DNA from: Spirochaetota bacterium
GTDB lineage: Bacteria; Spirochaetota; Brachyspiria; Brachyspirales; JACRPF01
Length of the DNA stretch: 64,000 nucleotides
Assembly: GCA_016214035.1 (NCBI GenBank)
Contig: JACRPF010000020.1
Location: forward strand, 68,800 to 132,799
Direction: 5' to 3'
Position numbers and translations under genes: made by a program. The number at the start of each line of letters is the position of its first letter. Positions within the stretch are counted from its first letter, which is position 1. This document shows positions 1-64,000 of this stretch, one piece after another. The notes beneath the pieces were generated by a model. That model saw nothing but the letters and a program-made list of their open reading frames with translations. It had not been told where the DNA came from and did not search any database.

Positions 1-998
1 TCGCACCCGTCGAGTCCCTGCGGCAGCGGTATTCCCGCAAGACCGGCGAGCGTGGGATAGATATCCGGCGTACCGATAGGAGCAGCAAGCACCTGACCGG
101 CGCGTATGCGGCGCGGATACCGGATGAGGAACGGCACACGCGCGCTCTCCTCGTACGGCCATCGTTTGTGCTCATACCCGTGTGAGCCGATCATGTCGCC
201 GTGATCGGAGGTGAACACGACGATCGTGTCGTCGGCACCGTTCTTTTCAAGCGCGGCGAACAGGCGTCCGCATGCGGCGTCGATCTCCTCGATCATGCCG
301 TAATAATCGGGAAGCGACTCGGCGGCGTATTCGCGCGGTTCACCCTGCGGTACATTCTGCGGTATGGCGATATTCCTGAAGTGGTCCGCGAATCCCGGTG
401 ACGCCTTGTACGGCGTATGCGGCGGTATCCATGACAGCATGAAAAACCACGGCTTGTCCGCCGGCTGTTCGGCGATGAACGATAGCGCTTTATCGGCTGC
501 AAAGGCGAGGTCGCGTGTTTTGCTGTAGTCCCCGTAACGGTCACCCTCGGAGGGAAATCCGAAGCGCCGTGTTCTGCCTCCCTCTTTGGGAAAATCCAGA
601 TGCCACTTGCCGGCATATCCCGTCGTATACCCGTTGTCGCGGAACGTCTCGGCGAGGCATTTCACCTTCGGCAGAAAATCGGCGCCGTTGGTCACCATGC
701 CGTGATGATGCGCATATTGTCCTGACATAAGCGATGCGCGGTGCGGACAGCAGACGGGGGTGTTCGACATTGCCGCATCAAAGCGCGCGCCCTCTGACGC
801 AAGCCTGTCGAGATGCGGTGTGCGCGCATTCGTATCCCCGTAGCAGCCCATCGAATACGCGCGCTGCATGTCTGAAAAAATAAAAAGGATGTTGGGGCGT
901 TTTGCCGCCGGAGACGGTTGATCAGCGAACAGCTTTTCAGCAAGCACGCCGCCGCCGAGTGTCGCGGCCATATTCCTGAAAAAATTACGCCGATCCAT
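1..998 (-). CDS. Sulfatase (formylglycine-dependent arylsulfatase family), N-terminal ~332 aa; C-terminus lies beyond the left window edge
   Basis: Absent from the ORF track because the frame stays open to position 1. My minus-strand translation from ATG 998..996 reads MDRRNFFRNMAATLGGGVLAEKLFA (Tat-type RRxFF signal), then PVCCPHRASLMSGQ (C-x-P-x-R sulfatase signature), GYAGKWHLDF and FTSDHGDMIGSHG. Confidence 0.9.
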   Translation of the reverse strand, partial: MDRRNFFRNMAATLGGGVLAEKLFADQPSPAAKRPNILFIFSDMQRAYSMGCYGDTNARTPHLDRLASEGARFDAAMSNTPVCCPHRASLMSGQYAHHHGMVTNGADFLPKVKCLAETFRDNGYTTGYAGKWHLDFPKEGGRTRRFGFPSEGDRYGDYSKTRDLAFAADKALSFIAEQPADKPWFFMLSWIPPHTPYKASPGFADHFRNIAIPQNVPQGEPREYAAESLPDYYGMIEEIDAACGRLFAALEKNGADDTIVVFTSDHGDMIGSHGYEHKRWPYEESARVPFLIRYPRRIRAGQVLAAPIGTPDIYPTLAGLAGIPLPQGLDGC

Positions 999-1235
999 AC
1001 CCGCAGTATATGACAGACATCATTTCTGTCAAATGAAAGAAGTGCGCTATACGATTTATACTTTGAGCAATGCGCGATCTCTTCTACATTCCTGTCGCTC
1101 TCGCGTGGTCGCCGAATATGGCTCCGCAACGGCATCCAGCACCGCTTGCGCTCGGCATTAGCGCGGGGGTCTACTATACTCCGCGCATCCATGCGCGTAT
1201 TATCCTTGGCGCAATGCCATTTTTACCTTTCTGGT

Positions 1236-1257
1236 CTGCGGGACATGTCCCGCGCTA
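1236..1257 (-). repeat. Stop-codon-overlapping GC palindrome, copy 1 (sense TAG-CGCGGGACATGTCCCGCAG)
   Basis: Perfect 16-nt palindrome GCGGGACATGTCCCGC at 1238-1253, starting right after the TAG stop at 1255-1257. It is 21/22 identical to 33644-33665. Confidence 0.6.
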
Positions 1258-2328
1258 AGACAGTCTTTCGTGAATATCCAAAAATGAATCTTTGTTTTTC
1301 AAGAAAACATCTATCAGTTGCGGATCGAATTGCTTCCCCGCACTCTCCCGCATGAACAGCAGTGTTTCCTCAATCCCCCACGCCTCTTTATACACCCGCT
1401 CGTGCGTAATCGCGTCAAAGACATCGACAATCGATGTGATCCGGGCGCTTAAGGGAATGGCCTCCCCCGCTTTGCGGTTGGGATACCCTTCGCCGTTCCA
1501 CCTTTCATGATGATTGAGCGCGATATCCGCCGCGAGCTGCAGCACCGGAAGCTCCGACTTTGAAAAGATATTATAGCCTATGGCGCTGTGCCCCTGGATT
1601 ATCCGGAACTCATCGTCGGTAAGCGGCCCCGGTTTGTTCAGGATAATATCAGAGATGCCGATCTTACCCACATCGTGCATCGGCGATGCGATCTTGATGT
1701 CATCCGCCATGTCACCGATGCCCGCGAGCTTCCCCAAAAGATATGCATACTCGGAAACCCTGAGCACATGATTGCCCGTCTCATGCGACCGCGTCTCAAC
1801 CACATCGCCGAGACGGAGTATGATCTCTTTCTGCGTCATGATGAGCGAGCGGCTCATTTCCAGCACCTGTTCGGTCTTCTTTTTCACCTCGTCCTCAAGA
1901 TGCTCACGGTAGATGCGGTTCTCCTTCAGAAGACGCGACCGCTCAAGCGCCCTGTTCAAGGTAAGGTTCAGCACCGAAAGGCTTTCTATCGGCTTCGAAA
2001 GAAAATCCCAGGCGCCTTTGCGTATCGCCTCAACAGCCTTATCAACGATTCCCACACCCGAGAGTACGATGATGGGCATTTCCGGACAGCGCGGGACTAT
2101 CTTCTCGATGACACCGATGCCGTTCAATTCAGGCATGTTCAAATCGAGAATCAGCGCATCATATATCTGCTGCGACAGCATTTCCACCGCGCGAACGCCA
2201 TTCCCGGCCATCGCCGGCTTGGCACCGATATATTCAAGATATTCGGCTATCGACTCCCTGATGGCAGGCTCGTCATCGACCACGAGTATCGATTTACCCT
2301 TACACTCCACGCACTCCATTGTGCACAC
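1255..2328 (-). CDS. Response regulator with HD-GYP domain (RpfG-type c-di-GMP phosphodiesterase family)
   Basis: N-terminal receiver (ILVVDDEP...LDLNMPELNG), then HD motif MHDVGKIGISD and HHERWNGEGYP (HD-GYP signature). Confidence 0.9.
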   Translation of the reverse strand: MCTMECVECKGKSILVVDDEPAIRESIAEYLEYIGAKPAMAGNGVRAVEMLSQQIYDALILDLNMPELNGIGVIEKIVPRCPEMPIIVLSGVGIVDKAVEAIRKGAWDFLSKPIESLSVLNLTLNRALERSRLLKENRIYREHLEDEVKKKTEQVLEMSRSLIMTQKEIILRLGDVVETRSHETGNHVLRVSEYAYLLGKLAGIGDMADDIKIASPMHDVGKIGISDIILNKPGPLTDDEFRIIQGHSAIGYNIFSKSELPVLQLAADIALNHHERWNGEGYPNRKAGEAIPLSARITSIVDVFDAITHERVYKEAWGIEETLLFMRESAGKQFDPQLIDVFLKNKDSFLDIHERLS

Positions 2329-2520
2329 TCCCGATCATTGTAATAGCACCATAGCCCCGCATCCCGCATCCGACCGGCACGGGCACTTCACCGATGAAAC
2401 GTATGGCAAGGGTCTCCTTTTCATGCGGATATATACTAATATACTGACGTCACGCCGGCACGTCAAGGCAGTATATCATCCGGAACTATGCCGTGCCGCA
2501 TCTTCGTTCATATCGCCGGT

Positions 2521-4851
2521 TCATGACGTGATCGAGCGCACCTTTGCCAGCAGCTCCTGCATGTCGAACGGCTTTTCCACGATCTGCATCCTGTCATCGG
2601 CTGCGACGACATTCCTGTCTACATGCGTGCTGAATCCGGTGCACAGGATGATGCGAAGGTCCGGCCGCAGTGCGCGCGCACGCCGCGCCGTTTCCATCCC
2701 GTCGATGCCGGGCATGGTGATATCGGTTATGAGCAGACTGCAGGCGGACGGATCCTGTTCAAGCGCCCGGAGCGCTTCCGTGCCGTTTGAGAAAACAGCG
2801 ACATGCATCTTCTGCTCCCGGAAAAAATCGGTCACAACATTCCGTATGGACGGCTCATCTTCGACAAAGAATATGTTCAGTGATCCGCTGACCGCCGGCA
2901 GCGACTGCGGCCGGGCATCCGCTGCGGTTGCCGCCGACACAATCGCCGGAAGTGTTACGGTGAATACCGATCCCGTACCGACGGTACTTTCCACTGAAAT
3001 GCCGCCGTTCATCCCGGTGACAATACCATGTACCACGGAAAGGCCCAATCCCGTTCCGCTGCCGCTGTCTTTCGTGGTGAAATAAGGCTCGAATATCTTT
3101 TCCCTGATCTCGGGGGCAATGCCCGTGCCGGTATCCCGTATCGTGAGGACTACGTTCGCTGCGGGCGGCTCTGTCACTGCATCGGCAAGCGTCACCGTCA
3201 ACGTCCCGCCGTTTTTTTCCATCGCCTGATACGCATTCGTGCACAGGTTCATGACCACCTGATAAAGCTGCACCGGGTCGCCCATCACCGAAGCTTCGGA
3301 TGTGATACTGACATCGATCGCGATGGTCGCGGGTATGGTGGGCCGCAGCAGCTTCATGCATTCCCGCACCACATCCGCCGCGCGCACCGGCACGACCGCC
3401 GGGACCGATTTTCTGCTGAAGCTCAGTATCTGTCCGGTCAGCTCCTTCGCCCGTTTGGCCGCCTGATCGATCTTGTCGAGCGCTGCGGTGAGCTTTTCGG
3501 GAGCGTTCAGATAGTTTTTCGCCATGCCGGCCAGCATGACGATGGGTGTGAGAATATTGTTGAAGTCGTGCGCGATGCCGCCGGCAAGCGTACCGATGGC
3601 CTCCATTTTCTGCGTGTGCCTGAGCTGCTCCTCCATGTTCTTCTGCGCGGTAATATCGCGCGACACCACGGTGATCCCGTCGGGCCGTCCCGCGGCGTCG
3701 TAGTGACAGGAGAGTTTCGCGCTGTAGCGTAGCTGTCCGCCGTCCGCTTCGACGACAGCATATTCGATCTGTTCGGCCGCGCCCCCGGCAAGAATCCGCG
3801 CCATCACCGGCGGCAGCATGCGGTTGAACGCCTCCGGCAGCACCTCGACGCAATGACGGCCGATCACGGATGCGGATGCTTCCGCGATCACATCACGCGG
3901 ATGATGATACTGCACGATAACGCACTTCGTATCGAGTGTAAAGACGATATCGTCCATAGATGAAAGCGTGCTGCGGAGCATCTCCCGGCTCTGTTCAAGC
4001 GATTCCTCCGCTTTGCACCGGCGCTCCACGAAATTGATGACCACGAACGACGTGATGAATCCCACGCAGAGCATTATCAGAATATCGATACGGTCCTGCG
4101 CATCCCTGAGCTGAAAAAAACCTGCCGGAAAATCCTGATCGATAAGGATGCTGCTGAGTGCGCGATGGAACAGCAGTATCACACCGCCCCCGGCAAGGCT
4201 TGCCGCAAGCGTTCTGTCGTTGTAGCGGGAGAAGGATTGCACCGGTATGCCGAAGATTATCTTTACCGCGCTCGATTTCAGAAGCGTTGCGGCCACCAGG
4301 ACCGCCAGACAGGTGAGTATGATCTCCTTAAAAACGATGCCGCTGAGCACGGCGTTCGGAATGCCCGTTTCGGCATTCGGCGCCCATGGTGCGGGGTTGA
4401 GCCCGAACAACACCGGATACAGGATGAATATCGACAATGAGAAAAACATGCAGTAGAATATCTGTGCGATGAACGGATGATTCCACCATGTCTTCCGCCT
4501 ATCCCTCGATCTGGAACACCATCCCTGCCACACGAACCACACAACAAATGTAAACGCGGACAGGACATTTGCCCATCCGTTCGTCGGCCAGAGCACAAAG
4601 GGAAAAAAAGCGCCGAGACCGATGATGCCGGCGGCCAGCGCATACCGGGGGCCGTATGCCATGCCGGCAAGCAGCGGCAGAATATACGACCAGTTTATCG
4701 AGATGACAAAAGGAGATATCGTGAAATTAAGTGAATACCGTGAAAAGAAAAAACCGAGAAGTCCCAGAATGACAGAGGTGACCAACGGACGGATGTGCAG
4801 CATGAACGATGAAGCAGAATCATGGTTTCCCGCTGATATATTCGAGCTCAC
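2521..4851 (-). CDS. Hybrid sensor histidine kinase (multi-TM sensor, PAS, HisKA, HATPase, C-terminal receiver)
   Basis: About 8 hydrophobic helices at the N-terminus. H-box GGIAHDFNNILTPI, ATPase DTGTGIAPEIREKIFEPYFTTK..GTGLGLSVV, receiver FVEDEPSIR..ITDITMPGIDG. Confidence 0.9.
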   Translation of the reverse strand: MSSNISAGNHDSASSFMLHIRPLVTSVILGLLGFFFSRYSLNFTISPFVISINWSYILPLLAGMAYGPRYALAAGIIGLGAFFPFVLWPTNGWANVLSAFTFVVWFVWQGWCSRSRDRRKTWWNHPFIAQIFYCMFFSLSIFILYPVLFGLNPAPWAPNAETGIPNAVLSGIVFKEIILTCLAVLVAATLLKSSAVKIIFGIPVQSFSRYNDRTLAASLAGGGVILLFHRALSSILIDQDFPAGFFQLRDAQDRIDILIMLCVGFITSFVVINFVERRCKAEESLEQSREMLRSTLSSMDDIVFTLDTKCVIVQYHHPRDVIAEASASVIGRHCVEVLPEAFNRMLPPVMARILAGGAAEQIEYAVVEADGGQLRYSAKLSCHYDAAGRPDGITVVSRDITAQKNMEEQLRHTQKMEAIGTLAGGIAHDFNNILTPIVMLAGMAKNYLNAPEKLTAALDKIDQAAKRAKELTGQILSFSRKSVPAVVPVRAADVVRECMKLLRPTIPATIAIDVSITSEASVMGDPVQLYQVVMNLCTNAYQAMEKNGGTLTVTLADAVTEPPAANVVLTIRDTGTGIAPEIREKIFEPYFTTKDSGSGTGLGLSVVHGIVTGMNGGISVESTVGTGSVFTVTLPAIVSAATAADARPQSLPAVSGSLNIFFVEDEPSIRNVVTDFFREQKMHVAVFSNGTEALRALEQDPSACSLLITDITMPGIDGMETARRARALRPDLRIILCTGFSTHVDRNVVAADDRMQIVEKPFDMQELLAKVRSITS

Positions 4852-4921
4852 ACACTAAGTATACTGCATTTGGCGGCACTGTCAAACAAAATATCATATC
4901 GCCCTCTATTGCAGAACGCCG

Positions 4922-5686
4922 CTACGGTGCACGTTTCGCCACGTATGACATTTCCTTTTCCCAATTTACGTAGTGCGCATGGAATTCCTTCAGCGGTGCA
5001 TTCCCCGCCGTGCGTTCAACGAACGCTTTGAGTACCGGTAATTGCTGCCGGGCGATATTCTGCGCATCAGTATTCCTGGTAGCGGTGAGAAAGGACGAGA
5101 GGCTGGTGACCACGGTACCGCCTCCTTTTCCGGCTATCTGCTGCAGACTGCCGGTAAGCCATGGCGTATATTTCAGCATATAGTCGGCGTAACGACGGAG
5201 CAAAGGGACCTGCGCCATGAGTTCACCAAGCTCCCGGTCAAAATCATCACGGCAGACTATCGTTGTTCCGTTGAAGATGACCGGCGCCGACTCTGACATG
5301 TCACACATCCAGCCCGCACGCGGTGTCAGCACATCGCTTTGAAAACGTTCCTCGCGATACGGATAGAGCGGCATCGTTCTGCAGCGCAGCGGCTTATTCG
5401 TGTCATGCAGCGAGCAGCGGTTGTCCTCCCGGAGTGCGGGGCAGGTGAATATGGCCGGGATAAAAGCCGTCGGCGTTATCTGCACCGCAAGCGACGTTCC
5501 GCCGGGAACGGGGACGATTGCGCCGAGTGATGCCGTATGATTGTAATCTTTGCTGCCGGGCCGCAACGCGGTCCAGACAAACCCCAGTGGAAACAGATCT
5601 GCATGCGCGAATGCGTCGTTACAGGTGAGCGGCAGAAGGCCGTAGCAGCACCTGCCGCATTGCGTACAACGGAAATGCCGTACCAT
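4922..5686 (-). CDS. YkgJ-family cysteine-cluster (CxxCxxCC) protein
   Basis: MVRHFRCTQCGRCCYGLLPL motif. I moved the start from track position 5824 to ATG 5686, which sits 2 nt after the upstream stop and removes a 136-nt overlap. Confidence 0.7.
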   Translation of the reverse strand: MVRHFRCTQCGRCCYGLLPLTCNDAFAHADLFPLGFVWTALRPGSKDYNHTASLGAIVPVPGGTSLAVQITPTAFIPAIFTCPALREDNRCSLHDTNKPLRCRTMPLYPYREERFQSDVLTPRAGWMCDMSESAPVIFNGTTIVCRDDFDRELGELMAQVPLLRRYADYMLKYTPWLTGSLQQIAGKGGGTVVTSLSSFLTATRNTDAQNIARQQLPVLKAFVERTAGNAPLKEFHAHYVNWEKEMSYVAKRAP

Positions 5687-5688
5687 AC

Positions 5689-6177
5689 TCACGCGAGCGC
5701 TTTCGCTCCGCAGCAGTGTTTGAATTTCTTTCCCGAGCTGCAGGGACAGGGGTCGTTGCGGCCCGCCTTGGGTCCGGTACGCGGTACGCTCATCGGTTTC
5801 ATCTCGCTGTTCACGAAAAACCATTCACCGTTATCACGGCGGAAGCGGGACACGGCCGCGCTGGTGATATCCTGTCCGTCCTTACGGAAACGGACGACAT
5901 ATTCCACCTCGGCGGTATCGCCGGTTTCATCCGCGCGGCGTATCTGCAGGTCCTGCCATTCACAGCCGTCCGCCAGACGTTCCGCCTCGGCGCGGTTGAA
6001 GTCGTCGCGTATCTCCGGCGCATGCGTTCGGTCCACAAAATCGAGATTACGTACGGCGAAAGCGGTATACCGTGCACGGAACAATGCCTCCGCGGTGGAC
6101 GCACCTGCGGCACCGGCGATGATGGGACCGCAGCACTCGTCATATGCGCGGTTCGAACAGCATGTACATAAAACCAT
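5689..6177 (-). CDS. YchJ-family protein with SEC-C metal-binding motifs at both ends
   Basis: N-terminal CTCCSNRAYDECCGP and C-terminal GRNDPCPCSSGKKFKHCCG (SEC-C motif). Confidence 0.85.
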   Translation of the reverse strand: MVLCTCCSNRAYDECCGPIIAGAAGASTAEALFRARYTAFAVRNLDFVDRTHAPEIRDDFNRAEAERLADGCEWQDLQIRRADETGDTAEVEYVVRFRKDGQDITSAAVSRFRRDNGEWFFVNSEMKPMSVPRTGPKAGRNDPCPCSSGKKFKHCCGAKALA

Positions 6178-6247
6178 GGCGGCCTCTCATTTATTATGTT
6201 ACCTTAACTATACATCGCCGGAATGTATTGTCAATTACGTGCGGATA

Positions 6248-6276
6248 TTGACAAATCAAATAAAACATTATGTAGT
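6248..6276 (+). promoter_or_regulatory. Candidate sigma70-type promoter TTGACA-N17-TGTAGT
   Basis: Perfect -35 at 6248-6253 and a 4/6 -10 at 6271-6276, about 30 nt upstream of ATG 6305. The -35 lies in an 8-bp inverted repeat (TTGTCAAT..ATTGACAA). Confidence 0.35.
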
Positions 6277-6304
6277 ATCATCATCAGAACATGGAGGGAA
6301 ACCC

Positions 6305-7294
6305 ATGAAACCGTTATGCATCATCACACTCATCATCTCGATGACCGCAGCAGCATTCGCCGGACTTGTGAACCCCGCGTTCAACGACAGGGACGGCGAC
6401 GGCCGGCCCGACGGCTGGGATTTCCGGCCCGAACCGAACGGCACGACGACGAAGATACTGCTCAAGGCAGTCGATGCGGGAACGCTGGTACGGTTCAAGG
6501 ATGAAGACACGAAACAGGGCCTGGGATTGGCGCAGACGATACCGGTTACCGGCGGGAAAACATACCGCGAGACGCTCAGAATAAAAAAAGGCGCGCTCAG
6601 CATATACTTTCTCTGGCTCGACTCCGAGAAAAAGCAGATCGGCAAGGAATGTTTCAAACCATGCACCGGCGGCGATGAGACATCAACGGTGGAATACATC
6701 GAGACGGCACCGGCAAACGCCGTGTACTGCACCATGTGGATATATTCGCCGATGGGGTCCACGACTGATGTTATCCTCACGGATGCGTCATTCGAGGAGG
6801 CTCCGGGGCAAAAGACGGCCGCACCGACAACCCCGGCTGCAGGCGTATCTGATAATGCACTATTCGGTTTCGAAACAGCCGGCTGGAGCGGTATCGAACT
6901 GACCGATAAAAATGTGAAAGAAGGAAAAACAGCGGGCCTTTGGAAAGATCACGACAAGAACAAGTCGATAAATCTTGATAAATTCAATCACGACTGGAGC
7001 GGATACACCGCTATGCGCTTCTGGCTGCATTCCGCTAAGCCGACCGGCGAGACGATGATCATCGTCCTCACGTCACGCAAGGACCCGAAAGTCTTTTCTT
7101 ATTACAGCCAGATGGTCGTCGTAAACTGGGAAGGCTGGAAAGAAATAATCCTCCCCTTCAGCAAGTTTCAGGTCAACCGCGAGCCGGTGGGCTGGAAATT
7201 CATCGAGTCTATTCAGATAACCGTTGACGGCTGGGGACTCAAACCGTATCCCGATTCCGTGCTCACGCTCGATGGATTAACGCTTCAGAAGTAA
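6305..7294 (+). CDS. Secreted protein with carbohydrate-binding-module-like domains
   Basis: The real start is ATG 6305, with GGAGGG 6 nt upstream. The rest of the 585-aa track ORF is antisense shadow. Signal peptide MKPLCIITLIISMTAAAFA. The N-terminal DGWDF region resembles the N-terminus of the next gene. The C-terminal half looks CBM11/CIA30-like (my recognition only). Confidence 0.7.
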   Translation: MKPLCIITLIISMTAAAFAGLVNPAFNDRDGDGRPDGWDFRPEPNGTTTKILLKAVDAGTLVRFKDEDTKQGLGLAQTIPVTGGKTYRETLRIKKGALSIYFLWLDSEKKQIGKECFKPCTGGDETSTVEYIETAPANAVYCTMWIYSPMGSTTDVILTDASFEEAPGQKTAAPTTPAAGVSDNALFGFETAGWSGIELTDKNVKEGKTAGLWKDHDKNKSINLDKFNHDWSGYTAMRFWLHSAKPTGETMIIVLTSRKDPKVFSYYSQMVVVNWEGWKEIILPFSKFQVNREPVGWKFIESIQITVDGWGLKPYPDSVLTLDGLTLQK

Positions 7295-7408
7295 CAGCAC
7301 CGTCTTGTATCTTCATATCTGCAGCCGCATCGCTTTGGTAAATATTAATAATTAGCCGGACGATATTAAGCTGCAATCGGAAACCGGAACTAAATAATCG
7401 AATTTACA

Positions 7409-7437
7409 TTGACGCATGCCGTTGATGCGGGTATACT
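7409..7437 (+). promoter_or_regulatory. Sigma70-type promoter TTGACG-N17-TATACT
   Basis: -35 at 7409-7414, exact 17-nt spacer, -10 at 7432-7437. The track start codon at 7416 lies inside this promoter. Confidence 0.55.
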
Positions 7438-7493
7438 TACAACATAACTCTGCTGCATCACGATACTACCTCTTTGCCAAGGAAACACTATTT

Positions 7494-10400
7494 ATGATCA
7501 CCGCATGTCATCGCATCCTGCTCGCCATCTTTATGACTTCCGGTCTTTTCGCCCAATCAGGCAATCTGATAATCAACGGCGATTTCGAGACCGTTGAGAA
7601 CGACGCTCCCGCGGGATGGATAATAGCTCCCTACGGTTCAAAGAATACTGTTCTCACGTCGGCGGCGGAAGGTGACATCCGCGGCAAGGCATCCGCTCAT
7701 CTCAAGCATGAACGTGCGTCTGCGGAGACGGGAACCAAAGCCATTGTGCTGATAACCAAGGCAAAAGTGAACGGCATCATCGCAGGAACGGAATATCGCT
7801 TCCGCTTTGCCGCACGCGCCCCGGTGAAGGACCAGCAGCTTCGCGTCTATTATTACACCGACACTTCCATATCTCCGCATTACTATAAGATGAAAACCAT
7901 TACCGTAAGCGATGCGTGGGACGAATACGAGTTTGTCCTGAAACTTCCGCTCGCCGAGGACTGGAAAGACCGTGCGCTCTTCATGCGCTTTGACATCCCG
8001 TACGGCGAAGTATATCTTGACGACGTTGTTCTTGCGCCGAATACCGATGCTCCGGCAACGGAGAAAAAGTCCGCGTACGCCTCGCTCAATCGAAGGAACC
8101 TTTTTCAGAACTCGAGCTTTGAAATCGGCTTTGAGGAATATGCGCTCACCCGCGGGCTCTATATGCGGGGACGCGACGCGAACAACAACGAACCGCGCCA
8201 ACCGGTACTCGACACCGCAGAGAAAATGCACGGCAATGCGAGCCTCAGACTTGATAATCCCGACGGTGACGCCATGCTGTTCAGTTCACGCGATATCCAC
8301 ATCACTCCCGGCAAAGAGTATACGCTTTCCGGCTGGTTTAAAACCGACGGCGGCATCAAGGTAGTATCGCTTTCGATACTGAGCATCATATCGAGCGGTG
8401 CGCGGAAAAATGCAACCACCTGGTCCGAGGTCGGCGGTGAATGGAAACGCATGTCGGTGACATTCACCGCGGCGCCGAATCATGAATATTACACACTGCA
8501 GATAGGCAATATCGCCGAGGGCTATGGCAAGCAGCCGCCGCCGACACGGAATCAGGCGGGAACGATGTGGATTGACGGCATACAGCTCACCGAAGGAAAA
8601 TCGTCGAAATATGAACCCGATGATTTCGAAATAGGACTCGCGCTCACGACCAATCGCTATTACGCGTATACGCCGGATGAACCGTATATGGTGTCGTTCA
8701 GGGCGCTCAACAATACGTCCTCCGACACGGAAGTAAAATTCCGATATACGATCGAGGACTGCTATTTCAATAAAACAGTACGTACGGGCGAGACGGCGGT
8801 GATGACGCTTGCGGGAAACTCCACCGGCACCATCGCCGCGGAGATAAATCCGAAACGCTACGGATTGTTCGTCTTGAACTACGAACTTGTCAATGCAAAG
8901 ACCGGCGTCGTGCTCGATGCATACTCGTTCGATTACGCCGTCATCGGCAATATCATGGCTGCACCGGCACCGAAAGGATTCACGACCGGCGGGCAGATGA
9001 ACTTCCGCGCCAACTGGTTCGCGCAGAGCTGGGCTACGCAGCCCACACTCGTCTACTACGGCGCCACCATCGACGAAACATATGACTTCATCGCGAACGT
9101 AGGCGATCGCTGGTTCCGCTGCTGGGATTTCGGCTGGGGACACAACGAGGTGAACGAAGGAAATTATGAATGGCAGGTACTCGACCGGCAGATAGAAGAA
9201 CTCACCAAACGCGGCATGAGGATAGTGGCGTCGTTCGACACGCTCATCGTCGACGAGAAAAATCCGCAGTCGATATATGCGCATGTGCCGAAATGGGCGC
9301 AGGAACGTTACGGCGTCACCGACACCAAAGGAACGATGAAATGCCGCGTAAGCGTTCCGCCGGTTGAGATATGGGCGCGGTACTTCACGGAATGCGTGAA
9401 ACGCTACAAAGGGAAAGTGCGCGCATACGAGATATTCAATGAACCGAATCTCTGGCTTTCGCCGGAACTCTACACGCAATATCTGAAAACCGCGTGCAGT
9501 ATTGTCCGGGCGAACGACCCCGACGCCAAGGTCATCGGCTTCTGCGCCACGGGCGACCTCGGCGGCAATCTCCTCAAGTTCGTGAAGGAATGCATGAACC
9601 TCGGCGCGAACGACTATTTCGACGCGATGTCGTTTCACCCCTACGACTCGCGCCTTGACTCGAGCAGCTATCCGGCGGAGAAGGCCATCGCCGGGATCAA
9701 ACAGCTGCTCACCGACGTGGGTGCCGGCAAAAAAGACATCTGGAATTCCGAGCTTTTCTATCTTGAGGACGACCTGCCGGAATATTTCTACGGTTCGCAT
9801 GACGTCAAAGGACATCAATTCGCGCGCAGGCTTCTCATCGACCAGTTCCACGGAGTCGCACGTTCGGCGTGTCTTGACGGCGGCTACAACCGCGCACGCA
9901 TCGCTCCGCTTGCACTCGACCTGCCGCGCAAACCCATACCGAGCCGTTTCTATGTCATCAATAATGCATGGGCGCGCTTCTTCGAAGGCGGCAAACCGGC
10001 AAAACAGGTAAGCCTTACCGGAAAAAACAAGCTCTACATCTATGACCGACCGGACGGACCGGTTGCCGCATATTGGAACTACAGTTATGCGAAAAAAAGC
10101 ACGGCGGTTCTTGCCCTCAGGAATGCAAAAGAAAAAATAATTCTGTTCGACCTTATGGGCAACCCGCTTGAAAAACCGGTACTGAAAGATAACGGATATT
10201 TGCTCACTGAAAGCGCCGACCCGGTATACATCAGACCGAACGGTATCAGCCGGGATGAATTCCTGAAACTGATGGACAGCGCCGAAATGGAATATCAGGT
10301 ACCCGTGTCGATAACCGCGCGCATGGCATACAGGGAAGATAAACCCGTCATCGCCGCCGAACTCATGAACTATGCGGCCGAGGTCACGCCGGTGCGTCTC

Positions 10401-11234
10401 AGTTTCAAAGCATCGTCCGATGCGGTTTCCGCGTCCCCCGTTACCGTACAGGCAAAACCGCGGGATGCAACACCCGTCGTCTTTCCGCTGCAGTTCGATA
10501 AGCCGTGGACAGCAACGGAATTATCATTCAACGCCGAGGCGGGTACGAAACAATACGATCTTGCACCGGTATCAGTGCGGTATCGTCCGTTTGTTACCGC
10601 ATCGCGCGTTGAGAAAGCGCCGGTGATAGACGGTATAGTGAAATCGGATGAATGGAACACACGCGACCGCATTACCCTCGACTCGCTTGCTAATCTCAGA
10701 AACGCCGTACCCGCTGTCTGGGGAGGCGCAAACGACATGTCCGGCCGTGTTATGCTCAGCTGGGACAACAATGCGCTTTATCTCGGCTTCAAAGTGCTTG
10801 ACGACAAACGCGGCGAGCGCAATGACAGGCTCGGCGTGTGGAACAGCGACTGCATCGAGCTTTTCATCGACACCGCGGCTGACGATGCGCCAACGGCCAC
10901 CGGCTTCAATTCCCGCTGCTGTCAGTTGGTTATCGGCATGCCGACGGTAAAATTCCCGGAAGTCGTCATGTTCAAAGCGAGCGGTATGCTCGAAATGAAC
11001 ACGGCGAATCTGGCCGTTAAAACATCCGTGCAGCCGGGCGGCTATGATGTTGAACTGGCAATACCGTGGAAAGAACTCGGCGGCATTACACCTGCAGCGG
11101 GTATGCAGCTCGGGTTTGACGTATGCCTGAGCGACAATGACGCAACGGCGCGGAAACTGTCACTCGTCTGGTCGGGTGCCGATGATTATTACCGGAATCG
11201 ATTGAACTTCGGCAGGGTGCTGCTGTCGCGGTGA
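7494..11234 (+). CDS. Secreted multidomain glycoside hydrolase (N-terminal CBM4/9-like, clan GH-A TIM barrel, C-terminal CBM9-like)
   Basis: Start moved to ATG 7494, preceded by AAGGAA, giving signal peptide MITACHRILLAIFMTSGLFAQ. Catalytic-type motif YEIFNEPNLW. C-terminal DGIVKSDEW..WDNNALYLGFKVLDD..DCIELFID..GFDVCLSDND looks CBM9-like. Confidence 0.8.
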   Translation: MITACHRILLAIFMTSGLFAQSGNLIINGDFETVENDAPAGWIIAPYGSKNTVLTSAAEGDIRGKASAHLKHERASAETGTKAIVLITKAKVNGIIAGTEYRFRFAARAPVKDQQLRVYYYTDTSISPHYYKMKTITVSDAWDEYEFVLKLPLAEDWKDRALFMRFDIPYGEVYLDDVVLAPNTDAPATEKKSAYASLNRRNLFQNSSFEIGFEEYALTRGLYMRGRDANNNEPRQPVLDTAEKMHGNASLRLDNPDGDAMLFSSRDIHITPGKEYTLSGWFKTDGGIKVVSLSILSIISSGARKNATTWSEVGGEWKRMSVTFTAAPNHEYYTLQIGNIAEGYGKQPPPTRNQAGTMWIDGIQLTEGKSSKYEPDDFEIGLALTTNRYYAYTPDEPYMVSFRALNNTSSDTEVKFRYTIEDCYFNKTVRTGETAVMTLAGNSTGTIAAEINPKRYGLFVLNYELVNAKTGVVLDAYSFDYAVIGNIMAAPAPKGFTTGGQMNFRANWFAQSWATQPTLVYYGATIDETYDFIANVGDRWFRCWDFGWGHNEVNEGNYEWQVLDRQIEELTKRGMRIVASFDTLIVDEKNPQSIYAHVPKWAQERYGVTDTKGTMKCRVSVPPVEIWARYFTECVKRYKGKVRAYEIFNEPNLWLSPELYTQYLKTACSIVRANDPDAKVIGFCATGDLGGNLLKFVKECMNLGANDYFDAMSFHPYDSRLDSSSYPAEKAIAGIKQLLTDVGAGKKDIWNSELFYLEDDLPEYFYGSHDVKGHQFARRLLIDQFHGVARSACLDGGYNRARIAPLALDLPRKPIPSRFYVINNAWARFFEGGKPAKQVSLTGKNKLYIYDRPDGPVAAYWNYSYAKKSTAVLALRNAKEKIILFDLMGNPLEKPVLKDNGYLLTESADPVYIRPNGISRDEFLKLMDSAEMEYQVPVSITARMAYREDKPVIAAELMNYAAEVTPVRLSFKASSDAVSASPVTVQAKPRDATPVVFPLQFDKPWTATELSFNAEAGTKQYDLAPVSVRYRPFVTASRVEKAPVIDGIVKSDEWNTRDRITLDSLANLRNAVPAVWGGANDMSGRVMLSWDNNALYLGFKVLDDKRGERNDRLGVWNSDCIELFIDTAADDAPTATGFNSRCCQLVIGMPTVKFPEVVMFKASGMLEMNTANLAVKTSVQPGGYDVELAIPWKELGGITPAAGMQLGFDVCLSDNDATARKLSLVWSGADDYYRNRLNFGRVLLSR

Positions 11235-11573
11235 GATGTAGCGCGTTATTTTGCTGCGTTATCTCTATTGCTGCATGTTCCGGACGTTTTTCCGCATGCA
11301 GAAGTTTAATTTCTGCATACGACGGAATTGTTTCTGCACTCACCGCAGCACGTTCTGAGTGCGGCAGACTTGTTTCCAGGGACAGAATACGGAGCGATGA
11401 ACTCATCGGACGGGGTTCCGCATATCGCGGCTTTTCCGCCGCACTCACCGGACATCCCAGTGCATTCAGATGATGGTCCGCGGACCTTGGAAACAGGCCC
11501 GATACATCCGGATTAGTATCCGCTGTATGCGGCATGTATTCCGGCACCTGCAGAATATCAAGTCCGGGTGCAG

Positions 11574-11862
11574 CACAACGGCGTTTGAGCGATTATGAAC
11601 AACAACAGATTTTCTCTACTACCACTCATTTTTCCAACGCGCGATTGGCGAAGGGGAGAAATATCTTTCTGAGCACCGAGCATGTCGATTATCAAATCAA
11701 AAATATATAGCAAATAAAATCAACCCAATACTGCATCCGAGCGGCACGATGCCGCGAATGCGACGAATCTGTCCAAGGAAGGACAGCTGAGTCGCGCACG
11801 GTGCGAAGAAAGATATTTCTCCCCGAAACAAATAGCGCGTGCCTCCGGCCCGCGCCCCGCCG
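11574..11862 (+). repeat. Structured intergenic element, copy 1 (candidate ncRNA or structured repeat family)
   Basis: Aligns over its whole length with the reverse complement of 49790-50075. Perfect 18-bp helix 11653-11670 / 11807-11824, inner hairpins 11741-11755 and 11769-11786, helix 11760-11764 / 11791-11795. Strand assignment is tentative. Confidence 0.8.
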
Positions 11863-11863
11863 C

Positions 11864-12658
11864 TCACTTCTTCACATTATGCAGCAGATACCCCGCCGCC
11901 GTTCCATGATAAATGACGATATCCGCCATCCCGGTATATCCCTCGACAATTGGCACCGTATTCGAAACGATGCCGAGATTCACCGCATACGTCATCTCGC
12001 CGTTCGACTCGATCACCGATGATATCTCCTCCACCACCGCGGGGATAATCCCGTAGGTCTGGTAGGAAAAATTATCGAGCTTGACCGATGCCCGGCCGCC
12101 GATACTCACGTCCGGACGCGCGCGCTGGGTTATCTTCGACTTGAACATGAACTGTGCGCTGTCGGCATAGAGCATGACAACGCTACCCGTGTCCACGCTG
12201 TCGTGGAGCTTCACATACGTGCCGATGACCTTCCCGGCGAACGGCGCGGCATATGTCTTCTGCGTGATAGTCCCCGAGAGTGAGATGATGTCCTGCATGG
12301 TCTGCTCGTAATCGCGGCGAAGCGTGTAGAGCCGCTGCGGCGAACCGTACGGCGTATCTTCTTTCCGTATCTCGGCCTCGATGAGCGTTTTTGCTTTGAC
12401 GGCATGTTCAAGCCGTTTTTTCTCCGGCTCGGAATCCAGGGCGATGACGGTGTCTCCCGCCTTCACGAACTGGTTCGTCGCGATATACGATACGGTGCCT
12501 GCGAGCGGAAAACGGACTTTTATCATCTGCCGCTGCTCGATGCGTCCGGGTGCAGGGACCGAGAAATCGATGCGCACCGTGAGCGCGGTGATGATGATGA
12601 CCAGAAAAAGTCCGCCGAGTATGCTCAGAAACAGTGCCGCAATGCGTATGAGCTTCAT
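11864..12658 (-). CDS. HlyD-family membrane-fusion / secretion adaptor protein
   Basis: N-terminal TM helix, barrel-sandwich and coiled-coil style sequence. Its ATG overlaps the upstream ABC gene stop (ATGA at 12655-12658). Confidence 0.8.
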   Translation of the reverse strand: MKLIRIAALFLSILGGLFLVIIITALTVRIDFSVPAPGRIEQRQMIKVRFPLAGTVSYIATNQFVKAGDTVIALDSEPEKKRLEHAVKAKTLIEAEIRKEDTPYGSPQRLYTLRRDYEQTMQDIISLSGTITQKTYAAPFAGKVIGTYVKLHDSVDTGSVVMLYADSAQFMFKSKITQRARPDVSIGGRASVKLDNFSYQTYGIIPAVVEEISSVIESNGEMTYAVNLGIVSNTVPIVEGYTGMADIVIYHGTAAGYLLHNVKK

Positions 12659-14619
12659 GATACCACCTTCGCTTCCGCCGCCTGCTTATCGCCGTCATCC
12701 CAGCGGAGCACCGTGGGCGTAGTCTTTTTCATCTGCGTCATGTAGAGCTTGTGATAGCGTCCTTTGCGCTGCAGCAGTTTGCGGTGTGTCCCTTCCTCGA
12801 CCTTTAAGCCTTTGTCTATCACCACGATATTGTCAGCGTCCATCACCGTAGAGAGTCGGTGCGCGATGACGATGATAGTACGGCCCACGAATATCTTTTT
12901 CATCGCATCCTGGATGAGTTCCTCGCTTTCCGAGTCGAGATTGCTCGTCGCTTCGTCGAGTATGAGAAGTTCGGGGTCGGTGAGTATCGCGCGTGCGAGT
13001 GCGAGCCGCTGACGCTGACCGCCGGAGAGCTTCACGCCGCGTTCGCCGATAACCGTCTCGTATTTCTTCTCGAGCGAATCGACGAACTCGTGGCAGTGCG
13101 CCGTCTTAGCCGCGGCGATGACCTCTTCAAGCGTTGCATCCGGTTTTCCGTAGGCGATATTGTCGATGACCGTCCCGTCGAAGAGGAACGTATCCTGCAG
13201 CACGAGACTTGAAAGCCCCCGGTAGTCGCCGAGTTTGCAGCTGCGTATATCCTCGCCGTCGATGAGAATGCGCCCGCCGGTGACGTCGTAAAACCGCATC
13301 ACGAGATTCGTTATCGTGCTCTTGCCGGCGCCGCTCGGGCCCACGAGCGCGGTGATGCTGCCGCGGGGTATGGTGAGATCGAAACCGGATATCGCCTTTG
13401 TCCCGTTGGGATAAGCGAACTCCACCTTGTCGAACACGATGTCCCTCGTTATGCCGTTAACACTCTTCGCATCCGACGCGTCTTTGATGGTGAGCGGTTC
13501 GTCGAGAAGTTCGAACACATGCTCCACGCAGGCGAGCGACACCTGCATCTCGGCGAACGATGACATTATCATGAATATCGGCTGGAAGAGCCAGTCGATG
13601 AATGAGATGAACACCACGAGTCCGCCGATGGACATTTTGTTGGTGATGACATGGTAGCCGCCGTAGAGATAGACCGCCACGAGGAGACACCAGTACATAA
13701 CCCAGATGACGCGATGCACCACCATGCTGATGCTCATGCCGTGGAGATATTTCCGGTAGATGAATTGATTGTCAACGACGAAATTGAACGACTCCGAGCG
13801 TTCACGACGGAACGCGCGCACCACCTGAATGCCTGAGAATGTCTCCGAAAGCCGCGCGGTAAGCGTTGACACTTCCTCGCGGAGCTTCTTGTGAAAGCGC
13901 CGCATGGTGTTGAAGATAAAATACGCGGCGATGACGACGACTGCCGCGAATGCGAGACACACGAGCGTGAGACGCCAGTTGAGGAAGAAAAGCGATCCCA
14001 GCCCCACCGTGAGCATCAGTATCGCGCGGAACGGACTGAACAGCCCCATCTGGAGGAGCGCCGACATGCGCTCGGCGTCGTTCTGCAGGCGCGAGATGAT
14101 GCCGCCCACTTTCAGTTCCTGCACTTTTTCGAGCGGCATCACCTGCAGATGCTGCATCATCTTTCGTTTTATGTTCGTCACGATGGTGCCGAGGAACGTG
14201 TTGATGATGTAGTCCTGCAGGAAGTTGAGCGACACGTTGGAAACGCCCACGCAGAGAAGCACGACGCAGAACGCCACGAGCACGCCGAAGTCGCGAGATG
14301 AGAGTATGTTGTCGATGATGAACTTTCCCGACCACGGCATCACCGCCTGCAGAAGCGTGTTCACGAGTATCATCACAAGTATGAACGCGATGCGTGAACG
14401 GCGCATCTTCAGTTCCGCGAAGTAACGCATGAGCGTTGCTTTTATCGGCTTTTTGGGTTTATCCTTATTTTTATCATCAGCGGCCGCATCAGGTTTTCCC
14501 TTGTCTGCCGGCGGTACTTCTTTTTTTTCGTCCTCGGGGCCGTCCTTGTCACCGAAGAGACCCTTCTCTTTGATGAATGTGCGATAGCGCTTACGGCTTC
14601 CTTCTTTCTCTTTCGGCAT
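12655..14619 (-). CDS. ABC exporter, fused permease/ATPase (MsbA-like) with a Lys-rich ~70-aa N-terminal extension
   Basis: Six-TM ABC membrane domain, Walker A GPSGAGKST, signature LSGGQRQR, Walker B LLILDEATS. Confidence 0.9.
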   Translation of the reverse strand: MPKEKEGSRKRYRTFIKEKGLFGDKDGPEDEKKEVPPADKGKPDAAADDKNKDKPKKPIKATLMRYFAELKMRRSRIAFILVMILVNTLLQAVMPWSGKFIIDNILSSRDFGVLVAFCVVLLCVGVSNVSLNFLQDYIINTFLGTIVTNIKRKMMQHLQVMPLEKVQELKVGGIISRLQNDAERMSALLQMGLFSPFRAILMLTVGLGSLFFLNWRLTLVCLAFAAVVVIAAYFIFNTMRRFHKKLREEVSTLTARLSETFSGIQVVRAFRRERSESFNFVVDNQFIYRKYLHGMSISMVVHRVIWVMYWCLLVAVYLYGGYHVITNKMSIGGLVVFISFIDWLFQPIFMIMSSFAEMQVSLACVEHVFELLDEPLTIKDASDAKSVNGITRDIVFDKVEFAYPNGTKAISGFDLTIPRGSITALVGPSGAGKSTITNLVMRFYDVTGGRILIDGEDIRSCKLGDYRGLSSLVLQDTFLFDGTVIDNIAYGKPDATLEEVIAAAKTAHCHEFVDSLEKKYETVIGERGVKLSGGQRQRLALARAILTDPELLILDEATSNLDSESEELIQDAMKKIFVGRTIIVIAHRLSTVMDADNIVVIDKGLKVEEGTHRKLLQRKGRYHKLYMTQMKKTTPTVLRWDDGDKQAAEAKVVS

Positions 14620-14763
14620 GCGTATTCCCTGCGGTGTCCGCCGTCACGGGCGGTTACTGGATTCGATTATACTATACTGCGCAATGCAGTAATTATCCAG
14701 TACTTATTTAACAACGATACTATTTTGACCGCAGCGGAAACGGCGACCGGTGCACGGAGAATG

Positions 14764-17700
14764 CTACGGCTGCCGTACGAATCTGATATTCCGCAGTTTC
14801 AATCCTTCAGGAGGATTGGCATACTGATATTGAAAGAAAAGTTCCTTTACCGTGCACGGCCCCTTGCCGATGGCGACGCTCCGCGTTTCCCATGTCGCCG
14901 GGTCACTGTCTATCGTCGGGCTGAGGCTTATGTCCTTGGGTTTCTCGACAGCGGTTGTGTATACTTTCAGCTGCATACGGGGGATTTCGATGACTTTTCC
15001 AAAGGCGTCCGCGCCGGTGTAATTGATCTCAAAGCGCATCTGCCAGGTACCATCAGAAAGCGTTACGCCGTTTCCGCTTTTCAGGACGAAACGGAATCCT
15101 CCCCATTGCCCGACTTTCGGCTGCGAAGTGAACACCGTAAGCCCGTCGTCTCCTTTGGTGAACGATGGACTGTCACCGTTAAAAACGATGACCTCATAGT
15201 CTTTGGGCGCATCTTCCTTCATGAATACGCGTTCTTCCGCGATCACATCGCTTTGCTCAGTCCGAACCGCGCCGGTAATCGCAACCACCAGGGGAACGGC
15301 TGTGCCGGCGGAAACAATCGAGATGGATGCAATCTTTTTATCCGGCGACGGATTCTTCCAGCGGAACGTATAGAGACCGATGCTGTTGCCGCCGCGGTTC
15401 TTTCCCGTCCAGGCGATACGGCAGTCGGGTGATGATAACTTTGCATCGCCCGGGCTCCACCAGTCATCACAGGCCTTACCCTGTTCCGCAGGTATTTCGA
15501 TTCTGCTCCCGTCGTCATACGTTATGAAATAACTGAACAGTTTTCCGCCGCCGGTCCAGGCTGTGGCATGAAGGAAATATAATTCTGCCGCAGTGCGATC
15601 CACCTTTATGTTTTCTATTGCCGTTGGAAAATGTATACGGTCGCCGCCTTTGAGAACGCACATGCTTTTACCGCCGTTCTTTGCCGGATCAATGATTGTA
15701 TACGGCACACCATAGAACGTTCGCCTGCCGGCATTTTCAGCGAATGTGGAAAGATCGTTCAACGGCCCCTGATCCGACGCGCCGCCCACGCCGTCATTGG
15801 GCGTTTCATCGGCAAACCCCATGTTGACGCTGCCGGAGAGGTCAACGGCGAACGTGTTGTCATCGTTCAGCCCGTTGAATGTACGTTTTTTGATAATGTC
15901 TTCGCCGGCGCTTTTCCCGGAAAGTGTCACGGCCTTATACCGCTCAATGTCAGCCGCAATACGCGCCTCGGCGCTTTTTGCAATCGCCGCCGATGTGATG
16001 CTGCCCGTTTTCCACGCAGGCACTGTGCGCGACACATAGAATAATGCGCTTTCCTGCGCGGGAAGAAACACGGTGATGCCTTCTGCAAGTTCCGTGCTGC
16101 TCCAGGCTGTTTTACCGGACGGCGGCAGCAGTTCATTGCCGCTGTCGGGATTGTACAGATGCCAGTCGCCCGGCTCGATCTTCTTCAGCGACAGGGTATT
16201 CAGTTTGGACAGATACGTCCAGTTGATGACGTGAATGAGCTTTTTGTCCCCGCGGTCGATGGGGTCTATCGTGCAGCTCTTATCGATCTTCCCGTCGCGG
16301 CTTACTGTGTACCGGCGCTCGATGCCGCGGTCGCGGAATATAGCGCCGAGCACTCCGGAAAGTTCACTGTCGCCGCGGCTGCAGACAAGCGTATATACCG
16401 CGCCTTTGCCGATGCCGTGTTTATACACGAGGCCGCCGGGATTCTTCTGCCATTTCGCGAAAACCGCCGCGTCGCTCGCAGCAACCGTGACGACCGCATC
16501 ATATTTTCCCGGGACCGCTGTGCCGTCAACAATGGCGCTGTCTACAAATACTTTGTCCATTTTTCCGAACGACAGACCGAGTATGTCCGAAGGATCGGTA
16601 ACCTTGCCGTATTCGTCATGTGTAAACGACTCCGGCGCGCATATCAGTGTACCGCCGCGCTCGACATACGCTTTCAGCAGCGCGCGCGTGGATGCGGGGC
16701 AGAATTCTATCACGGGACAGAAAACGGCCTCAAAACGCATAAGTTCGTCGGCTGACGTGAGGAATTCCGCTATGATAAAATCGCTTGTGATCTGCATCGC
16801 GCGCACCGAAGTGAGATAATACGCGGGGGCTTTTTTTTCGCGGCCCATGAGCTGCCATGACTGATGATCGAGATACAGCATGCCGATGCGCCCGACGACA
16901 CGCGGGCACGGCATCACCACGTCGGAAATACGGTCGAGCGTATCCCTGAAACGCTTCAGGCCGAACAGCGACTTCTCGGGATAGTTGAACGGATTGAGCA
17001 GATATCCTTCTTTATAGCCGTCGCTCCGGGAGCTTTTCATCGCCTGTTCATAGGTATTCCATTCCCATTCGCGGTTCCCCCAGGTGTAGAGAATACTCTG
17101 TGAATAGTCGAACATCATCTGCGTCCAGAGCGTGGTGGGATAATCGTTGTCCCACGACGGAACACGCACGCCGTTCTCGTGACGTACCGTGCGCGTTTCA
17201 TTGTCGATGATGGGTTTTCCTTTCGCATACGCTTTCGCCAGCGCCGCACCGAGAAGTGACGTATCGTTCCCCACGGTGAAACCGGCGGCCATCATATCCT
17301 TTCCGTCGAACACGGGACCCGTGGCGTCGGGCGTGAAGGTGAGGCCGGTGTATTCGGTGCAGATAACATCGAGAAAATCCATGGCGACATTATTGAACGC
17401 ATTGGCATAGTTCATCGAAAAGACCTGATGATGCGGCTGCACGGTGAAATATTTCGGCACCGGCCGCTTATCCGCACTGAGCACCGTTTCTTTGAACGCT
17501 TTCATATACGACGCGATGAGTTCCGACTGAAAGCTCATCCAGTCGTACCATAGGCCGGGGTCTTTGTGCTGGCGGCTTTCCACCGAACCGGCGGCGTCTT
17601 TATACGAAGCAAAACTGCCGCCCCAGGCCGCGTTCGCCGCGCCAATACTTCCGTGTTTCTTTGCAAGCCATGACTCGAACAGCACGATGTTCGGCGGTGA

Positions 17701-18345
17701 AAAGCTGTTGTAGAAGACCTCGTTGCCGAGTTCATAGATGAAAGGGCTCGCGCCATTATCGACGAGGAATTTGGTGCCGTCATAGAACATTGTCTTGTAG
17801 TAATCCATCGCCTGCGGATACGACGGGTCAAAAGGAAAAAAGTCATGCCACCATGCGGACTTCTGGAAAAACTCTTTTCTCTGATTATTCTTCGCCCACG
17901 CACCGGCTCCGCACCAGAGCCCGATATCCGAATAATCAACTACGAGCGGGACACCGGACATGCGCTTGATCTTTTTCTGCACCTCGGCTTCAAGCTGCCC
18001 GAAATAATCAGGGCTGCCCATCGCAACACGCGGTTTGGCGAACGCCTCGGGAAAATATTTTTTGAAGATATAGTAACTCAAGAACGTCTGCGGCTGCCAG
18101 GCGTTCATGCCGAGTTCTTTCATCAATGCGGCGTCAGGAAATGTCCTGTATGCGCGATGCCGCGACCATGCACCGGTACGGTCGGAGACGGTGAAAACGT
18201 CCCAGTCGTGCACCGGCCCGAGAAAGAACGTATATTTTCCATTCTGTTTGAAATTGCCGTTCTCTATCGTTATGGTATCGGGGGCTTCCGCGCCGGTCAT
18301 AGTGAATGACAATGCCAGTGCCATGATGATGATCCTCGGAAACAT
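14764..18345 (-). CDS. Secreted GH42-like glycoside hydrolase with a long C-terminal accessory region
   Basis: Signal peptide MFPRIIIMALALSFTMTGAEA, GH-A type YELGNEVFYN motif and a beta-galactosidase-trimerisation-like GGTLICAPESF segment. Family assignment is from memory of motifs only. Confidence 0.7.
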   Translation of the reverse strand: MFPRIIIMALALSFTMTGAEAPDTITIENGNFKQNGKYTFFLGPVHDWDVFTVSDRTGAWSRHRAYRTFPDAALMKELGMNAWQPQTFLSYYIFKKYFPEAFAKPRVAMGSPDYFGQLEAEVQKKIKRMSGVPLVVDYSDIGLWCGAGAWAKNNQRKEFFQKSAWWHDFFPFDPSYPQAMDYYKTMFYDGTKFLVDNGASPFIYELGNEVFYNSFSPPNIVLFESWLAKKHGSIGAANAAWGGSFASYKDAAGSVESRQHKDPGLWYDWMSFQSELIASYMKAFKETVLSADKRPVPKYFTVQPHHQVFSMNYANAFNNVAMDFLDVICTEYTGLTFTPDATGPVFDGKDMMAAGFTVGNDTSLLGAALAKAYAKGKPIIDNETRTVRHENGVRVPSWDNDYPTTLWTQMMFDYSQSILYTWGNREWEWNTYEQAMKSSRSDGYKEGYLLNPFNYPEKSLFGLKRFRDTLDRISDVVMPCPRVVGRIGMLYLDHQSWQLMGREKKAPAYYLTSVRAMQITSDFIIAEFLTSADELMRFEAVFCPVIEFCPASTRALLKAYVERGGTLICAPESFTHDEYGKVTDPSDILGLSFGKMDKVFVDSAIVDGTAVPGKYDAVVTVAASDAAVFAKWQKNPGGLVYKHGIGKGAVYTLVCSRGDSELSGVLGAIFRDRGIERRYTVSRDGKIDKSCTIDPIDRGDKKLIHVINWTYLSKLNTLSLKKIEPGDWHLYNPDSGNELLPPSGKTAWSSTELAEGITVFLPAQESALFYVSRTVPAWKTGSITSAAIAKSAEARIAADIERYKAVTLSGKSAGEDIIKKRTFNGLNDDNTFAVDLSGSVNMGFADETPNDGVGGASDQGPLNDLSTFAENAGRRTFYGVPYTIIDPAKNGGKSMCVLKGGDRIHFPTAIENIKVDRTAAELYFLHATAWTGGGKLFSYFITYDDGSRIEIPAEQGKACDDWWSPGDAKLSSPDCRIAWTGKNRGGNSIGLYTFRWKNPSPDKKIASISIVSAGTAVPLVVAITGAVRTEQSDVIAEERVFMKEDAPKDYEVIVFNGDSPSFTKGDDGLTVFTSQPKVGQWGGFRFVLKSGNGVTLSDGTWQMRFEINYTGADAFGKVIEIPRMQLKVYTTAVEKPKDISLSPTIDSDPATWETRSVAIGKGPCTVKELFFQYQYANPPEGLKLRNIRFVRQP

Positions 18346-18424
18346 AGTTTCTCCTGATGTACATGAATGCGTATTCCCGAATAGTATTTATAGTATATAC
18401 TAAACGATATCCGTGTAAAATGGA

Positions 18425-19291
18425 ATGGAAACTATGCGCATTCAATTGGACAAAAAAAGCATCGAGACAATCGAGGGATTCCGCATGTCCGCCATGCTCG
18501 ATCTACCGCTCGTTGTCCACTGCTTCGGCACTTCGCGCTGGTACGCACCGTTCTCCGTGCACAAAGAGAACTACGACGCATTCAGTATCGAGTACGTTAC
18601 CGCCGGTACGGGCGAACTTACCGCGGACGGGGAGCGCAGTACGCTCCGCCCCGGCGATGTATTCCTCCTTCATCCCGGAGGAACACATACATACCGCGCA
18701 CTCGGAAACGCCTCGTTCCGGAAGATATGGATGCGCCTGTCGGGGCCGCTCGCGAAATACCTTATCAAGATACACGGGCTTTCGAACGTGCATCATGTCC
18801 CGCAGTGCCCGCGAATGAAGGATATGTTCATCCGCATGCGGAGTTTCGGGATACGCGCGCATCACACGAACGCCTCCGGGCGCCATATCGCCGACGGGTT
18901 CTCGCTCATACTTCATGAGATGATACTCGCGCTCGCCGCCCGGCTCGACACGCGTACAACATCGTTCTCATCCGATGTCGTGCATATGAAACATTATCTC
19001 GATTCGATGATAGAGAAGGATGTACGTCTGGCCGATGTCGCGGCGCATGCGGGGAAGTCCGCATCGCAGACGATACGAAAATTCAAACGCGAGACGGGCA
19101 CAACGCCGTACCAGTATCTCCTCGGCAGAAAGATGGAATTGGCGGAATATCTTCTGGCGAATACCGGCTTGAGCGTGCGGGAAGTAGCGCATGAAACCGG
19201 ATTCGCCGATGAGCAGTATTTCTCACGGGCATTCCGCTCACGCACGAAACAGCGCCCGAGCGACGTCAGAAAAACGCGCGGCTCGGCATAG
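18425..19291 (+). CDS. AraC-family transcriptional regulator (cupin sensor plus HTH)
   Basis: C-terminal AraC HTH (SASQTIRKFKRETGTTPYQYLLGRKMELAEYLL..GFADEQYFSRAFR). Divergent from the GH42-like gene. Confidence 0.85.
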   Translation: METMRIQLDKKSIETIEGFRMSAMLDLPLVVHCFGTSRWYAPFSVHKENYDAFSIEYVTAGTGELTADGERSTLRPGDVFLLHPGGTHTYRALGNASFRKIWMRLSGPLAKYLIKIHGLSNVHHVPQCPRMKDMFIRMRSFGIRAHHTNASGRHIADGFSLILHEMILALAARLDTRTTSFSSDVVHMKHYLDSMIEKDVRLADVAAHAGKSASQTIRKFKRETGTTPYQYLLGRKMELAEYLLANTGLSVREVAHETGFADEQYFSRAFRSRTKQRPSDVRKTRGSA

Positions 19292-19320
19292 CAGCATCCG
19301 GCGGGAAGTGCACCGGCCAC

Positions 19321-19348
19321 TTGCACAATAATTCGTTTGCTGTATATT
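19321..19348 (+). promoter_or_regulatory. Candidate sigma70-type promoter TTGCAC-N16-TATATT
   Basis: -35 at 19321-19326 and -10 at 19343-19348, about 40 nt upstream of ATG 19389. Confidence 0.4.
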
Positions 19349-19388
19349 TTCCGCGTCCGTCAGCGGTGCGTCCGGACAGGGAGTATCC

Positions 19389-21680
19389 ATGAGCAGCGAA
19401 GTCATCAATCACTATTTTTTACAGCCCGAAGCCATCCCCGACGCACTTGAAAAGACCGTCTTTCACGCATATCCCGACGAGCCCATCCGCGTCTACGCAT
19501 TCTGCGATCTGAACGAAAAACTCTCGTTCGCCTCATCGTGGCTGGTCCTTACCGCCGGGCACCTCATCCATGCAAAACCCGATGCGTCAGGCGCCTGGAT
19601 ACTGAGCGCGCATGCGGTGAAAGACATCAACACGTTTGATTATCTCGACGGCATATCGTCAAGCCGCCTCGTCATCGTCGGAAAGAAAAAGGAGCTGATG
19701 CTTGCGGTTCATTTCACGCGCAGGCAGAGCCGCGCGGTGGGCAACTTTCAGTTCGTCGCCGAACAGTCGGTGAAGCGGCTTTCGAAAAAAGTGAAAGAAA
19801 AGGCGCTGGCCGACGATTTCGACCCCGGCGCCGAATACCGCGAGGCGATGCTCAACGCTGTGGAAAACTCAAAAGCGTCGCTCTCGATACCGAAGGCCGG
19901 CGTCATGCTGCGGCTGCTCTCGTATCTCAAACCGCACCGCAAGGCGGTGACACTCGGCTTCATATTCGCGTTTCTGTTAACCGCACTCCAGCTCATACCG
20001 CCCTACCTCACCCGGGTGCTCGTCGACGATATCGTACGACCGCTTGAAAAAGGATCCAATCCGAACGCATGGAAGATGCTCTGGACGGTGATCATCGCGC
20101 TCGCGTCCATATGGGCATCAAGCGAGTTCATTTCGTTCCTGAGACTCCGTATCATGTCTATCACCGGCGAGAAGATCGCCATGAACCTCCGCGATACGCT
20201 CTATGCGCATATGCAGAAACTGAGCCTCGCGTTCTTCACCTCGCGCTCAACCGGTTCGCTCATCACCCGCGTAAGCTCGGATACGGACCGCCTGTGGGAC
20301 TTCATCACCTTCGGTCTCATCGACATCGTCGTGTCGGTGCTGCAGATCATCGGTGTGGCCGTGGCGCTTTTCCTGCAGGACTGGCGTCTTGCCGTACTCG
20401 TTATCATCCCGCTTCCCATTATGACGCTCATGTTCTACTTTCACAGTAAAAAGATTCAGGTGTTCTTCCTCCGCATCTGGCGCAAATGGTCGGCGATGAC
20501 CGCGGTGCTTTCCGACGTCATCCCCGGCGTGCGCGTGGTCAAGGCGTTTGCGCAGGAAAAACGCGAGGTGGACCGCTTCCATAAACGGAGCCTCGCCGTT
20601 GAACAGGAAGCGGAAGTACTTCACAAAGAATGGACGCGCTTCTGGCCGTCGGTGGTGATGCTCATGCATACCTGCTCGCTCATCGTCTGGGTGGTGGGGG
20701 CTCCCCGCGTCATGCAGTACATGCTCACACACGGCAAGGAAGGTATGCCGCTCGGGGTTTTCATCGCGTTCACCGGATACATGTGGATGTTCTGGGCTCC
20801 CGTACAGCATCTGGGCATGATGAGCAGAACCGTCAACCGTGTCACCACATCGGCGTCGCGTATCTTCGAAGTGCTCGACACGGTTCCCACGGTGGTCAGC
20901 AAGCCCGATGCGAAGACGATATCGCGCATCAAGGGACGCGTGGCATTCGACGACGTTTCGTTCACGTACGACGGCGTGCGCAATACGCTCAAAGGCGTCA
21001 CGTTCGATGTACGGCCCGGCGAGATGATAGGCCTCGTGGGGCCGTCGGGCGGCGGGAAGACAACACTCGTGAACCTCATCTGCCGTTTCTATGACGTGAA
21101 GGACGGCTCTGTGCGCGTGGACAACCGCGACGTCCGCGATCTTGAACTTACCGCACTCCGCCGTCAGATAGGCGTGGTGCTCCAGGAACCGTATCTGTTC
21201 CACGGCACCATCGCCGAGAATATCGCCTACGGATCAAAGGGTGTATCACTGAAGGATATACTCGCCGCGGCGAAGGCTGCAAACGCGCACGAGTTCATCT
21301 GCGGATTCGCCGACGGTTACGAGACCATGGTGGGCGAACGCGGGCAGACGCTCTCCGGCGGCGAACGCCAGCGCATATCGATAGCACGCGCGATACTTCA
21401 TAATCCGCGCATTCTCATCCTCGATGAAGCGACGAGTTCGGTGGATACGGAAACGGAGAAGCGCATACAGGAGGCGTTGCACCGGCTCGTGGAAGGACGC
21501 ACCACATTCGCCATCGCGCACCGTTTGTCGACGCTTTCCAGCGCCAACCGGCTGTTCGTCATGGAGGACGGCAAGCTTGCCGAACATGGAACGCATAAAG
21601 AACTTTTGAAAAAGAAAAACGGCATCTATGCCAAGCTTCATAAAACACAGGCGCAGCTGCATGCGGCGATAGCAGTATAA
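19389..21680 (+). CDS. ABC exporter, fused permease/ATPase with a ~170-aa soluble N-terminal domain
   Basis: Walker A GPSGGGKTT, LSGGERQR, ILILDEATS. The N-terminal 170 aa have no TM segments. Confidence 0.9.
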   Translation: MSSEVINHYFLQPEAIPDALEKTVFHAYPDEPIRVYAFCDLNEKLSFASSWLVLTAGHLIHAKPDASGAWILSAHAVKDINTFDYLDGISSSRLVIVGKKKELMLAVHFTRRQSRAVGNFQFVAEQSVKRLSKKVKEKALADDFDPGAEYREAMLNAVENSKASLSIPKAGVMLRLLSYLKPHRKAVTLGFIFAFLLTALQLIPPYLTRVLVDDIVRPLEKGSNPNAWKMLWTVIIALASIWASSEFISFLRLRIMSITGEKIAMNLRDTLYAHMQKLSLAFFTSRSTGSLITRVSSDTDRLWDFITFGLIDIVVSVLQIIGVAVALFLQDWRLAVLVIIPLPIMTLMFYFHSKKIQVFFLRIWRKWSAMTAVLSDVIPGVRVVKAFAQEKREVDRFHKRSLAVEQEAEVLHKEWTRFWPSVVMLMHTCSLIVWVVGAPRVMQYMLTHGKEGMPLGVFIAFTGYMWMFWAPVQHLGMMSRTVNRVTTSASRIFEVLDTVPTVVSKPDAKTISRIKGRVAFDDVSFTYDGVRNTLKGVTFDVRPGEMIGLVGPSGGGKTTLVNLICRFYDVKDGSVRVDNRDVRDLELTALRRQIGVVLQEPYLFHGTIAENIAYGSKGVSLKDILAAAKAANAHEFICGFADGYETMVGERGQTLSGGERQRISIARAILHNPRILILDEATSSVDTETEKRIQEALHRLVEGRTTFAIAHRLSTLSSANRLFVMEDGKLAEHGTHKELLKKKNGIYAKLHKTQAQLHAAIAV

Positions 21681-21689
21681 GGAACAACT

Positions 21690-22154
21690 ATGAAACTGAA
21701 CATACAGCGAAGAGCCGACGGACGGCTCGTATATAAAGTGAAAGGAAAAAAGGATGGCATACCGGTCAAAGTGGTAAGCGCATTCCCGTGGTCGCATCCG
21801 CACAAGTTCATCAGCATTCGCGACGACAAGGGCAAGGAACAGCTCCTTATCGATTCGCTTGACAGCATCAACAAAGCGGAACGCGAGCTTATATCCACGG
21901 ACCTCGCCGAACGAAATTTCATCCCGCGCATTCTGAGCATTCAGTCCATCATCGAAGAGCGCGAACTTTTCCACTGGAACGTCGTCACCGATGCGGGGGC
22001 GCGGAGCTTTCTCACCAATCGCCACGATCACCCGCGCACGCTTGAGACCGACGAGGTGCTCATCAAGGACGTCTCGAACGACCTGTATCTTATTCCCGAG
22101 CTGAAGGCACTCGACAAAAAAAGCCTGAAACTGCTGTGGGTGTACCTGGATTAA
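21690..22154 (+). CDS. DUF1854-like small protein paired with the ABC exporter
   Basis: Lies 9 nt downstream of the ABC gene. FPWSHPHKFISIRDDKGKE..FIPRILSI..W.V.TDAG..F pattern matches my memory of DUF1854. Confidence 0.65.
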   Translation: MKLNIQRRADGRLVYKVKGKKDGIPVKVVSAFPWSHPHKFISIRDDKGKEQLLIDSLDSINKAERELISTDLAERNFIPRILSIQSIIEERELFHWNVVTDAGARSFLTNRHDHPRTLETDEVLIKDVSNDLYLIPELKALDKKSLKLLWVYLD

Positions 22155-22233
22155 GACCGTACGCATCCGCCCGGCCTGCATATTGCAAAAATAATCCGCT
22201 GTGGTACACTCGCGCGATATACGGAGCAAGCAC

Positions 22234-23553
22234 ATGAAAAACAAAAAAGCATTACCGCTTACCATCATCACGCTCGGGCTTGTAAGTTTTTTCACCGACG
22301 CCGCAAGCGAGATGATATATCCGCTCATCCCTATTTTTGTCGCGTCGCTCGGTTCGGGGGCCATTATCCTCGGCGTCATCGAGGGTGTCGCCGAATCAAC
22401 CGCGGCGCTCCTGAAACTCGCCAGCGGCGTCATCTCGGATGCATTACGTAAACGAAAACTCCTCGTGCTCATCGGCTACGGGATATCGTCGCTGATACGT
22501 CCCTTCACCGGCGGTGTGTCGCATGCGTGGCAGATAGTATTCATCCGCATGTTCGACCGCGTGGGCAAGGGCATACGCACCGCGCCGCGTGACGCACTCG
22601 TAGCCGGCGCCGTTGATGCGGACATGCGCGGCAGGGCGTTCGGATTCCACCGCGCCATGGACCATGCCGGTGCCGTGCTCGGCCCCATCATAGCGCTTCT
22701 GGTACTCGCACTCGCCATCATCGTATTTCAGATACACGATGCAGTCACCGCCATGCGCATCACCTTCGCCGCGGCTATTGTCCCCGGCATCATCGCGGTC
22801 CTCACAATAATATTCTTCGTCAAAGAGGATGCGCCGCCCGATGCTTCCGGAAAGAAATTCTCATTGTCGCTCAAAGATGTCAATCGGAATTTCCTCACCT
22901 ATCTTGGCATCATGGTGCTCTTCACGCTCGGCAACTCATCCGACGCATTTCTTCTGTTCCGCGTTGAGGAAGCAATACATAAAAGCGGCGCGCTCAACGG
23001 CATTGTACACGCGATACCCGGACTGAAAACCGTCATCGCCTCGTTCGGTTCCGAGCAGGCGCAGGCGAAAGCGGTGAGCATGCTGTTCCTGCCGCTCATC
23101 TGGTCGTTTTTTCATATCATCAAGGTAGTGTTCGCCACACCGCTCGGGGCGCTCTCCGACCGCATCGGACGTAAAATCGTCATCAATATCGGCTGGGGCA
23201 TCTATGCGGCCGTATATCTCGGCTTCTCCATGCTCGACCGCCTCAACGGTCCGGCGCAGGTTATCGCAACGTTCATATTATTCGCCGTCTATGCGCTCTT
23301 CTACTCGTTCACCGAGGGCGCGGAAAAGGCGTTCGTGGCGGATATCGTCCCGCAGGACAAACGGGGAAGCGCCTTCGGCCTCTTCCATTTCGCCGTCGGT
23401 CTCGGCGCGCTCCCGGCAAGCGTTTTATTCGGTCTGCTCTACAGCATGTTCGGCGGACGCATCGCCTTCGCCTTCGGGGCGCTCCTCGCGTTCTGTGCCA
23501 TGCTGCTGCTCGCATTCCTGGTGGAAGAACCGCGGAAGGAGGCCAGACAATGA
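22234..23553 (+). CDS. MFS transporter
   Basis: 12 predicted hydrophobic helices and an MFS-type DRVGKGIRTAPRDA loop. I prefer ATG 22234 to the GTG at 22201. Confidence 0.85.
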   Translation: MKNKKALPLTIITLGLVSFFTDAASEMIYPLIPIFVASLGSGAIILGVIEGVAESTAALLKLASGVISDALRKRKLLVLIGYGISSLIRPFTGGVSHAWQIVFIRMFDRVGKGIRTAPRDALVAGAVDADMRGRAFGFHRAMDHAGAVLGPIIALLVLALAIIVFQIHDAVTAMRITFAAAIVPGIIAVLTIIFFVKEDAPPDASGKKFSLSLKDVNRNFLTYLGIMVLFTLGNSSDAFLLFRVEEAIHKSGALNGIVHAIPGLKTVIASFGSEQAQAKAVSMLFLPLIWSFFHIIKVVFATPLGALSDRIGRKIVINIGWGIYAAVYLGFSMLDRLNGPAQVIATFILFAVYALFYSFTEGAEKAFVADIVPQDKRGSAFGLFHFAVGLGALPASVLFGLLYSMFGGRIAFAFGALLAFCAMLLLAFLVEEPRKEARQ

Positions 23554-24797
23554 CCGGCGACGCAATCCGTTACTGTATAGCACTTTCACACATCGCGCAT
23601 ATCGGCGACGCGAGACTGCGCTATCTGCTTGCGCGTTACAAAACCGTCGACGCGCTCTTTGCCGCTCCTGAAAAAGAGATCGTGAACCGTTTGAACAACG
23701 CGTTCTCGCGCGGGTCCGTCGGCACATTCGATAAGAACGAGCTGCTCGATCGTGCGGACAAAATCCTGCGTGAATCCGCCGAACGCGGAATAGCCGTCAT
23801 CACCTACGATGACGAACGGTATCCCGCCATGCTCAAGCATATCGACAATCCGCCGTTCATCCTGTTCGCCATGGGAAATACTGACGCCTGGACGCACAAC
23901 GCCGTGGGAATCGTGGGCACACGGTACCCCTCGCATGCGTCGCTCCGGTACGCGTTCACGCTCGGGGCACAGCTTGCGGCACACGGCGTATGGACGATAA
24001 GCGGTATGGCGAAAGGCGTTGATGCAGCCGCACATTGGGGCGCGGTGTCGGCGGGCGGAAGAACCGTCGGCGTACTTGCGAGCGGTCTCGATCAGGTATA
24101 TCCCGCCGAAAACAGAAATCTCTATGAACGCGTAATCGCATCGGGCGGGGCGCTCGTGAGCGAATATCCCACCGGCACGATACCCGAGAAGTTCAATTTC
24201 CCGAAGCGAAACCGCATCATCTCAGGACTTTCATCGGCGGTCGTTATGGTTGAAGCAGCCGCACGGTCAGGCGCGCTCATCACCACACGATATGCGCTTG
24301 AACAGGGCCGCGATGTTTTCATCGCCCCCTATGACGAAACGAATACACGGTATTTCGGCAATCATCGGCTGTATAAAGACGGCGCAACGGCGGCCGCATC
24401 GTATGAAGATATTCTCAATGAATTCGATGACCGGTTCATGTCGGATGAGTTCTATAAAACTGCGAAGCTCAATCATACTCCGGTCAGGATTGAAAAACCG
24501 GAAGGGTATATCCCGGCGCTGTCACGCCCGGAGGAGCCCCGGCTGTTCATCTCACAGCCGACCCTGAAACCGGCTGCCGCAGGATCGAAACACAACCCGC
24601 CGCAGCCCGTGATTCCGGCTGAACCTTTGCCTGAAAAAGATGCGCTTGTATTCGGAACAATAACATCCCGCACGCATATCGACGATATAGCTGTAGCCGC
24701 ACGCCTGCCGGTCCATGAAGTCGCAGCGGCGCTCATGCGCCTTGAGATCCAGGGCGCAATACGGCAGGAGCCTGGAAAACTCTTCTCGCGTATATGA
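23550..24797 (+). CDS. dprA: DNA-processing protein DprA (Smf)
   Basis: GTRYPS..GMAKGVDAAAHWGA..GVLASGLDQVYPAEN..EYP.GT.P....FP.RNRIISGLS. ATGA overlap with the MFS stop. Confidence 0.9.
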   Translation: MTGDAIRYCIALSHIAHIGDARLRYLLARYKTVDALFAAPEKEIVNRLNNAFSRGSVGTFDKNELLDRADKILRESAERGIAVITYDDERYPAMLKHIDNPPFILFAMGNTDAWTHNAVGIVGTRYPSHASLRYAFTLGAQLAAHGVWTISGMAKGVDAAAHWGAVSAGGRTVGVLASGLDQVYPAENRNLYERVIASGGALVSEYPTGTIPEKFNFPKRNRIISGLSSAVVMVEAAARSGALITTRYALEQGRDVFIAPYDETNTRYFGNHRLYKDGATAAASYEDILNEFDDRFMSDEFYKTAKLNHTPVRIEKPEGYIPALSRPEEPRLFISQPTLKPAAAGSKHNPPQPVIPAEPLPEKDALVFGTITSRTHIDDIAVAARLPVHEVAAALMRLEIQGAIRQEPGKLFSRI

Positions 24798-24804
24798 AAA
24801 AGAT

Positions 24805-25074
24805 TTACGGTACGACGGGCGGATCGTCCTCACCGAACGCGTCGATGATGGAATGCTGCAGCGTCTGACGGAAATCGGTGGTCAGCGGATGCACCACATC
24901 CTTGTACTCGCCCGTACCGACACGGCGGTTGGGCATGGCTACGAAAATGCCTTTGTTGCCCTGGATGACCTTGACATTATGGATTACGAATACGTCGTCG
25001 AATGTGACGGACGCATAGGCGCGAAGTTTCCCCTCTCCGGAGACCTTCTTGATGCGCACCTCTGTGATCTTCAT
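24805..25074 (-). CDS. spoVG: SpoVG-family protein
   Basis: MKITEVRIKKVSGEGKLRAYASVTFDDVFVIHNVKVIQGNKGIFVAMP. Start set at ATG 25074 to match the usual SpoVG N-terminus and avoid overlapping ispE. Confidence 0.9.
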   Translation of the reverse strand: MKITEVRIKKVSGEGKLRAYASVTFDDVFVIHNVKVIQGNKGIFVAMPNRRVGTGEYKDVVHPLTTDFRQTLQHSIIDAFGEDDPPVVP

Positions 25075-25100
25075 AAACGCCTCCACGCAAGCAGACTTTA

Positions 25101-25949
25101 TCACACGAACTTTGCGGGGAAGACATGACTATCCTTCATGTTCTCCGCAAGCGCATGATAAACAAGTGAGGCCTTCATGCCGTCTTCAAAAATGATGAAA
25201 AACGCGGACCCTGAACCGCTCATATGTGCGGTCATTCCTGCGTGCCGTTCAATATCCTTTTTTACGGCAGCAAGCGCTTCCATATTCCTGAAAAGAGCAC
25301 CTTCAAATATATTATAACATAAACCGGCTACTTTGTCCACTCTTTTCGAGTCTATCGCCGCGCGCATAGCCGCAGCATCCCCCCTGCCATAATCATCAGG
25401 CCGTATCGCCGCATATGCATCTTTCGTGGACACGTGAATATTCGGGTAAATCACGATAATATCCGCGTTCATCCTTGGTTTCGGCAGCAATACATCGCCT
25501 ATTCCTTCAGCCCATGCAAACCCGCCGTCGATGAAAAACGGCACGTCGGCACCGTAGATAACGCCGATATCACGCATTGCATCCGCGGAGAGCCCGAAAC
25601 CGCCGATCTCGTTCAGCGCTTTGATGCAGTATGCGGCATCAGCAGATCCGCCGCCAAGTCCCGCTCCGACAGGTATGTGCTTCTCAAGCGTTATGGCGAC
25701 ATTGCGGTTGAATCCGAATTCCTTCTCAAAATGGCGATATATCTTCATTACGGTGTTCTTTTCGGGGTCACCGGATAAGCCCGCGTACGGTCCGGTAACG
25801 GTTAGTGTTGTTGTATCCGCTTCGGCGATCGTCAGAATATCATATATTCCCACGGTATGAAACGCCGTTGCCAGCAGATGATAGCCGTCTGCCCGCCTGC
25901 CGGTGACATCGAGGAAGAGATTGATCTTGCAGGGAACGTTAATCCGCAT
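25101..25949 (-). CDS. ispE: 4-diphosphocytidyl-2-C-methyl-D-erythritol kinase
   Basis: MRINVPCKINLFLDVTGRRADGYHLL and GHMP kinase loop PVGAGLGGGSADAA. The start could also be 25982. Confidence 0.9.
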   Translation of the reverse strand: MRINVPCKINLFLDVTGRRADGYHLLATAFHTVGIYDILTIAEADTTTLTVTGPYAGLSGDPEKNTVMKIYRHFEKEFGFNRNVAITLEKHIPVGAGLGGGSADAAYCIKALNEIGGFGLSADAMRDIGVIYGADVPFFIDGGFAWAEGIGDVLLPKPRMNADIIVIYPNIHVSTKDAYAAIRPDDYGRGDAAAMRAAIDSKRVDKVAGLCYNIFEGALFRNMEALAAVKKDIERHAGMTAHMSGSGSAFFIIFEDGMKASLVYHALAENMKDSHVFPAKFV

Positions 25950-27960
25950 TGTCTTTTGCAAGCGGGAAAACGGATACGCCATTACGCATGCGTATATAAC
26001 GGTAGTCGAACATGCGCTTGGTGTTATCGGTATCGCTCCACGTTACGAGGAGCGGCACCATCGCGAACCGGCGGCTTTCGGTGCCGTCATATATCGATGC
26101 GGTGAACGTAAGCGTGACACTCTGCCCCGGTATGAGTACAGGCACCTTCTGCGCGGTACCGTTCATGCGGAGCGTCGGCGTGTTCACAAGCTTCACCGTG
26201 AAGGGTCCCGCCTCGCCGGTAGTCTGGTTCATGATTTCGGCGACGACGACAATTTTGTTATAGGTCGACTTTGCCTGGTTAAAGGATATCTTTGTCGCCA
26301 CGGGCACGAGCTTATACGCGCCTTTCAGGTCGCTGAACGCCTTGCCGCCGGCAACGAACCATTCCATGGCGGGGAATTCACCCTTGCGTCCGAAATTCGC
26401 GCGCCACAGATCGTGGAAAAACACCCCGCGCGGGTGCCCCTCGGTAAGCATGCTGTTCACCGCATAGGACATGCGTCTCGTATATTCCTCAACGGAATTA
26501 AGTTCACCGGACAGGAGCAGCGGCGTGTCTACCGAATTGCCGAAGACCAGATTGAGGTCGTTGCCGCGGACGTAGGAACTCCATTGCCGCCCGAGATGAT
26601 TGTATTCCTGCGCCTCGGGTATTTCGTATAACATGATGAAATTATAATCCGCGCCGCTGTCGAGAAACATGAGCGGATCCTGCCCGTGCTCGATGCCGTG
26701 CGCCCAGCCGAGATTGAACACCCAGAGATTCTTTTCGGCAATACGCGCCTCACGGCGTATGCGCTCCACAATCTGCGCCTCTTTGCGACACTTGTAGTAC
26801 CGCCAGGCGTCTTTCATCTCGCCGCGCCGCTGCTGCGAGAGCCAGAGCATGCGCTGATTCGTGTGCCAGGTACTGAATCCCGCGGGGACAGCGATATTCA
26901 TCTGACGTACAAAATCATCGACGAGTTCGAGCCCGCCGGTGGGCAGCGCGCGGATGTAATCAAGCCCGATGAAATCGATATTGGGATTTCTGTTGAACGC
27001 CGCGGCAAGCGAGATGACATCGTTGATGCGTTTTTCATCGATGAGCGAACAGTGCCAGTCCGCGGTGAATTCACCCGCTTCGGACTCATATTTCAATGAC
27101 GGCCGGTATCCGAGCCGCGCAAAATCCTTTCCCCGTGAACGCGCGCGGTCGAGCCAGTTGGGCGTTTCACTGCCGGGGAACTGGATGAAGAACGAATGTA
27201 TCCACGCACCCATCTGCATATGCTGCTGTTTCACTTCCTCGGCAAGCATCGTGAGCGAATCTATCTTTTCTTTGCTCCACACATTGTCCGCGGTCACCGA
27301 TCCCGATGTCCCGGTGGTCTCTCCGCCGTTGACGACGAACACATCCGCCCCCATGAACGACGCCGCTTTCACGAGATTACGCCAGTCGCCCTCGGTCATG
27401 TCCGGCGCGCGGTAATTGCTCCGCGAGGTAAGCTGGCCGAGCGCTTCCAGCGTGGCGAATGCCAGCGGCTTATCGATATCGCGGGGCACGGCACCATCAA
27501 GCATGAACGTCGTCTGCATGAATTTCTCGACACCATTTTCAGCGAAGGTGAGAACCGCTTCATACTCGCCGAGCTTCGGCGCGAGCGGCGGAAACCAGAC
27601 TCCTTCAAAGACCGTTGTTCCTTTCTGCGCATGCAGCGGTAAAGCGCGTCTATCACCGTCCATGGTACGCGTGAAAAGCCGTTTATTGAAGAATATCTTC
27701 ACTTCAGGGCGTTCCACCGCATTCGGCATGGTGAATGAAAACCGCACGGCGTCATAGCGGCGATATTTCCGTTTATCACTGACGAAACGTATGCCCGCAT
27801 GCGCCGAAGGCGGCGTATTGGTAAGCACCATGCCTTTTGCGCGGGATGCCTCGTATCTTTTATAGGTGGCGTCGAAGGTGAGATTGAGCGCCACGACGAT
27901 AAAAACAGACAGCGCCGCAATGAAAACTGCGATTATGGCAAAGATGAATATTCTTCTCAT
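25939..27960 (-). CDS. Membrane-anchored protein with a putative glycoside-hydrolase-like TIM barrel (DUF4015-like)
   Basis: N-terminal TM (IFIFAIIAVFIAALSVFIVVAL). The DFIGLDYIR segment recalls uncharacterised GH-like families. Function is uncertain. Confidence 0.55.
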   Translation of the reverse strand: MRRIFIFAIIAVFIAALSVFIVVALNLTFDATYKRYEASRAKGMVLTNTPPSAHAGIRFVSDKRKYRRYDAVRFSFTMPNAVERPEVKIFFNKRLFTRTMDGDRRALPLHAQKGTTVFEGVWFPPLAPKLGEYEAVLTFAENGVEKFMQTTFMLDGAVPRDIDKPLAFATLEALGQLTSRSNYRAPDMTEGDWRNLVKAASFMGADVFVVNGGETTGTSGSVTADNVWSKEKIDSLTMLAEEVKQQHMQMGAWIHSFFIQFPGSETPNWLDRARSRGKDFARLGYRPSLKYESEAGEFTADWHCSLIDEKRINDVISLAAAFNRNPNIDFIGLDYIRALPTGGLELVDDFVRQMNIAVPAGFSTWHTNQRMLWLSQQRRGEMKDAWRYYKCRKEAQIVERIRREARIAEKNLWVFNLGWAHGIEHGQDPLMFLDSGADYNFIMLYEIPEAQEYNHLGRQWSSYVRGNDLNLVFGNSVDTPLLLSGELNSVEEYTRRMSYAVNSMLTEGHPRGVFFHDLWRANFGRKGEFPAMEWFVAGGKAFSDLKGAYKLVPVATKISFNQAKSTYNKIVVVAEIMNQTTGEAGPFTVKLVNTPTLRMNGTAQKVPVLIPGQSVTLTFTASIYDGTESRRFAMVPLLVTWSDTDNTKRMFDYRYIRMRNGVSVFPLAKDNAD

Positions 27961-28045
27961 GGCTCATGTACGACAGGACGATTAACTATACCGGGATGAT
28001 ATCGTATATGCGGTAAAAAGCAAGCATTGCACGGGACGTACGATA

Positions 28046-28402
28046 TTACAGCGGTACTCCGCCGGCCGAGCGCATGATAAACTGCCTGAGAACGGCAAAA
28101 AGCCATGACAGTATCTGGGGCAGGATATTGGCGACGATAAAGAGGAAAATGAACGGCGACAAATCGATGAAGCCGATGATAAGCTTGTCACGGATATTGC
28201 CGAACACCTTGTCGATGACGCCGTCGGTGGCGGCACGCACTACGCGTATGACGGGATGATACGGATCGGGATGTACGACACCGAAGGCCTCAAGCCAGCT
28301 CATGATGATCCACCCGAGCCAGAGAAACGAATACAGATACAGGCCGCCGATGACGATGGTCTGCGCTATGTTGACGATGGTAATAAGAACGTTTACCGGC
28401 AT
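28046..28402 (-). CDS. YggT-family membrane protein
   Basis: Small four-helix membrane protein with a YggT-like HPVIRVVRAATDGVIDKV segment. Confidence 0.75.
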   Translation of the reverse strand: MPVNVLITIVNIAQTIVIGGLYLYSFLWLGWIIMSWLEAFGVVHPDPYHPVIRVVRAATDGVIDKVFGNIRDKLIIGFIDLSPFIFLFIVANILPQILSWLFAVLRQFIMRSAGGVPL

Positions 28403-28410
28403 GCCGTATC

Positions 28411-28749
28411 CTACGAACGGATCGCTTTCAGCGAATCACTGCAGGTTGCGTCGAGCGGAACGATATTGGTGAACTGCATGGTCTCGAATACGAGTTTGAG
28501 CTGGTTGCCGACATTGCAGAAACGCACCTTTCCATTGCTTTCGGCAAGCGCTTTTTTCAACAGCTGCGCGATGACACCGAGCGCATAGGAGCAGACATAT
28601 TCAACCTTGCCGAAGTCAAAGACGAACTGACGGGTGCCGTCCTCGAATGCGTCGGTTATCTTAGATTCGAAACTGTCAACTTCATCAATAAGCAGATTGC
28701 CTTCCATGGTGACGACAGCAACGCCGTTGGTGATCGATACGGTGACCAT
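28411..28749 (-). CDS. STAS-domain anti-sigma-factor antagonist (SpoIIAA/RsbV-like)
   Basis: 112 aa with a typical STAS layout (LIDEVDSFESKI..FVFDFGKVEYVCSYALGVIAQL). Confidence 0.85.
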   Translation of the reverse strand: MVTVSITNGVAVVTMEGNLLIDEVDSFESKITDAFEDGTRQFVFDFGKVEYVCSYALGVIAQLLKKALAESNGKVRFCNVGNQLKLVFETMQFTNIVPLDATCSDSLKAIRS

Positions 28750-28776
28750 ACGAGCTCCTCGTGGAGAAACTATATC

Positions 28777-29574
28777 TTATCTTCTGTTTTTTATCAATAC
28801 GATGACGGTGCCGCCGCACCGGTAACTGAAGCGGTCGGTATGCATATGAATGAGCGCGATGCCCCGTCCCGAGCCGCGGTAGACATCGTTCGTCCTCGCG
28901 GGCACTCCGGCAATCGCGTTCTTATAGTCGAATCCCGGACCGTCATCGCCGATGGATATCGCCGCCCGTCTGCTGTCAATGCGTATTTTGAGCGTGATGT
29001 TCTTTTTCGGGTCTTTCGCGTTGCCGTGAAGATGCGCGTTCATCATGGCTTCCTCGCAGGCAACCGCCATGTCATTGGTGTCGCGTCCGAATCCGTGTGT
29101 CACGAGAATCTGCCTGATATACGTCGACGCGATGCCGACGCTTTTCACCGTTGACGGAAGCACTATCGTAAGCGCGGCGGTCAGGTACGGAAATATCTCT
29201 TTCGCCTGCTCCCGCCGGAGATAATATTCGCGCGCATCGGCGACGACCTTCTTCACCTCGGCGGCATCATAGGGTTTAACGATGATATCGTAGACGTTCT
29301 GCTTTATCGGGAAAAGCGTCTCTTCCACGCGCGTCACGTCGCAGGTGAGTATGATGGGCACGAGCGCCGCCGCCTCAAGCTTTTCCTTCCAGAAATCGGT
29401 GAGGTCGGCTATCTTATTCACATCGGCGATGATGACCGAAAAGCGGTTCTGCTCGATCTCATGTATGGATTCGGCGACATCGGTCTTCTCAACGACAACA
29501 TAGCCCTCATGCTTCAGGAGCGTTTTAAGCACGCCGCTGTGCGCATCGTCTTCGATGATAAGAACGTCTTTCAT
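28777..29574 (-). CDS. Receiver domain fused to an RsbW/SpoIIAB-like serine kinase (HATPase_c) domain
   Basis: N-terminal REC (VLIIEDDAH..VIIADVNK). C-terminal ACEEAMMNAHLHGN..ISIGDDGPGFD..GSGRGIALI. Confidence 0.8.
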   Translation of the reverse strand: MKDVLIIEDDAHSGVLKTLLKHEGYVVVEKTDVAESIHEIEQNRFSVIIADVNKIADLTDFWKEKLEAAALVPIILTCDVTRVEETLFPIKQNVYDIIVKPYDAAEVKKVVADAREYYLRREQAKEIFPYLTAALTIVLPSTVKSVGIASTYIRQILVTHGFGRDTNDMAVACEEAMMNAHLHGNAKDPKKNITLKIRIDSRRAAISIGDDGPGFDYKNAIAGVPARTNDVYRGSGRGIALIHMHTDRFSYRCGGTVIVLIKNRR

Positions 29575-29577
29575 GTA

Positions 29578-30579
29578 TTAGTGTTTGTAGTAGACCACGC
29601 CGCCCGTGATGGAGCCGGTAAACTCGCGTTTGGTTGTTTCATTGCGGAGCGATATTGTGTCGTTCTCCGTGCCGCTGGCGAGCGCGGTAGCCTTCACTAT
29701 CATGGCGATGCGCCCGTCCTGATAATGCACATCGACGATGTCGCCTTTTTTTATCGCGACAGTCTCGCCGAGATGAAAGCGGCGGAGTATGTTGCCGCGT
29801 TTCACGTAATATTTCGTCGTCGTTCCGGAAAGCTCCGCGAGACTCGTGATGCTGTCCGCGGGAATACGGTCCGTACGGTATTCCTCAAACGCGACCATGC
29901 CCTCGGCGACGCGGACGTTCTTGCCGATATAATCCTTCGCGGTAAGCACCTGTTTCACGCGGTATATTTCAACGAGTATCTCAAACCAGTTCTTCTTGCG
30001 GCCGTCGGCGGCGTACAGTTCAACGCGTATGCGCTGCGTCCCGCTCTGCTTCCCCTCGGCGAAGATGAATTTGACCTGGTCGGTATTATCGATAGAGGCT
30101 TCCGGCAGCTTATACAGAAACTTAATCCGTATATCGTCCCTGTTCTCGCCGGGTTTGATGACTGCGTCGAGCAGTTTGTCAGTGATGGTTTTTTTCACCT
30201 TGTCTGCGGACGCGTCGTTCGCCGCGCTGATCACCGGAGTCCGTACGGAAGCCGCGGCACCGGCGGGTATTGCCGCCGACGCTGCACCTGAAGGTATCAC
30301 CATGATACTCGAACCGGAAATTGAATAACTGACGTCGGGAATGACACGATTCAAATGCGCGATGAGCGACCGGAGCTGATATACGGTTGGTTCGACCGGG
30401 GCAGTGAACAGCACCGGATTGGGTGCATCCGCCGCGCCGTCAACGATATCGTGCAGCCGCACCTCGCCTGTGGAGAGTACTGCACGGCCTTTCAGGTTGA
30501 AATCATATCCGCTCAGACATACAGCGGCAATGACCAGCATCCAGAACGTTCTCATCACCATCCCTCCGTTACCGTTCAC
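29578..30579 (-). CDS. flgA: Flagellar basal-body P-ring formation chaperone FlgA
   Basis: Signal peptide, SAF-like region and C-terminal GDIVDVHYQDGRIAMIVKATALASGTENDTISLRN. Start lies 3 nt after the flgG stop. Confidence 0.8.
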   Translation of the reverse strand: MNGNGGMVMRTFWMLVIAAVCLSGYDFNLKGRAVLSTGEVRLHDIVDGAADAPNPVLFTAPVEPTVYQLRSLIAHLNRVIPDVSYSISGSSIMVIPSGAASAAIPAGAAASVRTPVISAANDASADKVKKTITDKLLDAVIKPGENRDDIRIKFLYKLPEASIDNTDQVKFIFAEGKQSGTQRIRVELYAADGRKKNWFEILVEIYRVKQVLTAKDYIGKNVRVAEGMVAFEEYRTDRIPADSITSLAELSGTTTKYYVKRGNILRRFHLGETVAIKKGDIVDVHYQDGRIAMIVKATALASGTENDTISLRNETTKREFTGSITGGVVYYKH

Positions 30580-30582
30580 GCG

Positions 30583-31377
30583 TTACCGCTTGAGATTGAC
30601 GACGGTCGAAAGCATATTGTCGCTGGTGATGATCGATTTTGAGTTCATCTCATACGCGCGCTGCGCGACAATCATATCCACCATTTCGTCCACCACTTTC
30701 ACGTTCGACATTTCAAGAAAACCCTGATGCAGTTTTCCCTGCCCCTCGGTGCCGGCCTCGCCTTCGATGGCTTCGCCGGAGGCCACGCTTTCCTTAAGAA
30801 GGTTCCCGCCGATTGCGGTAAGTCCCGCCGGATTCACAAAGCGGTACAGATTCACCTGCCCCACTTCTATTATCTCATCGCTTCCGGCAACTGTGACCTC
30901 AACGCGTCCTTCCTGGGATATGTTGATCTTCTCGAATTCGAACCCTTCCGGCATAACCGTCTCGGGCATAAGTTTATAGCCGTTGGAGTTCACCAGCTGT
31001 CCGTTGGAATCTATCTTGAACGATCCGTCACGGGTATAGCCGACGGTGCCGTCGGGAAGCTGAACGCGGAAAAAGCCCTCACCCTCGATGGCAAGATCAA
31101 GCTTGTTGCCCGTAGACTGGAGCGAGCCCTGCGAGAACATCTTCTGCGTCGCGGCGGTCTTGACGCCGAGACCGGCCTGTATACCCGTGGGGACAACCGT
31201 GTCCTCGGTGGCGGGGGTTCCGGCAATCTTCATGGTCTGATACAGGAGGTCCTCAAAGTCCGCGCGCGACTTTTTATATCCGGTGGTGTTCACGTTCGAC
31301 AGATTGTTTGCAATCGTATCAACCTTGAATTGCATCCCATTCATGCCGCTTGCGGCAGTCCATAAAGAACGAAGCAT
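30583..31377 (-). CDS. flgG: Flagellar basal-body rod protein FlgG
   Basis: MLRSLWTAASGMNGMQFKVDTIANNLSNVNTTGYKK and C-terminal VDEMVDMIVAQRAYEMNSK. Confidence 0.95.
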   Translation of the reverse strand: MLRSLWTAASGMNGMQFKVDTIANNLSNVNTTGYKKSRADFEDLLYQTMKIAGTPATEDTVVPTGIQAGLGVKTAATQKMFSQGSLQSTGNKLDLAIEGEGFFRVQLPDGTVGYTRDGSFKIDSNGQLVNSNGYKLMPETVMPEGFEFEKINISQEGRVEVTVAGSDEIIEVGQVNLYRFVNPAGLTAIGGNLLKESVASGEAIEGEAGTEGQGKLHQGFLEMSNVKVVDEMVDMIVAQRAYEMNSKSIITSDNMLSTVVNLKR

Positions 31378-31416
31378 AGAAAACTCCTTGGCCCGGATAA
31401 TAGTACTGTAGATCTA

Positions 31417-31443
31417 TTATCGAGCCGTTGGAGAAAGGGTTGA
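31417..31443 (-). promoter_or_regulatory. Weak sigma28-like promoter TCAA-N15-CTCGATAA upstream of flgG
   Basis: Compared with TAAA-N15-GCCGATAA this matches 3/4 and 6/8. It lies about 40 nt upstream of the flgG ATG. Confidence 0.25.
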
Positions 31444-31447
31444 GCAT

Positions 31448-31487
31448 AAAAAAAAGGCCCCGGCACGGCTAATCCGCACCGGGGACC
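31448..31487 (-). terminator. Rho-independent terminator after the FecR-like gene
   Basis: Sense GGUCCCCGGUGCGG-AUUAG-CCGUGCCGGGGCC (about 13 bp with one bulge) followed by eight U. Confidence 0.8.
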
Positions 31488-31513
31488 TTTTCTGTATCGC
31501 TTGTTGCGGGGGA

Positions 31514-32398
31514 TCAGTACTCTTTTTTATCGTCGATCATGAGTTCTTTGCTGTCTTCGAGCTTCTTCTTGTTACTTACATCAAAGGCGCTTGAAGCGTC
31601 CATCTCGCCTTTTTTCAGGGCTTCGCGGGCCTTGATGTCGGCGGCGTCTATTTTCACATCGGTCTTTCCGCCGGTGCTCTCTTCGCGCTGTTCAAGCCGG
31701 AGCGAGAGCTTTTTAAGGTTATCCTTCAGATTACCGACATTTTTTATTGATTCGATATCCTTGATGGTGATAATCTCTTTTACGTCGGACAGCGATTCCT
31801 TCGATATCTCAACGAGCGCAAGCTTCCCGTCCGCCGCCACGGAGACTTCCTTAAGTTCGTTCACATCCACGCTGCCTTTATCGCTTTGGACGTTCACGCT
31901 CCCGGTAAGCACGCTGACTTTCGTGTCCTTACCGGCCGAGTCGACGACGAACGACGTTCCGCGTACCGCGGCTACCGATGTCGGCGTTTCAATTACGGCG
32001 GATTCTTCCATGGTCAGCTTTCTGATGCCGACAAGAATCTTGCCTCTCGCCACCTTCATCCTGACCTCTTTCTCGCCGGCTCCGAGCAGCGCGTCAACGC
32101 GAATTTCACTTGATTCCTTGATATTGAAGACACCGACGCCTTCAACCTTGAATGTCATTTTTGCTCCGGCACTTGTCCTGATGACATCACCTTTGACAAC
32201 CGTATCGCCGATGGCCGCGGCATGTTCCACCGTACCGGTAAGTATCGTCGCTTTTCCGACTACTTCGTTCACAATGCCCGAAGCTGTCGGCGCGGCTGCC
32301 GGTGCGGCTGTTTTTGCGGGAGTATTATCCGCCGTTTTGGTACAGTTTAAAAACACGAATAGTGATGCGATCAATAGTAATAACAAAGGGCGTTTCAT
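31514..32398 (-). CDS. FecR-domain lipoprotein
   Basis: Start set at ATG 32398, preceded by GGAGGT, giving MKRPLLLLLIASLFVFLNC (lipobox-like). FecR-like GDVIRTSAGAKMTF...TPTSVAAVRGTSFVV. Confidence 0.75.
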   Translation of the reverse strand: MKRPLLLLLIASLFVFLNCTKTADNTPAKTAAPAAAPTASGIVNEVVGKATILTGTVEHAAAIGDTVVKGDVIRTSAGAKMTFKVEGVGVFNIKESSEIRVDALLGAGEKEVRMKVARGKILVGIRKLTMEESAVIETPTSVAAVRGTSFVVDSAGKDTKVSVLTGSVNVQSDKGSVDVNELKEVSVAADGKLALVEISKESLSDVKEIITIKDIESIKNVGNLKDNLKKLSLRLEQREESTGGKTDVKIDAADIKAREALKKGEMDASSAFDVSNKKKLEDSKELMIDDKKEY

Positions 32399-32467
32399 GA
32401 GGCTGTACCTCCGGAACATTTCCCCGCGAACTTGACATACGGGGTACATGTAGTATAACTCACCGCA

Positions 32468-33616
32468 GTGATAAAAGTGAACAAGAAAAATGTTTGTTCG
32501 ATGCAGAAATCCGGTATCGCCGCTGTCGTGTGCATAACAATGCTTGCCGCCGGTCTCACCGCCGCTGTGAAAGAGAATTACCGGTATCTCAAACTCGGCA
32601 CATTCGTCCGCGTCAAAGTGTATGCACTCGCGCCGTTCGAACCGTCATGGTCGCGCTCGGAACTCGCCATAGACGACAACGGTAATCCGATGCTGGCATT
32701 CTTCGACGGCGCCCGCAAACGGCCGGTTTTCATGCAGAAACGCGGCGATATGTTCTCAAGCATCACCATGGACGAATCACCGTCCACGGGAGAAAATCTG
32801 CACGTATTCCGTGACACCCACGGCTTTATACACACCGTATATTATGATGAACCGCGTAATGCCGTTAAATACGCCTGCAATGCCGGCGGCCCAACGTTCA
32901 GCGCGCATACGGTAGACCGGGTAAGCGGCATGCGGTATGCTTCTCCGCAGGTGGCGGCAGACAAGGACGGCGTACATGTCTATTATCTCGACGGCAAGGG
33001 CGTGCTGTACCATGCGGTGTATACCAATAATATGTTCATGTCGAAACCGGTATACCGGGAGAAGCCTTTATCGGCGATACGGCTCTTTGCCACGGCGGCC
33101 GGTCTTCGCATTATCACCCGTTCCCCGCAGGGCAAACTGTTCTATATGTTCAGGAACGATAAAAAAAAATATATCACCATCACCCTTGCATCAAACGCGA
33201 CGGACACGTTCGCCGCTCATTTCGATTCGCGCGGACGTATGCACCTGCTTTCAACTTCCGACAAACGGACGCTGTCATACACCACGTTTGACGGCTCCGG
33301 AACACTGCGCGTCACCAACATCTTTTCTGCCGACACGGATATCAGCGGTGCGGCGCTTATGACCGAACGCCTCGACACACCGCAGGCCGCGGTGAGCACG
33401 GTTTCGGGAAAAACATCGCTCCTGATCTCGGAACCGGGCACAACCGGCTTCAAGCCGCTCGATGTAAGCAGCATTGGACGCGCCGCGGGCGACATCAGCC
33501 TGGTAATATCATATTACCCTTATATCAGTATGCTTTTTGTGGATCGCGATTTTGCCGAGCTTCGTCTTGCGTCGTTCAATCTTGAAAGTCTGCGCCCGTT
33601 TCTGCAGCAACGGTAA
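32468..33616 (+). CDS. Hypothetical exported protein (repetitive beta-rich)
   Basis: Long ORF with an N-terminal hydrophobic segment (GIAAVVCITMLAAGLTAAV). I recognise no motif. Confidence 0.55.
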   Translation: MIKVNKKNVCSMQKSGIAAVVCITMLAAGLTAAVKENYRYLKLGTFVRVKVYALAPFEPSWSRSELAIDDNGNPMLAFFDGARKRPVFMQKRGDMFSSITMDESPSTGENLHVFRDTHGFIHTVYYDEPRNAVKYACNAGGPTFSAHTVDRVSGMRYASPQVAADKDGVHVYYLDGKGVLYHAVYTNNMFMSKPVYREKPLSAIRLFATAAGLRIITRSPQGKLFYMFRNDKKKYITITLASNATDTFAAHFDSRGRMHLLSTSDKRTLSYTTFDGSGTLRVTNIFSADTDISGAALMTERLDTPQAAVSTVSGKTSLLISEPGTTGFKPLDVSSIGRAAGDISLVISYYPYISMLFVDRDFAELRLASFNLESLRPFLQQR

Positions 33617-33643
33617 CCGTCATTTGAACAATTGAGCTGTGAG

Positions 33644-33665
33644 CTGCGGAACATGTCCCGCGCTA
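33644..33665 (-). repeat. Stop-codon-overlapping GC palindrome, copy 2
   Basis: CTGCGGAACATGTCCCGCGCTA is 21/22 identical to 1236-1257. The TAG stop of the HTH-REC gene is at 33663-33665. Confidence 0.6.
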
Positions 33666-34361
33666 TGCGTCTACAACAAAGCGCAGCAGATTCTTCACCC
33701 GCGCGTTGATCTCACGCTCACCGAGCGGCTTTTTTACATAATCATTGGCGCCGGTCTCAAAACCCTTAACCACATCCTCTTCATTATACCGGGTGGACAG
33801 TATCATCACGAGCGTAGTCGCGAGCGACGGCTCGCTGCGTATCGCTTTCAGCACCTTGAATCCGTCGATCGTACCGAGCATCGGTTCGATGATGACGAGT
33901 GCCGCATGCGATGAGGCGATCTCAGCAGCAGCGGCGGCGTAGTCCTTCACAAAATAAAGCTCGTAATTTTTGCCGAGATATTTTTTATACGATTCGCACA
34001 CATGTTTGTTGGGCTCGATGACCGCAATGGTATAGTGGGCGTTCTGCCGCTTGATGCGTATGCGATGGTCCTTATGATGCAGCGTGAGAAAATTCTCGAG
34101 ATCGCCGTAGCGCACCTTATATCTGCCGCCGGGGGAGCGCACCGATTTCAGGCCATAATACCTGATCCAGTAATTAACCGTTGAACGCACCACGCCCACC
34201 AGCTCCGCGGCCTCGACGGGCGACAGCAGATCGCTTCGCTGAAACTCTTTTTTTACCTTGTCGCTGTTCATTACGTGTGCCTGCGGCGCCTCTGTGGAAC
34301 ATATGCCCGTGGTATTATCGGTGTGCGGAAAATCCGCGCTTCGGAAGCCGTAATCTATCAC
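33663..34361 (-). CDS. Excisionase/MerR-type HTH fused to a C-terminal receiver domain
   Basis: LLSPVEAAELVGVVRSTVNYWIRYYGLK (HTH), then REC (IAVIEPNK..LVIIEPMLGTIDGF..K). The true start may be M31 (34271). Confidence 0.75.
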   Translation of the reverse strand: MIDYGFRSADFPHTDNTTGICSTEAPQAHVMNSDKVKKEFQRSDLLSPVEAAELVGVVRSTVNYWIRYYGLKSVRSPGGRYKVRYGDLENFLTLHHKDHRIRIKRQNAHYTIAVIEPNKHVCESYKKYLGKNYELYFVKDYAAAAAEIASSHAALVIIEPMLGTIDGFKVLKAIRSEPSLATTLVMILSTRYNEEDVVKGFETGANDYVKKPLGEREINARVKNLLRFVVDA

Positions 34362-34465
34362 GGTGCGTTAAAAAAGCAAGTGAGCACCGGATTTTTCGTT
34401 GACAAAATAATATCCCGGTAGTATATTTATGATGACACGATTAAGAAACGCCTTGTTCATAAACC

Positions 34466-36838
34466 TTGTCGCATGGCGGTGTTATGTCTGCAGTCCGGGG
34501 TATGTTTGTTCTTATTGTCTGTTATGCGTTTCCCGTATCAGCGTCATCATCGGCCGTTCCGGCTGTGAGTACGTTCAGCGTTATCACTATTCTTCCTTTC
34601 ATCATAGTAATGCTCACCGCCGGCTGCGTGCTTTCGGTCGCCGGGGTGTTTTTTTTCCGTGCGCAGGTGCGCCGCGCCGTTGATGCGCTCCTGGAAAAGA
34701 ATAAGGTTCTCGCCGATCTGGAAAACCGCTACAGTACGCTGCTCTCGGCCGTTCCGGATATCATCATGGAAGTCGACAGCAATCATGTGTACACCTGGGC
34801 AAACGAAGCCGGCAGGGAATTCTTCGGCACCGATGTCGTAGGTAAAACCGCCGCGGCATTTTTCGAAGGGATACAGCAGGCGTATCAGGCCGTGAATCCG
34901 CCGCAGCAAGGAAAAGAAAGCGTTATCTACATTGAAAGCTGGCAGCGCCGCAAAGACGGTGCAAAACGGCTGCTCGCGTGGTGGTGTCGTTCACTCATCG
35001 ACGAAAAAGGAAGACCGCGCGGCACATTATCCTCCGCGCGCGACATCACCGAACAGCGGGATATCGAGGAGTCGCTCCGGCGCAGCGAGGAAAAATTCCT
35101 CAAGGCATTCGACAGCAGTCCGCTGCTCATGGCCATCAGCGAGATTGAATCCGGGAGATATCTCGAAGTGAACGGCACATTTCTCAACGTGACCGGTTAT
35201 TCCCGGGATGAAGTGATCGGCCGCCCGTCGGTTGAACTCGGTCTGTTTAAGGACCCGGCGGAGCGCACGCTGCTGGTGGAGCAATTCAAAAAATACCGTC
35301 ATCTAAAGGATGCTGCAGTCAAGATCAATCGGAAAGACGGCTCGGTACTGCACGGGCTTTTTTCCGCCGAACAGATGAACATCGGCGGGAAACCATATAT
35401 GCTCACGCTCATGCACGATGTGACGGAACTGCATACGGCCACGAAGGCGCTCAGGGAAAGCGAAGAAAATCTTTCGGTCACACTCGCATCTATCGGCGAT
35501 GCGGTAATCGCCACTGACCGGGGCGGCAATGTGACGCTGATGAATCCGGTGGCATCCGCGCTTACCGGATGGACATTCGCGCACGCCGAGGGAAAACCGC
35601 TCGATGAAGTCTTCAACGTCATCAATGAGACAACACGCATGCCGGTGGAAAATCCGGTAAAAAAAGTATTACGCGACGGCGTCGTCATCGGACTTGCGAA
35701 CCACACCGTGCTGGTGTCCCGTGACGGCATAGAACGCCCCATCGCCGACAGCGGCGCGCCCATACGCGGTGCCGACGGAATAATACGCGGCGTCGTGCTC
35801 GTGTTCCGCGATGTGAGCGAAGAGTACGAGCAGGAACGGCGGCTTCGGGAAAGTGAAACCCGTTTTCATTCTTTATTCGAAAACATGAACGAGGGTGTTG
35901 CGCTTCATGACGTTGTATTCGGAGACGACGGAAAACCGGTGAATTACCGCATCGTCGATATCAATGCCCGCTACCAGGAGCACACGGGTATTTCACGCGC
36001 CGCGGCGGTCGGAAAGCTGGCCACCGAGGCATACGGCGAGAACGTGCCGCCGTACCTTGAAGAATTCTGCCGCCCCGCGCTTACCGGCGAACCGTACTTT
36101 TTTGAAACGTTCTATCCTACCATGGGCAAGCATTTTTCAATATCGGTGGCGCCGTGGGGAACGAATGGTTTTGCGACGATATTCCAGGACATTACCGAGC
36201 GTAAAAGTGCGGAAGCGGGGATGAAGCGGGCGCTGGCTGAAAAAGAGGTACTGCTGCGTGAGATACATCATCGTGTCAAGAACAATATGCAGATAATATC
36301 GAGCCTGCTCGACCGGGAACGGCGCAAGTTTCCCGACGGACCCGCACGCAACGTATTCGACGAAAGCAGACGCCGTATCTCCGTCATGAGTATGGTTCAT
36401 GAACTGCTCTACCGTTCGGACGATATCAGTTCGGTGGATCTCGGCGATTTCGCACGGCAGCTCACGAGCTATCTCATCAACGCATATTCAGGCGAGAGCA
36501 GAAACGTCATGATGCGCTGCTCCGCGGGTGAAGTGAATATCTCCATCGATAAGGCAATACCCGCGGGACTTGTCATCAATGAGCTTGTCTCCAACGCATG
36601 CAAACATGCGTTTCCGGAACGCTCCGGGGCCATAACCATCGATGTACGCCGTGACGATGAAACCGTTGTCATCACGATCTCCGATGACGGCAAAGGCATT
36701 GCCGGAAACTGGCGAGACCATGTCGGCTCGGGACTGACGCTGGTCTTGGGTCTTGTCGAACAGCTTCGCGGAACCATGACCGTGGACAGCGCACCTGGAG
36801 TACGCGCGGTCATCCGTTTCCCCCGGAACAATCCATGA
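34466..36838 (+). CDS. Multi-PAS sensor histidine kinase (HisKA_2 type)
   Basis: Two N-terminal TM segments, about 4 PAS repeats, H-box EIHHRVKNNMQIISSLL and a HATPase domain. Confidence 0.85.
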   Translation: MSHGGVMSAVRGMFVLIVCYAFPVSASSSAVPAVSTFSVITILPFIIVMLTAGCVLSVAGVFFFRAQVRRAVDALLEKNKVLADLENRYSTLLSAVPDIIMEVDSNHVYTWANEAGREFFGTDVVGKTAAAFFEGIQQAYQAVNPPQQGKESVIYIESWQRRKDGAKRLLAWWCRSLIDEKGRPRGTLSSARDITEQRDIEESLRRSEEKFLKAFDSSPLLMAISEIESGRYLEVNGTFLNVTGYSRDEVIGRPSVELGLFKDPAERTLLVEQFKKYRHLKDAAVKINRKDGSVLHGLFSAEQMNIGGKPYMLTLMHDVTELHTATKALRESEENLSVTLASIGDAVIATDRGGNVTLMNPVASALTGWTFAHAEGKPLDEVFNVINETTRMPVENPVKKVLRDGVVIGLANHTVLVSRDGIERPIADSGAPIRGADGIIRGVVLVFRDVSEEYEQERRLRESETRFHSLFENMNEGVALHDVVFGDDGKPVNYRIVDINARYQEHTGISRAAAVGKLATEAYGENVPPYLEEFCRPALTGEPYFFETFYPTMGKHFSISVAPWGTNGFATIFQDITERKSAEAGMKRALAEKEVLLREIHHRVKNNMQIISSLLDRERRKFPDGPARNVFDESRRRISVMSMVHELLYRSDDISSVDLGDFARQLTSYLINAYSGESRNVMMRCSAGEVNISIDKAIPAGLVINELVSNACKHAFPERSGAITIDVRRDDETVVITISDDGKGIAGNWRDHVGSGLTLVLGLVEQLRGTMTVDSAPGVRAVIRFPRNNP

Positions 36839-39800
36839 CACCGATCTCGATACTTATCGTCGAAGATGAATATATCATCGCGCAGGATATCGCCGAACGG
36901 ATAACGCAGCTCGGTTATCGCGCCGCCGGACGCGCCGCGCGCTTCGAGGACGCTGTGGCACTCGCGAAATCGGCGATGCCCGACCTCATCTTAATGGATA
37001 TTATGCTGGACGGCACCCGGGACGGTATCGATACCGCGCGCGCCATCCGCGAGGAACACGATATCCCGGTCATCTTCATCACGGCGTATGCCGATGATGC
37101 GATGATCAAGCGTGCCACGGCGGTGGCGCCGTACGGATATCTCATTAAACCGTTCAATGACCGCGAACTTGCCGCGGCTATAGAAACGGCGCTCTATCGC
37201 GCCTCCATCGAACGGGCGCTCAAATCCAGTGAGGCGCGGTTCAAAGCACTCTTTGAGCATTCGCCGGTTGCCGCATGGGAAACGGATTTTTCCGCGGTCG
37301 CCTCATTTTTTCAGACGATACGGGACAAGGGTGTCGAGGATATTCCGGGATATTTCACCGAACATCCGGAGGAGCTTCTGCATACCATCGGGCTCATCCG
37401 CGCGGTGCATGTAAACCGGGAAAGCACACGCGTCTTCGGAACTACCGATGACAGCGCCCCCCCGTCGCTCGTGCGCATACTCTGCGAGGAATCATATCCC
37501 GTGATGCGCACCATGCTCGCCGTGCTTGCGGACGGGAAAACCGATTATTCCGACGAACTCGCCGTGCTCTTTCCCGACGGAACGAGACACGTAATCAGTT
37601 TCACGCTGGTCGTCATGCCAGGAGAAAAACCGCTGACATCTGCCGTACTCTCGTTCTCCGACATCACGGAACGCAGACAGGCGCAGTCATACATGAAGGA
37701 ATACCGGCGCCAGGAGCGCGTACTGACGGACGTAACACATGCGCTCGCAAAATGCACGACAGCCGATGACATCTACAACTATGTAGCCACCGTGCTGAAA
37801 CGGGAAGCCGGTGCAGACTTCATCACCGTGAGCGGATATAACCGGCACACGGGAACGTCATCCGTTCGGGTACTGCAGGGGTTCGGGGATCTTATCACCA
37901 AGATCATCGAAACGGTGCACATCGATCCGAACGACATCGGCATCAGTGAAAAGGAAATGGGCGACCTTGCGCCGCTGTACAAAAGCGGACGTTTGGAACG
38001 GATACCCGGAGGATTACAGGATCTTGTTGCGGGACATCTGCCGGCGCAGCTCATGGCGGTGGTCGAGCGCATGATGGGTGTGCGGTCGGTATACTGCGTG
38101 GGATTCACCTGGGACAATAAACTGTACGGCGGGGTTACATTCCTGTACAAGACGGACACCGCCCCGCGCAACGAGGAGCTCATCGCGCTGATAACGGCAG
38201 CCGCCGGCACCGCGCTGCGGCGGAAATACGCCGAGGATGCGCTTCGCGACAGCGAGGAAATGATGCGGGCGACCATCGAGCAATCCGCCGACGGCATCCT
38301 TATCGCGGACGCGGAAGGGCGCATCATCGAGTGGAATAAAGGGCTTGAGACGATCATCGGATACACGCGCGACGATATCATCGGAACCTATATGTGGGAT
38401 TTCCAATACCGCATCATGGCGGTAAAGGACGGCACGCTGCGCGATGAGTTGAAAACGGCGTTCCGCAAATCACCCGACATCAGTTCACGCACCTGGATGA
38501 ACCGCCCCATCGGATACGACATACAGACCAAAGCGGGCGAGTTCAAAACGATTGAGCTGATAGCATATCCCATCTCGCTCGGCCGCGGCATGTTCTACGG
38601 CATCGATATCCGCGACACCACCGCGCAGAAAAAAACGGAGCTTGAAACTGAGAACCGGCGGCGTTTCCTTGAATCGCTCATCGAGGTCATCCCCACGCCG
38701 ATCTTCTACAAGGCGCTCGACGGCACCTACATCGGATGCAACAGCGCATTTGCCGACCTGATAGGTGCCGCCCGTGCCGACATCCAGGGTAAAACGGTGT
38801 TTGAGACCGACACTGTATATGCGCCGAAACATCACGAGAACGACGTGCGTGTGTATAAAGACGGTGTCAGCGTCACGTATGAATGTCAGATGAATACGCC
38901 GCAGGGCCTGCGCGAATGTGTTTTTTACAAGGCCCCGTTCACCGGAGCCGACGGCAAGATAACCGGACTGGTTGGCGCCGTCATCGACATGACCGAACGC
39001 AACCGCCGTGAGCATGCGCTCGAAGAACAGCGGCGGCTTCTGCAGGTGCTGTCGGTGTATCAGAAGAACCTTTTTCTGCTCAATACCGAGGAGACCATCC
39101 GCGAAACGATACATGTACTAATGTCATTTGCACCGGTCGTCTCGTTTTTCGTAATCAACGCCGCGCAGAAGACAGTGCTCTGCGCATGGGACAGCGACAA
39201 GGGATATCACCGTGAGGACACGACACTCGAAAATCTTGCCGGGTCGTTCGTGTGTGACGTTATCGAGCAGAAAGTGCCCCTGTTCATCAAGAACACCGAG
39301 ACGGCAGTATTCCGTAATACGCTGGAAAAGAGCACCATTGAGGCGAGCAGGCTGAAATCCATGCTGTATTATCCTATCCTCGTCGACAACACCTGCCTCG
39401 GGCTTCTCACGGTGGGCGGACGGGATGAGGATGATATCGGCGATAACGCATGGCGGTATCTGTCCATCATCGCTCCGGTGGTGGGACTCGCGCTCACCAA
39501 ATCACGGCTCTTTGAACAGGCGCAGCAGAACGAAGCGTGGTACCGCACACTTATCGAAACGGCACCGGAAGCGGTCATTATTTATAACATCAGGACATGC
39601 GAAATCATCGACTGTAATGAGCCGGGAATCAGACTCTTCCGCTACAACAGCAAAGACGCGGTACTCGGCGTGAACAATGAAAACACATCCGATAAATATC
39701 TCGCCCGTTTTCTGAATGAGCACTATACCGACTTTGTTACCGCCGATTCCGTACTGAACGCCGTTATCTACACGGCTGCCGACACGGCGGTACCCTGCGA

Positions 39801-40629
39801 GGTGCGCATCGCCCGGCTTCCTCCGGCGGAGCAGGGCATTGTGCGCATCAGCATCGTCGATGTGAGTGAACGGGTGCGCATTGAAGAGGAGCGGCAGAAA
39901 CACACACGGGCGTTACTCCAGAACGACAAGCTTAAAGCCCTGGGAGAACTCGCCGCGGGTATGGCGCACGAGATAGCCCAGCCGCTTACGGGAATAGGAC
40001 TGGCCGCCGAGAGCACGCTCTCCAGACTGCATGACGCCGGCGCCGCGGGTGATTACGCCCGAAAAAAAATCAACGATATCGCCGATTACGTGGAACGCAT
40101 CAAACGCATCATCGACCATGTGCGCACCTTTTCGCGCGAACGGACACTCGAGCTGAAAAGCGGCTGTGACGCCCGCGAAAGCATACAGAACGCGCTGTCG
40201 CTCGTGGGAACGCAGTACCGCAACCACAGCATCATCATTGAAACAGCGATCTCCGCGGCTCCGCTTATCATAAACGGGAACATCTATGAACTGGAACAGG
40301 TCATATTGAACCTGCTAGCAAATGCGAAATATGCGGTCGAGGCACGCGCGGGTAAAAATACTGCCGGGTACGGTAAAAAGATACACATCAGCGCGATTCG
40401 CAATGACAACAACGTTATCATCGAGATACGTGATAATGGCATCGGCATCCCTGCGGAAAACATCGAAAAGATATTCACACCGTTTTTCACCACAAAGCCC
40501 ATCAACGAAGGAACCGGGCTCGGCCTTTCAGTAAGCTTAGGCATACTGCAGGCGATGAAAGGCACGATAACCGTAGAAAGTGTGCCGGATGAATTTACAC
40601 TGGCACGCATTTCGCTGCCGGCGACATAA
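36835..40629 (+). CDS. Receiver-PAS-GAF-PAS histidine kinase (1264 aa)
   Basis: N-terminal REC (ILIVEDEYII..LMDIMLDG), PAS/GAF repeats, H-box AGMAHEIAQPLTG and HATPase RDNGIGIP..GTGLGLSV. ATGA overlap with the previous kinase. Confidence 0.9.
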   Translation: MTPISILIVEDEYIIAQDIAERITQLGYRAAGRAARFEDAVALAKSAMPDLILMDIMLDGTRDGIDTARAIREEHDIPVIFITAYADDAMIKRATAVAPYGYLIKPFNDRELAAAIETALYRASIERALKSSEARFKALFEHSPVAAWETDFSAVASFFQTIRDKGVEDIPGYFTEHPEELLHTIGLIRAVHVNRESTRVFGTTDDSAPPSLVRILCEESYPVMRTMLAVLADGKTDYSDELAVLFPDGTRHVISFTLVVMPGEKPLTSAVLSFSDITERRQAQSYMKEYRRQERVLTDVTHALAKCTTADDIYNYVATVLKREAGADFITVSGYNRHTGTSSVRVLQGFGDLITKIIETVHIDPNDIGISEKEMGDLAPLYKSGRLERIPGGLQDLVAGHLPAQLMAVVERMMGVRSVYCVGFTWDNKLYGGVTFLYKTDTAPRNEELIALITAAAGTALRRKYAEDALRDSEEMMRATIEQSADGILIADAEGRIIEWNKGLETIIGYTRDDIIGTYMWDFQYRIMAVKDGTLRDELKTAFRKSPDISSRTWMNRPIGYDIQTKAGEFKTIELIAYPISLGRGMFYGIDIRDTTAQKKTELETENRRRFLESLIEVIPTPIFYKALDGTYIGCNSAFADLIGAARADIQGKTVFETDTVYAPKHHENDVRVYKDGVSVTYECQMNTPQGLRECVFYKAPFTGADGKITGLVGAVIDMTERNRREHALEEQRRLLQVLSVYQKNLFLLNTEETIRETIHVLMSFAPVVSFFVINAAQKTVLCAWDSDKGYHREDTTLENLAGSFVCDVIEQKVPLFIKNTETAVFRNTLEKSTIEASRLKSMLYYPILVDNTCLGLLTVGGRDEDDIGDNAWRYLSIIAPVVGLALTKSRLFEQAQQNEAWYRTLIETAPEAVIIYNIRTCEIIDCNEPGIRLFRYNSKDAVLGVNNENTSDKYLARFLNEHYTDFVTADSVLNAVIYTAADTAVPCEVRIARLPPAEQGIVRISIVDVSERVRIEEERQKHTRALLQNDKLKALGELAAGMAHEIAQPLTGIGLAAESTLSRLHDAGAAGDYARKKINDIADYVERIKRIIDHVRTFSRERTLELKSGCDARESIQNALSLVGTQYRNHSIIIETAISAAPLIINGNIYELEQVILNLLANAKYAVEARAGKNTAGYGKKIHISAIRNDNNVIIEIRDNGIGIPAENIEKIFTPFFTTKPINEGTGLGLSVSLGILQAMKGTITVESVPDEFTLARISLPAT

Positions 40630-40682
40630 TACCGGGATCCGGCAAACGTTCCCGGCTGGATACGGGCACCTGTTTCCTGCTG

Positions 40683-42032
40683 CTACTTACGAGCCATCAA
40701 GCGTGACAGGAGCAGCGCCATTTCAAGCGACTGCTCATAGTTCAGCCTCGGGTCCACCTGCGTGCGGTAGTCCCGGGAGAGGTCAGCCTCGGTGATGCCC
40801 GATGCGCCGCCGATGCATTCGGTGACATCGTCGCCGGTAAGTTCAAAGTGCACGCCGCCCAGATGCGTCCCCGCGTCCGAGAGAATGCTGAACGCATGTT
40901 CGAGTTCATTCAGGACATTGTCAAAACGCCGCGTCTTGATCCCGGAGGCCGTTGTCTCCGTATTGCCGTGCATGGGGTCGGAACACCAGAGCACTTTGGC
41001 GCCGCTTTTAATCACCGCATCCGCGATGGGCGGCAATGCCGCCGCAATGTGCTTTGCGCCGAAGCGCATGATGAATGTAAGCTTACCGGGGATATTGTCC
41101 GGGTTCAATACCGAGCACAGCTCACAGACCTCGCCCGGCGGTGTTGCCGCGTCTATCTTCACGCCGATGGGATTCTCGATGCCGCGAAAATATTCTATAT
41201 GCGCCCCGTCGAGCGCGCGCGTCCGGTTGCCTATCCACGGCAGATGCGTGGTCAGATTATACCACCCGGTGCGCCGCGGCACGCGTCGTGTATGCGCCTG
41301 CTCGTAGAGGAGATGCAGCCCTTCATGACTGGTGAAAAAATCCACCCGTGAGCTGTCGCCGAGACTGCCGCCGGTAAGCGTCTCCATGAACCGGAGCGAT
41401 TCGCCTATCGAATCGACCATGCGCGTATATTCATTCATGAGCGGCGAGTTATGCACAAATCCCAGGCGCCAGAGTTCGGGGTGATGCAGATCGGCAAAAC
41501 CGCCGTCGATGAGCGCGCGGATGAAGTTGAGCGTGAGCCCCGCGTGTTCGTAGCCCCTGAGGAGCAGTTCCGGGTCCGGTATCCGCGACTCGGGAGTGAA
41601 CTCCATGCCGTTGATCATGTCGCCGCGATAGGACGGCAGCGTGACGCCGTTACGCGTCTCCATGTCCGACGAACGCGGTTTCGCGTACTGTCCGGCAAAG
41701 CGGCCGATGCGTATCACGCGTTTCTTGCCGCCCTGGACGATGACGAGACTCATCTGCAGCAGTATTTTCAGTTTCGAGCTGATGGCGTCCGATTCGCAGT
41801 CGCTGAAATTCTCGGAACAATCCCCGCCCTGGAGCAGAAAGCGTTCGCCGCGCGCGGCCTCGGCAAGCTGCTGCCGGAGGAGTTCAATCTCAAAGCTCGT
41901 GACCAGCGGCGGCAGACTGGCAAGCTGCGCGATGGCCGCATCAAGCTTTATCCGATCCGGATAGTTCGGCTGCTGCTGTGCGGTCTTCCGCTGCCAGCTG
42001 TCCGGCGACCAGGGTTGACTCTTTATGACCAT
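40683..42032 (-). CDS. 3-deoxy-7-phosphoheptulonate (DAHP) synthase, class II
   Basis: N-terminus WSPDSWQRKTAQQQPNYPD and the 449-aa length are typical of class II DAHP synthases. Confidence 0.9.
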   Translation of the reverse strand: MVIKSQPWSPDSWQRKTAQQQPNYPDRIKLDAAIAQLASLPPLVTSFEIELLRQQLAEAARGERFLLQGGDCSENFSDCESDAISSKLKILLQMSLVIVQGGKKRVIRIGRFAGQYAKPRSSDMETRNGVTLPSYRGDMINGMEFTPESRIPDPELLLRGYEHAGLTLNFIRALIDGGFADLHHPELWRLGFVHNSPLMNEYTRMVDSIGESLRFMETLTGGSLGDSSRVDFFTSHEGLHLLYEQAHTRRVPRRTGWYNLTTHLPWIGNRTRALDGAHIEYFRGIENPIGVKIDAATPPGEVCELCSVLNPDNIPGKLTFIMRFGAKHIAAALPPIADAVIKSGAKVLWCSDPMHGNTETTASGIKTRRFDNVLNELEHAFSILSDAGTHLGGVHFELTGDDVTECIGGASGITEADLSRDYRTQVDPRLNYEQSLEMALLLSRLMARK

Positions 42033-44578
42033 TTTATCAACTTCATCTCGAACTTATAGCTGATATCCTCGTGGTACGGGAACACGCGTATCGCGTAGCC
42101 GTTCTGTCCCGTGATGGAGCAGGGTATCTCGCCGCGGAATACATATTTTCCTTTACCCGCTTCGCGCGAGAACGCCATGGGTATGGCGGTTCCTTTCGTT
42201 ATCTCACCCTGGCGATTGAGCACGCCGTTATAGATCTCCACCTTCACCGAATCCGCGGCGATGGAGCCGAGTGCGACAACCGCTTCAACGGCGAACGACA
42301 TGCCCACCTCTATCTTCTCGGGTGATTCGGCGCTCACCGATTCAATGCGCACATTGTCCCAGGCGTGCTGTATGCCGTCCTTCCACTGCGCGAGTTTTTT
42401 CGTATGTTCAAAATTATTCTCCGCCATGCGCATCGCCTTCCGGTGCGCCGGCTGATAGAACATGCGCGTATAGTCCTGCACCATGCGGTTGGTGTTGAAC
42501 ACCGGGCACACGCTCATGATCGACGACTTCATTTTCTTCACCCAGCCGCGCGGTATCTCGCCATGCGTGCGGTCGTAGAAAAGCGGGATGATGTCCTTCT
42601 CAAGCACATTATAGAGCGCCCGCGATTCCACATCGTCCTGATATTTATATTCGGTATATTCCTCGCCGCGGCCGATGGCCCAGCCGTTCTCGCCGTTGTA
42701 GGCCTCATCCCACCAGCCGTCGAGTATCGAGAGGTTGATGACACCGTTGACCGGCCCCTTCATGCCGCTCGTGCCGCTCGCCTCTTCCGGACGCCGCGGA
42801 TTGTTGAGCCAGATATCCACGCCCTGCACGAGATACCGCGCCACATTGATGTCGTAGTCCTCGATGAAGACCACATGATTGCGGAACTCGTCGCGCCGCG
42901 CTATCTGCGAAAGATACCGGATGATTTCCTTACCCTCGTTGTCGTGCGGATGCGCTTTTCCGGCGAAAATAATCTGCACCGGACATTCTTTATTGGCGAG
43001 AATCTTCTTGATGCGTTCAAGGTCATGGAATATGAGCGAACCGCGCTTGTAGGTGGCGAAGCGCCGCGAGAACCCGATGGTGAGCGATTCAGTGTCGAGA
43101 ATGGAATCGGCGCCTTCAATCTCGCTCTGCGGATAGCCTTTCTGCCGCATCTGTTCCTTCACCCGTTCGCGAACGAACGATATGAGACGCTCCTTGCGCC
43201 GCTCGTGGATGCGCCAGATCTCCGCGTCGGGGATCTGTTCGATGCGCCGCCAATGTTCCCAGTTCACCGGGTCGGTGCGCCACTTGGGACTCAGATAACG
43301 GTCATAGAGCCCCTGCATCTCGAATGAAATCCATGATTCGGTATGTATGCCGTTGGTGATGTGCGCAATCGGCAGCTCATCCACCGGCACGTCGGGCCAC
43401 ACGCGCTGCCACATATGCCGCGAGACGACACCGTGCAGCTTGCTCACGCCGTTGGCGAACGCCGAGCAGTTGAGCGCGAGCACGGTCATGCAGAAGTTCT
43501 CGTTGACGTCGTCCGGATTCTGCCGTCCCCAGCGGAGGAAACGATCGATCTTGAGACCGAACCGCTCCACATACTCGGTGAAATATTTATGCATGAGCGC
43601 GCTGGTGAACGAATCGTTGCCCGCCGGCACCGGCGTGTGCGTGGTAAATACACTCGTCGCATAGACAATCTGCGCCGCGTCGAAGAGCGAGAGATTTTTC
43701 TCCTGCACGTACATGCGCATGCGCTCTATCGTGAGGAATGCGCTGTGTCCTTCATTCATATGGTAGACGGTCGGTTCGATGCCGAGTTTCTTGAATGCGC
43801 GCACACCGCCCACGCCGAGGAGAATCTCCTGCTTGATGCGCATCTCGCGGTCGCCGCCGTACAGCTGCGAGGTGATGTGACGGTCTTCGGGGCTGTTGTC
43901 CTCGATGTTGGTGTCGAGGAAATAGAGGTCCACACGGCCTATCTTCGCCTTCCAGATGAGCGCCCAGACCTTGCGGCCGGGAAGATCAATATCGATCTTG
44001 AGCTGATTTTTATTTGCATCGCAGCATATCTCAAGCGGCAGATTGTAGAAATCGTTCTCGATGTCGTATTCCTGCTGCCATCCGTCGGCGTTCAGGTACT
44101 GCCGGAAGTAGCCGCGGCTGTAGAGCAGCCCCATCGCCACGAGCGGAATACCGAGGTCGCTTGCCGATTTCAGATGGTCACCGGAAAGGACGCCGAGACC
44201 GCCGGAATAAATGGGCAGCGATTCATGTATGCCGTATTCGAATGAAAAATATGCGATGGTAAAACGGCTGTTGGTGTCGCGGAAACTGTCGTACCAGGCC
44301 GGACGCGACATATATTCTTTAAAATCGGCGTGTACGCGGCCAAGCTCCGTCATGAACGCATCGTCGCCCACGAGATTTGCGAGCGTCTGCTGCGCCACCG
44401 AGCCGAGCGTCTTGGTGGGATTGTGAAGCTGTTTCTCCCAGACATCGCGGTCGATGCGGCGGAGCAGGTTCACCGCACCGAGATCCCATGACCACCAGTA
44501 ATTCTGCGTGATCTCCTTGAGCGGCGCAAGTTCCTTCGGCACCGATGAAGATACGAGATATTTTTTTATCGTCGGCAT
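42023..44578 (-). CDS. glgP: Alpha-glucan phosphorylase (GT35)
   Basis: 851 aa with PLP-site motif EASGTSGMKGPVNG and GIHESLPIYSGGLGVLSGDHLKSASD. Confidence 0.9.
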   Translation of the reverse strand: MPTIKKYLVSSSVPKELAPLKEITQNYWWSWDLGAVNLLRRIDRDVWEKQLHNPTKTLGSVAQQTLANLVGDDAFMTELGRVHADFKEYMSRPAWYDSFRDTNSRFTIAYFSFEYGIHESLPIYSGGLGVLSGDHLKSASDLGIPLVAMGLLYSRGYFRQYLNADGWQQEYDIENDFYNLPLEICCDANKNQLKIDIDLPGRKVWALIWKAKIGRVDLYFLDTNIEDNSPEDRHITSQLYGGDREMRIKQEILLGVGGVRAFKKLGIEPTVYHMNEGHSAFLTIERMRMYVQEKNLSLFDAAQIVYATSVFTTHTPVPAGNDSFTSALMHKYFTEYVERFGLKIDRFLRWGRQNPDDVNENFCMTVLALNCSAFANGVSKLHGVVSRHMWQRVWPDVPVDELPIAHITNGIHTESWISFEMQGLYDRYLSPKWRTDPVNWEHWRRIEQIPDAEIWRIHERRKERLISFVRERVKEQMRQKGYPQSEIEGADSILDTESLTIGFSRRFATYKRGSLIFHDLERIKKILANKECPVQIIFAGKAHPHDNEGKEIIRYLSQIARRDEFRNHVVFIEDYDINVARYLVQGVDIWLNNPRRPEEASGTSGMKGPVNGVINLSILDGWWDEAYNGENGWAIGRGEEYTEYKYQDDVESRALYNVLEKDIIPLFYDRTHGEIPRGWVKKMKSSIMSVCPVFNTNRMVQDYTRMFYQPAHRKAMRMAENNFEHTKKLAQWKDGIQHAWDNVRIESVSAESPEKIEVGMSFAVEAVVALGSIAADSVKVEIYNGVLNRQGEITKGTAIPMAFSREAGKGKYVFRGEIPCSITGQNGYAIRVFPYHEDISYKFEMKLIKWS

Positions 44579-44603
44579 TGGGTATTCCTCTCTCAGACAC
44601 GCG

Positions 44604-45851
44604 TCATGCGTTCAAATATTCGATCTCTTGCGTTACCATTTCCTCAAGCGTCTGCGCCCGGCGTATCACGCGCGACTTCGCGCCGTCGACCATTATCTCT
44701 GCGATATGTTCACGTCCGTTGTAATTGCTCGACATTGAATAACCGTAACCGCCCGTTCCCATAAGCGCGATGTAGTCCCCGGCTGCCACCACCGGCATGA
44801 CGCGGTCTTTCGTGAAATAGTCAGAGCTTTCGCAGATAGGGCCGACAACGTCGGCGGAGAATGTTTTTTTAGAATCGACAAGCGGCAGCACTTCGTGATG
44901 CGCGTCATACAGCGCTACGCGTTGAAAGTCATTCATCCCCGCGTCAACGGCGACGAATATCTTCTCGCCTTCTTCTTTGATATAGATAACTTTCATAATT
45001 AGCGCGGCGGATTCTGCCACAAGGTAACGTCCCGGCTCTACGATGATGGTCACGCCGAGCGATGCGAGCAGCGGTATGACATCGCGCTTGTATGTCTCGA
45101 AATCAAACGGCGCATCGCCTTTTTTGTACGGCACGCCGATGCCGCCGCCGATATCAAGCGAGGTGACAGCGAACCCTTCACCCTTGAGCCACGTAAGTAC
45201 GTCCTTCGCCTTCATGATGGCGTCATAGTAGGGCTTCGCCTTCATTATCTGCGAACCCAGATGCATGGCGATACCGGTAAGCCGTACGTTTGTAAGTCCG
45301 CGTATCATCGCGGCATTCTTTTTCACCGTTTCAAAACTGACGCCGAACTTGTTGCCTTTTTTGCCCGTGGTTATCTTGTGATGCGTATCCGCGGCAACAT
45401 CCGGATTGATGCGTATGGCGATATCAACTTTTCTACCGTAGTCCGCGGCGATGCTGTTGATCGCGGCGATCTCCGGAATGGATTCCGTGTTGATGAGCCG
45501 TATACCCCGCTCGATGGCGTAGCGCAGTTCCTCTTCCGTCTTTGCGACGCCGGAGAACACCACTTTCTTCGGATCACCGCCCGCCTTGAGATACCGGTAG
45601 AGTTCTCCGCGCGATATGATATCGGCGCCGAGGCCCTCCCCGGCAATGACGTTCAGTATGCTCAGGTTGTTGTTCACCTTCACCGCATACGCCAGCACCG
45701 CGTCCACCGGAGCAAAAAGATCCTTGAGCGTCGCTATGCGTTCCTTGATGACCTTCCTGGAATAGACATAGAACGGTGTGGGATAATCTTTGGTAAGACC
45801 GGCAAGCGCGGTATCTTCACAGTAGAGCTGTCCGTCACGGTACGAAAACAT
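44604..45851 (-). CDS. lysA: Diaminopimelate decarboxylase
   Basis: YAVKVNNNLSIL (PLP lysine region), GGGIGVPY, EPGRYLVAESA and VVGPICESSD. Confidence 0.95.
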   Translation of the reverse strand: MFSYRDGQLYCEDTALAGLTKDYPTPFYVYSRKVIKERIATLKDLFAPVDAVLAYAVKVNNNLSILNVIAGEGLGADIISRGELYRYLKAGGDPKKVVFSGVAKTEEELRYAIERGIRLINTESIPEIAAINSIAADYGRKVDIAIRINPDVAADTHHKITTGKKGNKFGVSFETVKKNAAMIRGLTNVRLTGIAMHLGSQIMKAKPYYDAIMKAKDVLTWLKGEGFAVTSLDIGGGIGVPYKKGDAPFDFETYKRDVIPLLASLGVTIIVEPGRYLVAESAALIMKVIYIKEEGEKIFVAVDAGMNDFQRVALYDAHHEVLPLVDSKKTFSADVVGPICESSDYFTKDRVMPVVAAGDYIALMGTGGYGYSMSSNYNGREHIAEIMVDGAKSRVIRRAQTLEEMVTQEIEYLNA

Positions 45852-45880
45852 TTTTTTGCTCCATAATATAAAGGTGTATG

Positions 45881-45954
45881 CGCACCCGGCAGGGGTCGAA
45901 CCTGCAACCTCAGGCTTCGGAGGCCTGCGCTCTATCCAGTTGAGCTACGGGTGC
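45881..45954 (-). tRNA. tRNA-Arg (anticodon CCG)
   Basis: Folded by hand: acceptor GCACCCG/CGGGUGC, D stem GCUC/GAGC, anticodon stem CAGGC/GCCUG with loop CUCCGAA, T stem GCAGG/CCUGC with loop UUCGACC, discriminator G. CCA is not encoded. Confidence 0.9.
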
Positions 45955-46470
45955 CTATTCAACGGCACGGGCAACGGCGACTTTGTTCTTTTTGTTATTA
46001 TAGACAATACCGCCGTTCCAATATTCCACGGCGGCAAACAGCGAGTTTCCCCCGTCATTCGGACCGCTTTTTTCGGTCCGCCACGCAACGTATTCCATCA
46101 TCTTCTCAGGGTCACCGCTCTCGAACGCATCCATCCGGTTGCTGAGAAAGGTGTTCCACTTTTCAAGGTCCTGAAATCCATCGCCCTCGTCCTCGACGAT
46201 AAGACGGAACATCTTCTTGTCCGAATTGTACCACACGCGTACTTTTTTCGATTTATCGCATTTATTGCCGTGCAGTACTGCGTTCTTCACGATTTCGGAG
46301 ACCTGCTGTTCAAGCAGATTCTTCTCTTTCAAGTCCTCGATGGCGTTCTTGGTTATCAGCACGGTAAAAAAGCGTATCTGATTGATATCCGAGGCGAATT
46401 CTTTGTAAAACATGCCCTTCGTATCAAATAACTTGTTCTGCTCATCAACTAGTAGTTTTTTTTCAGCCAT
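45955..46470 (-). CDS. Small HATPase-like ATP-binding protein (anti-sigma regulatory kinase-like)
   Basis: EIVKNAVLHGN..RLIVEDEGDGF motif order. About 42% GC in a sampled line. Its TAG stop (45955-45957) directly abuts the tRNA 5' end. Confidence 0.6.
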   Translation of the reverse strand: MAEKKLLVDEQNKLFDTKGMFYKEFASDINQIRFFTVLITKNAIEDLKEKNLLEQQVSEIVKNAVLHGNKCDKSKKVRVWYNSDKKMFRLIVEDEGDGFQDLEKWNTFLSNRMDAFESGDPEKMMEYVAWRTEKSGPNDGGNSLFAAVEYWNGGIVYNNKKNKVAVARAVE

Positions 46471-46627
46471 TCGTGCCAGTCCTTGCGTAACGTCTCATCG
46501 GAATTCTGAGAACCGTACCGAACTTTTGATACGAAATGCAATATACTTCAAAAAATCGAAAAATGCAAGGACCGACAAAAATACGCTATGCCGCAGGGAT
46601 GAATGCAGTCACCTGTCCGGCACCGCG

Positions 46628-47503
46628 CTACAGAACGATTGCCGCAGTTTTTTGCCGGTATGCACTTGGTGTCATACCGCGGAGCCGCCGGTAGGTCCGC
46701 GAGAAAAACAGCGGGTCGTCATATCCGGACTTGAATGCCGCTTCACGGAGCGTCATCCCCGGCTCCCGCATGAGCCGTTCAGCCTCGTCAAGACGCATAT
46801 CGATGAGGAGTTCCTTGAACGTCTTTCCCGCACAGGTGCGGAACAGCTGCGCCACGGTGGTCTTCCCGAGTCCGGCGACGGAGGCTACATCGGCAACGCT
46901 CAGACGCTCGCGGAAATGGGCGCGCATATACTCCATCACCAGTTCGTATTTTTCATCGGTGCGTATGCGTACCAGTTTATGGTCGATGATATGATGCACC
47001 AGTATCTCGAACAGATTGAGAATGCTGTTCACTTCAAGGCGGCTGTAGGTGCGTTTCTTTTTCAGAAGTCCGGCAAACTTCCCCATGACCGCTTTGCCCG
47101 ACAGCGCTATCTGGCCGAGCATGATATATGCGCAGAGCACATGGTGCGCGTACACGGGATGCACTGCCTCAAGCAGTCCGCCGTGGCAGATATGCGATAC
47201 GGTCTTTTTTTCGGCACGGGCCCGTTCAAAAAGCGTTCTATCGGATCTATCGCAGGCCGCCAGCCCCTGCGCCGTGCCCTTTACCGTCCGGCAATACGGT
47301 ATCTGCCGCTGAGCGCCGCCGGTGATGATGCGCTCTCCTTTTTCATTGAACACCGTGATGCGAAGGTCGAAGCATGCGGCGAATGCGTCAAGCGCTTTCG
47401 GTAGTTCCGATGAAAGCATGATGGTTGAGACCGGTGAATGCCGCATCATGTAATTATAGCCTATACGCGGACAAAAGTCCATACAACACGTATGATAATC
47501 CAT
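46628..47503 (-). CDS. AraC-family regulator with PocR-like sensory domain
   Basis: N-terminal Cys/His-containing PocR-like region (ACDRSDR..HICHGGLLEAV). C-terminal AraC HTH (VADVASVAGLGKTTVAQLFR..SGYDDPLFFSRTYRR). Confidence 0.8.
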   Translation of the reverse strand: MDYHTCCMDFCPRIGYNYMMRHSPVSTIMLSSELPKALDAFAACFDLRITVFNEKGERIITGGAQRQIPYCRTVKGTAQGLAACDRSDRTLFERARAEKKTVSHICHGGLLEAVHPVYAHHVLCAYIMLGQIALSGKAVMGKFAGLLKKKRTYSRLEVNSILNLFEILVHHIIDHKLVRIRTDEKYELVMEYMRAHFRERLSVADVASVAGLGKTTVAQLFRTCAGKTFKELLIDMRLDEAERLMREPGMTLREAAFKSGYDDPLFFSRTYRRLRGMTPSAYRQKTAAIVL

Positions 47504-47566
47504 CGCACAAAGGCACGGGAATGATTATATTAAATTAGCATGAACGGCACACAAGGAGATGATGCA

Positions 47567-48313
47567 ATGACAATCGAAATAGCGAAGACAAAAGAAGCGC
47601 TGGGTGAATCAGCCGCTGAAAAAGCGATGGAACTCATCAACGGCGCAATCCGGAAAAACGGGCACGCCTATTTCATCGCGGCAACCGGCGCGTCGCAGTT
47701 CGAATTCCTCGCGGCACTCACCAAAGATCCGTCACGGGTGGATTGGAAAAAAACGACGATGTTCCATCTCGATGAGTACGTGGGCATACCCGATACGCAT
47801 CCGGCGAGTTTCCGGAAGTATATGCGGGAGCGATTCATCACCAGGGTCAACCCGGGAACGGTTCATCTTATCGAAGGCGATGCAAAAAACACAGCCGCCG
47901 AATGCGCGAGGCTCAAAACGCTCATTTCAAAATGCGTCATCGATGTGGCGTTCGTCGGCATCGGAGAGAACGGACACCTCGCGTTCAACGATCCGCCGGC
48001 GGATTTCACCACAAAAGAACCGTATCTCGTCGTCGATCTTGATGAAAAATGCCGCCGTCAGCAGATGGGTGAAGGCTGGTTCAAAACACTCGCCGATGTG
48101 CCGCCGCAGGCCGTCAGTATGTCGGTAAACGAAATCATGCGTGCGAATGCCGTCATCGCGTCGGTGCCTGATAAACGCAAGGCACAGGCGGTGGCGGACT
48201 GTCTCACCGGACCGGTCACGCCGGAACATCCGTCATCGATATTGCAGCATCATCCGAACGCATTCATTTATCTCGATGCGGCGTCGGCGTCACTGCTGCC
48301 TTCGGCAAAGTAA
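47567..48313 (+). CDS. nagB: Glucosamine-6-phosphate deaminase
   Basis: ATGASQFEFL, FHLDEYVG and GIGENGHLAFNDP. Start set at ATG 47567, 8 nt after AAGGAG. Confidence 0.9.
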   Translation: MTIEIAKTKEALGESAAEKAMELINGAIRKNGHAYFIAATGASQFEFLAALTKDPSRVDWKKTTMFHLDEYVGIPDTHPASFRKYMRERFITRVNPGTVHLIEGDAKNTAAECARLKTLISKCVIDVAFVGIGENGHLAFNDPPADFTTKEPYLVVDLDEKCRRQQMGEGWFKTLADVPPQAVSMSVNEIMRANAVIASVPDKRKAQAVADCLTGPVTPEHPSSILQHHPNAFIYLDAASASLLPSAK

Positions 48314-48320
48314 ACCGGTA

Positions 48321-49727
48321 TCATTCCAGCGGCAGTATACTGTCGATAAGTACAACGGCAAACTGGTGCTCGTGATCCGGGAATTTCGGTTTGTATTTCT
48401 GCGGGTCGTCGGCGAAGCGTCCCTTATCCCATTCCGCGGCGATGAGCTTCTTGGTCTCGCGCAGCAGCGTATTGAACGCAGCCTTCCCGGCTCCGTCTGA
48501 AGACTTATTGAGCACATGATAACCGCTCACAAGATACGCGCACTTTGCGGCGAGCAGCATTGCCTCGTAGATATCCGCATTCTTTTTCGGCTGATACCAT
48601 GACGCGATATCGAGAAGCTCCTTCGCGTTGGAGAATACCGCCGCAAGCGCTTTCACATCGTCCTTGCCGGTAAGCGGCTTGTTATCGACCGCGCCTTTCG
48701 CCGCACGATGATCGATGACGAGTGACGGATAAAGTATCAGAACTGTCGCGAGCGTGTCGTTGAGATCGCTTCCGAATACCGTTTCCGCGAACCGCGCGTG
48801 GAATTTTTTATCGTTTATCTTTCCTTTCCCCTTGTATACCTCGGCGCTGTACGCAATGCCGTAATACAATGCCGATTGAATATACCGGAACGGGCACCAT
48901 ATCGTTGTGATGAGACCGAGCGCATTGTGTTTGAACGCGAACGACGCCATCTTCTGTGTATTCTCAAGCGCGATGTCGTTCGGCAGAAAGCGGTACTCCC
49001 AGCAGGCTATCGACGGAGCCGTGATTATTTTTTTAAACCCGGCGCCCGCAAGTTTCGCGTGAACGTCGTCTTTCACCGTGCGATGATAGCGCCAATCGAT
49101 GAGTATAACATCCTTTCTGATAAGCTTTGCGATCTTTTTATCTTTTGTCGGGTGATCCGCCCACATCATCGGCGTTTTCTTCGCACCTTTCACCATGCCG
49201 ATAATCGTATTCACATACTCCGCCCATGTTGCCGATTCATCAAGCCCGCTGTTCGCTTTGCAATACTCCTTCAGATCGACTTCGTCACATCCTATATGAA
49301 GAAAGTCGCTTGAAAAGACCTTCGCCGTGGCGGCGATAAGCTTTTTCATCACCGCTAATGTCTCTTTGTTCTTCGGATCGACGGCATTGAACGTAAGCTC
49401 TTTCGTCTTCTTTCCCGCATACAGATGTTTGTATTCCTTGCGGTCGGTGAGATAGCGCGTATGCCCGAATGTCTCAAGTTCCGGGATGATATCTATCTTC
49501 TTTTTCGCCGCATAGGCGACAAGCGCTTTCATGTCCTTCGCGGTGAACGCATGCGGTTCGGCGACGGTCTCAAACCCGGGAAGCGCCACGGACATTCCGG
49601 TATCGTCGGTAAAATGCCAGAGGAGCGTGTTCATCCCCCACTCCGCCATGAAATCGATGAGGCGCCGGTAGTAATCGTGCTGCTCGATAATCCGTGTGCA
49701 GTCTATCATGATGCCGTTGATACGCAT
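48321..49727 (-). CDS. GH20-like beta-N-acetylhexosaminidase
   Basis: MRINGIMIDCTR..LLWHFTDD..ETFGHTRY..HIGCDEVD. Start moved to ATG 49727, preceded by AAGGA 8 nt upstream, because the track ATG at 49760 overlaps the -10 box. Confidence 0.85.
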   Translation of the reverse strand: MRINGIMIDCTRIIEQHDYYRRLIDFMAEWGMNTLLWHFTDDTGMSVALPGFETVAEPHAFTAKDMKALVAYAAKKKIDIIPELETFGHTRYLTDRKEYKHLYAGKKTKELTFNAVDPKNKETLAVMKKLIAATAKVFSSDFLHIGCDEVDLKEYCKANSGLDESATWAEYVNTIIGMVKGAKKTPMMWADHPTKDKKIAKLIRKDVILIDWRYHRTVKDDVHAKLAGAGFKKIITAPSIACWEYRFLPNDIALENTQKMASFAFKHNALGLITTIWCPFRYIQSALYYGIAYSAEVYKGKGKINDKKFHARFAETVFGSDLNDTLATVLILYPSLVIDHRAAKGAVDNKPLTGKDDVKALAAVFSNAKELLDIASWYQPKKNADIYEAMLLAAKCAYLVSGYHVLNKSSDGAGKAAFNTLLRETKKLIAAEWDKGRFADDPQKYKPKFPDHEHQFAVVLIDSILPLE

Positions 49728-49758
49728 GCGGTAAATCCTTGCGGTCAGAGTGTGGGGC

Positions 49759-49786
49759 ATTATATCCGTTTGGCGGGTATCGTCAA
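49759..49786 (-). promoter_or_regulatory. Sigma70-type promoter TTGACG-N16-TATAAT for the GH20 gene
   Basis: -35 is the reverse complement of 49781-49786. The perfect -10 is the reverse complement of 49759-49764. Confidence 0.6.
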
Positions 49787-49789
49787 TCG

Positions 49790-50075
49790 GCGACGCCGGA
49801 GGCGGAGGACGCGCGTTATTGCTGGGGAAAAATGTATTTCCTTGCGCCGCGCGCGACTCAGCCGTCCGTCCGTGGACGGATTCGTCGCATACGCGCCATC
49901 GTGGCGCTGTCTATTACAATTAGAATTATCTGGATGTTATATCACCATGAATTGTTGCATTTAATGCGCGGCGCGAGGAAACACATTTTTCCCTTCGCAT
50001 ATCACGCGGTGAAAAAATGAATAGTGATAGTGGTAAAAGATGTAGTTGCTATACAAACGCTCGAACGCCGTTGTG
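49790..50075 (-). repeat. Structured intergenic element, copy 2 (candidate ncRNA or structured repeat family)
   Basis: The reverse complement aligns with 11574-11862. Long helix arms at 49977-49993 and 49824-49841 plus a 9-bp GC extension. Hairpins at 49893-49907 and 49862-49879. Strand assignment is tentative. Confidence 0.8.
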
Positions 50076-50477
50076 TTTCGGGATGTGCGGGATGATGTTA
50101 TTTCGCCGCACATCATTACATAAAGTATACTACAGCTTTTGCAGCATCTGATTATACAGGATTACATACGCCGCCTGTACGAACTGCACAACATTCATTT
50201 CCTTCCCGCTTAGACAGGCTCAGCACTAGTTTTGGACTTACGAGCGGATCACTTGCCATATCTTTAGTATCATACCTGCCAATTCTTTCCGCACTTGCGC
50301 TTCACATCGGTGGCGGCTCTGACGCTCGTGCGTTTACCTTCGGCTTTCTTCAAATCCTATCTTGCAGTGCACACCCTTGCCGTTTAGCCAATGTTCTCCT
50401 TACCGAATTCATTTGAGACTTTGGTCGGTGAGCTTGCCGGACCATCACGTGTAAGTGAATGCGCCCTTGTCGGTCGC

Positions 50478-50521
50478 ACCAAATAGTAAGGACTGATGGC
50501 GACCAATATCGCCATCAGTCC
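50478..50521 (-). terminator. Likely terminator of the che-like operon
   Basis: Perfect 13-bp stem GGACUGAUGGCGA / UCGCCAUCAGUCC (50490-50521) with a 6-nt loop, followed in sense by UUACUAUUUGG. Lies about 80 nt after the cheW stop. Confidence 0.5.
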
Positions 50522-50600
50522 CAAGCACGCATCAACACGTCATATTTTTTTTTGCAGACTCACCTTCTTTTGTTCGATTATTGCGTGCATTCCTCCAATT

Positions 50601-51122
50601 TTATACCGCCATTTCGCCCGCGGTTATGTCATTCACTGAAACTTCTTTCACATATTCAAGCTCTTTTTTCGAAAACACCTTGCTCGAGTCGAGAATAATA
50701 ATAAAATCATCCCCTTTTTTTCCAATGTTGTCGATGAACTCACCGCTTACATTCATCCCCACTTTCGGCGGCACCTCTATTTGCGATGAATCGAGGCGGA
50801 TCACCTCCTTGACCGCATCCACCAAGGCACCGATAATGATGATTTCGCCATCAAATTCCGTTTCAACGATAATGATAGCCGTATCAACAGTATGACTATT
50901 GCCGTTCATCTCGAATTTCAACCGCAAATCTATTACAGGAACCACACCACCGCGAAGATTTATCACTCCGGTCATGAACGACGGCGTCTTCGGCACCTTG
51001 GTGATGCGCGTCACTTCAAGCACCTCTTTCACCTTGAGAACCTCAAACGCGAACAACTCCCTATCGAGAATGAACGTAAGATATTGTTTCGATTCAAGCG
51101 TTGCCTTAGATTTTGTTTCCAT
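50601..51122 (-). CDS. cheW: Chemotaxis coupling protein CheW
   Basis: QYLTFILDRELFAFEVLKVKEV..VINLRGGVVPVIDLR. Confidence 0.9.
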   Translation of the reverse strand: METKSKATLESKQYLTFILDRELFAFEVLKVKEVLEVTRITKVPKTPSFMTGVINLRGGVVPVIDLRLKFEMNGNSHTVDTAIIIVETEFDGEIIIIGALVDAVKEVIRLDSSQIEVPPKVGMNVSGEFIDNIGKKGDDFIIILDSSKVFSKKELEYVKEVSVNDITAGEMAV

Positions 51123-51138
51123 AGTCCATCACTCCCGC

Positions 51139-52764
51139 TTAATACTTTTTAAATTCGCCATCCTCATTGTCGCCCGCGTTTGACATCTCATATTCAAATC
51201 CTTTTTTCTTGGCTTTTGCGGCAGTCTCAGCCGTTGCGGCCATGTGCTTGGCAGTTTCATCATGGCCATTGGGAGAATGTGCCGACACGGGATGCTTCTC
51301 GTGAGCACCGGTGCCTCCGTGCATATTCAGGTGAGACACATGTGCCGTGGGATGAACCGCTTTTTTTGACTTTGCCGTATAGGTATTCTGAACCGAGATG
51401 CTGCGATCTCCCGTTTTCAGAAAGTTGATCGCCTCCTGCATTTGGACGACCTGAGCAGACAATTCTTCGGCTGTTGCCGCAAGTTCTTCGGAACTGGATG
51501 CATTCTGCTGAACCACCGTGTTGAGCTGCTGCACCGCATTATTAATCTGCTGCGCGCCGTTATTCTGCTCGTTGCTTGCCGCGCTGATCTCGGCAACCAG
51601 CTCCGCGGTTTTCTGGATATCCGGCACGAGTTTACCGAGCATCTCTCCGGCTTTGGTGGCAACTTCAACGCTTGATTTCGACAACTCGCTGATTTCAGCC
51701 GCCGCATTCTGGCTTCGTTCGGCGAGTTTCTGAACTTCGCTCGCCACAACAGCGAATCCCTTGCCGTGTTCGCCCGCACGGGCAGCTTCGATAGACGCAT
51801 TCAACGACAATAGATTCGTCTGACGCGCGATCTCCTGAATGATCGACGTTTTATCCGCTATCTGCTTCATCGCATGAACGGTCTGTTTAACCGCTTCACC
51901 GCCCTCTTTGGCATCCGTTGCGCTCTTCGATGCTATTTTCTCCGTCTGACTCGCGTTATCGGCATTCTGACGTATGGTCGCGGTCATCTCCTCAATCGAC
52001 GAGGACACCTCTTCAACACTCGCGGCCTGTTCGCTTGCTCCCTGTGAAAGCTCCTCCGAAGATGATGATACCTGCTCCGTTCCTGCGCTTACGTTATTCG
52101 ACCCCGACTCAACGACATTGACAACTTTGAGAATCGATTGCACGAGAAAAAGTCCTATAACAATTGCAAGTATAACGCCGAAAATCAGCGTCACGACCAT
52201 TGTCGTCATCGACATATTCGCAAGTTTCGTATTCTCATCCGATGTCGCTTTTGCGAGCGCCGATTTCGTATCCGTCATCGCATCAAGCCATTTCTGCTCA
52301 TTAAATGCGGCGTCTTTCATCGGCCCATCAACGATCTTCCTGGCCTCCGCATCTTTACCCGCCTTTGCAAGCGTTATAAGCTCTTCGAGATACGTCCCGT
52401 AAACATCCCTGGATTTTTTGAACTCGGAAAACTCCTGCCGTCCCTTTTCCGTCAGCAGTGTTTTTTCATAGCTGTCTGAATTTTCTTTGATTTTGTCACG
52501 AAGTTTCGCGATGACATCCGCTATTTTCTGAATATCCGTTGCGTTCTCCGCATCAACCATATCTCTCACATTAATGCGAACACGTTGAAACGATACAGCG
52601 ATATCCATAAGTTGTCCGATTGGAACGGTTACTTTTTCATACAACCGCTTATCAGATTCTTCTATTGACTTTATTTGAGTCATGCCGAAAACACCTATGA
52701 CAGCAGCTACGGCTGCAACACCTAAAAAACCCATGATTAGTTTTGCGCGAATTCCTAACTTCAT
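51139..52764 (-). CDS. Methyl-accepting chemotaxis protein (4-helix-bundle sensor, HAMP, MA domain, His-rich tail)
   Basis: Start set at ATG 52764, preceded by AAGGAG 7 nt upstream. Signalling hairpin [37 protein letters not shown]. Confidence 0.9.
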
Positions 52765-52832
52765 TTCAACACTCCTTATGTTTTTTCCGAATATAGTCAA
52801 TCGCCTCAACGGCTACGAAAACGATTGTGATT

Positions 52833-54944
52833 TTATTGTTGTGCAACCTCCTCGCGCGCAGATTCATTCATCACTATTTCATTCTTAATTATCGTGTTCG
52901 CGTCAAGAATGAGCGCCACCGTGCCGTCGCCGAGAATAGTGGCGCCCGCGACCTCTTCGATACCGCGGAACGTGCTCCCGAGCGATTTGATCACCGTCTG
53001 ATGCTGCCCGAGCACGTCGTCCACCACAAGCCCCACGCGCCGGTCACCCAACTTCGTCACCACCATCCGTTCGATGACGGGTACGTTCCCGCTAATGTTG
53101 AAATTCTTTCTGAGCCGCACATAGGGGATTATCTCGCCGCGTATATTCACCACGTCGCTGCCGTGCCCGGTGTTCACGATGTCCTCTGTGAGATCGACAC
53201 ATTCGTCGACGTTTGAGAGATTGAGCACGAAGTAATCACCGCCGATGCGCGCGAGCAGTCCCTCAACGATGGCAAGTGTAAGCGGGATCTTCAATGTGAA
53301 CGTGGTCCCCTGTCCCGCCGCCGACTGTATCTCCACGGTCCCGCGAAGTTTTTCAACGTTATTTTTCACCACATCCATTCCCACACCGCGACCCGACACG
53401 CTTGTCGCCTTATCAACGGTTGAGAAACCGGGCAGGAATATCATCTGTTCTATTTCATGCGCCGGAAGCTCGGCATTTTCTTTCACGAGTCCGCGCTCTA
53501 TCGCCTTTTTCAGTATGCGCGAACGATTGAGTCCGCCGCCGTCGTCTGAAACGGTGATGAGCACATGCGCCCCCGCATGCGAGGCGGAAAGTGTAATTAT
53601 ACCCTTCGCGTTTTTCCCGTTCGCCTGTCGTTCTTCGGGGGATTCGATGCCGTGGTCGGCGGCGTTCCGTATGATGTGCAACAGCGGGTCTTTCAACGCC
53701 TCGATAATGTTTTTATCAAGTTCCGTCTCGGCGCCATGCGTCATGAGGTCGATGTCCTTGCCGAGGTCATTTGAAAGGTCGCGCACCAGACGGGAAAAAC
53801 CTTTGAACATCTCGTCAACGGGTATCATGCGAAGCGCCATCGACGTATCGCGAAGCTCGTCGGTGAGTCGCGTGAGCATCTCGGTGAGCATGCGTCCGTC
53901 GCCGAGACGTTTCGCCCCCGAAAGCTGATTGAACCGCGCGGTGAGTGTGACGAGTTCGCCCACCAGATTCACAAGCTTGTCGAGTTTTTCGCTTTTCACG
54001 CGTATGCTCGATTTCGCAACGTCGTCACGCCGCTTCGAGCGTTCGGAGCGCACCACGTTCTGTTCGGCCAGCGCCGCAGCCACCTGCGCCTCGCTCACAT
54101 AGCCTTTCTCCACCGCTATCTCGCCGATCATCTTCCGCGAGCGGATGATGTCGGCCAGGTCTTCCTCACTGATATCACCGCGCTCAACGAGTATATCGCC
54201 GATGCGTTTGTACTCCTCTGTTGCCGATACCGCGCTTCCCGTATCGATGACCTCGATTGAAACATCGCTTACGTCCTCGACAAATATGAAAACATCGCGT
54301 ATTGCATTTTTGTCTTTATCGGAGCATAGCGTGATGGCCCACGAGCTGTAACACAGCTCAGCATCAATCTCATCGAGCGGGGCCACGTGCTGCAAAGCTA
54401 TGATTACGCAATCGCCCATGCGTTTGATCTCGCTGAAGAGCGGCTCAATCTTCACCCCGCGAAGGAAGATATCCCTGTGCGGCTTGAAGATAATGCGATA
54501 CGTATTTCTGAATCTTGCCTCCGAATCTCGTTCACCGGTGACTTCCGATGTTTTTTTTGATTCCGGAAAAATAAGCCCTGTTGTTTCACGCATCCGGCAT
54601 TTCAGTGCAGCCGTTCCGCTGAGCGGGACCGACTGTTCATCGCCGAGTATTGCTTTGAGATGATCGGCTGCGGCAAGCGTAAGATCTATTATCTCTTTTG
54701 TCACGGCAATACTGCCTTTCCGGATATAATCGAAAAGCGTCTCGAACTCATGCGCGAATTCTGATGCGCGGCTGAAACCGAACATGGCACCCGACCCTTT
54801 AATCGTATGCATGCCGCGAAAAATGGTATTGATAATCTCCGTATCGGACGGAGTCCGTTCGAGCTCGATGAGCGACTGCTCGATACGCTCGATGACTTCA
54901 AACGCCTCGTCGCGAAAGGCCTCGCTGAACCTGCTTACATCCAT
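52833..54944 (-). CDS. cheA: Chemotaxis histidine kinase CheA
   Basis: Hpt FRGMHTIKGSGAMFGF, HATPase LLHIIRNAADHGIE..DDGGGL..GRGVGMDVV and a C-terminal CheW-like domain. Start set at ATG 54944 (MDVSRFSEAF). Confidence 0.9.
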   Translation of the reverse strand: MDVSRFSEAFRDEAFEVIERIEQSLIELERTPSDTEIINTIFRGMHTIKGSGAMFGFSRASEFAHEFETLFDYIRKGSIAVTKEIIDLTLAAADHLKAILGDEQSVPLSGTAALKCRMRETTGLIFPESKKTSEVTGERDSEARFRNTYRIIFKPHRDIFLRGVKIEPLFSEIKRMGDCVIIALQHVAPLDEIDAELCYSSWAITLCSDKDKNAIRDVFIFVEDVSDVSIEVIDTGSAVSATEEYKRIGDILVERGDISEEDLADIIRSRKMIGEIAVEKGYVSEAQVAAALAEQNVVRSERSKRRDDVAKSSIRVKSEKLDKLVNLVGELVTLTARFNQLSGAKRLGDGRMLTEMLTRLTDELRDTSMALRMIPVDEMFKGFSRLVRDLSNDLGKDIDLMTHGAETELDKNIIEALKDPLLHIIRNAADHGIESPEERQANGKNAKGIITLSASHAGAHVLITVSDDGGGLNRSRILKKAIERGLVKENAELPAHEIEQMIFLPGFSTVDKATSVSGRGVGMDVVKNNVEKLRGTVEIQSAAGQGTTFTLKIPLTLAIVEGLLARIGGDYFVLNLSNVDECVDLTEDIVNTGHGSDVVNIRGEIIPYVRLRKNFNISGNVPVIERMVVTKLGDRRVGLVVDDVLGQHQTVIKSLGSTFRGIEEVAGATILGDGTVALILDANTIIKNEIVMNESAREEVAQQ

Positions 54945-54976
54945 ATGCCGGCTTCCTTTTTTTCCGTATGACCGAA

Positions 54977-55330
54977 TTACACACTGAATATATCGTGCAT
55001 GATGCAGTTGCACCCGCCGTTGACACTGCAGCGCCTATGGGCGAAAAAACCCGAGTGTTTTGCGGCATCGACCACCGCGGGTGATGCACGATTACTGCAG
55101 AACGAGATGTTGCGCTTTCGTTTCAAAAGAAGCATATGCGCTGCGCTTATTATCTGCATGAAGGAAATATCCGCCACGTCAATATCGTTCAGATCAAGAA
55201 CGATATCCCGATCTTCGTTCATCGCCGATATAAGTCTCTGTTGTATTTCCTTCGCATGATCGATGGTTGCATCGCCCTTTATGCGGGCGATGAGCACGTC
55301 GTCCTGCCGTTCTGTTTCAATGGCAAACAC
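54977..55330 (-). CDS. STAS-domain protein with a Cys-rich C-terminal tail
   Basis: GTG start preceded by AAGGAGG. STAS-like DIVLDLNDIDVADISFMQIISAAH. Tail is FCSNR..RRCSVNGGCNCIMH. Confidence 0.7.
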   Translation of the reverse strand: MFAIETERQDDVLIARIKGDATIDHAKEIQQRLISAMNEDRDIVLDLNDIDVADISFMQIISAAHMLLLKRKRNISFCSNRASPAVVDAAKHSGFFAHRRCSVNGGCNCIMHDIFSV

Positions 55331-55517
55331 ATACTCCTCCTTTTTTACTAGTTATTCTCAAATCGTACATTTACACTAATTACTGTCGCTCTCGCGGTGC
55401 ATCCTGCACCGCTTGCGCTAGCGTAGCGCGGGTGCTCACAACACTGTGCGCATCCATGCGCGGGTCCATTCGTGAATACTAATGTTCTTTTCTTATTCGT
55501 CATATAATAGTCCCGCG

Positions 55518-55883
55518 CTATCCTACAACTTTCTTCACCGTCTCTTTCAGCTTATCCGGAGTGAATGGTTTCACTATCCATGCTGTGGCGCCTGCGGCCT
55601 TGCCCTCGTCCTGTTTTCCCTGCTCCGACTCCGTGGTCAGTACGATGATGGGCAGAAACTTGCTTCTATCGTCCTTGCGGATATTCTTGATAAGCTCGAT
55701 TCCGTTCATCCCCGGCATGTTTATGTCGGTTATGACAAGTTTCATCGATGAACCCGAAAGCTTCGTAAGCGCCGACGTACCCGAATCAGCTTCAACAACT
55801 TCATACCCGTCCTCTGCCAGGGTGAAATGCACCATCTGCCGCATCGACGGAGAATCATCCACGATCAGTACCTGTACACCCAA
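55518..55883 (-). CDS. cheY: CheY-like single-domain response regulator
   Basis: VLIVDDSPSMR..VITDINMPGMNG..PIIVLTTE..KPF. Confidence 0.9.
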   Translation of the reverse strand: MGVQVLIVDDSPSMRQMVHFTLAEDGYEVVEADSGTSALTKLSGSSMKLVITDINMPGMNGIELIKNIRKDDRSKFLPIIVLTTESEQGKQDEGKAAGATAWIVKPFTPDKLKETVKKVVG

Positions 55884-55887
55884 AGTG

Positions 55888-57162
55888 CTACCCTCCTATT
55901 GATGCTGCGTCACGCGCAGCGATTGTTTTTTGCAGAATATCTTTTTCTTCTTTCATCGTGTAGAATCCCGAAAGATAGTGTACAACATCTCCTGACGTAC
56001 CGTCCCCGTCTCCGCCCATGGCATCAGCGATGACCTTCAGTTCGGCGCCGAAATCGTTGAGGGGACTTATGACGTGTTCAACGCGCTGACGGATGATATC
56101 GTGCGCCTGCATGGATACCACGATGGCGTTCGTATCCACGGCCAGTGCCTCGGTGTCCTTCTTCAGTGTTTCAAGCTCGTGCTTCACGTCCTCAATGGTA
56201 TTGTTGATTGTCGCCAGCGTCGAGTCGAACGCCATTTCCGCGTTGGCGGTATGCTTGTTGATTGCGACCGCACCCTCTTCAATCTCGGAGTGCATGCTTC
56301 GCGCGGCGCTCATCACTTCTTCAAGAATGACGCTAATCTCCTTTGCGGCGTTCTCGCTCAGGCGCGAGAGTTTCCTCACCTCATGCGCCACCACCGCAAA
56401 ACCCCTGCCGCTTTCACCGGCCCGCGCGGCTTCGATGGCCGCGTTGATGGCAAGCACATTCGTCCGGTCCGCTATGCCACCGATGCTGTTGATGATCTCG
56501 CCGATGCTCTTCGCCTGCTCGATGATGCGTCCGATGCCGTCGAGGTTTTTCTTCGTTATACCCGTGGTGGCCCGGAAATTCTCCATAAGACCGCGCATGA
56601 CGTCCTTGGTGACGTCGAGTACGGTACCGCCCGCGGTAAGTCCGTTACCCGAAAGCGTGCCGAAAACGGCCGCCGTTTTTTCCGACTGGTGCCGTGCCTT
56701 GGCGTTGATATCGAGAAAACTTTTTGAAAGATCAACGGCCGTTGTCTCAATCTGTTCGCGGACAGCGGTGAGCTGATTTACGAGCACACCGATGCCTTTG
56801 GTGCGGTCGTTGAGCATGCCCGCCACCGGACTTATAATAGCCGCTAATTCTTCCAGTTTACAATCGCGCTGCTTTATTTCATTGCGCAGTACTCCGATCA
56901 CGGCTTCAGTTTCCCGGGCATGTACCGCAACGGCACGTGCCACCCGTGCATCTGCGGCAGCCGTAAGCTTTTTCCGTTCATCCTCAAATGCCGCATACTG
57001 CGCTTCAAGCTGTGCGCGTTTTCCTGCAACATCCAGAATCGGGATGAGCGTCATCACCACGGCCGCGAGCGTAAGAAAAAGCCGCAGCGGCAACAACGGA
57101 ATGAATGCCGAGAACAAGGCAAGCATCACTATAATCGCGTATCGAACATACCATTGCCTCAT
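55888..57162 (-). CDS. MCP-signalling-domain protein with two N-terminal TM helices
   Basis: [37 protein letters not shown]. No recognisable periplasmic sensor. Confidence 0.85.
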
Positions 57163-57170
57163 CTGCTTAC

Positions 57171-57356
57171 CTATTCTTTATCCGTATTCTGATCAGCGTC
57201 ATTATTTATTTCCGGATTTTCTAAAACGCGCGGGTTATACTTGATGAGCGTTATGAAACAGGCGCTGCACATAAATCGGTGTGTATCGGTATATTGTTCA
57301 ACATTATACAGCCGCATGGTTAGTTTTTTGCAACAGTCACAACGTTTTATTTCCAT
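57171..57356 (-). CDS. Small zinc-ribbon-like protein (C-x2-C-x20-C-x2-C), paralog B
   Basis: 61 aa: [29 protein letters not shown]. Paralogous to the adjacent ORF. GGTAGG lies 8 nt upstream of the ATG. Confidence 0.5.
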
Positions 57357-57595
57357 ATTTCATGCCTACCATAATGCAACTTGATTTCATTCCCATATTC
57401 TGCAGTGCCGTTTTTCTTTTTTGTTCCCTCCCGCTTAGCCTGAACAAGATCACTTACGATCTGAAGTACACAACTGCCGCACACCAAATGAAAGGCATCG
57501 CTATATTCACCCATGTCAAATAGATTCGATACCCGTTTCTTGCAGCGTTCACACACATCATCTCCCACTGTATCTCCATGCACCGATAACGACAC
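57347..57595 (-). CDS. Small zinc-ribbon-like protein (C-x2-C-x20-C-x2-C), paralog A
   Basis: VCERCKKRVSNLFDMGEYSDAFHLVCGSC. There is no ATG before the first Cys, so the start is one of several GTGs (57595 or downstream). It overlaps paralog B by 10 nt. Confidence 0.5.
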   Translation of the reverse strand: MSLSVHGDTVGDDVCERCKKRVSNLFDMGEYSDAFHLVCGSCVLQIVSDLVQAKREGTKKKNGTAEYGNEIKLHYGRHEIWK

Positions 57596-57663
57596 ATCGT
57601 ATCACAAACGATATCATGTGATCGGTATAAAGATTTTATGGCATTATTCCCATACACTGTTCA

Positions 57664-57680
57664 ATACAATATCTGTGCCA
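57664..57680 (-). promoter_or_regulatory. Sigma54-type promoter TGGCAC-N5-TTGTA
   Basis: Sense TGGCACagataTTGTAtt. The -24 box is perfect. The -12 box has T instead of the conserved C. It lies 70-85 nt upstream of the first zinc-ribbon ORF and about 100 nt downstream of the sigma54 activator gene. Confidence 0.45.
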
Positions 57681-57783
57681 CACGCCAAACGGCTGCATTG
57701 ACAAAAAAACGATGTTGCGGCAATCATACGTGTAAAAAAATGGCCGCTATTCGAACGGGAATGTAACAAAACGTACATGGCGG

Positions 57784-59148
57784 CTATTCAAGATTATATT
57801 TTTTCAACTTACGGTTCAGCGTGGGACGCGACATTTGCAGCAATTCCGCCGCCTGCGATTTGTTGCCGGATGTTTTTTTGAGTGCCGCTGCGATTGTACG
57901 CCGCTCGATAATGTCAAGATTGAATATATTCTGCTCAGATGCGGCTGTATCCATGGCCTTTTTATCATGCACAAACGGAAGATGCTGCGGGAGAAGCATG
58001 TTTCCCGAACAAAGGATCACCGCCCGTTCTATGATGTTTTTCAGTTCACGCACATTACCGGGAAAATGATACGAAGACAGCAACGCATGGAATTCGGGAG
58101 ATGCACTGTCCACTTTTTTACACTCTTTTTGAGTATAATGCCGTATATAGTGATTGATAAGCTCAGGGATGTCTTCTTTCCGCTCTCTGAGCGGCGGCAG
58201 AGCAATCTCGATTGTATTGAGTCTGTACAAAAGATCGGACCGGAACGTATTGTCAATGAGAGCGCTGATATTCTTATTGGTCGCCGAAATAACACGCACA
58301 TCAATCTGTATGTCTTTTGATGAACCGATGCGGTGTATGATGCGATCCTCGAGTACGCGAAGCATTTTAGACTGCGCTTGGAACGGCATATCGCCGATTT
58401 CATCGAGAAAAATGGTACCGCTGTCCGCGCGTTCGAAATAACCGGCTTTATCCTCGTGCGCGTTTGTAAATGCCCCTCTCGAATGGCCGAAAAGTTCGCT
58501 TTCCACGAGCGATTCGGGGATAGCCGCGCAGTTTACCGGCAGGAATGTCCTGTCCTTTCGCGCCCCCGCATAGTGTATCAGCCGCGCAAACAGCTCCTTG
58601 CCGGTACCGCTTTCACCGGTAATCATCACCGACGCGTTTGGAGATGCAGCGGCTTGCAGCGCAAGATCAATAGCCTCACGCATGAGTATGCTGTTTCCTG
58701 AAATATCTCCGATTTTCTTGCGAACTTCTTCCGTAAATAATGCATGGCGGTATTCCGCCGCTTTAAGTTCACGCATAAGATCGATGTAGTGTTTCGTGCG
58801 CTCAATCGATGCTTGTATCAAAAAACCATCAAGCGGTTTGGTGATATAATCAAACGCGCCGTAGCGAAGCGTTTGAATTACCGTCTCGCTTGCGTTCCGC
58901 GCGGTTATCATAATCGCTTCAATATCGGGATGATCCGTCTTCATCAATTTCAGGAATTCAATTCCGCTCATCTCCGGGAGATTGATATCAATGAGCGCGA
59001 TATCGATTGCATGCGCCGCAATGATTGCAAACGCCTTTGTAGGGCATTCCGCCGCAAAAATGTCGTATGGAAAACTTGATAAAAAATCATTCAGGCTGTT
59101 ACGCACGATAAGATCGTCATCGATGATAAGTAGCTGCAGCCGCTTCAT
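57784..59148 (-). CDS. Sigma54-dependent response regulator (NtrC family enhancer-binding protein)
   Basis: REC, AAA+ domain (GESGTGKE, ESELFGHSRGAFTNA) and a C-terminal Fis-type HTH (NKSQAAELLQMSRPTLNRKLKKY). Confidence 0.95.
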   Translation of the reverse strand: MKRLQLLIIDDDLIVRNSLNDFLSSFPYDIFAAECPTKAFAIIAAHAIDIALIDINLPEMSGIEFLKLMKTDHPDIEAIMITARNASETVIQTLRYGAFDYITKPLDGFLIQASIERTKHYIDLMRELKAAEYRHALFTEEVRKKIGDISGNSILMREAIDLALQAAASPNASVMITGESGTGKELFARLIHYAGARKDRTFLPVNCAAIPESLVESELFGHSRGAFTNAHEDKAGYFERADSGTIFLDEIGDMPFQAQSKMLRVLEDRIIHRIGSSKDIQIDVRVISATNKNISALIDNTFRSDLLYRLNTIEIALPPLRERKEDIPELINHYIRHYTQKECKKVDSASPEFHALLSSYHFPGNVRELKNIIERAVILCSGNMLLPQHLPFVHDKKAMDTAASEQNIFNLDIIERRTIAAALKKTSGNKSQAAELLQMSRPTLNRKLKKYNLE

Positions 59149-59161
59149 AAAAACGTCATTA

Positions 59162-61948
59162 CTATTTTTGCAGAGTAAGGTGAATTACAAATTCGCTATA
59201 TGCGCCGTATTCACTTTCGACATAAATCTCGCCCCCCATCGATGAAACAATTCCGTAGACAATTGACAGTCCAAGCCCCGTCCCCTCCTTCGTGGGCTTT
59301 GTGCTGAAATACGGGTCGAATATTTTCTTGCGGAAATCGTCCGGAATACCCATGCCGTTGTCGCGAACTTTCACCAACACCTTGCCGTCATCCGTAATGT
59401 GACTCAGTATACGGATAGTTTTTCTATACTCCGCGGAGGCCGTACGCGCTTTTTCCTCGACCGCATAACGGGCATTCGACAGCAGATTAAGCACCACCTG
59501 CTCGAATCGAAATAGATTACCGAGCACCATGCACGGCAGGTCTGAATAGGATGCCGCGAGGTCAATATTGTGATTGCGGTATTGCACCTCAACAAGATCG
59601 AGCGCATAACTGATGCTCTCGTTCAAATCGAACGGTGCCACCGTATCGTTGCTCTGCTCACGCGAGAATGTACGGATATGGTCGACAAGATTGTTTATCC
59701 GCTTCACGTATTCTTTAACCTTTGCGGCACGGTCATCAACAACCGGGTTGTCAATTTTCCCGCGGCTTAACAACTGGAGCGAATCCGCCATAAGATGTAT
59801 ACCGGAAAGCGGTTGTGCTATTTCGTGCGCAATACCGGCAGCCAGCTGCCCCAGCGATGACAGTTTTTCAGCCTCGACGACTTTCTCACGTAATATGCGG
59901 TCATGTTCCTCTGCGTCTTTCCGCTCGGTCACGTCGGCCATGTTCAGAAATATCGACTCCTTGCCTTCATAGATAATCGGCCGCGCAAACGCATCCACCC
60001 ATTTTATCCGGCGGTCTTTCGTCACGATGCGATAGGTTACGTTAATGGTCTTCCGTATCCCCGCGCGGACCTGTCCCGCAAGTTCCTTGATATCCGGCAG
60101 ATCATCGGGATGCGTGATCATGGCATGGTCCAGCAGCGGCCAGCCCAGCATCTCGGCAATCGTATATCCGAAAATATCGGCCATCGCCTGATTCTCATAA
60201 AGAATATGCCCTTGATGGATTATCATGATACCCATTATCGATTGTTCGGACAGCACCCTGAATTTCTGCTCACTTTCACTGAGCGCCTGATTGAGCATCT
60301 TCAGCTTTGCGGTGCGGGCGGTAATCTTTCGCTCAAGACTGCAGTTCAATCGTTTTATCTGTTCATCTGCCTGAACACGTTCGGTTATTTCCCGGGCATA
60401 TACGACGATATAATATACCTCGTCGTCATCATCGAAAACGGGATACAGATGATTCTCATACCATGAACGTCCCTGTTGATCGATAAACACCAGGGGTTCA
60501 TGCTTGTCTATCACCTGTTGCATATATCCCTTCAACTGCGTCACATTGCCGATCGGCAGCTCATCAATAGATACCCCGATCAGTTCGTGCGCTTCTTTCG
60601 CGAATCTTTTTGCCGTCGCTTCATTGCATACGTGAATCACCCCCGTCGTATTCAGCAGAATGATAATCTCGACCGAAGCATTGAAAATCGCCTGCAGCGC
60701 TTTTTCATTATTTCGCAATTCAAGTTCCGCCTTTTTCTGCGGGGTGATATCGCGTATAATCGAACCGATTTGAAACCCCGTCTCGGTTTTTATCGGAAAC
60801 ATTGACTGCTGAATATAGTGCACCTCTTCGGCTTGTTGTATCCGTGATTCAATTACCTTATTGAAAAACACGGCATCCCCCGATGCCAACGCATGACGTA
60901 TTTTATCCCGGAGCTCCACGAGTTGTTCCGGGTTACGGGATTGCTCCGGTATCATCTGATAATGAATCTCCCATACCGGTTTTCCTATGGCCTTATCCTT
61001 CGCTATGCCGCTGATCCGTTCCAACGCATTATTCCAATCAATAATGATCCCCGATTCATCAATAAGGCTCACACCATCGGAATTCTGCTGCGTTAAGGCG
61101 CGGTATTTTTGCTCACTATACCGCAGCAATGACTCCGATTTTTTCTGATTGCTGATGTTCCTTACCGAACTTACTATTCCGAAAAGGGTATTATCGACGA
61201 ACACCGGCCTCGCCGTTTGAGATATCCATCGACATTCCCCCGCGGCGTCATACATCCTGTATTCGCAATCGACAATAGCTTCCCCGCAAAAAGCCTTTCG
61301 ATTCGCGTCTTTCACTCTTTGAAGATCGTCCTGATGTATATAATTCCAGACTGAATTCCGCTGAATTGTTTCCGCAGAATGTCCAAGAACGTTCATGCAC
61401 TGATCGCTCATGAATGCAATCGAGCCATCTGGATTCTGCATCACAATCAAATCCGGCGAATTCTTTACCAAAATACTGAAATATTGATCACATTCCTTGA
61501 GCGATCTTTCCATAGCCAGCAGGGCTTCGTACTTACGCGTACGGCCGCCATTCGTCCGCACCGGCTGTCGGAAATACCCGTCAGCGCATGGTTCCAACCG
61601 GCCGTTACCTAGCTGTTGTACATACGTACGCAATGAAGCTTTCGTAACTACGCCAACAAATCGATTCTGTTCCGCTACCGGCAGGACTGATGTATTATAT
61701 TTTTCAATGAGTGGAAGAATGGTGTCGATATGATCGAGCCCGGATACACACGGCACTGATGCTATGCAGTCACCCACCAGGCGATGTGCAGATGACACCA
61801 CGCTCTCCGGGGTAATAATACCGTGAAAAACGCCGTCGTCCATTACAACAAGAAACGTCTTATCGATGAGAAGTTCTTCGATTTGATTTACGCATACATA
61901 TGGCGAAACGACATTATAATCGTCACATACCAGCGTTGTGAGGTTCAT
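59162..61948 (-). CDS. CBS-pair / multi-PAS sensor histidine kinase
   Basis: N-terminal CBS-like pair (VMDDGVFHGIIT..VLPVAEQNRFVGVVT), about 4 PAS repeats, H-box AGIAHEIAQPLSG and HATPase RDNGMGIP..GTGLGLSIV. Confidence 0.9.
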   Translation of the reverse strand: MNLTTLVCDDYNVVSPYVCVNQIEELLIDKTFLVVMDDGVFHGIITPESVVSSAHRLVGDCIASVPCVSGLDHIDTILPLIEKYNTSVLPVAEQNRFVGVVTKASLRTYVQQLGNGRLEPCADGYFRQPVRTNGGRTRKYEALLAMERSLKECDQYFSILVKNSPDLIVMQNPDGSIAFMSDQCMNVLGHSAETIQRNSVWNYIHQDDLQRVKDANRKAFCGEAIVDCEYRMYDAAGECRWISQTARPVFVDNTLFGIVSSVRNISNQKKSESLLRYSEQKYRALTQQNSDGVSLIDESGIIIDWNNALERISGIAKDKAIGKPVWEIHYQMIPEQSRNPEQLVELRDKIRHALASGDAVFFNKVIESRIQQAEEVHYIQQSMFPIKTETGFQIGSIIRDITPQKKAELELRNNEKALQAIFNASVEIIILLNTTGVIHVCNEATAKRFAKEAHELIGVSIDELPIGNVTQLKGYMQQVIDKHEPLVFIDQQGRSWYENHLYPVFDDDDEVYYIVVYAREITERVQADEQIKRLNCSLERKITARTAKLKMLNQALSESEQKFRVLSEQSIMGIMIIHQGHILYENQAMADIFGYTIAEMLGWPLLDHAMITHPDDLPDIKELAGQVRAGIRKTINVTYRIVTKDRRIKWVDAFARPIIYEGKESIFLNMADVTERKDAEEHDRILREKVVEAEKLSSLGQLAAGIAHEIAQPLSGIHLMADSLQLLSRGKIDNPVVDDRAAKVKEYVKRINNLVDHIRTFSREQSNDTVAPFDLNESISYALDLVEVQYRNHNIDLAASYSDLPCMVLGNLFRFEQVVLNLLSNARYAVEEKARTASAEYRKTIRILSHITDDGKVLVKVRDNGMGIPDDFRKKIFDPYFSTKPTKEGTGLGLSIVYGIVSSMGGEIYVESEYGAYSEFVIHLTLQK

Positions 61949-62480
61949 GTATCAATTCCGAATACTACACCCGCACGCAACACGTTTATATCAAGATCAA
62001 TATCCACGATTTTTCCGCTTCAATTAACTGAAAACACAAGTTACCGCAGCAGATCGATGTTTCATCTTCAGGCGGCATTTCCGAGGACATACTGACACAA
62101 CATGGGGCGGGAGTAACGATATTTCCTCAGTCAATGGAACAAAGAATTGCATTTGTGAATTCACTACTGCTCCCTATTGCGTTACAGACTGAAAATACCC
62201 GGATATGCGCTCATGCAACTAAGGAAAAACCATTTAAATGAAATCCTGCGGCTCAACGGAGAAGCATCTTTATTTCACTTGATTTAATTATACTTGAGAA
62301 AAATAAAATATGCAATAAATGTATAGTGGTTTGAGCGTTGCTTTATGCATTCAAAAAGCCCGTGTACTGCTTTTTGCTTCTCGGGAATATATCCGCTGCC
62401 ATTACTACGCGGGCTTGTTTCGCAGCAGCTGCGTCTAAAGCAACTTCCTGTACCGCGCGCTGTCGCAAATCATTACGTAT

Positions 62481-62509
62481 TGTATATTGTCACATATCCA
62501 CCGCGTCAA
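62481..62509 (-). promoter_or_regulatory. Candidate sigma70-type promoter TTGACG-N17-TATACA
   Basis: Same -35 hexamer as the promoters at 7409 and 49786. It lies about 520 nt upstream of the kinase start at 61948. Confidence 0.3.
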
Positions 62510-62566
62510 GCCGCATGTGCTGTCGGTGACATGCAAAAACGAAAATCTTCGACGGAAATATCATTG

Positions 62567-62785
62567 TCAATGTCCGGCGAATAAATTCCTCATCTCGGGA
62601 AGCGATTGACCCCATATCCGCCCCTCGGGAGGGGAGCGTTCGAGGAGCGCGTGCGCGGTGCGTCCTGATTCTCGATAGATGCGCACAAATTCTCTCCAGT
62701 CGATGGTGCCTTTTCCCGGCAGGAAATGCAGGCCTTTTCGTCCGTCGTTGTCATGCAGATGCATTGCCGCCGCACGCGCACTCAT
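62567..62785 (-). pseudogene. Remnant of a sugar-phosphate isomerase/epimerase (xylose-isomerase-like TIM barrel), C-terminal ~70 aa only
   Basis: HLHDNDGRKGLHFLPGKGTIDWREF matches the usual C-terminal part of this ~270-aa family. The N-terminal ~200 aa are missing, and the upstream gene stops 15 nt before it. Confidence 0.5.
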
Positions 62786-62800
62786 CGCCTGTGCGGCATT

Positions 62801-64000
62801 TCAAGGCTGCACCATAATCTTCATCACGACCATCCCAGAACCAGTCGCGATATGACACAGATACACCCCGGGGCCGACCCTTTTTCCATTCGTCGTCGAC
62901 AACGCCCAGACAATCCTGCCGTCTTCCGCGGAAAGCACAGCGATGCGTTTACCAGATACGGTATACAGCGTTGCGGTCGTTGCCTCCGGAATAGTGTCGA
63001 TAATAACAGTGCCTCCCGTCCTGCAGGGATTGTTCCGTATGATCGTACTCCGAAGGTTCGTGACGGGTTCAGTTATACTGATATTCGTCAGCATGACACT
63101 CGCTGAATTGGTCGTCACACGCGCTATGATGCGTACATCATAGCGCACAGACTGATCGGGCATTTCCCGATAGCGCCACTCGTTTGTAAAACGCCCGCTT
63201 GTCAGCAGCGTAAGCGATCCCGCGATGTCAGCGGGCGGCATTACGTTCCATGCGCCGCTGTTTGCGACTGCATACTCCAACGTTATGCTCGCCGCATTCG
63301 TACAGTTCTTTATCAAATCGTATGAGATTATGGCCGAGCGCGGCGCATTTCGCGCCTCAACAGCGGCATTGACCAAGCTGAGAAAAACGTTCGGCTGTTT
63401 TGAGGAGGCGGTACACAAGGGCGATTCTCCACCGCTATTGGTCGCGGACACTTTATACCAATAGAGTATGTTTGCGTCAAGCGAAATATCCGTATATGCG
63501 GTGACATTAGCCCCGACATCCGCAAGATAGGCATATGAAACGCCATTTATGCTGCGATAAATTCTAAACGCACTCTCGGTAGAGGAATTATCCGCCCAGG
63601 AGAGACGCAGCGCCATGGCGCCCAAATCGGTAAGTGACAGCCCTGAAGGGGCGGCGGGCGGCGGCGGGGTGAAGCCGATGTTCGTAACCGTGATCCAGAG
63701 AACGTTCGTCCGGGAGTTTCCGCTGCTCTCCGTGGCGATGACAAGAATCTTATACGTACCGCCAGCGAGCGATGACGGAAGCGAGTATGTATACCCATAT
63801 AGATTGCCTCCGGCATTGGTCATCGCGCATGTACCACCGGAGACCGCGGCAAGGTCTAGGGTCATGCCGGTGACCATTGTGCCGAACCCGAGTGCATTCG
63901 CGTTGAACGATACTGAACACCCGTTCGTGCCGATGCCGGGTGTCATGACCGCATTCGTGAGGATAATACGCGCGGGATTGGAATGCGCAAAAAGCCATTC
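62801..64000 (-). CDS. Secreted Fn3-domain protein with a T9SS-type C-terminal sorting domain (5' end beyond the right edge)
   Basis: The frame stays open from 63946 to 64000 (..EWLFAHSNPARIILTNAVMTPG..), so the CDS is partial. Fn3 PSGLSLTDLGAMALRLSWADNS..YRIYRS..YWYKVSATN. Tail NPCRTGGTVIIDT..ATLYTVSGKRIAVL..GPGVYLCHIATGSGMVVMKIMV resembles Por_Secre_tail / FlgD-Ig. Confidence 0.65.
   Translation of the reverse strand, partial: EWLFAHSNPARIILTNAVMTPGIGTNGCSVSFNANALGFGTMVTGMTLDLAAVSGGTCAMTNAGGNLYGYTYSLPSSLAGGTYKILVIATESSGNSRTNVLWITVTNIGFTPPPPAAPSGLSLTDLGAMALRLSWADNSSTESAFRIYRSINGVSYAYLADVGANVTAYTDISLDANILYWYKVSATNSGGESPLCTASSKQPNVFLSLVNAAVEARNAPRSAIISYDLIKNCTNAASITLEYAVANSGAWNVMPPADIAGSLTLLTSGRFTNEWRYREMPDQSVRYDVRIIARVTTNSASVMLTNISITEPVTNLRSTIIRNNPCRTGGTVIIDTIPEATTATLYTVSGKRIAVLSAEDGRIVWALSTTNGKRVGPGVYLCHIATGSGMVVMKIMVQP

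Follow-up and report, generated by a model that had tools for sequence, protein, structure and literature searches.

Two stretches of about 290 nt, lying in inverted orientation within the window (the whole 64-kb stretch of DNA analysed), probably represent a family of functional structured RNA that has not been described before. We tentatively read the pair as paralogues, now diverged, of a structured non-coding RNA confined to one lineage; its main rival is a module of mobile or intron origin. The helices of the two copies differ only in ways that preserve pairing, and copy 2 lies beside a probable fragment of a group II intron.

Two diverged copies

Copy 1 occupies 11574-11862 on the plus strand and copy 2 occupies 49788-50075 on the minus strand, these strands being taken as sense. 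Both are recognised by pairwise alignments, by a covariance model (R1; 345 and 344 bits, respectively) and by MFE z-scores of -7.4 and -6.4, with none of 200 shuffles folding as well. The end-to-end match in inverted orientation that an initial annotation had read by eye is recovered by alignment, and all of the conserved blocks it had listed are present: CACAACGGCGTTYGAGCG (17/18 identical), TCATTTTT, GCGAAGGG, ATGCGACGAATC, GCTGAGTCGCGC and GCCTCCGGC (11841-11849). What does not hold is near-identity of the copies as wholes, since overall identity is only about 67% (202 of 301 alignment columns); a figure of "80-84% mean column identity" scores a two-sequence mismatch as 50%. Pattern and covariance-model searches of the window found no further copy beyond the two, and an identical copy of copy 2 is present on Logan contig L002 from SRR12113407.

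Divergence is distributed unevenly along the element. The 5' conserved block CACAACGGCGTTTGAGCG (11574-11591, plus strand) is mostly unpaired and matches 50075-50058 at 17 of 18 positions. It is followed by a G-poor, apparently single-stranded 5' arm (11592-11637, plus strand; 3 G in 49 nt) that holds the conserved TCATTTTT and is 65% identical between copies, with an alignment score far above shuffles (p = 0, 2000 shuffles). An A-rich linker within a three-way junction (11682-11740, plus strand) has kept its length at 59 vs 58 nt, and its similarity between the copies is at chance level (global alignment score vs 2000 shuffles, p = 0.52), in agreement with the earlier description of a central spacer of matched length and little identity. 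At the 3' end (11836-11862, plus strand), the 3' strand of helix P2 is followed by a C-rich tail with CCTCC (11842-11846), a motif that occurs twice in the tail of copy 2 (49808-49804 and 49802-49798). The tail is only 47% identical between copies, and the arrangement of CCUCC is poorly conserved. The 5' boundary of homology is sharp; the last 20 nt or so at the 3' end are poorly aligned, which leaves the outer 5-bp helix, in which CGCCG of the tail may pair with 11579-11583, and the exact 3' boundary soft.

A common fold with pair-preserving substitutions

The shared fold comprises 57 base pairs, 100% of which form in both copies. Helix P2, an addition to those listed in the initial annotation, joins 11638-11643 to 11836-11841 (plus strand; 6 bp). 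In copy 1 the long helix P3 pairs all 18 positions of 11653-11670 with 11807-11824, as first described; in copy 2 it has 17 bp, one of them G-U (49993-49977 with 49841-49825). Together with its GC-rich extension (11673-11681), the 5' strand of P3 spans 11653-11681 and the 3' strand of extension and helix spans 11796-11824, both on the plus strand; of these 25 pairs, five have changed on both sides and none is broken. Hairpin Pa (11741-11755, plus strand; GCGGCA-cga-TGCCGC) has one G-C pair swapped to C-G in copy 2. Adjoining it is a conserved core (11756-11797, plus strand) consisting of the linker GAAT and the irregular hairpin Pc/Pb, whose internal loop is a symmetric GA/GA. Pa, Pc (11760-11764 with 11791-11795) and Pb (11769-11786), all proposed earlier, appear in the MFE folds of both copies. 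The core is identical at 35 of 40 positions and has an exact 24-nt frame common to both copies. Its differences are confined to the linker, the Pb loop and one compensated Pb pair, and the junction nucleotides, the tandem GA/GA loop among them, are invariant.

The 18 paired-site substitutions resolve into eight double (compensatory) changes, two wobble-compatible single changes and no broken pair, a count for which the fold was deduced from the same two sequences, both from one metagenome-assembled genome. Seven of the double changes had been reported from inspection by eye and all were confirmed; the eighth sits in a weak 3-bp hairpin. When pairing partners were slid by 1-3 columns as a control, 0-1 double changes were counted. 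When the 18 paired-site substitutions were placed at random 200,000 times, the mean number of broken pairs was 9.7 and every trial broke at least 2, compared with the observed 0. Substitutions affect 40% of unpaired sites and 16% of paired sites, which together with the pair-preserving nature of every helix substitution upholds the earlier suggestion of selection on the fold and not on the sequence. Judged by these patterns of substitution, the fold has been conserved under purifying, pair-preserving selection since the copies diverged. Moreover, a linker at chance similarity alongside a near-invariant core and 5' block argues for selection at the loci themselves. Compensatory change in only two sequences cannot alone separate an RNA from a mobile element with co-evolved master copies: if diverged master elements were the source of the copies, the compensatory differences would be no proof of function at these loci.

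Sense strand and coding potential

The element is inferred to act as an RNA on the sense strand, that is, the plus strand for copy 1 and the minus strand for copy 2. Two one-sided changes between the copies, both in P2, pair as G-U on the sense strand only, as does the C-G to G-U change in P3. Similarly, the conserved 2x2 loop reads GA/GA on the sense strand and UC/UC on the other, and 34-39% of unpaired positions on the sense strand are A. The antisense strands are slightly more stable by MFE (-116 vs -105 and -110 kcal/mol), and so the strand call rests on the three wobble events and on motif arguments.

These changes also bear on a DNA-level element, in which proteins would bind, or recombination would occur, at the 18-26 bp inverted arms and the internal palindromes, or the inverted copies would be substrates for a 38-kb inversion. 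The copies do flank 38 kb in inverted orientation, the ABC-HlyD block by copy 1 runs the opposite way in the nearest relative, both Pa and Pb are perfectly palindromic, and the A/T-rich linker could be a bending site. We nevertheless consider such an element very unlikely. Palindromic protein sites keep their bases and do not covary, whereas Pa, Pb and the long arms have all changed on both sides, and three of the changes produce G-T, a combination that pairs in RNA and is mismatched in DNA, whether duplex or cruciform. Furthermore, core genes lie between the copies, no recombinase was found among the ORFs scanned, and at 67% identity the copies are too dissimilar to have recombined homologously in recent times. 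Two further candidates were rejected. An inverton would need a promoter between the arms, where no sense-strand promoter-like site was found; the GH20 promoter described below lies outside the arms, and the scanned ORFs include no recombinase. A guide RNA (bridge RNA, omega/reRNA) was dismissed on finding no flank-interior match of at least 9 nt in either sense and no recombinase or nuclease gene among the ORFs scanned.

The element is non-coding. There is no ORF in a common frame with a common start between the copies, and an open antisense frame through the core carries about 12 non-synonymous vs 3 synonymous differences (codon alignment read directly). Pfam gave no match in any frame of the element, and its concatenated six-frame translation had no match among 5.8 billion proteins. 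A profile of the antisense frame searched against 1.84 billion representatives returned nothing but spurious matches, one to a repetitive lipoprotein and a weak one to a repeat protein. A type I toxin-antitoxin or small-protein locus was likewise rejected, with no conserved small ORF and no protein homologues.

Homologue and family searches

The initial annotation could place the element in no RNA family or IS/MITE family, and database searches are in accord with it. Rfam 15 gave no family match on either strand, at gathering threshold or at E <= 10, where the two copies drew only miRNA/sRNA noise of 14-17 bits; across the whole window at gathering threshold, Rfam recognised a tRNA-Arg alone. 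Terminal inverted repeats, target-site duplications and a conserved ORF are all missing. An exact-core scan of 185,579 GTDB species genomes gave 0 matches and then 20 chance matches, mostly in Planctomycetota coding DNA, and the same scan of JGI metagenomes gave one chance match inside a gene. In IMG/VR there were nine chance matches to the core and none to the 5' block, and blastn against plasmids and phages did not find the element. It is also missing from both loci in the nearest relatives (GH20 orthologues 66% and 62% identical; HlyD orthologue 73%).

Genomic setting of the two loci

Both 3' ends of the element abut functional gene boundaries. At copy 1, the stop codon of a convergent HlyD-family gene (11864-12658, minus strand) lies 1 nt from the 3' end, and the C-terminus and length of HlyD are conserved in the 73%-identical orthologue. 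At copy 2, a sigma-70-type promoter of the GH20 gene, TTGACG-16-TATAAT (49759-49786, minus strand; 11/12 consensus positions), begins 2 nt past the last conserved base, and NCBI's 468-aa GH20 protein starts at ATG 49727. A 15-mer of the GH20 promoter that recurs 51 nt past copy 1 was set aside, as it falls there in conserved C-terminal HlyD codons. No promoter at the 5' end and no intrinsic terminator at the 3' end common to both copies was recognised.

Because this promoter lies between copy 2 and the GH20 gene, the element is not the 5' leader of that gene. A riboswitch-like cis-regulatory leader of the downstream GH20/NagB amino-sugar genes would have to be transcribed from a distal promoter, and we find this scarcely credible, the least probable of the explanations considered. 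Copy 2 does share its strand with the GH20 hexosaminidase gene and lies upstream of it, the hexamer TATAAT at 50156-50151 (sequence read directly) could yield a long leader, and the conserved core looks like an aptamer-type junction. The intervening promoter, however, has its -10 and 5' UTR conserved in two relatives, and GH20 orthologues in relatives have a 118-nt upstream region without the element. Moreover, copy 1 points at a convergent gene from that gene's 3' side and has no gene to regulate, and there is neither a terminator or Shine-Dalgarno-sequestering expression platform nor a terminator-like site after either copy.

Both copies lie at points where gene order differs from that of a relative, and the ABC-HlyD block beside copy 1 is inverted there; the unit reached both loci by insertion or rearrangement. 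The immediate flanks share nothing (GTGCAG / CTCACT for copy 1 vs CGAAA / ATTGAC for copy 2), and there is no target-site duplication. The idea that the copies are the ends of a 38-kb mobile element was rejected: the interior includes DprA, FlgG, FlgA, DAHP synthase, glycogen phosphorylase, LysA and a tRNA, and the ORFs scanned include no integrase.

Just upstream of copy 2, a 9-bp hairpin (50082-50114, minus strand; z = -4.3) ends 6 nt before the element, and a weaker 7-bp hairpin (11544-11571; z = -1.2) with a similar loop of 14-15 nt occupies the matching place before copy 1. With these hairpins the element may extend further on its 5' side. Taken as wholes, the upstream flanks of the two copies are not significantly similar. 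Decayed genes upstream of the copies were considered and rejected, the upstream regions giving no Pfam signal (10/12 frames) and no mutual similarity at the DNA or protein level.

A probable class C group II intron fragment beside copy 2

The region upstream of copy 2 holds, on the same strand, what is probably the 5' portion (domain I) of a class C group II intron (50278-50479, minus strand). Its match to Rfam RF02001, at 19.6 bits (E = 0.06), falls short of the gathering score (32); by blastn it is 77% identical over 78 nt (E = 1e-4) to domain I of IIC introns that encode ltrA and reside on IncC plasmids. The fragment opens with GTGCG at 50479-50475, after the T-rich tail of the intrinsic terminator of a CheA-MCP-CheW operon (50489-50522, minus strand; 15-bp stem). 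Two reports describe the canonical insertion of class C introns as directly downstream of intrinsic terminators in the same orientation (PMC1702495; PMC4424553), and the fragment before copy 2 has this placement. Fragment and element together occupy the whole gap from the terminator to the -35 of the next gene.

Alternatively, the element could be a mobile module that is not autonomous. It might derive from a terminator-targeting class C group II intron lacking an ORF, and correspond to the part on the domain-IV side. The fold would then have been selected for propagation, through binding of a trans-supplied reverse transcriptase/maturase or through single-stranded DNA/RNA intermediates, rather than for any role in the host. 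Diverged master copies would have given rise to the two insertions, with decay of the 5' ribozyme part taking a different course at each locus. We regard this main rival as possible but doubtful. Beyond the contiguity of copy 2 with the intron 5' part at a canonical post-terminator site, the setting of copy 1 is comparable, 270 nt downstream of a terminator-like hairpin on the same strand (11271-11301). Absence from the closest relatives, unrelated flanks, gene-order breaks and 3' ends at gene boundaries are all signs of insertion. The sharp 5' boundary, the absence from the relatives' loci and the fusion of copy 2 to an intron remnant fit a mobile origin equally well.

Several observations stand against this origin. 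Domains V/VI (RF00029) gave nothing at E <= 10 in 11200-12000 or 49650-50620, a search that scored 49.6 bits on a real IIC intron, and an intron without domain V performs neither splicing nor reverse-splicing. It is the 3' end that is missing here, whereas truncated retroelement copies have usually lost the 5' end. The element is not present in five genuine IIC introns, nor in the plasmids and phages searched. Neither the group II 5' motif nor domain I was found within the 290-nt element or upstream of copy 1, where significant similarity to the upstream region of copy 2 is also lacking. The window ORFs scanned with Pfam include no reverse transcriptase, transposase, integrase or recombinase. 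The homology boundaries carry no terminal inverted repeats, and the target site is not duplicated. A linker that is saturated yet length-kept, beside a near-invariant core, argues for continued selection. An intron-encoded protein (IEP) remnant was also sought and found no support: the sense frames of the element had no Pfam match and are unlike the IEP N-termini of four IIC introns. A TAGTAT domain-III-like motif occurs at -60 and -57 upstream of the copies; k-mer sharing is not significant (P = 0.13), and the motif is a lead only.

The two origins could also be combined, the 290-nt module being a structured RNA cargo in the domain-IV position of a IIC derivative without the protein gene and domains V-VI. 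The intron vehicle would have delivered, or been domesticated around, a cargo that is now selected at two loci while the ribozyme decays. We judge this combination unlikely.

Likeness to known systems

For the favoured reading of two diverged non-coding RNA copies, the closest functional analogy may be with sibling regulatory or decoy RNAs, which likewise occur as two diverged copies per genome. GlmY/GlmZ, CsrB/CsrC and 6S-1/6S-2 resemble the element in having two loci per genome, a common fold and short invariant segments with the rest diverged, and in being non-coding and standing alone between genes. GlmY/GlmZ act on glmS, which may be compared with the position of one copy beside amino-sugar genes. 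Unlike these RNAs, the element has no common promoter or intrinsic terminator, exceeds most of them in length at about 290 nt, and is known here from DNA alone; nor does it have sequence or covariance-model similarity to any of them.

Class C introns share with the element a highly structured RNA with compensatory evolution and no terminal repeats or target duplications, and copy 2 is continuous with a probable IIC domain I, the element lying where domain IV would begin. The element differs from them in having no domain V, domain VI, 3' AY end, intron-encoded protein or remnant of one; copy 1, moreover, has no recognisable domain I, and real IIC introns do not contain the element.

Repeats of the ERIC, Correia/CREE, BOX and REP types are similar in being short, non-coding and species-restricted, with long imperfect hairpins and intergenic positions near promoters or gene ends. 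However, they have tens to hundreds of copies and terminal inverted repeats, compared with the two copies known here. In contrast to ERIC-type repeats and MITEs, the 18-26 bp arms of the element are internal, homology continuing past them for about 80 nt (5') and about 40 nt (3'); it also differs from ERIC-type repeats in having no target duplication and strongly non-uniform divergence. Large RNAs of the raiA, OLE, HEARO and GOLLD/ROOL type share a covariation-backed multi-helix junction, an obscure function and long GC-rich intergenic helices, but they have hundreds of representatives across taxa vs two in one genome, and the element matches no Rfam model.

Proposed organisation and significance

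As a paralogous structured RNA, the element would have P2, P3 (17-18 bp) and the GC-rich extension of P3 stacked into a rod that closes a three-way junction. The junction would hold the A-rich linker, kept in length and free in sequence, together with the small hairpin Pa and the irregular hairpin Pc/Pb. A G-poor single-stranded arm would precede the rod, and a C-rich arm with CCUCC would follow it. The invariant core of Pa and Pc/Pb may form a specific recognition surface, most likely for a protein, and the rod would confer stability on the molecule. The exposed arms, with the conserved 5' block and with CCUCC, which resembles an anti-Shine-Dalgarno sequence, may contact mRNAs.

Two copies in one metagenome-assembled genome cannot separate a host RNA gene from a co-evolved mobile element, and two diverged copies can nonetheless suffice to establish a fold statistically. 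The adjacency of the IIC fragment raises the question of whether such introns can carry or seed structured RNA modules besides a ribozyme and a protein gene. If the element is a functional RNA, its invariant junction core would be a natural candidate for a protein or ligand site, and the few families of large bacterial non-coding RNAs with many helices would gain another, this one from a spirochaete lineage that has been little sampled.

Two diverged copies with one fold

The element is a non-coding unit of about 290 nt that occurs exactly twice within the 64-kb window, as copy 1 (11574-11862, +) and copy 2 (50075-49788, -). As the initial annotation had proposed, the two stretches align end to end, all of its conserved blocks are found in both, and its helices are confirmed, namely a perfect 18-bp helix in copy 1 (P3; 11653-11670 with 11807-11824) and the junction elements Pa, Pc and Pb. 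Separate folding of each copy reaches the same architecture, with minimum free energies (MFE) of -105 (copy 1) and -110 kcal/mol (copy 2) and z-scores of -7.4 and -6.4, and 0/200 shuffles fold as well. The RNAalifold consensus of both copies holds 57 pairs, including a 6-bp helix missing from the earlier description (P2; 11638-11643 with 11836-11841) and a weak outer 5-bp helix.

Identity between the copies is only ~67% (202/301 columns) and divergence along the element is very uneven, with substitution rates of 16% at paired sites versus 40% at unpaired sites. The 5' block agrees at 17/18 positions, Pa at 13/15 and the Pc/Pb core at 35/40, where each difference falls in the linker, in the Pb loop or in a compensated pair. 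The A-rich linker in the junction keeps its length (59 vs 58 nt) at a similarity equal to that of shuffled sequences (p = 0.52). A standard pair is present in 114/114 cells of the fixed structure across both copies. Where the initial annotation counted at least six compensatory pairs, there are eight both-sided changes, two one-sided changes via wobble and no broken pair. By comparison, 0-1 double changes arise when the 3' partners are shifted by 1-3 columns, and random placement of the 18 paired-site substitutions breaks a mean of 9.7 pairs and a minimum of two (200,000 trials). Both copies have kept this fold under selection, and the earlier argument to that effect is sound, with the caveat that the structure derives from the same two sequences. 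Statistical support is strong for the fold and thin for all else, because there are two copies in one genome; that the element acts as RNA, from which strand and in what manner is what we infer.

The reading ranked first, though held tentatively, is that these are two paralogous structured non-coding RNAs maintained by purifying selection. The rod formed by P2, P3 and the GC-rich extension of P3 would be a scaffold giving stability, the invariant Pa-Pc/Pb junction may be a surface recognised specifically, probably by a protein, and mRNAs might be contacted through the conserved 5' block and the 3' arm with its CCUCC. A coding element was rejected, as no ORF is common to both copies. An antisense frame is open by chance through the GC-rich half, and copy differences there are mostly non-synonymous; Pfam gave no match in any frame of the element, and two very large protein collections held nothing resembling any frame.

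Orientation and surroundings of the copies

The RNA strand is placed, with moderate rather than firm confidence, on copy 1 (+) and copy 2 (-), because three changes give pairs only there, namely two one-sided P2 changes and the P3 change from C-G to G-U. On this strand the invariant 2x2 loop in Pc/Pb reads GA/GA, a common stabilising RNA motif, and the A content of unpaired positions is 34-39%; an intron fragment next to copy 2 lies on the same strand. Counter to this assignment, MFE is slightly lower on the antisense strands.

A HlyD-family gene (11864-12658, -) converges on copy 1, its stop codon one base from the end of the copy, and the C-terminus and length of this gene are kept in a 73%-identical orthologue. 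A further point against the strand assignment is that the HlyD operon transcript must include copy 1 in antisense at its 3' end, unless it terminates inside the copy. On the other side, a terminator-like hairpin 3' of a CBM9 gene (11271-11301, +; CTGCATG ... CATGCAG with a 17-nt loop, then AAGTTTAATTTC) is separated from copy 1 by 270 nt of non-coding DNA whose fold is modestly more stable than that of shuffled sequences (z = -2.6). An 80-nt inverted match (12983-13062 vs 21318-21397, 75%) between two ABC-transporter genes (12655-14619, -; 19389-21680, +) is most likely due to paralogous ATPase domains rather than to a repeat element.

Downstream of copy 2 lies a GH20 gene on the same strand. 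The element was rejected as its leader, as the promoter falls between copy 2 and the gene (TTGACG-16-TATAAT, 49786-49759, -; 11/12 consensus match), beginning two bases past the copy. Two relatives share the -10, the AAGGA ribosome-binding site and ATG 49727, and their resemblance to the window ends at the -35. A distal GH20 leader ranks fourth and is very improbable. The true GH20 start is almost certainly ATG 49727, with AAGGA just before it, in agreement with the 468-aa NCBI protein that begins there. The longest ORF instead begins at an ATG that overlaps the TATAAT (both starts lie within 49727-49760, -), and the Logan gene call is the 479-aa form. Back to back with this promoter, a weak divergent promoter-like TTGCGG-16-TATATC (49741-49775, +), seen by eye and below scan criteria, might drive antisense transcription through copy 2.

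A group II intron fragment beside copy 2

The CheW-operon terminator (50522-50489, 15-bp stem) is separated from copy 2 by 413 nt, which open with GTGCG (50479-50475) directly behind its T-rich tail. Within them, Rfam group-II-D1D4-3 gives a sub-threshold match (50371-50278; 19.6 bits, E = 0.06), and blastn finds 77% identity over 78 nt (E = 1e-4) to domain I of ltrA-encoding class C introns on IncC plasmids. We assign 50278-50479 (-), possibly extending to ~50115, to a class C intron 5' fragment without a protein gene or domain V/VI and with a ~74-nt internal deletion relative to the Rfam model. Insertion just behind intrinsic terminators is typical of class C introns (PMC1702495; PMC4424553). 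Copy 2 follows on the same strand, and fragment and element together occupy the whole gap from the terminator to the GH20 -35.

Because copy 2 directly follows this 5' part, the element could represent the domain-IV side of an intron derivative. Four results speak against this. Domain V/VI was undetectable in both intergenic regions with a model that gives 49.6 bits on a real class C intron, no remnant of an intron-encoded protein was found, and five genuine class C introns are without the element. Ahead of copy 1, the 270-nt stretch is free of group II signal and does not significantly resemble the sequence ahead of copy 2. Each copy is preceded by a hairpin with a comparable loop of 14-15 nt, and a TAGTAT motif sits at -60 and -57; both are leads rather than established features. 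Of all leads the neighbouring intron is the most interesting, and it is also the likeliest way to an ordinary explanation. Ranked second, and rather doubtful, is a non-autonomous mobile or group-IIC-derived module whose fold would have served propagation and whose copies would come from diverged masters. The homology boundaries carry no terminal inverted repeats, neither copy is flanked by target duplications, and flanks and element interior show no complementarity.

Distribution and origin

In SRR12113407, a Logan contig carries an identical copy 2. Scans for the exact core pattern gave chance matches only in GTDB species genomes, JGI metagenomes and IMG/VR, blastn against plasmids and phages gave none, and a search of ~60 kb of relatives' DNA with the element's covariance model found no match. 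Both loci lack the element in the nearest relatives reached: GH20 orthologues (66% and 62% identity) have an upstream region of 118 nt, and the HlyD orthologue has a convergent ABC-F gene 24 nt further on. Gene order at both copies is also unlike that of relatives. In the nearest one (GCA_964356905.1), compared with window 7416-14619, CBM9 is followed by three minus-strand genes, ABC-HlyD (+) and the convergent ABC-F gene; the window has its ABC-HlyD block turned round with respect to CBM9 and adjoining copy 1, and synteny with this relative breaks where both copies lie. The element therefore reached both loci through insertion or rearrangement in this lineage.

That the copies are the ends of a 38-kb mobile element was rejected, as the interior encodes DprA, FlgG, FlgA, DAHP synthase, glycogen phosphorylase, LysA and tRNA-Arg. 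The scanned ORFs yielded no recombinase, and a DNA-level recombination or binding site, ranked third, is improbable. A second, unrelated intergenic repeat pair lies in direct orientation (1132-1197, +; 55399-55462, +); it is ~66 nt long with a core ~85% identical and closes with the palindrome CGCGCAT-CC-ATGCGCG.

The initial annotation could name no RNA family for the element, and Rfam 15 likewise holds none for either strand, at gathering thresholds or at E <= 10. As no described family fits, the two copies are a candidate new family among the orphan structured intergenic RNAs or repeats, which are themselves a familiar kind.

Follow-up and report, generated by a model that had tools for sequence, protein, structure and literature searches.

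A structured intergenic element in two inverted copies in the genome of an uncultivated groundwater spirochaete

Comparison of two intergenic regions in a 64-kb stretch of DNA from a Spirochaetota bacterium (the window, i.e. the whole of the stretch that was analysed) shows that they are copies of one diverged non-coding element, the helices of which have been kept through matched mutations. On the sequence evidence reported here, the element is a well-defined unit under structural selection and belongs to no described family, being either an orphan structured RNA or a structured intergenic repeat. We tentatively favour the first of these, namely that the copies may be paralogous genes, or transcribed modules, of a lineage-specific structured non-coding RNA (ncRNA) of ~290 nt, the transcription of which we infer.

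Results

Two mutually inverted copies

The copies have the following extents, and are inverted with respect to one another.

11574-11862, plus strand: copy 1, the entire unit (alignment and coordinate map; MFE z -5.9)
49788-50075, minus strand: copy 2, the entire unit, from the 5' box to the 3' strand of helix P1 (alignment and coordinate map; MFE z -5.6)

Copy 1, read on the plus strand, is 84% identical to the reverse complement of copy 2 over ~295 aligned columns, and each copy is recovered by nhmmer with the profile of the other at E ~1e-95. A repeat search of the window returned a single long inverted pair, formed by 11740-11824 and 49824-49908. Homology sets in at most 4 nt from the box CACAACGGCGUUYGAGCG and ends at a CGCCG that is common to both copies; inserted DNA would also have abrupt ends of this kind. 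Neither a two-copy nhmmer HMM nor an unfiltered search with a covariance model of the core found a third copy within the 64-kb window, and a further 14 kb of the same organism beyond it also had none, giving a copy number of two in the 78 kb of genome scanned. The DNA belongs to an NCBI MAG with the locus-tag prefix HZC28, and Logan contigs identical to it derive from run SRR12113407. The sequence and positions of the two copies are as described in the first-pass annotation, which had reported a structured element. All statements on covariation below derive from one pairwise comparison (n = 2 sequences, from one MAG).

Predicted fold

The consensus fold, for the plus strand of copy 1 and the minus strand of copy 2, has 57 pairs, arranged in three nested helices (P1, P2 and P3) and two hairpins (A and B). 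Its parts, in 5' to 3' order, are as follows.

50058-50075, minus strand (copy 1: 11574-11591): 5' box, CACAACGGCGUUCGAGCG, 17/18 identical
50009-50057, minus strand (copy 1: 11592-11637): G-depleted segment, left without pairs by the consensus fold and so predicted to be single-stranded
50003-50008, minus strand, with 49815-49810 (copy 1: 11638-11643 with 11836-11841): 5' strand of P2, CGCGUG, 6 bp
49966-49993, minus strand (copy 1: 11654-11681): 5' arm of the long helix P3, with 25 consensus pairs to 49852-49825
49908-49965, minus strand (copy 1: 11682-11740, 59 nt): AU-rich variable linker inside P3, 58 nt, 26/59 identical
49893-49907, minus strand (copy 1: 11741-11755): hairpin A, GCGCCA-CGA-UGGCGC, a 6-bp stem with loop CGA, 13/15 (87%) identical
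49853-49888, minus strand (copy 1: 11760-11795): hairpin B, GCGAC-GAAUC-N-GUCC-AMGGAM-GGAC-N-GCUGA-GUCGC, 32/36 identical
49825-49852, minus strand (copy 1: 11796-11823): 3' arm of P3 (consensus fold and coordinate map)
49793-49809, minus strand: 3' tail with two occurrences of CCUCCG (a single one in copy 1, 11842-11847); the consensus fold leaves the motif unpaired

The 5' strand of P1, CGGCG (50070-50066), lies inside the box and pairs with CGCCG at 49792-49788 (copy 1: 11858-11862). Its 5 bp are invariant, so covariation is silent on P1, neither for nor against it. P1 and the 6-bp P2 bound a large internal loop with the G-poor arm on one side and the CCUCCG tail on the other. The arm, i.e. 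the 46-49 nt between P1 and P2, has in each copy no more than 1-3 G per 40 nt and is 65% identical, with an alignment score well over that of shuffles; the motifs kept within it are CAACNACA and UCAUUUUUYCA. The tail is 47% identical overall, but CCUCCG is kept. P2 has one G-U pair per copy, at differing positions, with G-C in the other copy at each.

P3 (25-27 bp) closes a three-way junction that holds the linker and hairpins A and B. One pair of hairpin A is exchanged between G-C and C-G in the two copies. Hairpin B, which also has one compensated pair, is the best-conserved block (89%); its symmetric internal loop could form tandem G-A pairs, and its 6-bp stem is capped by the hexaloop AMGGAM. 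A long near-perfect helix such as P3 is, we note, equally typical of stable RNAs and of inverted-repeat mobile DNA.

Evidence for structural selection

All 57 pairs hold in both copies, i.e. standard pairing is found in 114/114 pair cells, and eight pairs have double compensatory changes (five in P3 and one each in hairpin A, hairpin B and a weak 3-bp hairpin); in addition, two pairs of P2 have a one-sided change involving G-U. Comparable values for pairing and double changes were reached by 2/500 shuffles, and sliding the 3' partners by 1-3 columns, as a control, gave pairing of 28-53% with 0-1 double changes. The MFE of both copies is likewise well below that of shuffles (z = -5.9 for copy 1 and -5.6 for copy 2). 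The claim that the element is structured is thus borne out by pairing that is complete and by the eight double changes.

Conservation is distributed as a mosaic, being 94% in the box, 89% in hairpin B, 87% in hairpin A, 71-75% in the P3 arms and 65% in the G-poor arm, with 26/59 positions identical in the linker. In the P3 arms each change is compensated and no pair is broken. Such a mosaic is unlike uniform neutral decay after a recent insertion. The two linkers align at the level of shuffles in either orientation and are unrelated in sequence, yet they are nearly equal in length (59 versus 58 nt) and are set in surroundings that are 75-90% conserved. If the linker may be taken as a gauge of neutral divergence, then the rest of the unit would be under purifying selection, both on pairing and on several unpaired motifs. 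Folded single-stranded DNA would yield an identical covariation signal.

The occurrence of unrelated linkers of near-equal length inside a conserved scaffold led us to consider a new kind of scaffolded RNA, in which hairpins A and B would form a conserved handle for an interchangeable segment fixed in length at ~58 nt, with a long processing stem of RNase III type closing the whole, which would act as a programmable guide-like or cargo RNA that was possibly mobilised together with retroelements, e.g. the neighbouring group II intron described below. We regard this proposal as a long shot. Linker matches in the window, in phage records and in viral contigs did not go beyond chance, and neither a partner protein nor an adjacent effector gene was found. 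A guide-type RNA with a target and an effector was rejected in view of the same linker result and of the lack of a nuclease or recombinase gene nearby.

Coding potential

As an alternative to a structured element, the first-pass annotation had suggested that the conservation might reflect short antisense ORFs. The two ORFs concerned (11629..11558, 23 aa, and 50017..50151, 44 aa) exist as written, and the only residues that they have in common are A-(Q/R)-T-P-L-C, encoded by the box. The proposal that the element encodes a small protein, through these or another frame, draws on an ATG in a GAAAAAATGA context that is kept in both copies, and on one antisense frame that is open across the conserved core in both. 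The conserved ATG is, however, the complement of the conserved UCAU of the G-poor arm, and the sharing of only six box-encoded residues tells against conserved peptides, as does the lack of a Shine-Dalgarno sequence upstream of the ATG (read by eye). There is no conserved reading frame over the aligned region, stops being present in 6/6 frames, and codon differences between the copies are predominantly non-synonymous (45-52, versus 7-17 synonymous). None of ten ORFs (nine overlapping a copy, and 11086-11547, which lies upstream of copy 1) occurs as a called gene among ~15 billion proteins. A concatenated six-frame query also found no protein relatives, a design that is insensitive, as a long composite query dilutes the word filter. 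The compensatory changes in the stems account better for the conservation. With no conserved open frame, no synonymous excess and no called ORF, the short-ORF alternative fails, and a small-protein gene has next to no probability.

Strand

The consensus contains three G-U pairs that would become A-C mismatches on the opposite strand, i.e. 11639/11840 in copy 1 and 50004/49814 and 49982/49836 in copy 2. The last, in the long helix of copy 2 (alignment columns 99/246), is the single pair from which the strand had initially been guessed; it is present, and P2 adds the two others. The consensus fold energy is also better on the favoured strand (-88.8 versus -79.2 kcal/mol for the reverse), and the reverse-strand consensus has six double changes, a shifted register in P2 and two unpaired columns in P3. 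A C-A mismatch in the P3 internal loop of copy 2 would become G-U on the other strand; its equivalent in copy 1, as read from the alignment, is a tandem G-A loop. Single-sequence fold energies did not discriminate between the strands, and a preference based on three wobbles has a ~1 in 8 chance of arising under no preference. On the favoured strand each copy lies downstream of a co-oriented gene, the 1272-aa gene with carbohydrate-binding modules (CBMs) in the case of copy 1 and cheW plus its terminator in that of copy 2. Overall, the wobbles and the consensus energy agree with the initial guess and leave its grading as weak: the transcribed strand would be plus at copy 1 and minus at copy 2.

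Genomic context

Copy 2 lies between two features on its own strand.

50522-50489, minus strand: che-operon terminator with a 15-bp stem (terminator scan)
49759-49786, minus strand: promoter-like site of the GH20 gene, TTGACG (49786-49781), a 16-nt spacer and TATAAT (49764-49759), 11/12 match

The final helix strand of copy 2, CGCCG (49792-49788), is 1 nt from the -35 hexamer, and the promoter is outside the element. The GH20 gene has Pfam PF00728 and an NCBI-called form of 468 aa, the start of which would be at 49727. The box of copy 1 starts at 11574, 340 nt past the stop of the 1272-aa gene (7416-11234). The 3' strand of its P1 extends to 11862, which leaves 1-2 nt before the stop codon of a convergent HlyD-like gene (11864-11866). 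These placements, including that of copy 2 upstream of TTGACG, agree with the initial description. That description had both copies neighbouring glycoside-hydrolase genes, which holds for GH20; the 'big hydrolase' beside copy 1 has by Pfam only the CBMs CBM9 and CBM4_9, and no catalytic domain. The association with glycoside hydrolases consists of two cases in one genome.

The closest relatives sampled are distant, with identities of 66% and 62% for the GH20 orthologues and of 77% and 64% for those of the CBM protein. The corresponding intergenic regions of these relatives are 72-118 nt long with differing neighbour genes, and neither an HMM nor a covariance model with default filters found the element at the orthologue loci. 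There is thus no link with glycoside-hydrolase genes that is kept in the nearest relatives, and neither glycan gene has the element as a conserved leader or trailer. A riboswitch leader was rejected in particular, since no gene follows copy 1 on its strand, so that it cannot be a leader.

The sequences upstream of the two copies are not homologous, and no conserved sigma-70 promoter or intrinsic terminator was found on either strand of the unit (by scan and, for promoters, also by eye, including the sequence just upstream). Within the unit the terminator scan returned a single candidate, hairpin A of copy 2 as read on the plus strand, whose T-tail is weak; there is no equivalent in copy 1. An intrinsic terminator was rejected, there being no GC-rich stem plus U-tract that is conserved in both copies.

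The positions of the copies nevertheless raise the question of a cis-acting RNA or DNA module at operon ends, e.g. a read-through barrier, a Rho-loading site or a transcript stabiliser. A module of this kind would keep transcription from upstream out of the convergent ABC/HlyD operon at copy 1 and away from the GH20 promoter at copy 2. Each copy is downstream of a co-oriented unit, and just beyond it comes the next promoter or the end of a convergent gene. Rho-utilisation (rut) sites are G-poor, C-containing and unstructured, a composition which the 46-49-nt arm resembles, and massive secondary structure follows it. We consider such a module improbable, however, because terminators and rut sites normally need no ~290 nt of conserved and covarying architecture, because a strong terminator hairpin of the che operon is already present ~400 nt upstream, and because no U-tract stands behind any conserved helix.

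A group II intron remnant upstream of copy 2

The ~400 nt between the che-operon terminator and copy 2, described in the first-pass annotation as unexplained, are the remnant of a class-C-like group II intron.

50090-50479, minus strand: truncated 5' fragment of a group II intron, 3' limit uncertain, adjoining the 5' end of copy 2 and outside the repeated unit

At 50479 the sequence GUGCGACC, a GUGCG start, comes immediately after the hairpin and T-tail of the terminator, as read on the minus strand. Positions 50371-50278 resemble the Rfam model group-II-D1D4-3 at a sub-threshold E of 0.11, and blastn matches 50405-50328 (77%, E 6e-5) to domain I of ltrA-encoding group II introns on enterobacterial plasmids. 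One of the matched plasmid introns also directly follows a terminator; it has ltrA and full Rfam matches. A bona fide control intron (L073) matches RF00029 (49.6 bits), D1D4-1 and D1D4-3. By comparison, domain V/VI (RF00029) was not found in the window at gathering score, nor in the element at E up to 10. Since the window has neither a reverse transcriptase nor a domain V/VI, the fragment is a 3'-truncated remnant. Nothing intron-like lies upstream of copy 1 and the element has no similarity to the control intron, so the intron is a neighbour that lies outside the repeated unit; it marks the site of copy 2 as one visited by mobile DNA.

The fragment and the element together total ~690 nt, and ORF-less group II introns are of roughly such a size. 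This correspondence could suggest that copy 2 and the upstream 390 nt form one ORF-less group II intron, with the element as its 3' part or as an insert in domain IV and with copy 1 as a remnant. The opening of the fragment with GUGCG right past a terminator hairpin, the usual class C site according to PMC1702495, which describes class C introns as typically downstream of terminator motifs, would fit the beginning of such an intron. The absence of RF00029 from both window and element, while the control matches it, is difficult to reconcile with this proposal, as are the lack of intron-like sequence upstream of copy 1 and the dissimilarity of the element to the control intron. We consider the single-intron proposal nearly excluded.

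Search for relatives

At gathering score the 4227 covariance models of Rfam 15 matched only a tRNA in the whole window; with the threshold relaxed to E 10, the two copies gave nothing or noise (MIR918, E 5.7; M23, E 9.6). Patterns for hairpin B, the box and hairpins A/B found only chance matches in viral contigs, as checked with nhmmer, and a pattern scan of GTDB species genomes gave nine chance matches, all within coding sequence. JGI metagenomes gave no matches, whether the pattern was strict or confined to the loops, and blastn found none in plasmids and phages. The element matches no described RNA family or mobile element in the collections scanned. Without relatives in these collections and absent beside the orthologues of its nearest relatives, it has a conservation across species that is unproven.

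Discussion

The results identify a unit of nested helices, two hairpins and conserved unpaired motifs that is shared by two unrelated intergenic sites. In the reading that we tentatively favour, i.e. a structured ncRNA, hairpins A and B would be a protein-binding or tertiary-structure core, above all B, which has the tandem G-A loop and a hexaloop containing GGA, and the exposed G-poor arm and CCUCCG tail may pair with other RNAs, e.g. at Shine-Dalgarno regions. The RNA would probably arise by read-through or processing of upstream co-oriented transcripts; the unit has no conserved promoter or intrinsic terminator of its own. The length of P3 should suffice for an RNase III substrate.

The main rival of the ncRNA reading, which we consider possible but rather unlikely, is a mobile or selfish repeat of the non-autonomous type, whether MITE-like, a non-coding remnant of an IS or a retroelement remnant. 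The hairpins would then be kept for their recognition, as folded single-stranded DNA or as RNA, by the enzyme that mobilises the repeat. The copies would represent two sub-lineages, and the linker would be dispensable cargo. The sharp homology boundaries, the two unrelated intergenic contexts and opposite orientations, and the absence of the element near orthologous genes in relatives are all in keeping with an insertion, as is the wedging of copy 1 1-2 nt from a stop codon and of copy 2 1 nt from a -35 box. The unit travels without a promoter or terminator, it has a long inverted repeat around an AT-rich core, and copy 2 adjoins the remnant of another mobile element, the group II intron fragment.

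Other features fit a mobile repeat poorly. The terminal inverted repeat amounts only to the 5-bp P1, the 28-bp inverted repeat being internal with 80 nt and 40 nt conserved outside it; a MITE with terminal inverted repeats was rejected, as the ends of the unit share only this 5-bp complement. Inspection of the flanks of both copies revealed no common direct repeat that might be a target-site duplication, the exact boundaries being placed without an empty site. Only two copies are present in 78 kb. Pfam identified no transposase, reverse transcriptase or integrase in the 42 long ORFs scanned, and the called genes of the extra 14 kb include no mobility genes. The mosaic divergence with full compensation in the stems calls for continued selection rather than decay after insertion. 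GC skew is negative throughout, placing the oppositely oriented copies within one replichore, which is a weak argument against transposition of single strands in the strand-specific manner of IS200/IS605. That the inverted copies form the ends of a 38-kb composite element is unlikely, as the DNA between them carries housekeeping genes (flagellar rod, DAHP synthase, lysA-like, tRNA and dprA).

Comparison with known systems gives partial likenesses only. As with the large or orphan structured bacterial ncRNAs known from comparative genomics (raiA, ROOL, OLE and HEARO, of the Rfam type), the element is a few hundred nt long, intergenic and non-coding, has nested helices backed by compensatory changes, and keeps some of its unpaired motifs; unlike them, it matches no Rfam model, has two copies in one MAG and has no associated conserved gene. 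With structured intergenic repeats such as the ERIC, Correia and RUP-type elements, and with MITEs, the element has in common that it is a repeated intergenic unit without a gene of its own, that it occurs in both orientations at the ends of genes, and that its inverted repeat is long and imperfect around an AT-rich interior, but this inverted repeat is internal, no duplication was seen, there are two copies in 78 kb and its divergence is mosaic and compensated.

Small RNAs of the RsaE/RoxS type act by base-pairing through C-rich anti-Shine-Dalgarno seeds. The element similarly has a conserved CCUCC-containing motif that is predicted to be unpaired, and the adjacent single strand is G-poor; in contrast to these small RNAs, it is three times larger and has no promoter or terminator of its own, and duplex predictions against 41 start regions yielded no anti-Shine-Dalgarno targets, only long loop-ridden artefacts. 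The resemblance to class C (IIC) group II introns is confined to the 390 nt upstream of copy 2, which have the GUGCG start, the post-terminator site and the likeness to domain I, whereas the repeated element has no intron domain, domain V/VI and reverse transcriptase are absent, and copy 1 has no intron neighbour.

Several other assignments were rejected. The genes downstream are GH20 and the convergent HlyD-like gene, and Pfam found no reverse transcriptase domain in the scanned ORFs of the window, which speaks against a retron msr-msd RNA. Unpaired GGA occurs only in the hexaloop of hairpin B (AAGGAA in copy 1 and ACGGAC in copy 2), which does not suit a sponge of the CsrB/RsmZ type. Membership of the 6S and processing-stalk groups was also dismissed.

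The element is at present a two-copy orphan from a single MAG, and its wider importance hinges on further copies or transcripts. If it is mobile DNA, it would be an unusual repeat, in that its conserved inverted repeat is internal rather than terminal. If it is transcribed, it would represent an undescribed family of large structured RNA from an uncultivated groundwater spirochaete lineage, the three nested helices, tandem G-A hairpin and exposed CCUCC of which would be a starting point for finding its partners.

Sequences upstream of the two element copies

The region between the che-operon terminator (a 15-bp stem at 50522-50489, minus strand) and copy 2 of the structured element contains the first two features below; the third lies upstream of the inverted copy 1.

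50479 to about 50090, minus strand: truncated group II intron 5' fragment, assigned from its start after the terminator and from domain I similarity
50084-50116, sequence given on the minus strand: 9-bp hairpin, GATGTGCGG / 15-nt loop / CCGCACATC
11235-11573: intergenic stretch of 340 nt, from the CBM gene to copy 1

The first bases directly 3' of the terminator hairpin on the minus strand are GUGCGACC, and the fragment that they open resembles domain I of ltrA-bearing plasmid introns. Class C introns are described, in PMC1702495, as typically lying downstream of terminator motifs, and the fragment likewise starts directly after a terminator hairpin. Neither a reverse transcriptase nor a group II domain V/VI was found in the 64-kb window. 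On sequence grounds, we thus assign 50479 to about 50090 as a 3'-truncated group II intron, of which only the 5' part is present. The first-pass annotation left some 400 nt beside copy 2 as unexplained sequence, which this fragment now accounts for.

The 9-bp hairpin ends 8 nt upstream of the copy 2 box, i.e. the conserved 18-nt 5' end of the element; its copy 1 counterpart is weak, with 5 bp only, at about 11544-11571. The hairpin may be part of the intron remnant or of the surroundings of the element. In the intergenic stretch upstream of copy 1, a degenerate 42-nt periodicity spans about 11269-11450; the stretch also contains several short inverted repeats, and matched neither Rfam nor plasmid sequences. 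The minus-strand ORF overlapping it (11086-11547) has no Pfam match and is absent as a called gene from a collection of ~15 billion proteins.

The CBM gene (7416-11234), co-oriented with copy 1, had been labelled a big hydrolase, a label not borne out by Pfam, which recognizes carbohydrate-binding modules only (CBM9 and CBM4_9) and no catalytic domain in its product. Among 5.8 billion proteins this protein has only three matches, i.e. itself and two orthologues, one in the Hainich groundwater metagenome, the other in Logan run SRR22746112 and also in SRR22746128.

Other features of the window

45881-45954, minus strand: tRNA gene (Rfam, 68.5 bits)
12983-13062 and 21318-21397: 80-nt inverted repeat, 75% (repeat search, pair I2)
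1159-1197 and 55424-55462: 39-nt direct repeat, 79% identity (repeat search, family D3), the first copy where ORF 692-1192 begins, the second upstream of a STAS-domain ORF

Across the entire 64-kb window, the tRNA gene alone matches Rfam at gathering score. GC skew across 1-64000 is negative in nearly all 4-kb bins, with one bin at about zero, and there is no replication origin or terminus between the two inverted element copies. The 80-nt inverted repeat lies inside two ABC exporter genes, 12655-14619 (minus strand) and 19389-21680 (plus strand), and looks like coding paralogy rather than a non-coding repeat. Both 39-nt repeat copies share ATGGATGCGC, read on the minus strand, and could be the starts of paralogous genes.

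Follow-up and report, generated by a model that had tools for sequence, protein, structure and literature searches.

The 64 kb stretch of DNA analysed here (the window) carries a genuine chemotaxis-like gene cluster, as the initial annotation had observed, and the twelve features described there were each confirmed in place. The cluster is of the F8 type, which is known but poorly understood, and its host is an uncultured spirochaete. Our full reading, to which we assign a probability of about 0.6, is that an uncultured Spirochaetota bacterium here encodes an accessory chemosensory pathway of the F8 type as one sigma54-dependent operon. What sets it apart is a conserved sigma54 promoter, small zinc-ribbon leader genes that only its relatives share, and, within CheA, a module of c-di-GMP-binding type. 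Domain content was assigned using Pfam (Table 1), and the single operon, all on the minus strand, has the order ZnR1-ZnR2-MCP2-CheY-STAS-CheA-MCP(4HB, 34H)-CheW followed by a terminator.

Table 1. Features of the locus, with positions in the window
Feature	Position	Strand	Basis
Sensor histidine kinase, cytoplasmic (CBS, four PAS, HisKA, HATPase_c)	59162..61948	minus	Pfam
NtrC-type sigma54 activator (REC, AAA+ Sigma54_activat, HTH_8)	57784..59148	minus	Pfam, NCBIfam
Two 13-bp imperfect palindromes, GAATAGC[C/G]GCCAT	57789-57777, 57752-57740	minus	read from sequence
Sigma54-type -24/-12 promoter TGGCACagataTTGTA, TGGCAC-N5-TTGTA	57680-57665	minus	motif scan
Zinc-ribbon mini-protein 1, longest ORF 82 aa	57347..57595	minus	CxxC...Y[ST]D...CxxC conserved in homologues
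Zinc-ribbon mini-protein 2, 61 aa	57171..57356	minus	homologues found
MCP2, receptor-like, two-TM hairpin	55888..57162	minus	Pfam MCPsignal only
CheY, single-domain	55518..55883	minus	Pfam
Intergenic spacer, 187 nt, moderate predicted structure	55331..55517	minus	fold z-score -2.8
STAS protein, stand-alone, CheS-like, 117 aa	54977..55330	minus	Pfam STAS and STAS_2
CheA, 703 aa (Hpt, MshEN-like insert, dimerisation, HATPase_c, CheW-like)	52833..54944	minus	Pfam
MshEN-type tandem motif in CheA, residues 247-295	54060..54206	minus	NCBIfam NF053729
Transmembrane 4HB receptor, 34H class, His-rich linker	51139..52809	minus	Pfam, length class
CheW	50601..51122	minus	Pfam
Intrinsic terminator hairpin, 15-bp stem, then T-rich tail	50522-50489	minus	hairpin scan and sequence

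Though the combination had not initially been recognised as a described system, it is best filed under the named flagellar-type class F8, with 34H receptors, which have been tied to F8 systems (PMC11253619, PMC8429497). The label is based on receptor length and gene order rather than on the MiST CheA class models, and even as a named class F8 is unclear in function. The signalling domain of the 4HB receptor, which likely starts at ATG 52764, lacks a HAMP domain and ends in the pentapeptide EFKKY, is two symmetric heptads shorter than that of E. coli Tar and exactly the length of those of the cluster receptors from Rhizobium, Devosia, Pseudomonadaceae, Desulfobulbaceae and Nitrospirota. The order MCP2-like gene, cheY, STAS gene, cheA, mcp, cheW recurs across phyla, and in a neighbour-joining tree the spirochaete CheAs formed a group of their own, distinct from the F8-type groups of alpha- and beta/gamma-proteobacteria. 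MCP2 has two N-terminal hydrophobic segments, neither a sensor nor a HAMP domain, and a single weak match to the methylation consensus that does not amount to a credible site. Its indels and C-terminal FYTM..E motif recur in the genes that precede cheY in Pseudomonadaceae loci.

Sigma54 control, also proposed initially, is borne out as very likely for this operon. The promoter is the sole match to TGGYAY-N5-TTGYW on either strand of the 64 kb window (0.29 expected), and a -24/-12 element occupies the equivalent position in six related contexts (L084, L086/87, L088/89, L092, L094 and L095), making seven with the window. A plus-strand scan for TGGYAY-N5-TTGCW over 1.54 Mb of loci gave only nine matches, five of which sit exactly upstream of spirochaete operons; the instances in L092, L094 and L095 are additional to that scan. 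The elements in the six related contexts are all closer to the consensus than that of the window, where the -12 element is GT in place of the near-universal GC, and the window promoter may therefore be weak.

The adjoining PAS-kinase/NtrC-type pair is the obvious candidate for activating the operon. The sigma54-contact loop of the activator reads GAFTNA, and the two palindromes lying between its gene and the promoter may be activator-binding sites; a hairpin scan also found a weak hairpin plus T-run (57758-57744) that overlaps the second palindrome. In the window, L084 and L094 such a pair stands directly before the promoter, the activator gene ending 100-220 bp upstream on the same strand. 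The pairs differ, however: the kinases occupying this place in L084 and L094 share only 26-36 % identity with the window kinase, and the window activator shares 35 % identity with that of L084 and 45 % with that of L094. The window and L084 pairs are thus non-orthologous (26-35 % identity, whereas the che genes share 69-91 %) and the related operons L086, L088, L092 and L095 carry the promoter without an activator gene next to it, so that adjacency alone is no proof that the pair is cognate. Those operons, and the global regulators that drive sigma54-dependent che/flagellar operons in other bacteria (PMC2577667), would suit activation from a distance, for instance by a regulator of the flagellar hierarchy, with the adjoining pair controlling other genes. 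The placing of the activator gene shortly before the promoter and on its strand in three contexts and the palindromic repeats in the window make this very unlikely.

The two zinc-ribbon ORFs are real genes and are co-conserved with the operon, as had been suspected. They overlap by 10 nt, are weak paralogues of one another, and the first probably starts at GTG 57568, after GGAGA, giving 73 aa. An AlphaFold2 model of the second has a pLDDT of about 90 over residues 1-40. In the contexts examined, the first cistrons after the sigma54 promoter are always CxxC…CxxC mini-proteins of this kind, and all of these contexts are Spirochaetota MAGs or unclassified metagenome contigs; the family has about 15 representatives in 1.84 billion proteins. 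The mini-proteins are lineage-specific first cistrons of sigma54-driven receptor operons, and among the candidate roles feedback on the activator or help in receptor/array assembly is the most likely. A flagellin gene adjoins one of the zinc-ribbon-led operons.

The operon CheY is 40 % identical to that of E. coli. The spacer that follows its gene has no match in Rfam, is present once in the window and is specific to this genome; that of relatives at the same position is 23-85 nt long. The STAS protein beyond it, initially taken to be unusual, proved to be standard in this CheA family, lying beside cheY/cheA at 59 of the 80 related loci; counterparts are already on record as CheS and in F7 stage-1 clusters (PMC4214558, PMC7184735). 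Pfam STAS_2 was matched by 62 of the 65 candidate neighbour ORFs, and 63 of the 65 retain D54 and Q59. By alignment, the operon STAS protein lacks the canonical phospho-serine: the residue that follows the Asp, aligned with the MDS of the solved structures of SpoIIAA, RsbV and TM1442, is an Ile in the window protein, and only six of the 65 have Ser there. Elsewhere in the window two RsbW-type kinases are encoded.

CheA, read from its ATG start, matches a deposited protein of 703 aa (P0001) at 100 % identity. Judged by profile, it contains an insert that is an MshEN-type, c-di-GMP-binding-type module, absent from the initial annotation. The insert scores 45 bits against NF053729 (cut-off 38) and matches PilF (6f8l, E=1e-19) and MshE (5htl, E=2e-8). 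It departs from the published MshEN motif in having Asp at one hydrophobic position, Met rather than Arg/Lys where repeat 2 begins, and a spacer of 1 residue rather than 5. Fusions of MshEN to CheA have been noted before (PMC5013675).

A second, paralogous CheA, 60 % identical, is recorded on a contig of 436,339 bp, the length of the window's own contig, and is apparently encoded there too. This would suit an alternative reading, in which the window holds a decaying duplicate of an F8-type cluster that has lost CheR, CheD and CheB and is drifting downstream of an unrelated kinase/activator pair. Cluster content does vary among relatives (the MCP2 of L092 and L095 has no hairpin tip, and CheR is the sole adaptation gene of L092), the pairs are non-orthologous and the -12 element is imperfect. 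Decay is nevertheless very unlikely, as all eight operon ORFs are intact with their invariant residues preserved and share 69-91 % identity with their L084 counterparts, the cistrons remain overlapping or tightly spaced, the terminator is retained, and three separate contexts with a pair immediately upstream of a sigma54/zinc-ribbon operon are hard to ascribe to chance.

The initial report of no CheB, CheR, CheZ, CheC or CheD held across the 64 kb: these domains, as well as CheX and CheV, were not found in the scanned window ORFs of at least 150 aa, and tblastn of the window with E. coli CheB, CheR and CheZ found none. However, what is true of the window probably does not extend to the system. 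Of the related clusters, L092 has CheR and L086 includes CheR-CheD-CheB, and the L086 receptor orthologue ends in the same CheR-tether-like (xFxxY) sequence, EDGEFKKY, as the window receptor, which also retains five methylation-consensus sites. Given these sites and the tether, the adaptation enzymes are probably encoded outside the window, elsewhere in the genome; all matches listed in a CheB search were of at least 73 % identity, and the CheR and CheB of the window's own genome were not located. A rival reading, along the lines of the initial interpretation, is a truly adaptation-less pathway with no part in flagellar steering, made only on a two-component/sigma54 signal and acting via CheY, STAS or c-di-GMP on gene expression, biofilm or development. 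This would fit the lack of adaptation genes in the window, the absence of both CheR and CheB from 8 of the 59 related loci for which 8 kb or more of downstream sequence is available, the minor or indirect part that F8 systems play in the chemotaxis of R. leguminosarum and P. syringae (PMC8429497, PMC11253619), the c-di-GMP-type module in CheA and the RsbW-type kinases. We consider it unlikely because of the receptor's methylation sites and tether, the missing phospho-serine, an output that is a plain single-domain CheY and the flagellin gene beside one zinc-ribbon-led operon. Of the initial interpretation, sigma54 control and the zinc-ribbon genes are upheld; the STAS protein as an oddity and a system-wide loss of adaptation are not.

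For the accessory F8-type pathway we envisage that the cytoplasmic CBS/PAS kinase would phosphorylate the adjoining activator, which would then open the sigma54 promoter, so that the whole pathway would be produced only in a particular intracellular condition. The sequences show that the domains required for assembly with CheW and CheA are present in both the 34H receptor and the sensor-less MCP2. CheA would phosphorylate the single-domain CheY, and its kinase is probably modulated by c-di-GMP through the MshEN-type module, by homology with MshE and PilF. By analogy with S. meliloti CheS, whose function has been described (PMC4214558, PMC12654446, PMC8429497), the STAS protein may bind CheA as an accessory and tune the traffic between CheA and CheY rather than act as a phosphorylated partner-switching antagonist; against the analogy, CheS belongs to a two-CheY system and the operon has one CheY. 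Methylation-based adaptation would be provided in trans by CheR/CheB encoded elsewhere, to which the methylation sites and C-terminal tether point, and these enzymes may be encoded with a paralogous cluster on the same contig.

Among known systems, the F8 clusters (R. leguminosarum che2, B. diazoefficiens che3 and P. syringae pv. tomato cluster II) share with the window a 34H receptor with a C-terminal aromatic pentapeptide, the core order cheY-(STAS)-cheA-mcp-cheW and the status of an accessory system beside other che genes, and with related spirochaete clusters cheR-cheD-cheB. The window operon differs in belonging to Spirochaetota, in having no cheR, cheD or cheB in cis, in its zinc-ribbon leaders, upstream kinase/sigma54 activator pair and MshEN-type CheA insert, and in the tree position of its CheA, outside the proteobacterial F8-type groups. 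CheS of Sinorhizobium meliloti and the F7 stage-1 'anti-sigma factor antagonist' genes likewise encode a single-domain STAS protein beside cheY and cheA, and the window protein falls in one HMM-defined family with those of Rhizobium, Devosia, Pseudomonadaceae and other loci. The order in rhizobia and F7 stage-1 clusters is STAS-cheY-cheA, whereas here it is cheY-STAS-cheA, and the CheS system has a sink/output CheY pair where this operon has a single CheY and putative binding of CheA by STAS. As in the MshEN domains of V. cholerae MshE and T. thermophilus PilF, the CheA insert comprises two tandem 24-residue RLGxxLLxxGxIxxxxLxxxLxxQ-like repeats, and its profile matches to those solved c-di-GMP-binding domains are significant, making c-di-GMP binding a putative property of the insert; it differs in being embedded between the Hpt and dimerisation domains, in its shorter spacer and at two key positions. 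Finally, sigma54-dependent che/flagellar operons such as R. sphaeroides cheOp3 and those behind the predicted Geobacter che promoters also have a -24/-12 promoter before the che operon, but here the promoter comes directly after a dedicated PAS-kinase/activator pair, and the first gene after a promoter of the window type is always a zinc-ribbon mini-gene.

The chemosensory cluster is a genuine and intact member of the 34H/F8-type family in a Spirochaetota MAG, and is probably sigma54-gated. The genes and positions listed in the initial annotation were all recovered on the minus strand using Pfam and inspection of the sequence, and are set out in the table. The CheA, read from its ATG start, is 100 % identical to a deposited 703 aa protein from a 'Spirochaetes bacterium' MAG.

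Features of the chemosensory operon and its upstream regulatory genes
Feature	Position	Strand	Source
Kinase, CBS/4xPAS/HisKA/HATPase_c	59162-61948	-	Pfam
Activator, REC/Sigma54_activat/HTH_8	57784-59148	-	Pfam
Sigma54-type element TGGCACagataTTGTA	57680-57665	-	Motif scan of 64 kb window
Two small ORFs with CxxC...CxxC (ZnR)	57347-57595 and 57171-57356	-	Sequence
MCP2, MCPsignal only, N-terminal two-TM hairpin	55888-57162	-	Pfam
CheY, 121 aa	55518-55883	-	Pfam
cheY-STAS spacer, 187 nt	55331-55517	-	Sequence
STAS protein	54977-55330	-	Pfam STAS and STAS_2
CheA	52833-54944	-	Pfam
Receptor, 4HB_MCP_1 + MCPsignal	51139-52809	-	Pfam
CheW	50601-51122	-	Pfam
Terminator, 15 bp stem hairpin and T-rich tail	3' of cheW	-	Hairpin scan

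The closest relatives of this CheA (56-85 % identity) were all from Spirochaetota MAGs or assemblies, and the next tier, at approximately 50 % identity, came from Geotalea, Nitrospirota, Magnetoovum and Syntrophaceae. Another CheA, sharing 60 % identity with the first, is listed apparently on the same contig (436,339 bp), which implies that there is a paralogous cluster in this genome; the short contig bearing the 60 % identical CheA has the order cheY-cheA-mcp and no STAS gene. A genome scan using the single CheA from the window as query gave no match. The more distant comparison set consisted of 80 genome loci among the matches listed in an alignment-based scan, with CheAs sharing 34-48 % identity with that in the window, and the window proteins together with E. 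coli CheR and CheB were mapped onto them.

The chemosensory class was approached via the receptor. In an alignment, the receptor has 243 residues between landmarks, and the same span was found in receptors from Rhizobium (locus L036), Rhizobiales (L081), Devosia (L018), Pseudomonadaceae (L042), Desulfobulbaceae (L003) and Nitrospirota (L004). It is 14 residues shorter than E. coli Tar, a 36H receptor, owing to two symmetric 7-residue deletions, and is thus 34H. Receptors of this length have been assigned to F8 systems such as R. leguminosarum che2, B. diazoefficiens che3 and P. syringae cluster II (PMC8429497, PMC11253619). When a tree was built by neighbour joining, the spirochaete CheAs formed a clade within a group from Desulfobacterota, Nitrospirota, Acidobacteriota and Bacteroidota, apart from E. 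coli F7 and from both proteobacterial F8-type groups. Assignment of the cluster to F8, made by receptor length and gene order, is thus probable but not proven.

The sensor-less MCP2 belongs to the conserved module too, since its indels and its C-terminal FYTM..E motif recur in the genes that precede cheY in the Pseudomonadaceae loci. A QxxD-x3-Q sequence in MCP2 was considered as a CheZ-like phosphatase site and rejected, as the segment of Tar aligned with it is the ordinary MDRVTQQ and Pfam did not report CheZ. The MCP2 homologues in L092 (2849-3673) and L095 (3280-3873) have lost the central hairpin-tip signalling region and retain the TM hairpin and the C-terminal region, so the conserved function of MCP2 may not need the tip that binds CheA and CheW. 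The orthologous receptor in L086 (12156-13994) has symmetric insertions of 14+14 residues made up of repeated VE[EQ]VSSS heptads, taking it from 34H to a 38H-like length, and the L092 orthologue (7076-9829) is a 917 aa fusion of Pro_CA (beta-carbonic anhydrase), 4HB_MCP and MCPsignal. In the window, the receptor tail (51139-51400) includes a His-rich linker that joins the signalling domain to the C-terminal pentapeptide, as do receptors of other Spirochaetota, Nitrospirota and Bacteroidota clusters (L004, L019, L086 and L092), which suggests a conserved, possibly metal-binding property.

Two features that had made the cluster seem unusual, the STAS gene and the missing adaptation enzymes, are, on comparison with these loci, ordinary or only local. 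The STAS gene turned out to be normal for this CheA family. Using an iterated HMM, a small STAS ORF was found directly upstream of cheA in 59 of the 80 loci, in the orders STAS-cheY-cheA (26 loci), cheY-STAS-cheA (25) and STAS-cheA (8), and Pfam STAS_2 was confirmed for 62 of 65 candidate ORFs. Furthermore, a STAS protein of this kind, CheS of S. meliloti, is already described; it binds CheA, making CheY1 binding about 100-fold stronger and signal termination faster (PMC4214558, PMC12654446, PMC8429497), and also promotes CheY dephosphorylation (PMC4214558). The alternative, that the STAS protein is the substrate of a partner-switching kinase, was examined by way of the family consensus, D-[LT]-[AS]-G-[LVI]-Q-L-L, in which the Asp and Gln are retained in 63 of 65 members. 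The residue after the conserved Asp aligns with the phospho-serine (MDS) of the solved structures of TM1442, RsbV and SpoIIAA, and is Ile in the window protein (D54-I55) and Ser in only 6 of the 65. No RsbW-type kinase or PP2C phosphatase was found in the operon; the HATPase_c_2 proteins in the window belong to other transcription units, at distances of 4 kb and 21 kb. Because Ile replaces the phospho-serine and Ser is so infrequent in the family, the protein resembles a CheA accessory rather than a partner-switching substrate.

The spacer between cheY and the STAS gene, 187 nt here versus 23-85 nt in relatives, is GC-rich and hairpin-forming, and its predicted fold is somewhat more stable than that of shuffled sequence (z = -2.8). 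Its sequence is unique within the window and not conserved, a search of 49500-64000 (including the spacer) against Rfam gave no match, and it has no T-tract and does not look like a terminator.

The absence of adaptation enzymes was confirmed within the window but is probably not a property of the system. No CheB, CheR, CheZ, CheC, CheD, CheX or CheV domain was detected by Pfam in the scanned window ORFs of at least 150 aa, and tblastn of the window using E. coli CheB, CheR and CheZ gave no match; hence, the cheR and cheB genes, usually accompanied by cheD, that characterize F8 clusters are not present within it. However, the related locus L086 (CheA 61 % identical) has the order REC-ZnR-ZnR-MCP2-CheY-STAS-CheA-MCP-(Cache fragment)-MCP-CheW-MCP-CheR-CheD-CheB, and L092 (CheA 63 % identical) includes CheR only. 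Among the 59 loci whose downstream sequence extends for at least 8 kb, both CheR and CheB were found in 48 and neither in eight. Five methylation-consensus matches are kept in the window receptor, at the same positions as in its orthologues, and its C-terminus, EDGEFKKY, is that of the L086 orthologue. Endings of the form xFxx[FY] were also found in receptors from L004, L019, L032, L042, L092 and L094, and in P. syringae the F8 receptor is the only one bearing a CheR-tethering pentapeptide (PMC11253619). As the methylation sites and tail have been kept and relatives encode CheR and CheB, we infer that these enzymes act in trans. The matches listed in a search using the L086 CheB were all 73-80 % identical, and in a sister genome CheB is apparently on the same contig as CheA.

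The proposed sigma54 control is supported by the presence of the promoter at the same position in six related contexts. In the window, the sigma54-type element is the sole match to TGGYAY-N5-TTGYW in 64 kb (0.29 expected). Its -24 element is perfect and its -12 element reads TTGT, i.e. GT and not GC, which is a real deviation from TGGCAC-N5-TTGCW. Full-consensus -24/-12 sequences are found shortly before the first cistron in L084 (TGGCATattgaTTGCA), the paired contexts L086/87 (TGGTACacggaTTGCA) and L088/89 (TGGTACgtggtTTGCA), L092 (TGGCATggtagTTGCA), L094 (TGGCACggtacTTGCA) and L095, and five of the nine matches to TGGYAY-N5-TTGCW on the plus strand of the loci (1.54 Mb) are such pre-operon sites. 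Because the promoter is at the same position across the clade, sigma54 dependence is predicted to extend to the clade as a whole. Outside it, che operons under sigma54 control are known or predicted (PMC2577667).

The activator includes the AAA+ sigma54-interaction domain (Sigma54_activat, E=1e-63), with the loop GAFTNA in place of GAFTGA, the Phe and Thr being kept and one residue changed. Two 13 bp imperfect palindromes, GAATAGC[C/G]GCCAT, lie between its gene and the promoter. A PAS-kinase and NtrC-type activator are directly upstream in the window, L084 and L094 (L091, from a Logan assembly, is the same sequence as the window), and the promoter is present with no adjacent activator in L086, L088, L092 and L095. 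The adjacent pair is likely, though unproven, to be what activates the operon. While the che genes of the window and L084 are 69-91 % identical, the activators share only 35 % and the kinases 26-29 % identity, and hence the pairs are not orthologues of each other; between the L094 activator and that in the window, identity is 45 %. The sensory input thus appears to have been exchanged between genomes, and differing kinase and activator pairs in front of a conserved operon would show how a whole sensory pathway can be put under the control of new inputs at the level of expression.

The two zinc-ribbon genes, which the initial annotation had picked out, are co-conserved with the operon. In all the related contexts examined (L084, L086-L090, L092/93, L094 and L095), a ZnR gene or a pair of them comes first behind the promoter, and the homologues share four invariant Cys and a conserved Tyr. 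In L094 (4698-12357), a ZnR gene heads another operon type, in a second cassette on a contig that apparently also bears the P0006 che cluster; the order is PAS kinase, sigma54 activator, a perfect TGGCAC-N5-TTGCA promoter, ZnR, CZB-domain MCP, a 269 aa protein and flagellin. The family is small. When 1.84 billion representative proteins were searched with a profile, 19 matches with E<=0.001 were obtained, about 15 of them credible small proteins; a word-indexed search of 5.8 billion proteins yielded four, and a metagenome scan returned one locus. No ZnR ORFs were found in the 80 distant loci, and no Pfam or NCBIfam model reached threshold, matches to DUF7685 and DUF7573 being below the cut-offs. 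An AlphaFold2 model is confident for residues 1-40, which form zinc-knuckle hairpins and a helix, and a fold search with it matched only generic zinc fingers, with E above 0.001 in each case. The constant position as leader cistrons in activator-dependent operons suggests a role in feedback on the activator or in action with the receptors, and a family tied to sigma54-driven receptor/che operons in all contexts examined would be an unrecognised accessory component.

CheA residues 247-295 (window 54060-54206), which the initial annotation had not mentioned, comprise a tandem MshEN-type motif. The segment matches NCBIfam NF053729, 'cyclic di-GMP-binding domain, MshE-related', at 45 bits (cut-off 38), and a profile of it built from 16 CheAs matched c-di-GMP-binding domains of known structure, those from PilF of T. 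thermophilus (6f8l, E=1e-19; 8pfa was matched too) and MshE of V. cholerae (5htl, E=2e-8). Ten positions are invariant across 20 CheAs. Among the CheAs compared, those of the spirochaete clade and of the Desulfobacterota, Nitrospirota and Geobacter relatives have the module and those of the beta/gamma-proteobacterial group have part of it, and it is absent from the alphaproteobacterial F8-type group, Bacteroidota and E. coli. The relaxed published motif fits both repeats only with two departures (any residue allowed at hydrophobic position 11, where the first repeat has Asp, and Met allowed at position 1 of the second), and the spacer between the repeats is one residue versus five in the published motif. 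In view of these deviations, c-di-GMP binding by the module is best considered putative; were it to occur, it would link the second messenger directly to the chemosensory kinase. MshEN-CheA fusions were noted in a domain survey (Wang et al. 2016, PMC5013675), and in the literature searched we found only this domain-architecture note and no experimental study of them.

Several other signalling genes are in the window. An RsbW-type serine kinase that also has a receiver domain (REC + HATPase_c_2; 28777-29574, minus strand, adjoining 29578-31377) lies directly beside flgA- and flgG-like genes, and could connect a phosphorelay with partner switching at the flagellar locus. A stand-alone 171 aa RsbW-like HATPase_c_2 protein is encoded 4 kb downstream of the che operon beside a PocR/AraC regulator (45955-46470 and 46628-47503, both minus strand), with no adjacent STAS or PP2C partner, and a REC + HD_5 response regulator (Pfam HD_5, HD) is beside a hybrid PAS kinase (1255-2328 and 2521-4851, both minus strand). 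Glycan-related genes (5537-11234, 14764-18345 and 42023-49760) encode, among others, CBM-containing proteins and GH42-like, GH20, glucosamine-6-phosphate isomerase and glycogen-phosphorylase-like proteins, and no functional link between them and the che operon was found within the window.

What distinguishes the cluster, as far as comparative analysis goes, is its lineage-specific zinc-ribbon leaders, exchangeable kinase/activator module and MshEN-type CheA. A bolder reading, to which we would give roughly one chance in five, is that these constitute a spirochaete cassette running from PAS kinase to activator, promoter, ZnR and receptor/che genes. The mini-proteins would then be new signalling or expression components, e.g. 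factors for array assembly or proteins that inhibit the activator by feedback, CheA would be a direct c-di-GMP sensor, and the pathway, conditionally expressed and gated by a second messenger, would serve as a decision circuit and not for steering. None of these findings overturns current understanding; F8 systems are widespread and functionally obscure, and this cluster and its relatives offer three handles on them.

With respect to known systems, the traits of the ACF class are absent, as the CheA has no REC domain and the sole regulator in the operon is the 121 aa CheY (Pfam). The receptor agrees with the F8 class, by motif only, in its C-terminal CheR-tethering pentapeptide. Unlike the antagonists SpoIIAA and RsbV, which have a phosphorylatable Ser after the Asp, the STAS protein is without that Ser, and, like CheS, it is a stand-alone STAS protein encoded directly beside cheY and cheA.

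Follow-up and report, generated by a model that had tools for sequence, protein, structure and literature searches.

Tandem Cys4 mini-proteins of a previously undescribed spirochaetal family, encoded directly ahead of a sensor-less MCP-like transducer

Introduction

Chemosensory pathways are among the best-catalogued signalling systems of bacteria, and their accessory parts are poorly known beyond model organisms. In the sensory rhodopsin-Htr systems, the two-helix transducer is sensor-less and takes its input from a partner protein that has its own, co-transcribed gene, and in ClpX the N-domain is a treble-clef Cys4 module used for dimerisation and adaptor binding. The spirochaete Borrelia burgdorferi carries a cluster with the gene order cheW2-bb0566(STAS)-cheA1-cheB2-bb0569(atypical MCP)-cheY2, which has been implicated in regulation and not in in vitro chemotaxis (PMC10703414, PMC6719511). 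Among the haloarchaeal micro-proteins, Brz of Halobacterium regulates bop, the gene directly downstream of its own (PMC2253796), and deletion of HVO_0758 or HVO_2753 lowers the level of motility and chemotaxis transcripts (PMC10716476).

Here we analysed a 64 kb stretch of Spirochaetota DNA, called the window throughout, in which two overlapping reading frames (ORF1 and ORF2) encode Cys4 mini-proteins, ZR1 and ZR2, directly ahead of a gene for an MCP-like transducer. Like HVO_0758, HVO_2753 and Brz, they are shorter than 80 aa, carry a single Cys4 site built from two CxxC-type motifs and have charged or disordered termini (PMC10716476, PMC6562870, PMC2253796), and they share with those micro-proteins a genetic link to motility and chemotaxis or to the gene immediately downstream. 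Unlike them, the ZR proteins are bacterial (Spirochaetota), lack a C(P)XCG motif, reach at best 17 bits in Pfam against cut-offs of 27-30, and come in tandem arrays that appear translationally coupled to the MCP-like gene, whereas the haloarchaeal micro-proteins act, as far as known, at the transcript level. The likeness to sensory rhodopsin-Htr is conceptual only: an MCP-type transducer without a sensor domain stands beside a small candidate input partner, but the ZR partners are putative and would be soluble Cys4 mini-proteins, not membrane photoreceptors. By Pfam domain content the operon belongs to the STAS-CheA type of chemosensory-like cluster (the Borrelia cheA1 type), with STAS beside cheA, an atypical MCP and CheY. 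In contrast to the Borrelia cluster, for which the papers cited report no Cys4 mini-protein genes, it has no CheB, and a predicted sigma54 promoter takes the place of control by RpoS/BosR (PMC10703414, PMC6719511).

Results

Two overlapping Cys4 reading frames at the head of a chemosensory-like operon

The features of the region are listed from upstream to downstream.
59162..61948, minus strand: CBS/PAS-rich histidine kinase (Pfam), presumed partner of the activator
57784..59148, minus strand: sigma54-dependent response regulator (REC-AAA+-HTH_8, Pfam; MBI4979241.1), presumed activator of the promoter
57665..57680 (read 57680-57665), minus strand: sigma54-type promoter motif TGGCACAGATATTGTA, TGGCAC-N5-TTGTA, with the -24 GG present and GT, not the canonical GC, at -12
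57347..57568, minus strand: ZR1 (ORF1), Cys4 mini-protein of 73 aa from the most likely start, GTG 57568, ZR1-type (L-F, C-G-S-C)
57171..57356, minus strand: ZR2 (ORF2), Cys4 mini-protein of 61 aa, ATG start, ZR2-type (T13, L-Y, C-S-x-C-F), acidic tail
55888..57162, minus strand: MCP-like transducer of 424 aa, MCPsignal (Pfam PF00015, E=5e-30)
55518..55883, minus strand: CheY-like single-domain response regulator (Pfam PF00072, E=4e-29; MBI4979239.1)
54977..55330, minus strand: STAS-domain protein (Pfam STAS, E=2.5e-8)
52833..54944, minus strand: CheA histidine kinase (by sequence inspection; homologous loci have Hpt/H-kinase_dim/HATPase_c/CheW at the same position)
51139..52809, minus strand: second MCP, with a 4HB_MCP sensor domain (Pfam)
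50601..51122, minus strand: CheW (Pfam PF01584, E=5e-32)
50489..50522, minus strand: strong terminator-like hairpin with a 15 bp stem, the probable end of the operon

An earlier note on this DNA had described two adjacent ORFs of at most 82 aa and 61 aa that overlap by 10 nt, and this reading is confirmed: ORF1 at its maximal length covers 57347-57595 on the minus strand (82 aa from GTG 57595) and shares positions 57347-57356 with ORF2. Judged from the sequence, the most likely start of ORF1 is GTG 57568 (73 aa) and not 57595, because members of the family described below begin 2-5 residues, usually 5, before the first cysteine; a GGAG lies 5 nt upstream of this GTG, and the protein begins MGDDVCERC. 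Both frames contain C-x2-C-x20-C-x2-C, and a regular-expression scan of the six-frame translation of the 64 kb found these two occurrences only, against an average of 0.07 for CxxC-x20-CxxC when the window is shuffled by a second-order Markov model. BLASTP aligned ORF1 with ORF2 at E=2e-7 over a 33-residue core, so the common cysteine architecture and the paralogy that had been proposed both stand.

Compared as DNA, the two cores agree best at second codon positions (identity 0.60, with 0.45 and 0.43 at the other two), as coding sequences that have diverged are expected to do. With the long ORFs of the window as the training set, codon-usage log-odds (typical genes average 0.32, sd 0.18) were weakly positive for ORF1 and ORF2 (+0.08 to +0.11 per codon; ZR1 +0.11) and negative for all alternative ORFs in the mini-ORF region. 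Because the codon scores are weak and the GC content of the region is below that of the flanking genes, the window taken alone leaves some doubt about whether the two ORFs are genes.

Pfam searches of the downstream genes confirmed that the pair stands directly before an MCP-like gene and cheY. In the MCP-like transducer Pfam detected MCPsignal only and no ligand-binding domain; its N-terminus holds a hydrophobic segment which, by eye, apparently spans the membrane. An Rfam scan of 56900-58000 gave no match, so that this stretch holds no known leader or riboswitch. Both mini-genes appear to be absent from the GenBank annotation of the MAG, because only one accession lies between MBI4979239.1 and MBI4979241.1, presumably that of the MCP-like protein. 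In a Logan assembly ZR2 is a called gene (P0001), and ZR1 was passed over for an antisense ORF of 53 aa, the codon score of which is negative.

Relatives with invariant cysteines and frame-specific selection

A word-based homology search gave no match for ORF1, because the gene is uncalled everywhere, and for ORF2 matched only ORF2 itself. With an HMMER profile built from the two window paralogues, we found 11 proteins at E<1e-3 among 1.84 billion cluster representatives, all of 51-82 aa, named "hypothetical protein" and from Spirochaetes/Spirochaetota MAGs; the E-values of this profile search range from 1e-11 to 9e-4. When metagenomes were scanned with a degenerate DNA pattern, true members were only L018, L019 and L021 among 34 loci, the others being Cys-rich or low-complexity chance matches. 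Genome contigs scanned for the MCP-like protein yielded nothing but MCPs of Marinimicrobium and Azospirillum, which are unrelated. The family is thus far known from a handful of uncultured Spirochaetota assemblies only.

Across 13-15 members the four cysteines and their spacing are invariant, and Y22 and V29 nearly so. The family signature is a start 2-5 residues before the first CxxC, then 19-20 residues with [LF]-[YF] and Y, then V/M-CxxC-[FLV]-[LI]-x-[IL] opening a helix. Both window ORFs carry it; the L048 copy is an exception, with 10 residues before CxxC if its start is ATG 6501. Shine-Dalgarno motifs precede every ZR copy. ZR2 of the window is 49% identical to P0002, the ZR2 of L021.

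In a distance tree of the 34-residue cores the members fall into two groups. The ZR1-type group (L-F, C-G/A-S-C; mostly basic, pI about 9) holds all first-position copies together with P0006 and P0008, and the window ZR1 clusters here with the ZR1 proteins of L005, L008 and L021. The ZR2-type group (T13, L-Y, C-S-x-C-F; mostly acidic) holds all MCP-like-adjacent copies of the two-copy loci together with P0003, P0004, P0007 and P0009. This division shows that the duplication is old and that both copies were kept.

Comparison of L005 with L008, between which synonymous sites are saturated (dS 1.1-1.5), gave a dN/dS of 0.047 for ZR1. For ZR2, counted outside the overlap, it was 0.049, and the two values lie below those of the neighbouring MCP-like gene (0.13) and STAS gene (0.24). 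In the other five frames of the same DNA the ratio was 0.28-9. Purifying selection on the ZR genes is therefore strong and specific to the proposed frames.

These data bear on the simplest alternative, that the ORFs are chance frames in a long 5' leader or that the antisense ORF is the real gene. Such a reading could draw on the annotation, since GenBank seemingly has neither ORF and the Logan caller preferred the opposite strand, and on the empty word-based search with ORF1, the low GC content and the modest codon score. It does not agree, however, with a motif found nowhere else in the window, with a family of invariant cysteines and conserved synteny, or with dN/dS, which is about 0.05 for the proposed frame and 0.28-4.2 for the antisense frames; the codon score of the antisense ORF is also negative. 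We give this alternative next to no chance, and it is effectively refuted by the comparative data. The earlier note had taken the conserved cysteine spacing as a sign of real genes; homologues, synteny and frame-specific selection bear this out, homologues with conserved cysteines being clearly present near related che clusters, and the sequence comparisons as a whole show that ZR1 and ZR2 are genuine genes.

Across lineages the ZR cores are 38-41% identical and the MCP-like protein 44%, a similar pace of divergence, and between close orthologues the ZR cores are more conserved than the MCP-like protein. The MAG of the window has further family members (P0003, P0008 and P0010) and a second CheY, >90% identical, three accessions away from P0008, which points to several parallel clusters in this one genome.

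Coupling to MCP-like genes and copies in other operons

ZR genes lie directly before orthologous MCP-like genes in L005, L006, L007 and L018, in L008-L012, and in L021, L048 and L050, and the MCP-like gene is followed in those loci by CheY, STAS and CheA as far as the contigs reach. The proposal that the pair heads a chemosensory operon is thus borne out in other Spirochaetota contigs. The window MCP-like protein is 74% identical to that of L048, 63% to that of L050 and 44% to those of L005 and L008. L005/L006/L007/L018 and L008-L012 represent two lineages of Spirochaetota, related to each other, whose metagenomes come from groundwater and other sources. In this type (L005/L008) members of 69 aa and 52 aa overlap by 20 nt, with a gene for a 120 aa response regulator upstream and genes for a 421 aa MCPsignal protein, a response regulator, STAS, CheA and a HAMP-MCP downstream. 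L021 has members of 55 aa and 51 aa with an 11 nt overlap, then a shortened MCP-like gene, CheY, CheW, STAS and CheA. In L048 one uncalled member lies within a 422 nt gap in the gene calls between the sigma54 activator and the MCP-like gene, a gap that also includes a perfect sigma54 motif. L050, which is on another contig of the same sample and bears the GenBank protein HZC28_04455, shows a PAS kinase, a sigma54 activator, TGGCACGCATCTTGCA and then a tandem array of three members, each overlapping the next by 8 nt; two of the three are uncalled.

The copy number ahead of the MCP-like gene is therefore one (L048), two (window, L005/L008, L021) or three (L050). The stop codon of the last ZR gene overlaps the ATG of the MCP-like gene (ATGA) in L005, L008, L048 and L050, and the gap from ZR gene to MCP-like start is 2-3 nt in L021 and 8 nt in the window. 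The last ZR copy is tightly coupled to the sensor-less MCP-like gene in at least five distinct clusters. We also asked whether the single copy in L048 arose recently as a hybrid of ZR1 and ZR2, but its matches to the two are interspersed and not split in halves.

Single copies were also observed in three operons of other kinds. L019 has a sigma54 activator, a promoter, ZR, PAS-GGDEF-EAL, HATPase_c_2, a SiaC-like protein, a methyltransferase-like protein and SpoIIE, an operon of the GGDEF/SiaABC-like kind with SiaB/SiaC/SpoIIE-like genes. In L004, ZR is followed by three proteins without a firm Pfam match (one with faint TPR), HAMP-SpoIIE, one protein without a Pfam match and STAS, and in L047 ZR stands between a response regulator and an unrelated AIRS-family (SelD-like) gene, with no MCP. 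Pairing is thus not obligatory, the copy number being 1-3 with singles also in operons without MCP, and these MCP-free operons show that ZR function is not MCP-specific.

We found STAS or SiaC-like genes in every context long enough to judge: STAS lies beside CheA in the window, L005/8, L021 and L048, L004 combines HAMP-SpoIIE with STAS, and L019 combines HATPase_c_2, a SiaC-like protein and SpoIIE. It could be supposed from this that the ZR proteins bind, or are sequestered by, a STAS/SiaC-type phosphoprotein or its kinase or phosphatase, and so link a Che-like kinase to a STAS-controlled output; STAS beside cheA1 is a known spirochaetal theme, as in bb0566-cheA1 of Borrelia (PMC10703414, PMC6719511). 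However, ZR genes never adjoin the STAS gene itself, L047 has no STAS within its 1.9 kb contig, no known component of partner switching is a Cys4 mini-protein, and genes of this kind are common in these genomes, so that the co-occurrence may be incidental. We regard this as quite unlikely.

sigma54-type promoters upstream of ZR genes

TGGCACAGATATTGTA is the sole match to TGGYAY-N5-TTGYW in the window, where 0.29 matches are expected by chance, so that this match taken alone is not significant. At the equivalent place, 36-59 nt upstream of the first operon gene, L005, L008, L019, L021, L048 and L050 have full-consensus motifs, TGGYAY-N5-TTGCA. The conservation of canonical motifs at homologous loci supports the promoter call despite the imperfect -12 element of the window. 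The sigma54-type promoter claimed by the earlier note thus stands as a motif with canonical equivalents elsewhere, but in the window itself the -12 position reads GT and not GC. A sigma54 activator gene adjoins the ZR region in the window, L048, L050 and L019, with the order activator then ZR.

This arrangement raises the question of whether the ZR proteins are small zinc-finger regulators that, by binding DNA or RNA, RNA polymerase or the sigma54 activator, exert feedback on the expression of their own operon. ZR is always the first or nearly the first gene after the sigma54 promoter, it directly follows the activator gene in those four contexts, and a receiver-domain gene lies immediately upstream in L005/L008 and L047; the singletons in non-MCP signalling operons would fit a general regulatory role, the ZR1-type is basic (pI about 9), and Brz (PMC2253796) and HVO_0758/HVO_2753 (PMC10716476) are precedents. 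On the other hand, Pfam detected no DNA-binding family, the ZR2-type is acidic, cis-regulation of the operon as a whole is a simpler explanation for the adjacency of the activator, and the tight coupling to the MCP-like gene together with a variable copy number fits stoichiometric subunits better. We think a regulatory role rather unlikely, though it is the strongest of the rival readings.

Predicted structure and comparison with known families

AlphaFold2 models based on the family alignment have confident Cys4 cores. For ZR2 the pLDDT exceeds 90 over residues 1-40, and for ZR1 it exceeds 80 over residues 1-46 (81-87 over residues 1-40); the tails of both are disordered. In both models short hairpins surround the first CxxC, and the second CxxC (C30, C33) is at the N-terminus of a helix of residues 31-46. 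The fold as modelled is a treble-clef-like Cys4 knuckle with a helix. A classic zinc ribbon, with both CxxC on beta-hairpin knuckles and a three-stranded sheet, does not agree with the models, since the second CxxC opens a helix. The earlier description as zinc-ribbon mini-proteins is thus right as to Cys4 mini-proteins and needs correction as to the fold, which is predicted to be treble-clef-like instead of the two-hairpin ribbon. From the invariant cysteines and the modelled geometry, the Cys4 domains are predicted to bind metal.

Foldseek against PDB and BFVD gave no significant match (best E 0.4 and 0.05). The non-significant neighbours were RING, ZZ, TFIIB and a ClpX model, of which RING, ZZ and the ClpX N-domain are protein-binding treble clefs and not ribbons. 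The Pfam families DUF7685 and DUF7573 matched the window ORFs at 17.2 and 15.9 bits, below their gathering thresholds of 27 and 30.2; such sub-threshold matches were seen in 7 and 6 of 13 members, with best family E-values of 9e-4 and 8e-4. Sequence searches of NCBIfam, PHROGs and PDB gave nothing significant. CheZ, CheC/CheX/FliY, CheD, CheV, CheW, CheR and CheB gave no Pfam or NCBIfam match even at E<=1, in agreement with the earlier statement that the pair is no standard chemotaxis component. We found no description of the ZR family in the literature; it is previously undescribed and matches no known family significantly.

We looked more closely at ClpX, whose zinc-binding domain is similar in architecture, having CxxC(G)K, a hydrophobic stretch and a CxxC that opens a helix within about 40 residues. 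Homology is not supported: hhalign against the E. coli ClpX N-terminus aligned the cysteines at a probability of only 0.5% (E=0.11), and Pfam zf-C4_ClpX did not match. The spacing between the ligand pairs is 18 in ClpX and 20 in ZR, and ZR is free-standing, not fused to an AAA+ ATPase. A likeness to Com of phage Mu likewise has no Pfam support, and the spacing differs (16 against 20).

The metal might be iron and not zinc, in which case the ZR proteins would carry a rubredoxin-like redox centre and serve the pathway either by sensing redox state or oxygen or by carrying electrons. The two CxxC knuckles with their four invariant cysteines and the conserved aromatics nearby would suit this, as would the origin of the host lineage in groundwater and sediment-type metagenomes; some N-termini, such as MKTYHCDRCGK in L005, also resemble rubredoxin starts. 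But the rubredoxin family (PF00301) did not match even at E<=1, the spacing is 20 against about 29 in rubredoxins, and the second CxxC in the models begins a long helix and is not a CPxCG knuckle, making an iron centre improbable.

Discussion

We tentatively favour the reading that the ZR proteins are made in step with the sensor-less MCP-like transducer and attach to it as small subunits with an accessory or input role; their Cys4 site would be structural or thiol/metal-redox-sensitive. The sequence of events would be as follows. The PAS kinase and the adjacent sigma54 activator presumably switch the operon on. ZR1 and ZR2 would then be co-transcribed and translationally coupled at the head of a chemosensory-like operon that includes STAS and depends on sigma54, so that their synthesis would keep step with that of the transducer. 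Each protein is predicted to consist of a paralogous Cys4 domain of about 35 residues, with a hydrophobic helix opened by the second CxxC, and a disordered charged tail. In single-copy loci the transducer may be bound by a homodimer, and in loci with two or three copies by hetero-oligomers, ZR1 and ZR2 possibly forming a basic/acidic heterodimer. Points that weigh against the accessory-subunit reading are the MCP-free contexts, the non-canonical -12 element in the window, the weak codon scores, the low GC content and the small number of assemblies.

Because orthologues are strongly conserved and paralogous clusters in one genome are widely diverged, the sequences suggest that the ZR proteins may help to keep parallel pathways specific. 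The accessory-subunit reading can be carried further, to a detachable chemoreceptor input module in which soluble, metal- or redox-sensing ZR subunits would dock on the sensor-less transducer, either alone or with one or two paralogues in a hetero-oligomer, and determine which signals the CheA/STAS pathway answers to, with copy number and paralogue divergence giving each cluster its own specificity. In this full form we consider the idea doubtful. Should the ZR proteins supply the input or govern assembly, chemosensory arrays would gain a type of component, and the family would offer a handle on the spirochaetal STAS-CheA "second" clusters, whose Borrelia counterpart affects virulence.

A conserved family physically coupled to a receptor-like gene without a detected sensor domain has been overlooked by standard annotation, and the window gives an example of how small genes escape it, GenBank seemingly lacking both and another caller choosing an antisense ORF. 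Among the larger genes of the operon, the CheA ORF reaches GTG 55013, and its likely start is the ATG giving MDVSRFSEAF.

Mini-genes of the ZR family and their annotation

The two paralogous mini-genes of the window (ZR1 and ZR2, 57171-57595), which encode small proteins with two CxxC motifs, appear to be missing from the GenBank annotation of the MAG, because only one accession lies between the CheY, MBI4979239.1, and the sigma54 activator, MBI4979241.1. At L001, a Logan assembly locus, the gene caller placed a 53 aa antisense ORF (9834-9995) where ZR1 is encoded. Members of the family are also found on two contigs of the same sample:

L050 5585-6202: three tandem ZR family members of 64, 63 and 60 aa, with overlaps of 8 nt
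L048 6288-6709 (GCA_016214275.1): an "empty" gap of 422 nt, containing a sigma54 promoter and one unannotated ZR family member

The L050 trio is preceded by a perfect sigma54 motif and followed by an MCP-like homologue, and only its middle member was called as a gene, as a protein of 87 aa with an extended 5' end (P0017), the GenBank version being 63 aa (P0010). The L048 contig is binned as Candidatus Omnitrophica; since its CheY is nevertheless >90% identical to the CheY of the Spirochaetes MAG from that sample, this similarity suggests that the contig is mis-binned.

The family member P0006 (L019 708-956) occurs as a single copy and has a third CxxC (CRDC) within its tail. It is followed by a SiaABC-like module that includes a PAS-GGDEF-EAL protein, and this context links the ZR family to c-di-GMP signalling too.

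The MCP-like proteins

Window 55888-57162: MCP-like protein, MQ(A/Q/Y)[11 protein letters not shown] motif in its C-terminal part
L021 3064-3882: MCP-like protein of just 272 aa, signalling hairpin tip absent

The C-terminal motif is strictly conserved in the MCP-like proteins of the window, L005, L008, L021 and L048. Its D-x3-Q spacing is reminiscent of the CheZ active-site motif; no Pfam match to CheZ was seen for the proteins sharing it. The short L021 protein had no MCPsignal match in Pfam, yet the N- and C-terminal ends of the window protein both align with it. This leaves two readings: a natural variant that arose by deletion, or an artefact of assembly.

Surroundings of the chemosensory cluster

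The CheY and STAS genes are separated by 187 nt in the window (55331-55517), more than the 23-85 nt at homologous loci, and this gap may contain an internal promoter or a different small feature. Two further genes are found about 9 kb downstream of the chemosensory genes:

Window 45955-46470 and 46628-47503: RsbW-like HATPase_c_2 protein and PocR-AraC regulator

A candidate for the missing partner of the window STAS protein is the RsbW-like protein, which resembles a kinase.

Large repetitive surface-type proteins are encoded at two loci:

Window 62801-63946: surface-type protein, weak fn3 match
L004 17-1840: surface-type protein

The two proteins resemble each other at the C-terminus, where each has a short beta-rich segment (...KIMVQP, ...KLTVIR), possibly a domain for secretion or sorting in this lineage.
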